A program made the translations under genes and the position numbers. The notes beneath the pieces were generated by a model. It had not been told where the DNA came from and searched no databases. It saw nothing but the letters and a program-made list of their open reading frames with translations. This document shows, in pieces, positions 1 to 20,000 of a stretch of 20,000 bases of DNA (its first letter is position 1; every line of letters starts with the position of its first letter). The stretch is from an uncultured virus (IMG/VR IMGVR_UViG_3300000868_000017) (lineage: Duplodnaviria > Heunggongvirae > Uroviricota > Caudoviricetes > Thumleimavirales > Hafunaviridae): IMG/VR virus record IMGVR_UViG_3300000868_000017. One strand, written 5' to 3'.

Positions 1-55
1 CGTGAATGGTACGGTCGTTCCGAACTTCGACGCACTCTCGGAGGCGGCGGAGTGA
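1..55 (+). CDS. 3' end of an upstream CDS (partial, hypothetical)
   Basis: The frame from position 2 reads VNGTVVPNFDALSEAAE* with halophile-like codons and stops at 53-55. Frame 1, open to 126, is an alternative. Confidence 0.35.
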   Translation, partial: VNGTVVPNFDALSEAAE

Positions 56-139
56 TCGACGACCCTTCGAGTTCTCTACTTGCTACTAATTTCATCGAGC
101 GGGGTATCCCTCCCGACGACTTCTAAGAATCATATAGGC

Positions 140-177
140 ATCTTTAAGTCTTAGTTCCACATCTAATAGAGTGAGGA
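140..177 (+). promoter_or_regulatory. Intergenic repeat copy 1, archaeal TATA-type promoter (TTTAAG) upstream of the tRNA
   Basis: ATCTTTAAGTC-N10-ATCTAATAGA-GTGAGGA matches 15315-15352 at 31/38 positions without gaps. Confidence 0.7.
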
Positions 178-203
178 CAAGCACCCGCCCCTCATTTTCT
201 CTT

Positions 204-276
204 GCCGAGGTAGCACAACTGGTAGTGCGACGGATTGTTACTCCGTAGGTTGCAGGTTCGAGTCCTGCCTTCGGCG
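204..276 (+). tRNA. tRNA-Asn (GTT)
   Basis: Cloverleaf read by hand: acceptor GCCGAGG/CTTCGGC, D-arm GCAC/GTGC, anticodon stem ACGGA/TCCGT with loop TTGTTAC (GTT at 237-239), T-arm GCAGG-TTCGAGT-CCTGC, discriminator G276. No CCA is encoded. Confidence 0.93.
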
Positions 277-356
277 TTTCGCTACGACGCAAACACAATG
301 TCGTAGCCTGAGCTGAACCGACTGACGAGCAAACCAGAGAAACCTATACAGCAATA

Positions 357-1304
357 ATGAGCCTGTTCTCCACCGACTACAACAGCGGCGGCAACACCAA
401 CAACCAGAGCGGCGCGGACGGCGACTTCGAGGAGCGCATCTCCCTGAAGATGAACAACTACGCCTTCATCGAGTTCTCGATCTCGCGGCTCGGTGAATAC
501 ACCGGGTCGTCCTACGGTCAGTCCCTCATCGTGGACGCCGACGACGTGAAGGTGATCGACGGCATCGTGATGGAGCGGTCGCCGGGCGACGACTCCGACG
601 ACACCCTCAAAGTGTTCGGGTGGGATACGTGGTTCGCCACCGACGACAACGGCGCTCCCACCGAGGATGTGGGCGCTGACGAAGTTCCCTCCCGACACAA
701 CGAGCAGTTCGGTAGCAACAACTTCACGTACAAGCTTCAGGAGGCCGTGCGTGAGGGCGACGACCCGGTGAGCCTCGGCAACTGCACGCTGTGGCTCTCG
801 AACGGGACGAAGAACCGTACCTTCGCCAAGGTCATCACGCCCGCTGGTCACGATGTGGTTGACGACAAGGACGACAACTACAACTGGCTGAACGAGGACG
901 CCATCGAACTGCGCGACGACCTCGAAGGGCGGCGCATCATCCTCTCCTACTACAAGGACGGCTTCCTCCCCGACGACGCGGAGAGCGAGGACGACTACGT
1001 GGAATACACGGACGCGAAGGTTCTCGACGCCGAGACGTTCGCCGGTATCACTATCGCCAACAACGGCGGTGGCTCGTCGGACGACGACGCCGAGGAGTCC
1101 TCGGGTGGTTCGCTCGGCGGCGGTAACGCTACCGACGAGGAGCTTCCTGAGGGTGTCCCGCAGGCCGCTGACCAGATCATCGACTTCATGGCAAACACGG
1201 GTGAGACGACGCCGGAGAACGTCGAACAGCTCGTCGACGGTGAGGTTGGTGACGCCGAGTACGACCTCGATGCGGTGATTGGCGAGATCGAGCGCCGGAT
1301 GTAG
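357..1304 (+). CDS. Hypothetical very acidic protein (possible ssDNA-binding or recombination protein)
   Basis: 315 aa ORF with strongly biased codons, a beta-rich N-terminal part and an acidic low-complexity linker. It is the first gene of the replication block. The function is an inference only. Confidence 0.8.
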   Translation: MSLFSTDYNSGGNTNNQSGADGDFEERISLKMNNYAFIEFSISRLGEYTGSSYGQSLIVDADDVKVIDGIVMERSPGDDSDDTLKVFGWDTWFATDDNGAPTEDVGADEVPSRHNEQFGSNNFTYKLQEAVREGDDPVSLGNCTLWLSNGTKNRTFAKVITPAGHDVVDDKDDNYNWLNEDAIELRDDLEGRRIILSYYKDGFLPDDAESEDDYVEYTDAKVLDAETFAGITIANNGGGSSDDDAEESSGGSLGGGNATDEELPEGVPQAADQIIDFMANTGETTPENVEQLVDGEVGDAEYDLDAVIGEIERRM

Positions 1305-1350
1305 ACACTCTTGGCGTAAAGACTCGGACGGACAACGTTAACTCATACAT

Positions 1351-1581
1351 ATGGACAAGGACGAAGCCAAGCAGTACGTGACGGAGGTACAGGTCGGAGC
1401 AGACAAGAAGAAACAGTTGGGTCAGTACGAACCGGCGACTGCCCACACGTTCCTCACCGCCGAGGTTCCCGCCGACGAAGACGTGGACGAGGTAATCGAG
1501 GCGCTGGAAGACCTCGCGTGGGAATCCACCGAGAGGAGCATCATGGAGCGGTGGGAGAAGCACGTCCGAAAGGACGAGTAG
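1351..1581 (+). CDS. Hypothetical protein
   Basis: 76 aa acidic ORF with typical codon usage, followed by a CTGTTTT tract. Confidence 0.75.
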   Translation: MDKDEAKQYVTEVQVGADKKKQLGQYEPATAHTFLTAEVPADEDVDEVIEALEDLAWESTERSIMERWEKHVRKDE

Positions 1582-1682
1582 GCTCTGTTTTCCCGCTCGA
1601 TGAAGTAGTATAGCAACCGGACTCAGGACATGAAATAGGCGTATGCAACGCAGTCCGTGAGACGACCTCGATTCCTCAATTA

Positions 1683-3149
1683 ATGGAAGACACCTACATT
1701 CCGAACCTGTACGATCTCACCCTGATGAAAGAGGACTTCGGCCTGATGGGGGAAGAAGACACCCTTCAGACCGTATTCCTCTCGTGGTTCAACGGGGGGT
1801 TCGTCGCTATGACCGGCCTCTCTCGGGGAGGTAAGGACATGGTGGTGGACGCGGCGGACTACTGCACGAAGGGCGACTTCGTGTTCAAGGTTCCCGACTC
1901 CACCTCGAAGACTGACCTCTACATGAAGGAAGACCAGATGAACTCGGCCCGTGTCCACCGTTACCCGGACATTGCGACCCTTCAAGACAAACAGCACTTG
2001 GAGGAGATTATGAAGCGCCACGGGGAGGGTAAGTCGGCTACTCACTCCCGCGCTCTCGGCACGAGCGGCCAAACAGAGTCGTTCGAGCTGAAGCCCCCGG
2101 ACGCTTTCGTTCTGTTCGTCGCTTCGGACAACGAGCAGGTCGATCTCAACGACTACCCCGAACTACGAAACCGGGCGCTGGTCGTCTCGATTGACGCTTC
2201 CGAGGAGCTGACCAAGAAGGTGAACCGGCGACAGGCCCGACAGGAAGCTGGCCTCGTCGAGTATAACTTCACCGAGGATGAGCGAGAGGAGATTCGGAGT
2301 TACGTCTCCGGCATCCCGGTCAAGATGTTCGCTTCCGACGAAGGCCCGAACGGTGGGACGCTGAACCCGGTGTCGGTGGCTCTGAACAACCAGAACCCGC
2401 TCCCTCAGCATTTCACCGAGGCCCGACAGGACTTCCCTCGCCTGCTGGACTTCTGCCGGTCGGTGGCTTTGTTCCACTACAAAGACCGGATGACGCCCGC
2501 GCTCCCCGACCGGAAGGAGACGGCGACTCTCCTAATCACGCCCGCCGACGTGTGGTACGCTATGCGGATTTTCGGTGAGCAGATGATTCTCTCCGCGCTC
2601 AACCTGCGGGAGATCGACTTCGAGATGCTGTCGATGCTTCGGGACACGAACGACGGGTACTCGAAGGCAGAGATTCAGATGGAGATGCGCGACCGTGGCT
2701 TCAACATCACGAACCGCGACGTTCACTCCGCGCTGAACAATATGCTCACGAAGGGCTACGTGCGGAAAGACCAGAGTGAGAACCCCGTGATGTGGAAGGC
2801 GTCCGAGTTCGCGGCTCAAGCCCGCCGGGACGTGACCCTCAACTGGGAGGAGATGATCGAGGACACGAAGGAAACCGCTCGGCAGGCCCTCCCCGACGAT
2901 ATTGCGGAGGAATACATCGAGCGGTACTGCGAAGGCGACGGCCTGTTCGTGACCCATCCTTTCACCGGGGAGAAGCTGAACATCACGAAGCAGAACATCC
3001 TCGAAGACAAAGTAGAGGAGGCCGAGAGCGCCGAGGAAGACGTCTTCGGTCAGTCGCTCTACGGTGGCGACAACTCCGACGACTCCGAGGCCGAAGTCGA
3101 TGCCGACGCCGACGCCGAGGAAGCCTTCGCTGGCGGGACTCTCGGATGA
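1683..3149 (+). CDS. MCM-like AAA+ ATPase/helicase with C-terminal winged helix
   Basis: P-loop GLSRGGKD, arginine-finger-like ELRNR, sensor-2-like ARQDFPRLLDFCRSVA, and a wHTH-like tail (SKAEIQ...VHSALNNMLTKGYV). It sits next to the primase. Confidence 0.7.
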   Translation: MEDTYIPNLYDLTLMKEDFGLMGEEDTLQTVFLSWFNGGFVAMTGLSRGGKDMVVDAADYCTKGDFVFKVPDSTSKTDLYMKEDQMNSARVHRYPDIATLQDKQHLEEIMKRHGEGKSATHSRALGTSGQTESFELKPPDAFVLFVASDNEQVDLNDYPELRNRALVVSIDASEELTKKVNRRQARQEAGLVEYNFTEDEREEIRSYVSGIPVKMFASDEGPNGGTLNPVSVALNNQNPLPQHFTEARQDFPRLLDFCRSVALFHYKDRMTPALPDRKETATLLITPADVWYAMRIFGEQMILSALNLREIDFEMLSMLRDTNDGYSKAEIQMEMRDRGFNITNRDVHSALNNMLTKGYVRKDQSENPVMWKASEFAAQARRDVTLNWEEMIEDTKETARQALPDDIAEEYIERYCEGDGLFVTHPFTGEKLNITKQNILEDKVEEAESAEEDVFGQSLYGGDNSDDSEAEVDADADAEEAFAGGTLG

Positions 3150-3262
3150 ACGGGCGTTGGACGTGCCGGTGCTGTGAAACCAGTACGGGCGGCCTCTCCG
3201 AATACTGCCCCGACTGTCAGAGCGCGGGTTGTACCAGCTTCGCCACGAGGTGTACCGAATGA
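3146..3262 (+). CDS. Small CxxC zinc-finger protein (38 aa)
   Basis: MNGRWTCRCCETSTGGLSEYCPDCQSAGCTSFATRCTE*, with an ATGA overlap on the upstream stop. Confidence 0.6.
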   Translation: MNGRWTCRCCETSTGGLSEYCPDCQSAGCTSFATRCTE

Positions 3263-3274
3263 CCACACTCACAC

Positions 3275-4513
3275 ATGGGAAATCACGAGAAGCTTCTATG
3301 GGAAGCATCGAAAGTATGGTGTCCCGACGTGGGGCCGAACGCTCCCCGTCAGGCGAGTACCCGGTTCAAGATTCAGGAACCGGCGAATAATCGAGTAGAA
3401 CTGGTAAGCAACCTTCTGGAAGCCGGTCGTGCTGGAAAGGCAGGCTACGTGTCTGTTTACTCCTTCCCTCGGGGTCACACCGACGACGGTGACAACATCC
3501 CGAAGATTGACACAATCTTCATCGACTTCGATATTCCGAAAGACTCGGAATACCGCGAACGGAACCGAACCCTCGATGCGTGGAAACGCTCGATGAGTGA
3601 CCTTCTGATTCGCGTTCAGCTCGTCGCTGAGGCGATCATCGAGGGAGGGAAACAAGACCATTGGCGAGCGTCCCTGTCCGGCCACAAGGGAATCCACCTG
3701 TTCTTCGACTTCGAGGAAGTGGACGTATCGAACGGCTCCTACACGCAGTTCAAGCGTGGTCTTGAGCGGTACGGCGACCAGATGATAGAACAACTGGACG
3801 AGATCGCGGGCGGAGTTAACATCGGCCCGTGGGTGGACGTTGACTCAAGCGACCTCGCTCGTCTCGTCCGGCATCCGAACACGCCTCATCCCGGTGCGGA
3901 GCATCGAGATGAAACGAGTTGGTGCGTCCCGGTGGGCATCGAAGAACTGGTAGACCTCACTCCCGAGGAATACCTGAAACTTACCAGCGGCCCCCGGCCC
4001 GTGCCCTACAAGGAGCGAACCCCCTCGAAGTACGGACGCCGGGAGGTCGCCCTCGAAGTACGGAACGCCAGCGGTGGCGACAACACGTACAGCGAGCGCC
4101 GCCGGTCGGTGAAAGACCCGAAGGCGGTGAAACGCTACACGGGGGAAGCGAACGACCGAATCAAGGTCAGCGATATTCCGCTTCTCGTTGCGAACAAGCC
4201 CTGTATTATGGAGTTCGTCAAGCGCGACGACTCCTACGGTTACGGCTCCGAGAGTCGCGTGATGGAAATTAACGTGATGAAGGAGCTGATTCAGAAGAAA
4301 GTCCCCATCGACGTGATCGTGAACTTCTTTCGCCCCATCGAGGGGTTCAACGAGTCCACGACGCGCTCGCTTGTTGAAGACCTAATCACCCGATACGAAG
4401 GGCCGTTTGTCTGCAAGAACGTTTGGGATGCGGGCGGCGAGTTCTGCGTTGGAATGAACGACCTCTCGGACGAATCCTGTCGAATCTACGACGAAGAATA
4501 CGTACCTACATGA
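3275..4513 (+). CDS. Archaeo-eukaryotic primase (AEP) with C-terminal Cys-rich domain
   Basis: Motif I IFIDFD, motif II SGHKGIH, motif III D...RLVRHPNT, and four C-terminal Cys (KPCI...VCKN...FCV...SCR). Confidence 0.85.
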   Translation: MGNHEKLLWEASKVWCPDVGPNAPRQASTRFKIQEPANNRVELVSNLLEAGRAGKAGYVSVYSFPRGHTDDGDNIPKIDTIFIDFDIPKDSEYRERNRTLDAWKRSMSDLLIRVQLVAEAIIEGGKQDHWRASLSGHKGIHLFFDFEEVDVSNGSYTQFKRGLERYGDQMIEQLDEIAGGVNIGPWVDVDSSDLARLVRHPNTPHPGAEHRDETSWCVPVGIEELVDLTPEEYLKLTSGPRPVPYKERTPSKYGRREVALEVRNASGGDNTYSERRRSVKDPKAVKRYTGEANDRIKVSDIPLLVANKPCIMEFVKRDDSYGYGSESRVMEINVMKELIQKKVPIDVIVNFFRPIEGFNESTTRSLVEDLITRYEGPFVCKNVWDAGGEFCVGMNDLSDESCRIYDEEYVPT

Positions 4514-5691
4514 ACTACGAACAGAACCTCACACCGACCGAACTGGAAATCATCGACTATCTGCCTGCGACCTACTCTGCTCTCTCCGAGGAGTTTGGGT
4601 TCTCCGAGTCAACGGCCCGCGATCACATCAGCAGTATCGAGCGGAAGGGAGCGCCGCTTGCCAAAAGACGCATTGAGGGTGGGAAGGTCGAAGCGTATAT
4701 GCGGAACGTGGAGAAGGAACATCCCACGAACCAGAACCGGACGACTGAGTACGGTTCCACCACGAAGGCGACGAAGACGAAGCGGCTGAACAATGCCGCC
4801 GGGTCACTCTCCCGACGACTCGATAAGGTGCTGAACGCGACGGAACCCGCTATCAGCGAAGTTCCCCTCTCCGAAGGCGGGGAGGAGGACGTGGTGATTC
4901 ACGTCACGGACGACCACATTGGCGACGTTCTCGAAGACGAGTTTGGGAACGAGGTGTTCAACACCGAAATCGCTCTTGAGCGGATTCGCTACCGGACGAA
5001 GAAGACGCTTGAGCTGGTCGAACGACAGCGGAAGGCCGGGTGGGAGTTCCACACGGTTCACTACCTGATGGGCGGTGACATTATCACCGGCTCCGGTATC
5101 TACCTCGGCCAAGCGTGGGAGATGGAGAAGAACCTGAACGAGCAGATCGACATTGCGACTCAGGCTCACTTCGAGCAGATTCGGATTCTCGCGGAACACT
5201 TCGAGGCTGTTCAGGTCGTGTGTCAGACCGGGAATCACGGCGAGATTCGCATTAGCGGTTCGAGTCAGCAGGCGAACGGGGACGACATCGTGTACCGGAT
5301 GCTCGATGCGATTGTCCGGGCGTCGGAGTACGAGAACATCACCTTCATTCGGAACGACCGGACGGGGTTCACGAACTTCGAGATGCGGGGTCACAAGGCC
5401 CACCTCCGGCACGGGCAGAACGCGGCGGAACACATCGGGACGGCGGCCTCGAAGCGGGATTGGAGAGGCTGGATGCTTCAGCACGACTTCGAGATCGCCT
5501 ACGCCGGGCACTACCACACGCAGGGCGTTGACCGCGTGATGAACGTTCCAGTCATTCGCTCGGGTTCCATCAAGCCGCCGGGTGACTTCGAGGAGTCTAT
5601 CTCCGAGTGGTCGATGCCCGGTGCGACGATTCACGGAGTCTCGGATAGCCTCCCGCTGACGTGGCTCTACGACGTTCAGTATCAGCCGTAA
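4510..5691 (+). CDS. HTH-fused calcineurin-like metallophosphoesterase
   Basis: The start is the ATG at 4510, overlapping the primase stop. N-terminal HTH (YSALSEEFGFSESTARDHI), then motifs DDH, GD, GNH, HG and GHYH. Confidence 0.85.
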   Translation: MNYEQNLTPTELEIIDYLPATYSALSEEFGFSESTARDHISSIERKGAPLAKRRIEGGKVEAYMRNVEKEHPTNQNRTTEYGSTTKATKTKRLNNAAGSLSRRLDKVLNATEPAISEVPLSEGGEEDVVIHVTDDHIGDVLEDEFGNEVFNTEIALERIRYRTKKTLELVERQRKAGWEFHTVHYLMGGDIITGSGIYLGQAWEMEKNLNEQIDIATQAHFEQIRILAEHFEAVQVVCQTGNHGEIRISGSSQQANGDDIVYRMLDAIVRASEYENITFIRNDRTGFTNFEMRGHKAHLRHGQNAAEHIGTAASKRDWRGWMLQHDFEIAYAGHYHTQGVDRVMNVPVIRSGSIKPPGDFEESISEWSMPGATIHGVSDSLPLTWLYDVQYQP

Positions 5692-5776
5692 AGACTCGGA
5701 GACTTAACGGTGAGTCTTACGGAAGACTTAAGCAACGTTCTCTGATTCTTAGCAGTACGCAAAAGCAGGACACTAA

Positions 5777-6211
5777 ATGGATACTAAAGACGAGTTCTTC
5801 GGCAAGCCAAGAGCTGACACGGTTAAAATGGAGAGCGGCCCCGGAATCCACGACTACTGGGCGCTCCACAAGTTCGCACTCGAAACCGAGTACGACTGGA
5901 TGCCCACCCACCTCCGCTGTTACCACCCCGGACGGATGATTGACGGCGAGCTGATGGAAGGATACTATGACGAGTTCATTCCTATAGCTCACGACTCCCC
6001 GAGAGGCCGTGTGCTGAAGAAGAAAATCACGGAGGAAACCCTCTACTGCCCGGACTGTGAGGAAGCCGCGAAGAAGATAGACACGGGCGAGCCGGTTTGT
6101 CCCGAGTGCGGTCTTATCTGCGACGACGGGCGACCCACCTACGAGATCGTCAGCGACCCGAAGGCGGCGGGCCGAGTTGACACCCAATCTGGTTACTATG
6201 GAAGCGACTGA
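5777..6211 (+). CDS. Zinc-ribbon protein (TFIIB-type ribbon-like)
   Basis: CPDC...GEPVCPECGLI motif. Confidence 0.7.
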   Translation: MDTKDEFFGKPRADTVKMESGPGIHDYWALHKFALETEYDWMPTHLRCYHPGRMIDGELMEGYYDEFIPIAHDSPRGRVLKKKITEETLYCPDCEEAAKKIDTGEPVCPECGLICDDGRPTYEIVSDPKAAGRVDTQSGYYGSD

Positions 6212-6551
6212 ATCTATCACCGACACGACTGCCGAGTTGAAACGCCTGATGAACGAAACAACCGTGGAGATCGGAGGCGAGGACGAACGCCTCTCTGACC
6301 TCGTGGGCGACATTAAGACGGCTCATCAGGAGCTTGACGCCTACAAGTCGGGGGCACTCAAGCTGAGTAACGCCCTCGATGAGCGGATTCTCATGGCGAA
6401 GGGCGAAGACGACGAACAGCTCGTAGAGATTCTGGAAGGGATGAAGGAGTCTGCTTTCGGCGTTTACCTCAGACTTCAGCGCGGCGACCTCGAACTACTC
6501 GGAGAACGCGACGGCAAGCACTCCGGGTACTTCGCACCGGACGACGAGTAA
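6198..6551 (+). CDS. Hypothetical helical protein
   Basis: ATG at 6198 is in frame with the listed ORF. The product is acidic. Confidence 0.7.
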   Translation: MEATESITDTTAELKRLMNETTVEIGGEDERLSDLVGDIKTAHQELDAYKSGALKLSNALDERILMAKGEDDEQLVEILEGMKESAFGVYLRLQRGDLELLGERDGKHSGYFAPDDE

Positions 6552-6569
6552 CCACGCCCTCCACCACTA

Positions 6570-6956
6570 ATGATGAGCTTCGGCACAGACGGAATCAGCC
6601 ACAACATCCATCTCGCTCAGGTTGACGACGACGGCAACCTCACGAACTTCAAAGAGTACGAGAACGTAGTTGATGTGATGAACCTCCCTGACGGGACGGT
6701 GAAGTTCTACTACGAGAACGGACTCAAGCAGATTCAGGGCGGTCGAATCGTCCGGTCACAAGTTCGAGGCATCAAGGACGCCTTCCGCTACCGTTGTTCG
6801 GAGTGCGGTGACTTCGAGACGGACGTGATCAGCCAACGAGACAGGGGTGAGCAAACCGAGATGGTGTGTCCGGTTTGTGAAGAATCGACCGACCACGCTC
6901 GAATGGATGTGGACGAGATCAAATACGACCGAACACGACATGGACGAAGTGAATAA
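6570..6956 (+). CDS. Hypothetical protein with C-terminal zinc ribbon
   Basis: CSECG...CPVC motifs. Confidence 0.7.
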   Translation: MMSFGTDGISHNIHLAQVDDDGNLTNFKEYENVVDVMNLPDGTVKFYYENGLKQIQGGRIVRSQVRGIKDAFRYRCSECGDFETDVISQRDRGEQTEMVCPVCEESTDHARMDVDEIKYDRTRHGRSE

Positions 6957-7224
6957 CGGGAGACTGCTCGAAGAAGCGGCTGAAATCATCGAGGGGCGTT
7001 CGGAAACCCACGGCGCTCCCGAAGACTCCTTCCAACGAATCGCTCACTACTGGAACGCATACTTCATCAACACCGGAATCCCCGACCCGAACATCACCCC
7101 GTCCGACGTGGCGGATATGATGGCGCTGTTCAAACTCGCACGGGCACAGGGCGGGGATTACCACGAAGATGATTACCGTGACCGCCTCGGCTACGTCAAC
7201 CTCGCCAGCAACTTGCGACGATGA
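6940..7224 (+). CDS. DUF6378-like phage protein
   Basis: The pattern LEEAAEII.GR...HG.PEDSF.RIA.YW...DVA.MM.L.KLAR...D..D..GY was recognised from memory. ATG at 6940. Confidence 0.7.
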   Translation: MDEVNNGRLLEEAAEIIEGRSETHGAPEDSFQRIAHYWNAYFINTGIPDPNITPSDVADMMALFKLARAQGGDYHEDDYRDRLGYVNLASNLRR

Positions 7225-7382
7225 CAGAAGAAGACCAAGACCTACACGACGAGATCGACGCGCTCGCACTCGAAATCGAGCGGTCACTACGGTTGGCAAA
7301 AGAACGAAACAAGAAGTGGAAGGGAGTGTTCGACCCCGAACCCCGCGAGATGAAAGCCCAAGCGGAGGCCCTGTTCTCGTGA
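7221..7382 (+). CDS. Hypothetical protein (53 aa)
   Basis: MTEEDQDLHDEIDALALEIERS..., with an ATGA overlap upstream and a GTGA overlap downstream. Confidence 0.6.
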   Translation: MTEEDQDLHDEIDALALEIERSLRLAKERNKKWKGVFDPEPREMKAQAEALFS

Positions 7383-7567
7383 GCGTCGGACTTCCACCAG
7401 AGACGAAGGATATTCTGATGGACATTCTTCGTCGAGCCGCTTCGCAGGACAGAGCGGTAATCGAGTTCAAGAAGCGCGACGGTGAGCTTCACGCGATGGA
7501 CATAACGGAACACGTCGCCGTCCTCGAAGATGAGTACGAACAGCAAGACCACGGACAAACCGACTGA
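7379..7567 (+). CDS. Hypothetical protein (62 aa)
   Basis: GTG start overlapping the previous stop. This is the acidic C-terminal part of listed ORF 7169-7567. Confidence 0.55.
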   Translation: MSVGLPPETKDILMDILRRAASQDRAVIEFKKRDGELHAMDITEHVAVLEDEYEQQDHGQTD

Positions 7568-8456
7568 AGGAGGTAGGGATTTTCAAAACAAGGCGCACTA
7601 CGAATCCGGTAACGACGAACGCGGCACTCCTGTTGAACTCGCTCGCCAATTGAAGCGAGCGAACGGCGGACGATTCGACCTCGACCCCTGTTCTGGATGT
7701 GAACCCGAACCCATCGGACGGGAGCGATTCACGATAGAAGACGACGGCCTCGCTCAGCGGTGGTTCGGCTCGGTCTGGATGAACCCACCGTACTCCGATA
7801 TTGAGGACTGGATGAAGAAGGCCAGCACCGAGGCTCAGCGCGACGACGTGGACTACGTTCTCTGTTTGGTTCCGAACCGAACGAGTACGCAATGGTTCCA
7901 CAAATACGCGGTCGAAGCCGAGGTGTTCTGCGTTATCGAGGGCCGCCTCAAGTTCGAGCATACGGACGGGTCGGCTCCCTTCCCGAGCGCGATCTTCGCC
8001 TATGGGGAAGTTCCCGACGACGTGATGGACGTTCTCCACCACCGGGGGGCGGTCTACCACATCGAGGAGGGGGACGACGGCCAGCAAGTCCGTCTGATGG
8101 AATGGGCCGACGACGTGGAAGAACCAGAGGAGGACAACTCCATCGTCGTCTCTCAGTCCGAGTGCCAGCCGCTCAAGAGCGTCAACCTACACGACCGGCT
8201 CACGCTCCACATCAACGACAAAACGCTCGGAGCGCCCGATCACCTCGATGCGGTAGCGACGGTGGAAATCCTCGCCGGTCAGGTACGGAACGGTCAGCAG
8301 GAACTTCTCACGCAGATTCCCCAAGACGACCGAGACGGGACGTGGTATATGCTCTCTTACCCGGTGTTCGGTGACGGCTCGGTGTACGCCGCCGTCGAAG
8401 AACCGGGGAGTGGGTGGTACGACGTGATTCTCGAAAAAGTAGAAATCAATGAGTAA
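7530..8456 (+). CDS. Phage-type DNA N6-adenine methyltransferase (Dam-like family) with C-terminal extension
   Basis: TP...FDLDPC, DGL...W, NPPYS, LVP.RTSTQWFH, GRLKF and APFPS motifs. Confidence 0.88.
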   Translation: MSTNSKTTDKPTEGGRDFQNKAHYESGNDERGTPVELARQLKRANGGRFDLDPCSGCEPEPIGRERFTIEDDGLAQRWFGSVWMNPPYSDIEDWMKKASTEAQRDDVDYVLCLVPNRTSTQWFHKYAVEAEVFCVIEGRLKFEHTDGSAPFPSAIFAYGEVPDDVMDVLHHRGAVYHIEEGDDGQQVRLMEWADDVEEPEEDNSIVVSQSECQPLKSVNLHDRLTLHINDKTLGAPDHLDAVATVEILAGQVRNGQQELLTQIPQDDRDGTWYMLSYPVFGDGSVYAAVEEPGSGWYDVILEKVEINE

Positions 8457-9465
8457 AGCACTCACAGACGACGGAAACGAAATCGACCTCACGGTTCCCG
8501 ACGACCACCGTGAGAACGGACTCGAACACATCTCGAAGTCCCGAATCAAGACGTACCTCCAATGCCCGCGAAAGTTCTTCTACTCCTACTGGTGTGGGAA
8601 CCGGACGCCCGGCTCTTACCACACCGAGAAGGGGAGTCAGATTCACCGGGCCTACGAGACGTTCCACCTGAACCTGATCGAGTACGTCGAAGAACACGGG
8701 GAGCGCCCCGAGACGTATGCCGAGTTGATGGGGCCGTGGGAGGATTGGGCACAATGGCTCGAACCCCACATCCGCAACTTTTGGCAGTTCGAGGACGAGC
8801 GATGGGAGCTGGCTTGTGACTACGCCGCCGCGAAGTTCCGCGCTCTGGACGACCCCCGCGACGGGAAGAACGTGATGGAGTACGCCCTCGAAGCGTGGCT
8901 CCCCCTCGGGGTTGAAGTCGAAGGCCGACTCGAAGGCGACGACGTTCCTATCGGGAATCTTCCGTGGATGGGGTACGCCGACGCCCTGCTTCACGCCGCA
9001 ACGGTTCCCGGCGTCGAGGCGGAGGAAGGTGTGGTGATTGTAGACTACAAGACCGGGAAAGTTCAGGACGAGCAGTATCGCCACAAGGGAATCTACCTCG
9101 AAGGAGAGTTCTACGGGTGGCTGTTTGAGAACGAACTGGACTACGAAATCGCCGGGGTCGCCGGGTACTATCCACAGGAGGATGAGCTGGTCGTCAGCCC
9201 GTACCCGGACGAAGACCGGCGACACATCATCCGCAAGTCAGTCCTCGGGATGCAGATGAAGCCCGAGATCGGGAACTACGATCTCGAAACCGGCCCTCTC
9301 TGTCACTACGGTCACGGTAAGTGCTTCTTCTACGATCAATGCCCGTCGACGTGGGGGAAGAAGGGCGGAGAAGGCTACCACGGATTCGCGGAGCCTGATG
9401 GCTCTACGAAGCCGAAAGATGAGATTATCGAACACAAGCGAGAGAAGAATTGGTATCCCTACTGA
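8449..9465 (+). CDS. Cas4/RecB-like PD-(D/E)XK exonuclease
   Basis: S.S.I.TY.QCPR, G..IH, GYAD, DYKTG, and C-terminal C-x6-C-x5-C, giving 1+3 Cys like an Fe-S staple. Confidence 0.88.
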   Translation: MSKALTDDGNEIDLTVPDDHRENGLEHISKSRIKTYLQCPRKFFYSYWCGNRTPGSYHTEKGSQIHRAYETFHLNLIEYVEEHGERPETYAELMGPWEDWAQWLEPHIRNFWQFEDERWELACDYAAAKFRALDDPRDGKNVMEYALEAWLPLGVEVEGRLEGDDVPIGNLPWMGYADALLHAATVPGVEAEEGVVIVDYKTGKVQDEQYRHKGIYLEGEFYGWLFENELDYEIAGVAGYYPQEDELVVSPYPDEDRRHIIRKSVLGMQMKPEIGNYDLETGPLCHYGHGKCFFYDQCPSTWGKKGGEGYHGFAEPDGSTKPKDEIIEHKREKNWYPY

Positions 9466-9665
9466 TGGACTTCAATCTTCCTCACGACTGTACGAAGTGC
9501 GGAAAGACGTTCAACTACCTGAACCCGGAGTGTAACGACGACTACTACGTGGTTCAGAGACGGAGCGCCCGGTATCGCGGTTCTCTCAATTCAGTCGTCT
9601 ACTGTGAGAACTGCGCCCCGTTCGGGAACACGAAGATTCCCGGTCAGCTCGGGATGAATGAGTGA
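9465..9665 (+). CDS. Small zinc-finger protein
   Basis: CTKCG...YCENC, with a TGATG overlap on the nuclease stop. Confidence 0.65.
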   Translation: MDFNLPHDCTKCGKTFNYLNPECNDDYYVVQRRSARYRGSLNSVVYCENCAPFGNTKIPGQLGMNE

Positions 9666-9777
9666 CGGGGACGTATTCCTCCGGCTCTGTCTGATTCCCC
9701 TCGGTGTTCTCGTGCCGAGCTACGGACTTGGAACGATCTACGACTACCTGCGACACGAATACAATAACCGACAATGA
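9658..9777 (+). CDS. Small hydrophobic protein (39 aa)
   Basis: MSDGDVFLRLCLIPLGVLVPSYGLGTIYDYLRHEYNNRQ*. It fills the gap and overlaps both neighbours. Confidence 0.5.
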   Translation: MSDGDVFLRLCLIPLGVLVPSYGLGTIYDYLRHEYNNRQ

Positions 9778-9947
9778 CCGAAGGCAACCTCAGTTTCGTC
9801 CTGCACAACGAATCGTTCGATGACCTCGCCTCGATGCTCACGGAGTACGCTCAGATGAAGCGTGTTGTGAGACAGCACGAAGAAGCGGAGCAGGCGGAAA
9901 CCATCCGCAACACCCTGTACGCACAGCACGCTCACTCCCTCTCGTAG
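9774..9947 (+). CDS. Hypothetical protein (57 aa)
   Basis: MTEGNLSFVLHNESFDDLASMLTEYAQMKR..., with an ATGA overlap. Confidence 0.6.
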   Translation: MTEGNLSFVLHNESFDDLASMLTEYAQMKRVVRQHEEAEQAETIRNTLYAQHAHSLS

Positions 9948-9960
9948 CTGACAACTCCTA

Positions 9961-10875
9961 ATGAGTCTCACAGAATACGCAACGACCAGCGACAGCACCA
10001 GCTCACCCGACAAGATCGATGTTATAGTCACGTCCTGCGGCGGCGAGGATATGCCCCGAGCGGCCTACCGTGGTGGCTCGCTCGTGGGGATGGAAAGTAC
10101 GAAAGCCCGACCACCGGGGGAGATTCCGGTGGAGTTCGTCGATTGGCCGTTTCTTCAAGATGATCTATCGTTCGACCAGAAGTGGGAATCCCACCTCGAT
10201 GTGGTGAAGCGCGAGAAGCCAAAATATGCTGTTGCGCCTGATATTGAGGACAAGTCTTCCCTCAATTCTACTCTTGCTAAGGCTGACCAGCTTCGCCGCC
10301 ACGCAGAAATCGTCATTGTGGTTCCAAAGGGCGTCAAGCCCGACCGTGTACCCTCTCGGTTCCGCGTCGGACTCCCCGCTCAAGACCGCTTTGGTGGTGT
10401 ACCGTGGCCTGTATGGGAGTACCGTAACTGCCGAAGCGTTCACATCCTCGGTGGTAGCCCGCACCGACAATTCGAGTTATCCCACTACGTCCCCGTTCAC
10501 TCCGTTGACACCGCCTCTCCGCTGAAAGCGGCTCAATTCGGGAGTGTGTGGCAGGGCGATAAGTGGGGAGAGGACGGCTACAACTACTATGATCGCATCG
10601 AGCGGTCGATGGACAACGTCCTGCTCTCGTGGAACAAGGGCGACCGAGTTGACTCGGCGTTCCTGAACCGGCGACGGCGGGAGGTCGAACACCCACAAAC
10701 ACCCGCGATTCTCGAAAACGAGCGGAAGGCGCGACCTCCCTCTCGTGACGAACTCTGTATCGGCTCGGACGAGGAACACCCGTTCCCCGGTCGGGCGTAC
10801 TTCTACCGCGACGACACGCTCTCCTACCCCGAGTGGAAGGAGGAATACCGGGGCGAGTCCCCGGCTTGGCTCTAA
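9961..10875 (+). CDS. TGT/DpdA-like TIM-barrel protein (DUF6610-like)
   Basis: FVD...VAPD...VVPK...VG...VHILGGSP...SVDTAS follows the order of guanine-transglycosylase-like barrel motifs. The family call is from memory. Confidence 0.55.
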   Translation: MSLTEYATTSDSTSSPDKIDVIVTSCGGEDMPRAAYRGGSLVGMESTKARPPGEIPVEFVDWPFLQDDLSFDQKWESHLDVVKREKPKYAVAPDIEDKSSLNSTLAKADQLRRHAEIVIVVPKGVKPDRVPSRFRVGLPAQDRFGGVPWPVWEYRNCRSVHILGGSPHRQFELSHYVPVHSVDTASPLKAAQFGSVWQGDKWGEDGYNYYDRIERSMDNVLLSWNKGDRVDSAFLNRRRREVEHPQTPAILENERKARPPSRDELCIGSDEEHPFPGRAYFYRDDTLSYPEWKEEYRGESPAWL

Positions 10876-10940
10876 TTCTCTCTGTTTTCGGTCGAAATGC
10901 CGTCAGCATCCGCTGGCGGCGCGGCACGGAATCCAGAGAC

Positions 10941-11060
10941 ATGACTAACTGCCGAAAATGCGACAAACGAGAGCCTATTCCCGGCAAGTCGCTCTGTCCT
11001 CTCTGTTTTGAGGTGACGAAGAACGCGACGATGAGGGAAAAACAACGAGATAATGAGTAG
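10941..11060 (+). CDS. Small CxxC zinc-finger protein (39 aa)
   Basis: MTNCRKCDKREPIPGKSLCPLCFEV... Confidence 0.6.
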   Translation: MTNCRKCDKREPIPGKSLCPLCFEVTKNATMREKQRDNE

Positions 11061-11493
11061 CACACTACACGACTTCACCGACGTAGAACCGCTCGTCGTT
11101 CGAGAGATCAAGCCGCTCCGGTATCCCGACAATCCCAAGAAGTTCGTCGGATTCCTCGGCCCCTCGAACCGGGACGCGAACTGTATCGTCTGTCAGCGGA
11201 AGCGACATCCCTACTGGGAGGACGGCGAACAGAAACAGCACTTCTACCGGAAAGGCGGTGGGTACTCGTTCAGCGAGTCTACCCTTGGCCTGCTCCGGCG
11301 AGCGAATGTTACTCGAATCGTGATCGAGGAGACGGACAACGACCGTCTTCTGGAATTTAACCTCGTGGACTACGAGAAGGGCAATTTCTCGAATGAGATG
11401 GGCGACGACCCTCAGCGATTCGTCCCCGTCGATGAAGCCCTCCACGAGTGGACTGCCGCTGAATCGACCATCATCCGCGACCACAATCTATGA
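11053..11493 (+). CDS. Hypothetical protein
   Basis: 146 aa ORF overlapping both neighbours. Confidence 0.7.
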   Translation: MSSTLHDFTDVEPLVVREIKPLRYPDNPKKFVGFLGPSNRDANCIVCQRKRHPYWEDGEQKQHFYRKGGGYSFSESTLGLLRRANVTRIVIEETDNDRLLEFNLVDYEKGNFSNEMGDDPQRFVPVDEALHEWTAAESTIIRDHNL

Positions 11494-11606
11494 AGAATCA
11501 GAGTCACCAGCAAGCCGCGCCGTGCGGATGTGATAGCCCGCGAATCGCCCCTCAGGGCGGTTGCGAAACGTGCCTGAACTGCGGGTGGAGTGCCTGCCTC
11601 ATTTGA
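11490..11606 (+). CDS. Small zinc-ribbon protein (38 aa)
   Basis: MKNQSHQQAAPCGCDSPRIAPQGGCETCLNCGWSACLI*. It has an ATGA overlap upstream and ends 1 nt before the polB ATG. Confidence 0.65.
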   Translation: MKNQSHQQAAPCGCDSPRIAPQGGCETCLNCGWSACLI

Positions 11607-11607
11607 A

Positions 11608-14172
11608 ATGAAGGAAATCTACGTTACTAACACCGAACTCGTCTATGAGGATTACACGCCGAAAATCAAACTGTTCGGTCGAACTGAAGCGGGAAAGCCG
11701 GACTCGGTGACGGTGGAGAACTTCGACCCCTACTTCTACGTCCCGGCGGCGGAGAAGGGGGAGGTTGACCCGTTCGATAATGACCACATCGAGGGGTACG
11801 AAGACACCGAGTTCACCGGCCTCGTCGACGGCGACGGGCTGGCGAAGGTTATCGTCAACAACCCGAAGAAGATGGGAGAGGTTGCGTCGTTCTTCTCGAA
11901 GTCGTGGGAAGCCGACGTGGACTACACCGACCGGCTCCGAATCGACCTCGGCATCAAGACCGGCGTTCGAGTCCCCGGCGACCGGGTGACTCCCGACGAG
12001 GTCGAGCCGGTGGAGATGGACGCGCCGCCCCGCGTGATTACGTTCGACATTGAGACAGACGACCGGGGTGAAGGGTTCCCCGACTACGGGAAGGCCCGTA
12101 TCCTCTCCATCGTCGCTCACGACAACTACACCGACGAGTACGTGGGCTTCATCGACCTCGATGGTCACGGGCTTGGGGAACGCTTCCCCGACGCCAACCT
12201 CGATGCGGTGAGCCACCCGAGCGATCTCGGCCTCGAACACCTGAGTCAGCTCAAGTTCGAGCCGGACGAGCGGAAGATGCTCACGGCGTTCACCCGCTAC
12301 GTTCAGGACAAGGACGCCGACCTCATCTGCGGGTGGAACAGCAACGGGTTCGACACCCCGTTCGTAATCGAGCGGATGAAAGAGCGCGGTGTCAACGCCG
12401 ACCGCCTCTCCCGTACCGGGAACTCCTACACCGGGTACAACGGCCCGACGATTCAGGGGCGTACCTGCTACGACCTGATGGACGCTTGGAAGGACACCAA
12501 GTTCACGAAGGTCAGCGGGGCGCTCGATTCTGCCGCCGAGATGGAGTTGGACGACGCGAAGATCGAACACACGGACAAGGGGTTCTACGAGCTATACTCG
12601 GAGAACACGCAGAAGTTCCTCAACTACAACACGAAGGACGTTTTCCTGACGGTCGGCGTCAACGAAGCCGCGAACGTTCTCGCGTTCAAGAAGGCACTCC
12701 GTGATACGATTGGTCTGGACTTCGAGCAGACCACGGCTAACAACGAGTTCATCGAGATGATGATTCGCCGGAAGCTCTACAACGAGGGCTACGCCGGGCC
12801 GACCGCGACGGAGCCGGAGGACACGGGGAGCTACGACGGAGCCTACGTGTTCGACGCCTTCAACGGCCTCAAGGAGAACATCGTCGGAATTGACCTTGCT
12901 TCGCTGTATCCGAACGCGCTCTGGATGCTGAACGCCAGCCCGGAGACGAAGGTTGACCCCATCCACGTAGAGGAACACGACGACGGCCTGTACGCTGTCC
13001 TCGAAGAAGGGGGCGACCTCGTGCCGGTGGCAAAGGCCGCGAATGACGTTTACTTCCGTCTCGACTATGACGGCGTGTTCCGTGAGCTGGTGGATGAAGC
13101 TCTCCACCTGAAGGAACACGCTGGCGAGATGAAGAAGGACGACTCGCTCAGCCCCGAGGAGAAGGCGAAATGGGGAGAGGAGTATAGTGTCAGGAAGACT
13201 ATAGTTAACTCGATCTACGGCGTTTTGGGGTGGGTTCGGTTCTTCCTCTACGACGCCGATATTGCCGCCGCTGTCACCCTCACGGGGCAGGCGGTGATTA
13301 AGCGTACTGCGAAGTATGTGGACGAAGAAAGTATCGCAAATGTATCATATGGAGATACCGACTCAAATTATATAGAGTTTGATAGTTCTCTGAGCCAAGT
13401 GGAATGTCTTGAAGCCGCGAAAGAAATCACGGACACCCTCAACAACGAGGTCTATGTTGACCTCGCCGCAGAGTACGGGATGCCGACCGACCCGTGCCGG
13501 TTCGAGATCGAGATCGAGATGTACGCCTCTCGGTTCTTCATGTCCGGGCAAAAGAAGTTCTACGCCTACGTGAAGATGTGGGACGAGGGGATGGACTACG
13601 ACGCCACCCTGAAAGACGGGAAGGGGAAGTTGTCCATCAGCGGCTACCCGTGCAAGAAGAACAACACGGCTCAGCTCACCAAGGAGGTTCAACGGGAAGT
13701 CCTCGAAACCATCGTCCGTGGTGGTGACGAGAACGACATTCGCCGTATCATTCGGGAAGGGGCCGAACGCATCGACGCCTCTAACCCCGACTTCGATCTC
13801 ATCGGAATCCCCGGCGGCCTTGGAAAAGAACTGGACGACTACTCGTGGTCGGACGGGACACCGAAGGGAGCTTCGCCCCGAGCGGCGTTCTACGCTAACA
13901 AGTTCATCAAGGACTGCAACTTCGGGAAGGGGAACACGGTCAAGCGGGTGTACCTCAAGCACACGACGCTCGGAGAAGACACGCTCGATGTGATTGGATA
14001 CGAGCGGGGAGCGCAACTGGACGACCTCCGTGACCAGCTCACCGTGGACGTGAAGCGGATGCAGGACACTCTCGTTCGGAACTCGATGGTGGACATCCTC
14101 GACGCCGTGGGCATCGACGTGGACGCCGCAATCGAGGGGCAGAGTCAGACCGGACTCGCCGCGTTCTGCTAA
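11608..14172 (+). CDS. polB: Family B DNA polymerase
   Basis: ExoI FDIET, ExoII WNSNGFD, ExoIII YNTKD, pol A DLASLYPN, pol B KTIVNSIYG and pol C YGDTDS. No intein is present. Confidence 0.97.
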   Translation: MKEIYVTNTELVYEDYTPKIKLFGRTEAGKPDSVTVENFDPYFYVPAAEKGEVDPFDNDHIEGYEDTEFTGLVDGDGLAKVIVNNPKKMGEVASFFSKSWEADVDYTDRLRIDLGIKTGVRVPGDRVTPDEVEPVEMDAPPRVITFDIETDDRGEGFPDYGKARILSIVAHDNYTDEYVGFIDLDGHGLGERFPDANLDAVSHPSDLGLEHLSQLKFEPDERKMLTAFTRYVQDKDADLICGWNSNGFDTPFVIERMKERGVNADRLSRTGNSYTGYNGPTIQGRTCYDLMDAWKDTKFTKVSGALDSAAEMELDDAKIEHTDKGFYELYSENTQKFLNYNTKDVFLTVGVNEAANVLAFKKALRDTIGLDFEQTTANNEFIEMMIRRKLYNEGYAGPTATEPEDTGSYDGAYVFDAFNGLKENIVGIDLASLYPNALWMLNASPETKVDPIHVEEHDDGLYAVLEEGGDLVPVAKAANDVYFRLDYDGVFRELVDEALHLKEHAGEMKKDDSLSPEEKAKWGEEYSVRKTIVNSIYGVLGWVRFFLYDADIAAAVTLTGQAVIKRTAKYVDEESIANVSYGDTDSNYIEFDSSLSQVECLEAAKEITDTLNNEVYVDLAAEYGMPTDPCRFEIEIEMYASRFFMSGQKKFYAYVKMWDEGMDYDATLKDGKGKLSISGYPCKKNNTAQLTKEVQREVLETIVRGGDENDIRRIIREGAERIDASNPDFDLIGIPGGLGKELDDYSWSDGTPKGASPRAAFYANKFIKDCNFGKGNTVKRVYLKHTTLGEDTLDVIGYERGAQLDDLRDQLTVDVKRMQDTLVRNSMVDILDAVGIDVDAAIEGQSQTGLAAFC

Positions 14173-14633
14173 TGCCCTCCGAAAGACCGTGGCAAGATGA
14201 AGATACGCTTAGAGAAGCGTACTCGCGCCACCATTCTACCCGGAAGGTCGCAAGCGAACTCGGTTGTGGCAAGGAGACGGTGAGACGCTGGATGGAGCGG
14301 TTCGGCATCGAGCGCACCGGATTGAAGTATAGTGTTGCAGTTACAGAGCGCCCCGATGGTTACGAACAGCTCACGGTGAACATCGACGGGAAAGCGCACT
14401 CCGTACTCCACCATCGGCTTCTCGCCGTTGCGAAGTACGGGTACGACGCCGTAGTTGGAAAAGACGTTCACCACACCAACTCGATGAAGTTGGATAACCG
14501 ATTGGAGAACATCGAAGTTCTCGATCACGCCGACCACACCGCCCTACACAACAAGGAAGCCGAAATGACTCGAAACGATTTGGGTCAGTTCGTCTCCGAG
14601 AATAACAACCAATGTGTGAAACCTGCTACGTAG
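14172..14633 (+). CDS. HTH-HNH endonuclease (putative free-standing homing endonuclease)
   Basis: N-terminal HTH (STRKVASELGCGKETVRRW), then HRLLA...VHH.N..KLDNR.ENI...H...H. Confidence 0.85.
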   Translation: MPSERPWQDEDTLREAYSRHHSTRKVASELGCGKETVRRWMERFGIERTGLKYSVAVTERPDGYEQLTVNIDGKAHSVLHHRLLAVAKYGYDAVVGKDVHHTNSMKLDNRLENIEVLDHADHTALHNKEAEMTRNDLGQFVSENNNQCVKPAT

Positions 14634-14746
14634 AAGATAAGCTGAACAGCCTGCTGAATACCGGCAACGACCAAGATGTGAACACCGAGGTAATGGAGTC
14701 TCACTTCGTTGCCGCCGAGATCGGCCTCGGTCGGGTGTTAGAATGA
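14612..14746 (+). CDS. Small CxxC protein (44 aa)
   Basis: MCETCYVEDKLNSLLNTGNDQD...RVLE*. Its stop overlaps the ATG at 14743. Confidence 0.5.
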   Translation: MCETCYVEDKLNSLLNTGNDQDVNTEVMESHFVAAEIGLGRVLE

Positions 14747-15301
14747 ACGAGACAATCGCTATCGTCGGGTGTGGGGCCGCCAAGCGCGACGAAGCAAGCC
14801 GGGCGGAAGACCTCTACACCTCGAATTACTTTAGACCTTAAGCGGCGCTACGCGGAGACATTCTACGATAAGTGGGTGATCGTCTCTGCTGAACACGGGT
14901 TCGTCCCTCCGTGGAAGGAACTGGAACCCTACGAGACTCACATCGACGACCGCGACCTCGATGTGTTCGTAGACCAGCTTGCCCACGGGAATTTCTGCTC
15001 GCTGAAGTCCCCCTTCGTGGGGCTTGATTACGCCGACGAGATAGACGTTCTCGCCGGGAAGAAATACTGTGACGCTATCCAGCAGGCGGCCCGGAAAGAG
15101 GATAGCATTATGGACGAGCTGAACAGCGACCAACCTCGGATAGCTCCGAATCTCTCCTTTCCGTTTCAGGAAGCCGGGCTGTCCGGTATCGGCAAGCAAA
15201 TGTCGTGGTTGAAGACGGCGCTGGTCGAACACGTAAAGCGCCCGCCGGAGGGAAAGTACCAGACTCAAGTGAGCCTTGATCGCTACTCGATACTCGGTTA
15301 A
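14743..15301 (+). pseudogene. DUF6884-like protein split by a +1 frameshift near 14833-14838
   Basis: Frame A reads MNETIAIVGCGAAKRDEASRAEDLYTSNYFRP* (stop 14839-41). The +1 frame continues LKRRYAE...W.IVSAEHG. Joined, they give the GC..K...A.DLYTS.YF..KR.YAE...SA.HG signature. Confidence 0.7.
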
Positions 15302-15314
15302 GGCTCAAAGAAGA

Positions 15315-15352
15315 ATCTTTAAGTCTTTACTCAGCGTCTATTAGAGTGAGGA
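15315..15352 (+). promoter_or_regulatory. Intergenic repeat copy 2, TATA-type promoter for the thyX-dcd unit
   Basis: ATCTTTAAGTC-N10-GTCTATTAGA-GTGAGGA matches 140-177. Confidence 0.7.
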
Positions 15353-15383
15353 GCGGCTGTTTTGCGGAACCAGAACGAATCTA

Positions 15384-15551
15384 ATGAGATATATCACTCC
15401 TGTTACACAAGACGAACTTGCATCAATGCTCGCTGACGTTCTCAGCGACGTACTACGAAAGGACTGCCGCATCGAGGGGTTTCAGGAAACCCATCATTTC
15501 AATCCTGAACTGACCGAGATCGAGTTCTCCATCTCCTACTACCACGAATGA
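15384..15551 (+). CDS. Hypothetical protein (55 aa)
   Basis: MRYITPVTQDELASMLADVLSD..., lying downstream of the repeat promoter with an ATGA overlap on thyX. Confidence 0.55.
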   Translation: MRYITPVTQDELASMLADVLSDVLRKDCRIEGFQETHHFNPELTEIEFSISYYHE

Positions 15552-16252
15552 AAGTCGAACTAAAGACCGAATACAGCACACCGAACGCCGACGATGTTCC
15601 CGTGATTGCGGCTCGGGGAGACTACATGAGCGAATCCCTCGTCGGTAAGACCGTCGAGGATGCCCTCGAAGGGACGGACAAGACCCACGAGGAACTACTC
15701 GGTGAACTACTCCGACGCGGCCACTTCGGGCCGTTTGAACACATCCAAGCGTTCTTCGCGGTCGAAGGACTCAGCCGGTCGGCTATGGCTCAGGTAACGC
15801 GACACCGCCACATGAGCTTCGACGTTCAGAGCCAACGCTACTGCGATTTCTCTGAGAAGAACATCGTCGTTCCACCGGGCGACAAGAACAACCCCGGAGC
15901 CGACGACGTGGTTCTCGGCCAGTACGATGGCCCCGCCGAAGACTTCACCGGGGAGGACGCTTTCGAGGGACACTTCCTGAACTCAGTCGAGCTGTATGAA
16001 CGGCTCATCGAGCAAGGGATGGCGAAGGAGGACGCCCGATTCATCCTCCCCATCGGCGTGGAGGTTGACCTAACGTTCTCTGCGAACGCTCGAACCCTGA
16101 TGCACTTCTTCGATCTGCGGAAGAACATGAAGGCCCAATGGGAGGCCCGCGAGTTCGCTACTCAGGTTCTCGATGAGTGTAAGAAGTGGTCGCCGCTCGT
16201 CTTCTCCGCCTACGAAACCCACCTGAACAACAACTCGATTCGCGCCCCATGA
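15548..16252 (+). CDS. thyX: Flavin-dependent thymidylate synthase
   Basis: H..PFEH, the RHR-x7-S motif (RHRHMSFDVQSQRY), EDARFILP and AQWE.R. Confidence 0.96.
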   Translation: MKVELKTEYSTPNADDVPVIAARGDYMSESLVGKTVEDALEGTDKTHEELLGELLRRGHFGPFEHIQAFFAVEGLSRSAMAQVTRHRHMSFDVQSQRYCDFSEKNIVVPPGDKNNPGADDVVLGQYDGPAEDFTGEDAFEGHFLNSVELYERLIEQGMAKEDARFILPIGVEVDLTFSANARTLMHFFDLRKNMKAQWEAREFATQVLDECKKWSPLVFSAYETHLNNNSIRAP

Positions 16253-16797
16253 TTCTGTCTCAGCACGATATTCAGCACTCGATTAGCCGTGGCGATCTCG
16301 GGGCCGTTCGTGGCAACGGGAAGACGCTCGCTGTGGAACCTGCCTCGATGGATTTGCACCTCGGGTCGGAGCTTCGGATTCCTGCCGCGACCGGCGTGGT
16401 CGAGGTGGACGACGCCGACACTTACCCCGGTCACTACGAAAGAACCAGCGAGCTTTCGCTCTCTCCCGGCAAGTTCGCGCTGGCCCATACGGAGGAGAAC
16501 ATCACCGTCCCCGACGACAAGGTAGGAATCCTCCACGGTCGCTCGTCGGTCGGGCGGCTCGGCCTGTTCATCCACAATGCGGGCTTCATCGACCCCGGCT
16601 TCCGGGGACAGATCACGCTCGAATTGTTCAACGCCGCTCCGTACCCTATCCGTCTCCGCGATGGGATGCGGATTTGCCAGCTCGCCCTTCACGATATGAA
16701 GACGAAGCCGGACGTGGCGTACTCCGAGGAGAACGGGAACAAATACAACGACCAGACCGGGCCGACTCCCTCCCGACTCTACGAGGATTTCCGGTGA
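16249..16797 (+). CDS. dcd: dCTP deaminase
   Basis: MILS, PAS.DL.LG, GRSS.GRLG, IDPGFRGQITLE, ICQL and Y..Q. The ATG at 16249 overlaps the thyX stop. Confidence 0.93.
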   Translation: MILSQHDIQHSISRGDLGAVRGNGKTLAVEPASMDLHLGSELRIPAATGVVEVDDADTYPGHYERTSELSLSPGKFALAHTEENITVPDDKVGILHGRSSVGRLGLFIHNAGFIDPGFRGQITLELFNAAPYPIRLRDGMRICQLALHDMKTKPDVAYSEENGNKYNDQTGPTPSRLYEDFR

Positions 16798-16817
16798 GAG
16801 ATAACACTCAAGTAGGT

Positions 16818-16851
16818 ATCTTTAAGTCATATAGTACCCTCTGGTACTATA
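16818..16851 (+). promoter_or_regulatory. Partial third copy of the promoter motif followed by a 9-bp inverted repeat
   Basis: ATCTTTAAGTC (16818-28), then TATAGTACC-ctct-GGTACTATA (16830-51). Confidence 0.5.
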
Positions 16852-17082
16852 CGACGAAACATCCGAATTAGCTCGCGAGAACGCACAACGCGGGCGAAAT
16901 ATCTATCTTAGATATATACTCTAAGAAGTTACCTACGTTGAGTTTTACCACATCGAGGGTTGTTCACTCAACTAAGACAGTACCGTAGTAGAACACTTAG
17001 AGTTAAACACAGAGTAGTGAATAACCTGTGAGGATTTTTAACAGCAAGTGGTTTTTCAGTACCCCACATCAAACATCAGGGT

Positions 17083-17559
17083 ATGTCGTCTGACCAACCG
17101 GATGGGGTTATGACTCTGGAACTTTCCGGGGAAGATGGACTCCACGCCTTCAACCAGTTCATCAAGGAAGCGGGATTCGCTGATTCAGTCGAATCAATCA
17201 GCGTCAGAATCGAAGCTGACTCTCCGATTGACTTGACGGAATACATCACGGGCGAATCCATAGAGCCGAAAGAATCCGAAGACGACGACCCCGAGATCGT
17301 CAACTTCGAGGAGGGGTCGCGGACGCGGATGCTCGCTGAATTTCTATACGAACACAACGGCGAGAAGTGGCATACGACGACTGAGATCAGGGAAAAGCTC
17401 CCTGAGGATTCAGAAATAGACCCGGACGACGTGAGCCAAATTCTGTGGGAACTTTCGGAGCGCGACGTTGTGGAGAAACAGCCTCACGATGGAGACGGGC
17501 GGAAGAAGGAATACCGACTGAACGAGCGTGGGATGAAATCGGTGGACGACCTGTTATAG
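17083..17559 (+). CDS. Winged-helix (MarR-like) transcriptional regulator
   Basis: C-terminal TTTEIREKL...VSQILWELSERDVVEK...DGRKKEYRLNERG is a wHTH/wing pattern. Confidence 0.75.
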   Translation: MSSDQPDGVMTLELSGEDGLHAFNQFIKEAGFADSVESISVRIEADSPIDLTEYITGESIEPKESEDDDPEIVNFEEGSRTRMLAEFLYEHNGEKWHTTTEIREKLPEDSEIDPDDVSQILWELSERDVVEKQPHDGDGRKKEYRLNERGMKSVDDLL

Positions 17560-17563
17560 AAAC

Positions 17564-18133
17564 TCACGAGGAAGGGAGTCTCTTGCGAATGGCTTTGTGG
17601 AACCACTCCCCTCTCTCCATATCTCTGTTATTCCACTCTCTGCGCTGGATTCTAAATAGATACTTCAACTCGTGGAATATCCAAGCAATCCAAGATATGA
17701 GGACAAATCCAGCGAATAGGTACTGGATGGTCGGATTCAACTGATACGATTGTAGAAGGAATAGTAGTCCAGAAAACAGCAGGAGGCCCGAGTATCTGAG
17801 TGCGGTGATTTGTAGATGGAATAGAACCACTCGAACGTCGCTAAAGAGTTCTAGAATGAATGTTAGCATCAAGAAACCAGCACAGAGACTCAAGATACCA
17901 ATTGTGAGTTCCTGATAGTAGCCCATCTCAGTATCTTCCAAGACAAATTGAATTATAACTAAAACAATAGCAAAGAGAGCTATCGACTCGGATGCAGTTC
18001 TATCAACCACAGACATTGAATCCTTAGATGAAGGAGCCTCGCTGATTGATGCTGGATTAATCAAAATCTGGACGACGGGTACGAATATAAAAATGCCAAG
18101 TAAAACAAGATACACCTCACCAATAGAGATCAT
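17564..18133 (-). CDS. Hypothetical multi-pass membrane protein (~5 TM, 189 aa)
   Basis: The ATG at 18133 is 4 nt after the stop of micro-ORF 5. It has five hydrophobic stretches, a basic C-terminal tail and low GC. Confidence 0.8.
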   Translation of the reverse strand: MISIGEVYLVLLGIFIFVPVVQILINPASISEAPSSKDSMSVVDRTASESIALFAIVLVIIQFVLEDTEMGYYQELTIGILSLCAGFLMLTFILELFSDVRVVLFHLQITALRYSGLLLFSGLLFLLQSYQLNPTIQYLFAGFVLISWIAWIFHELKYLFRIQRREWNNRDMERGEWFHKAIRKRLPSS

Positions 18134-18137
18134 CAAA

Positions 18138-18248
18138 CTATTCTCGATGTTCAAAACAGTAGTCGTGTTCTCGTCCTACTGCTGTTTTACATCCTGATTC
18201 AGCACAGGTCTTCTGTAACGCTTCAGTTTCAAATTCGTCGTCAGACAT
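18138..18248 (-). CDS. CCCH zinc-finger microprotein, array copy 5 (36 aa)
   Basis: MSDDEFETEALQKTCAESGCKTAVGREHDYCFEHRE*. Confidence 0.85.
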   Translation of the reverse strand: MSDDEFETEALQKTCAESGCKTAVGREHDYCFEHRE

Positions 18249-18250
18249 AA

Positions 18251-18364
18251 TCACTCACGATGTTTTGGACAAAATTCGTGTTCTCGACCAATCGGGGTAT
18301 CGCACCCCGATTTAGCACATAGACTGAGCTTTTGATCTATTCCAAGGGGGTCATCTTCAGACAT
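18251..18364 (-). CDS. CCCH zinc-finger microprotein, array copy 4 (37 aa)
   Basis: MSEDDPLGIDQKLSLCAKSGCDTPIGREHEFCPKHRE*. Confidence 0.85.
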   Translation of the reverse strand: MSEDDPLGIDQKLSLCAKSGCDTPIGREHEFCPKHRE

Positions 18365-18366
18365 AT

Positions 18367-18483
18367 TCACTCTCGATGCTTTGGACAGAATTTGTGTTCT
18401 CGCCCAATGCTGGCTTTACAACCGTCTTCGAGGCACACTTTGACGTTAGCGGCGATATGCGGGTTTCCTTTATCATCAGACAT
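18367..18483 (-). CDS. CCCH zinc-finger microprotein, array copy 3 (38 aa)
   Basis: MSDDKGNPHIAANVKVCLEDGCKASIGREHKFCPKHRE*. Confidence 0.85.
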   Translation of the reverse strand: MSDDKGNPHIAANVKVCLEDGCKASIGREHKFCPKHRE

Positions 18484-18494
18484 AGTTGACTAGA

Positions 18495-18605
18495 TTAGTC
18501 CTCGCGGTGTTTCAAACAGTAATCATGCTCTCGACCAACGCGCCTTCCACAGCTATCTTCTCTGCACGCTCTTTGTAGTTCCCGTCGATCATCATCTCCA
18601 GACAT
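18495..18605 (-). CDS. CCCH zinc-finger microprotein, array copy 2 (36 aa)
   Basis: MSGDDDRRELQRACREDSCGRRVGREHDYCLKHRED*. Confidence 0.85.
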   Translation of the reverse strand: MSGDDDRRELQRACREDSCGRRVGREHDYCLKHRED

Positions 18606-18715
18606 TATTCTCGATGTAGAGGACAGTAATCGTCCTCCTTGCCAACTTGATTGTCACAGCCGGATTCTAAACACGTCTTGTATTTTCTAATCGGTTCTCT
18701 GTCGTCCCCGCTCAT
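18605..18715 (-). CDS. CCCH zinc-finger microprotein, array copy 1 (36 aa)
   Basis: MSGDDREPIRKYKTCLESGCDNQVGKEDDYCPLHRE*, with a TAATG overlap on copy 2. Confidence 0.85.
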   Translation of the reverse strand: MSGDDREPIRKYKTCLESGCDNQVGKEDDYCPLHRE

Positions 18716-18806
18716 GCCTTAAGGCTGTAAACCTCAATACATTAGTTTTGCGGGAGTGAAAGGGAGAATATCGGATTTTACCTTCCTCGTTGGCAGATAT
18801 AAATGC

Positions 18807-20000
18807 CTACCAGATTTGTTCGACCGCGCTCCCTCGGGTGTCCGAGTCCGAGTGGAGGTACTTCATCGTCGTCGTGACGCTCTTGTGCCGGAGTTGTTCT
18901 TTCGCGTGGTGCGGGCCGACGTGGTTTGCCCAATACGTTGCTACGCCGTGTCGGATGGAGTACCACGAGATTTCGTTCTCGCGGTGTTCGGGAATCGGGA
19001 CGTTCCCCGACTCGATGATTCGATCAAGCAGACCGTTACACGAGTCGGAGTTGTACGGCTTCGCCTTCTGCGTGAGCCATAGATCGTCCCGACCGTCGTA
19101 CTTCTCCATCGTACTCCGCTCATTTATCCAACGTTCGAGGGCCTTCGCTGTCCGGCTCTGGATAGCGCAGTTCCAATGTCCCTCGTTCTTCGTGGATTCA
19201 GTCTTCGGGATGTTCAGCTCGTTATCTTCGAGGTTCACCCAAGACACCTTGGCGCGACCCACCTCGATGGGGCGGAGTCCCGTGTCCAGCGTCGTCGCAA
19301 TCATTGAGGGGTACTTCCACGAGTTTGCCCGTTTGAACTCCTCGGGGCCGACGTTCGACTTTGGGACTTGGAGCCGCTGAGAGACGTAGGACTTCAGCTC
19401 CTTGCGTTCCTCTGGTGAGCAGGAGTAGTAGCTCTTGACCGACGAGTGTTGGAGCGCGGCCTGATACAGCGGCTCGAACGCGGCGCGGCGTAGGTACTCT
19501 CGCTCATCGCCGTTGCTCGCGGAGAGTTCGAGATCGAGTTCCCACTCGTACTCCTTCCCGCGTGCGTGGTTGCAGAAGCGGAAGTACCGCTTGATGTCCT
19601 TCGCGTGGTGGAGTACGGTGCTGTCAATCATCGAGTCGGCCTGATTCAGGACGGTGATGAACTTGTCAGCGTGTTCGGGTGTGAACGTCGTGGTGTATTG
19701 GCCTTCGTACTTCCAGAGCCAGCGGAAGACGGTTTCGAGCTTGTAGTGGGTACTCTCAAGCGTGGTGGGGGCCAGCCCTTCGTGCTTGTCGGGGTTCTTC
19801 CCGTAGTTCCCGAGCCACGTCAGCACGTCCTTCTTGAAGTCTTGGTAGTCCTGAACCATGTTGAGGCCGAACTCCGCGAGGTCTTCGCGCGAGCGTTTGC
19901 TCACGAGGGGGAAGCTGAACTCGATGGGTTCGGGCGCGGGTGGTATATCCTCGGATGCCGCGCTCATTTTCATCCCTTCGAGCGGGTCGTCGCGGTTCAT
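18807..20000 (-). CDS. int: Tyrosine recombinase/integrase (may extend beyond the window)
   Basis: GLRPIE (R), IPK (K), YSIRH (H/Y-x-x-R), LRH and TTMKY (catalytic Tyr). The ATG is at the window edge. Confidence 0.92.
   Translation of the reverse strand: MNRDDPLEGMKMSAASEDIPPAPEPIEFSFPLVSKRSREDLAEFGLNMVQDYQDFKKDVLTWLGNYGKNPDKHEGLAPTTLESTHYKLETVFRWLWKYEGQYTTTFTPEHADKFITVLNQADSMIDSTVLHHAKDIKRYFRFCNHARGKEYEWELDLELSASNGDEREYLRRAAFEPLYQAALQHSSVKSYYSCSPEERKELKSYVSQRLQVPKSNVGPEEFKRANSWKYPSMIATTLDTGLRPIEVGRAKVSWVNLEDNELNIPKTESTKNEGHWNCAIQSRTAKALERWINERSTMEKYDGRDDLWLTQKAKPYNSDSCNGLLDRIIESGNVPIPEHRENEISWYSIRHGVATYWANHVGPHHAKEQLRHKSVTTTMKYLHSDSDTRGSAVEQIW

Follow-up and report, generated by a model that had tools for sequence, protein, structure and literature searches.

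Genes and features of the locus

The window analysed here, a stretch of 20,000 nucleotides, is from a Haloferacalesvirus genome (Hafunaviridae, HF1/HF2-like). Next to its integrase gene lie five minus-strand ORFs of 36, 36, 38, 37 and 36 aa at 18138-18715, which the ORF calls confirmed as originally predicted, together with their packing: the stop of microprotein 1 and the start of microprotein 2 overlap by 1 nt (TAATG), gaps of 11, 2 and 2 nt follow and a further 4 nt lead to the ATG (18133) of a membrane protein gene (Table 1). The array had been described as hidden. This did not hold, as GenBank relatives already annotate all six genes of the cassette as hypothetical proteins; those of the array are gp52-56 in HJTV-2 and gp43-47 in HRTV-13. 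Orthologues of the gene at the other border are annotated 'winged HTH' in relatives. The GC content of the cassette is 0.43-0.44, against 0.51-0.63 in other 500-nt windows.

Table 1. Features at the cassette locus, in the order in which they are met from the integrase gene
Feature	Position	Strand	Description and basis
Integrase gene	18807-20000	-	Pfam Phage_integrase, 5.8e-16
Integrase 3' end	18807-19037	-	Remnant of 78-230 nt travels with the cassette into host genomes
Leader, presumed promoter region	18716-18806	-	Between integrase stop and microprotein 1; promoter role putative
Microprotein 1	18605-18715	-	36 aa; linker REPIRKYKT; farthest from membrane gene; ORF call
Microprotein 2	18495-18605	-	36 aa; linker RRELQRA; ORF call, orthologues, tree
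Microprotein 3	18367-18483	-	38 aa; linker with IAAN motif; ORF call, orthologues
Microprotein 4	18251-18364	-	37 aa from ATG at 18364; linker PLGIDQKLSL; clade support 96/98
Microprotein 5	18138-18248	-	36 aa from ATG; linker EFETEALQKT; proximal copy
Membrane protein gene	17564-18133	-	189 aa; constant partner of the array; start codon (ATG) in line with orthologues
Winged-HTH gene	17083-17559	+	Convergent; other border of the variable slot; phrog_20636, 1.2e-82

The membrane protein has five long hydrophobic helices and ends in a basic, amphipathic tail at residues 156-189; judged by the distribution of charge, this tail and a conserved loop at residues 26-46 are predicted to face the cytoplasm. 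It belongs to a family of 23 clusters and was modelled by AF2 with a pLDDT of 84 and a pTM of 0.79. Comparison with PHROG gave nothing better than E = 0.2, a wide structure search with VIA-align found generic helical bundles alone, with Z at most 9.0, which is below the meaningful level for helical proteins, and an Atlas search returned unnamed clusters only. Pfam, NCBIfam and PADLOC hold no family for any of the six cassette proteins. Prediction of a complex of the membrane protein, zinc and the proximal microprotein scored 0.00 in two runs made without controls, a value that speaks neither for nor against binding. A single contig piece of 254-256 nt inside the membrane gene was present in runs X14, X15 and X20, which are only guessed to be RNA, and the DNA run X2 covers the whole cassette.

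Conservation of the genes and kinship of the finger

Comparison of the microproteins with their positional orthologues gave a dN/dS of 0.05-0.15 in 15 of 15 pairs. Between the window and HJTV-2 the 109 synonymous sites hold 33 differences and the 440 non-synonymous sites 16, and a pair of host copies (L006 and L008) gave 0.13. Each of the five copies has an intact positional orthologue in relatives that are about 80-85% identical in nucleotide sequence. No ligand is lost in at least 47 copies from 12 distinct cassettes, no array was found to be routinely frameshifted, and 15 small-protein clusters were recovered among 1.84 billion representatives. A profile built from the five copies and run against the six-frame ORFs of the window found no other ORF better than E = 3.9; the five score 1e-19 to 1e-23 on this profile by construction and it is the empty background that is informative. 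Tandem Repeats Finder detected no DNA-level repeat in the array even at a minimum score of 30, which fits the original prediction that the likeness of the copies is held at the level of the protein and not of a DNA repeat.

The common C-terminal motif that had been proposed was found in all five microproteins, alignments giving a CCCH set spaced C-x4-C-x10-C-x2-H. Residues M1, S2, D4, C15, C20, G25, E27, C31, H34, R35 and E36 are invariant among the copies in the window, and the addition of 45 relatives reduced these to M1, C15, C20, G25, C31 and H34. Each microprotein appears to be a single CCCH zinc finger that follows an acidic MS(D/E/G)D start and a paralogue-specific linker, and zinc binding, like any binding of nucleic acid or protein, is suggested by the ligand pattern and by homology to the finger of HNH endonucleases. 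The N-termini had been thought hypervariable. For the linker, the 12 pairs whose dS exceeds 0.2 gave a dN/dS of 0.08-0.15 and the three closest gave 0.17-0.24, values about equal to those of the finger (0.07-0.14 in 14 of 15 pairs and 0 in the closest). Positional orthologues cluster in a paralogue tree that was built from an alignment of 37 columns and in which many forks are unresolved. Orthologues of microprotein 1 from HJTV-2, HRTV-13, Halorarius, Halosimplex and metagenomes form a clade of their own (support 99/94). An IAAN/IVAN-type linker like that of microprotein 3 also occurs in distant arrays (L025, L015 and P0007), and the type of microprotein 5, the proximal copy, was found in every array, the proximal copies of all arrays standing on short basal branches. 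The N-terminal segments are paralogue-specific and conserved among orthologues, and linker and finger are both under purifying selection. Of the constant module with variable segments that had been envisaged, the constant CCCH module and the paralogue-specific segments survive; the hypervariability does not.

The finger was modelled by AF2 as a beta-hairpin followed by a short helix, with moderate confidence (pLDDT 68). Foldseek gave no matches of this model to the PDB at E up to 0.001, its weak rows being assorted zinc fingers (FUS ZnF, A20 ZF7 and AN1), and a sequence profile search of the PDB with the finger found nothing below E = 0.95. The match to A20 ZF7 (3vuy_D) was weak, at E = 8.3 with an rmsd of 1.6 over 24 columns. 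A20-type fingers have the pattern C-x2-4-C-x11-C-x2-C and a treble-clef-like fold, whereas the fourth ligand of the microproteins is His and the spacing x10.

Judged by sequence, the microprotein finger is related to the N-terminal finger of phage HNH homing endonucleases: phrog_144 'HNH endonuclease' was matched by 31 of 45 family members at its positions about 17-46, although the matches are weak for any single microprotein sequence (best E 1.5e-4). One such endonuclease, P0017, carries two of these fingers (27.7 and 23.1 bits against the profile of the 45 relatives) ahead of HNH_3 and HTH domains, and a tyrosine recombinase (L039) also bears the finger. The microproteins share with the phrog_144 and HNH_3 endonucleases the ligand pattern and the local sequence C-x4-C ... 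G-[RK]-E ... C-x2-H, but stop 2-3 residues past the last ligand, have neither the HNH nuclease nor the HTH and are encoded by two to five separate genes tied to a membrane protein. No HNH_3 match was found in the 36-38 aa microproteins by a family library search. Of 8000 candidates scored in a search for longer fused forms, the only find was a 78-aa array member with a wrong gene call, which is weak evidence on such forms.

Two other groups of small Cys-rich proteins invite comparison. CxxC, or C(P)XCG, micro-proteins of haloarchaea are at most 70 aa long and contain two CxxC pairs, and haloarchaeal zinc-finger micro-proteins have reportedly also been treated by Nagel et al. 2019. According to the available part of PMC7230728, zinc-finger micro-proteins of the CxxC type, whose function is unknown, occur in haloarchaea and HF1-group haloviruses; they resemble the microproteins described here in being very small, in having one domain and in their abundance in HF1-group viruses. 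The ligands of the latter, in contrast, are C-x4-C and C-x2-H with no CxxC pair, so that a CxxC survey would miss them, and tandem arrays of paralogues with a dedicated membrane partner are absent from the account of CxxC micro-proteins in that part of PMC7230728. The EsV-1-7 cysteine-rich motif, as described in the available part of bioRxiv 10.1101/2024.02.19.579948, is a putative zinc finger that brown algae and phaeoviruses carry in tandem arrays. It is similar in its short Cys/His motif, its occurrence in virus-linked proteins and its tendency to tandem arrays, and it was the first named cluster in an Atlas feature search, with a score of 0.78, scores under 0.9 being a lead only. Membership of the EsV-1-7 family (Pfam PF19114) was rejected: just two of 45 members touch it, with a best E of 0.022 that is far below the gathering score, and the five microproteins of the window gave no match at E up to 10.

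Linkage and mobility of the cassette

Loci fetched via the membrane protein (five from genomes, 11 from metagenomes and one viral) had 2-5 finger ORFs immediately upstream on the same strand in 17 of 17 cases, and in the reverse search all three haloarchaeal loci found via the finger carried the membrane gene. Recurrence of the arrays in haloarchaeal genomes and viromes, with two, three, four or five copies, and their linkage to the membrane protein at every one of these 17 loci bear out what the original prediction had put up for checking. The linkage is kept down to 39-40% protein identity. Across 12 distinct cassettes the five-helix membrane protein is the only conserved neighbour, the others varying with context. 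A scan for the DNA pattern of the finger in one genome per species (185,579 species) found multi-copy matches only at the same five haloarchaeal loci; there were also four bacterial single matches, three of which look like matches by chance in non-coding frames. No solitary haloarchaeal copy was found, and the sole find of a homologue search with a 40-codon reference was the HJTV-2 orthologue. The array and the membrane gene are one six-gene, operon-like accessory cassette.

This cassette is an accessory, mobile unit; in Haloferacalesvirus it occupies a variable slot flanked by the integrase and winged-HTH genes. Among related viruses the slot holds the cassette in HJTV-2, HRTV-24, HRTV-13 and HRTV-21, is empty in HRTV-10, HCTV-7 and HRTV-15, contains a 48-aa ORF in HSTV-3 and is occupied by a different gene of about 286 aa in HJTV-3 and HRTV-16. 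HRTV-13, which has the cassette, and HCTV-7, which does not, are filed as one species. Copies are also found in haloarchaeal chromosomes and on a plasmid, and with these the window shares just the cassette and 78-230 nt of the integrase 3' end: blastn homology ends within the integrase at 18883-19037 and on the other side stops sharply at 17563, at the stop of the membrane gene. The leader block adjoining the ATG of microprotein 1 is conserved in the alignment of host copies. The cassette adjoins an integrase gene, or what is left of one, in the viruses and in the loci L006, L023 and L020; the remnant in L006 is frameshifted, and the cassette is intact in hosts after loss of the remaining virus. 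The Halorarius and Halosimplex elements are 98-99.9% identical. Taken jointly, it is very probable that the ORFs are real genes, that they form one unit and that this unit is a mobile accessory.

Possible functions

The microproteins may be soluble recognition modules for nucleic acid or protein, every paralogue having its own fixed target, and the fingers would work together with the membrane protein, or by way of it, this protein being the effector or anchor. Their role would lie in conflict between mobile elements, as a superinfection exclusion, abortive infection or addiction-type module, with a working mode that might be like that of the lambda Rex pair. In lambda Rex exclusion RexA is the sensor and RexB a membrane protein. 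The likeness is in possible working: one or more soluble sensors and a small polytopic membrane effector, encoded alongside lysogeny genes in a virus capable of temperate growth. Neither sequence nor fold was found to relate the cassette to Rex. Anatomy and conflict mechanism together make a statement that is judged somewhat short of evenly balanced, and the conflict mechanism itself, although the favoured reading, is put forward tentatively and is open to real doubt.

Several features of the surroundings are suggestive of a conflict role. The 286-aa ORF in the slot of HJTV-3 matches the PADLOC candidate defence family PDC-S05 at 7.6e-18, the plasmid element of Halorarius has a TIR gene (PDC-S66/ThsB-like, 1.7e-34) directly beside the cassette, integrase genes or their remnants are neighbours and host copies are intact. 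The six cassette proteins themselves matched no families in PADLOC-DB 2.0 at E up to 1. None of 39 other neighbouring ORFs matched PADLOC at 0.001, so that the association with defence comes from one plasmid lineage and one slot substitution. An extension of this idea, and an unlikely one, is that the cassette represents a new modular class of exclusion or defence in haloarchaea and their viruses, in which an expandable array of finger sensors would control a single dedicated small membrane effector, every paralogue answering to its own invader cue. Specificities would be gained and lost by unequal recombination within the array, and viruses, plasmids and chromosomes would exchange the whole unit next to integrase genes.

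It is also conceivable, though again unlikely, that the microproteins are regulators that attach by their fingers to DNA or RNA and adjust the expression of host or viral genes, such as those near the lysogeny module; the membrane protein would then be a tether, or a functionally separate gene transferred along with them. Small zinc-finger proteins are numerous in HF1-group viruses and are considered to serve in interaction or regulation (PMC7230728, available part), the HF2 attP and the genes for a small CxxC protein and the integrase form one transcription unit (PMC8707807, available part), and the finger is common to DNA enzymes, as P0017 and L039 illustrate. Strict two-way linkage to a membrane protein, maintained to such low protein identity, is however not expected of a stand-alone regulator, and host copies keep the cassette without viral genes to regulate.

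A toxin-antitoxin-like arrangement, in which the membrane protein would be a membrane-damaging toxin neutralised by one or more microproteins, above all the proximal copy, with the carrier replicon stabilised, is distinctly unlikely as a separate reading; it overlaps the proposed conflict role because abortive-infection modules are often of the addiction type. The cassette has stayed intact, under purifying selection, in chromosomes and a plasmid from which the surrounding virus has gone. This, the near identity of the Halorarius and Halosimplex elements and the presence in every array of the proximal finger type, just before the membrane gene, are in keeping with addiction. No known toxin or antitoxin family was matched in Pfam, PHROGs, NCBIfam or PADLOC, and two to five differentiated antitoxins for each toxin would be unusual.

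The clear sequence kinship to fingers fused with HNH_3 nucleases raises the idea of dominant-negative 'microProtein' mimics, free fingers that would take up the DNA sites or the partners of HNH homing endonucleases or finger-bearing integrases and so keep the genome that carries them from being invaded or cut. Endonucleases like P0017 match 1752 phage records and the virus has a free-standing HNH endonuclease gene at 14172-14633, but this endonuclease is without the finger, the motif occurring only five times in the window. A finger-bearing HNH gene was not seen in the haloarchaeal loci examined and the membrane protein is left without a role, all of which makes mimicry improbable.

Precursors of a peptide system had been among the original suggestions, and tandem related small peptides beside a small polytopic membrane protein might recall leaderless multi-peptide bacteriocin loci, which have a similar layout. 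Secreted or modified peptides (halocin- or RiPP-like), for which the membrane protein would provide immunity or export, are nevertheless very improbable, since the membrane protein is the sole conserved partner, no modifying enzyme, ABC transporter or signal peptide being conserved with the cassette; the peptides are moreover hydrophilic and acidic, the four-ligand metal site that they conserve is of the sort seen in folded cytoplasmic fingers, and selection on their variable part is purifying and not diversifying. Chance ORFs or a decaying DNA repeat, which the small size and the lack of a Pfam or NCBIfam family might suggest, are practically excluded, being already refuted by the pattern of conservation (dN/dS about 0.1 in every pair, all ligands kept in the at least 47 copies of 12 cassettes, no DNA-level tandem repeat and 15 small-protein clusters from 1.84 billion representatives).

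No description of this cassette layout was found in the literature searched, a search outside which the original description of HJTV-2 and HRTV-13 falls. The cassette offers an unusually clean entry to the zinc-finger microproteins of haloarchaea and their viruses, the roles of which are almost entirely unknown according to the available part of PMC7230728: there is a family of 15 clusters, an identifiable, apparently obligate membrane partner and natural variation both in copy number, from two to five, and in presence or absence, the latter among cultured sibling viruses such as HRTV-13 and HCTV-7. If exclusion or addiction is the true role, a microprotein-based sensor layout would be added to the types of archaeal conflict system, and a function would be suggested for the widespread, uncharacterised N-terminal finger of phage HNH endonucleases. 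If the microproteins are plain regulators, the cassette still documents the transfer of a self-contained microprotein operon from virus to host.

Five small genes and a membrane protein partner

The five small ORFs and their spacing, described originally as a 1-nt overlap between ORF 1 and ORF 2 followed by gaps of 11, 2 and 2 nt, were borne out by ORF calls on the window. Residues M1, S2, D4, C15, C20, G25, E27, C31, H34, R35 and E36 are invariant in an alignment of the five, a set which shrinks to M1, C15, C20, G25, C31 and H34 across 45 family members and gives a putative four-ligand CCCH site with the spacing C-x4-C-x10-C-x2-H. The His of 'GREH' is not a ligand, because the position varies (GKED, GRGY, GRER). 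A profile of the five found no further match better than E = 3.9 in the six frames of the window. Tandem Repeats Finder detected no DNA-level repeat in the array, so that similarity is held at the protein level, in agreement with the earlier claim that selection acts on the protein and not on a DNA repeat.

Coordinates of features in the window and in related loci (L numbers)
Feature	Coordinates	Strand	Remark
ORF 1	18605-18715	minus	36 aa; most distal from membrane gene
ORF 2	18495-18605	minus	36 aa
ORF 3	18367-18483	minus	38 aa
ORF 4	18251-18364	minus	37 aa
ORF 5	18138-18248	minus	36 aa
Membrane protein gene	17564-18133	same as array	189 aa; 4 nt beyond ORF 5
Contig piece of membrane gene	17862-18135
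Winged-HTH gene	17083-17559	plus	convergent with membrane gene
Integrase gene	18807-20000	minus	five small genes follow, same strand
PolB gene	11590-14172
HTH_50 + HNH_3 endonuclease gene	14172-14633	plus	free-standing
tRNA-Asn (GTT)	203-277	plus
HJTV-3 slot gene (gp46)	L003:1012-1872	minus	~286 aa; PADLOC match
HRTV-16 slot gene	L029:704-1561		like size
Hybrid finger copy, metagenome array	L017:170-271	plus
TIR-domain gene, plasmid element	L006:5305-6129 = L016:3729-4550	minus
YdjM-family gene	L015:795-1337	minus
YdjM-family gene	L016:3-968	plus
Actinobacterial multi-finger protein	L039:1338-3797	plus	at least 820 aa

Using an alignment of the membrane protein family as bait (23 clusters at 90% identity, extending down to 40% identity), loci were retrieved from genomes (5), metagenomes (11) and a virus (1), and in 17/17 finger ORFs lie immediately upstream of the membrane gene on the same strand. 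Merging near-identical loci and counting the window left 12 distinct cassettes: six with five finger copies, two with four, one with three, two with two and one, on a cut contig, with at least two. A reverse search by finger through one genome each for 185,579 species gave three true loci, all three with the membrane gene, and the finger DNA pattern had multi-copy matches nowhere but in the five haloarchaeal genome loci retrieved with the membrane protein. The expectation that arrays would recur, vary in copy number (2-5) and stay linked to the membrane protein was thus confirmed, and the two are one unit. Seventeen proteins came out when 1.84 billion representatives were searched with a profile (E up to 0.001). 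Of these, 15 were small array members, four of them miscalled as longer (at least one, P0010, visibly runs into the alternative frame of an upstream copy). The others were a repeat-rich false positive and an HNH endonuclease, P0017.

Selection and paralogue history

With the five genes concatenated, Nei-Gojobori dN/dS for the window and positional orthologues from HJTV-2, HRTV-13, the Halorarius plasmid, Halosimplex halobium and a metagenome contig was 0.05-0.15 in 15/15 pairs; window and HJTV-2 differ by 33 synonymous changes over 109 sites and 16 non-synonymous over 440. These ratios mark the ORFs as genuine genes, and purifying selection acts on the linkers as well. The segment N-terminal to the first Cys gave 0.08-0.15 in sufficiently diverged pairs, close to the 0.07-0.14 of the finger part; the linkers are therefore paralogue-specific yet conserved, and their description as hypervariable finds no support.

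A maximum-likelihood tree of 45 members over 37 columns, in which many forks are poorly supported, clusters positional orthologues (support 99/94 for copy 1, 96/98 for copy 4, 90/91 for copy 3 and 86-87 for copy 2), with proximal copies from all arrays on short basal branches. The Haloplanus and Halorubrum arrays have distal copies that cluster with each other (93/80), which points to lineage-specific expansion. One of the four copies in metagenome array L017 joins the head and linker of paralogue class 2 to a class-3 finger tail, the signature of unequal recombination that deleted one unit.

Genomic setting and mobility

Bases 1-17000 of the window were matched at 80-90% identity by 41 phage records, all 41 of them HF1/HF2-like tailed haloarchaeal viruses, and all nine of these examined are filed in the genus Haloferacalesvirus, family Hafunaviridae. 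The window carries a replication module of the usual kind, with PolB, Dam methylase, PD-(D/E)XK nuclease, ThyX, dCTP deaminase, an HNH endonuclease and a tRNA-Asn. The first base of the free-standing endonuclease gene, which lacks a CCCH finger, is the last of the PolB gene. PMC7230728 also reports a virus-encoded tRNA-Asn in Hardycor2 and Serpecor1, both of the HF1 group. Cassette GC is 0.43-0.44, against 0.51-0.63 in the remaining 500-nt windows. Runs X14, X15 and X20 (cultured 'organism A/B'; RNA status guessed) contain a single contig piece of 254-256 nt from the membrane gene, either identical or showing 3 differences, and the rest of the region is absent from them.

Among 50,697 phage records, tblastn found the microproteins and membrane protein in only five, representing four viruses with five finger copies each: HJTV-2 (two records), HRTV-24, HRTV-13 and HRTV-21. 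The five small genes had been thought hidden, but they and the membrane gene are all annotated, as hypothetical proteins, in HJTV-2 (gp52-57) and HRTV-13 (gp43-48). The slot between the integrase and winged-HTH genes is empty in HRTV-10, HCTV-7 and HRTV-15, and holds a 48-aa ORF in HSTV-3 and a gene of ~286 aa in HJTV-3 and HRTV-16. Besides a weak hit to a PLD-like domain, HJTV-3 gp46 has a match to PDC-S05, a candidate defence family in PADLOC (7.6e-18), making it a candidate virus-borne defence gene. The cassette is present in HRTV-13 and absent from HCTV-7, though both are filed under one species; its genes are accessory in this group.

By blastn, homology between the window and host copies begins precisely at the membrane-gene stop (17563) and ends at 18883-19037, covering the cassette together with the last 78-230 nt of the integrase gene, a piece which in the Halorarius plasmid is a frameshifted remnant. 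The simplest reading is that host copies derive from a virus-type integrase-cassette junction, the cassette being retained after the rest was lost. Halorarius and Halosimplex halobium have the cassette alone in common (92% identity) between unrelated flanks. The Halorarius halobius plasmid (L006) matches a scaffold of Halosimplex salinum (L007) at 98-99.9% identity over ~6.8 kb around the cassette, which suggests recent transfer between genera. Tyrosine recombinase genes lie beside more distant cassettes too (L023, L020). The cassette is mobile. In the plasmid element of Halorarius halobius its neighbour on the other strand is a TIR-domain gene (Pfam TIR_2, 4.1e-16; PADLOC PDC-S66, 1.7e-34, ThsB-like). 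Two contexts that otherwise have nothing in common show YdjM-family membrane protein genes close to the cassette, which may be coincidence.

Relatives and possible role

The finger has no family in Pfam, NCBIfam or PADLOC. Matches to PHROG phrog_144 'HNH endonuclease' were given by 31/45 family members, at N-terminal positions ~17-46, and in P0017 two fingers of this kind (27.7 and 23.1 bits) stand ahead of an HNH_3 domain and HTH; P0017-like proteins match 1752 phage records. Several C-x4-C...C-x2-H fingers precede a Phage_integrase domain (6.4e-11) in the actinobacterial protein (L039), so that tyrosine recombinases, and not HNH endonucleases alone, may use this kind of finger, a lead only, as the protein surfaced through a pattern scan and was selected by the motif itself. 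The AF2 model of the finger is a beta-hairpin with a short C-terminal helix (pLDDT 68), with no significant match in a structure search. That of the membrane protein (pLDDT 84, pTM 0.79) has five long hydrophobic helices and a basic amphipathic tail and found generic helical-bundle matches only; from charge distribution, the tail and a conserved loop at residues 26-46 would face the cytoplasm.

The cassette is a self-contained, horizontally mobile unit under purifying selection, made up of a membrane protein plus 2-5 fingers that are differentiated and look cytoplasmic. It occupies cargo positions in viruses, in a plasmid and in chromosomal islands. In the favoured reading, held at less than even odds, the fingers would act as recognition modules, with one fixed target to each paralogue, and the membrane protein as a shared effector or anchor. 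The setting would be a conflict among mobile elements, by way of exclusion, abortive infection or addiction. Hints come from the PDC-S05 match of the alternative slot occupant in HJTV-3 and from the TIR gene abutting the cassette in the plasmid lineage; against this, PADLOC matched neither the cassette itself nor any of 39 other neighbouring ORFs scanned. A plain regulatory role is rather less probable, and a pure addiction module unlikely. That the fingers are mimics blocking finger-bearing nucleases is quite improbable, and peptide precursors can be largely discounted.

Small zinc-finger proteins of the CxxC type, of unknown function, are numerous in HF1-group viruses (PMC7230728), and in HF2 a single promoter drives attP together with the genes for a small CxxC protein and the integrase (PMC8707807). 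The microproteins described here are of this general kind but are without CxxC pairs. Tandem paralogue arrays and an obligate membrane partner are features of the present family, and neither was found described in the literature searched, which did not extend to the original description of HJTV-2 and its siblings. The anatomy of the cassette is solid, and it is unusually easy to test.
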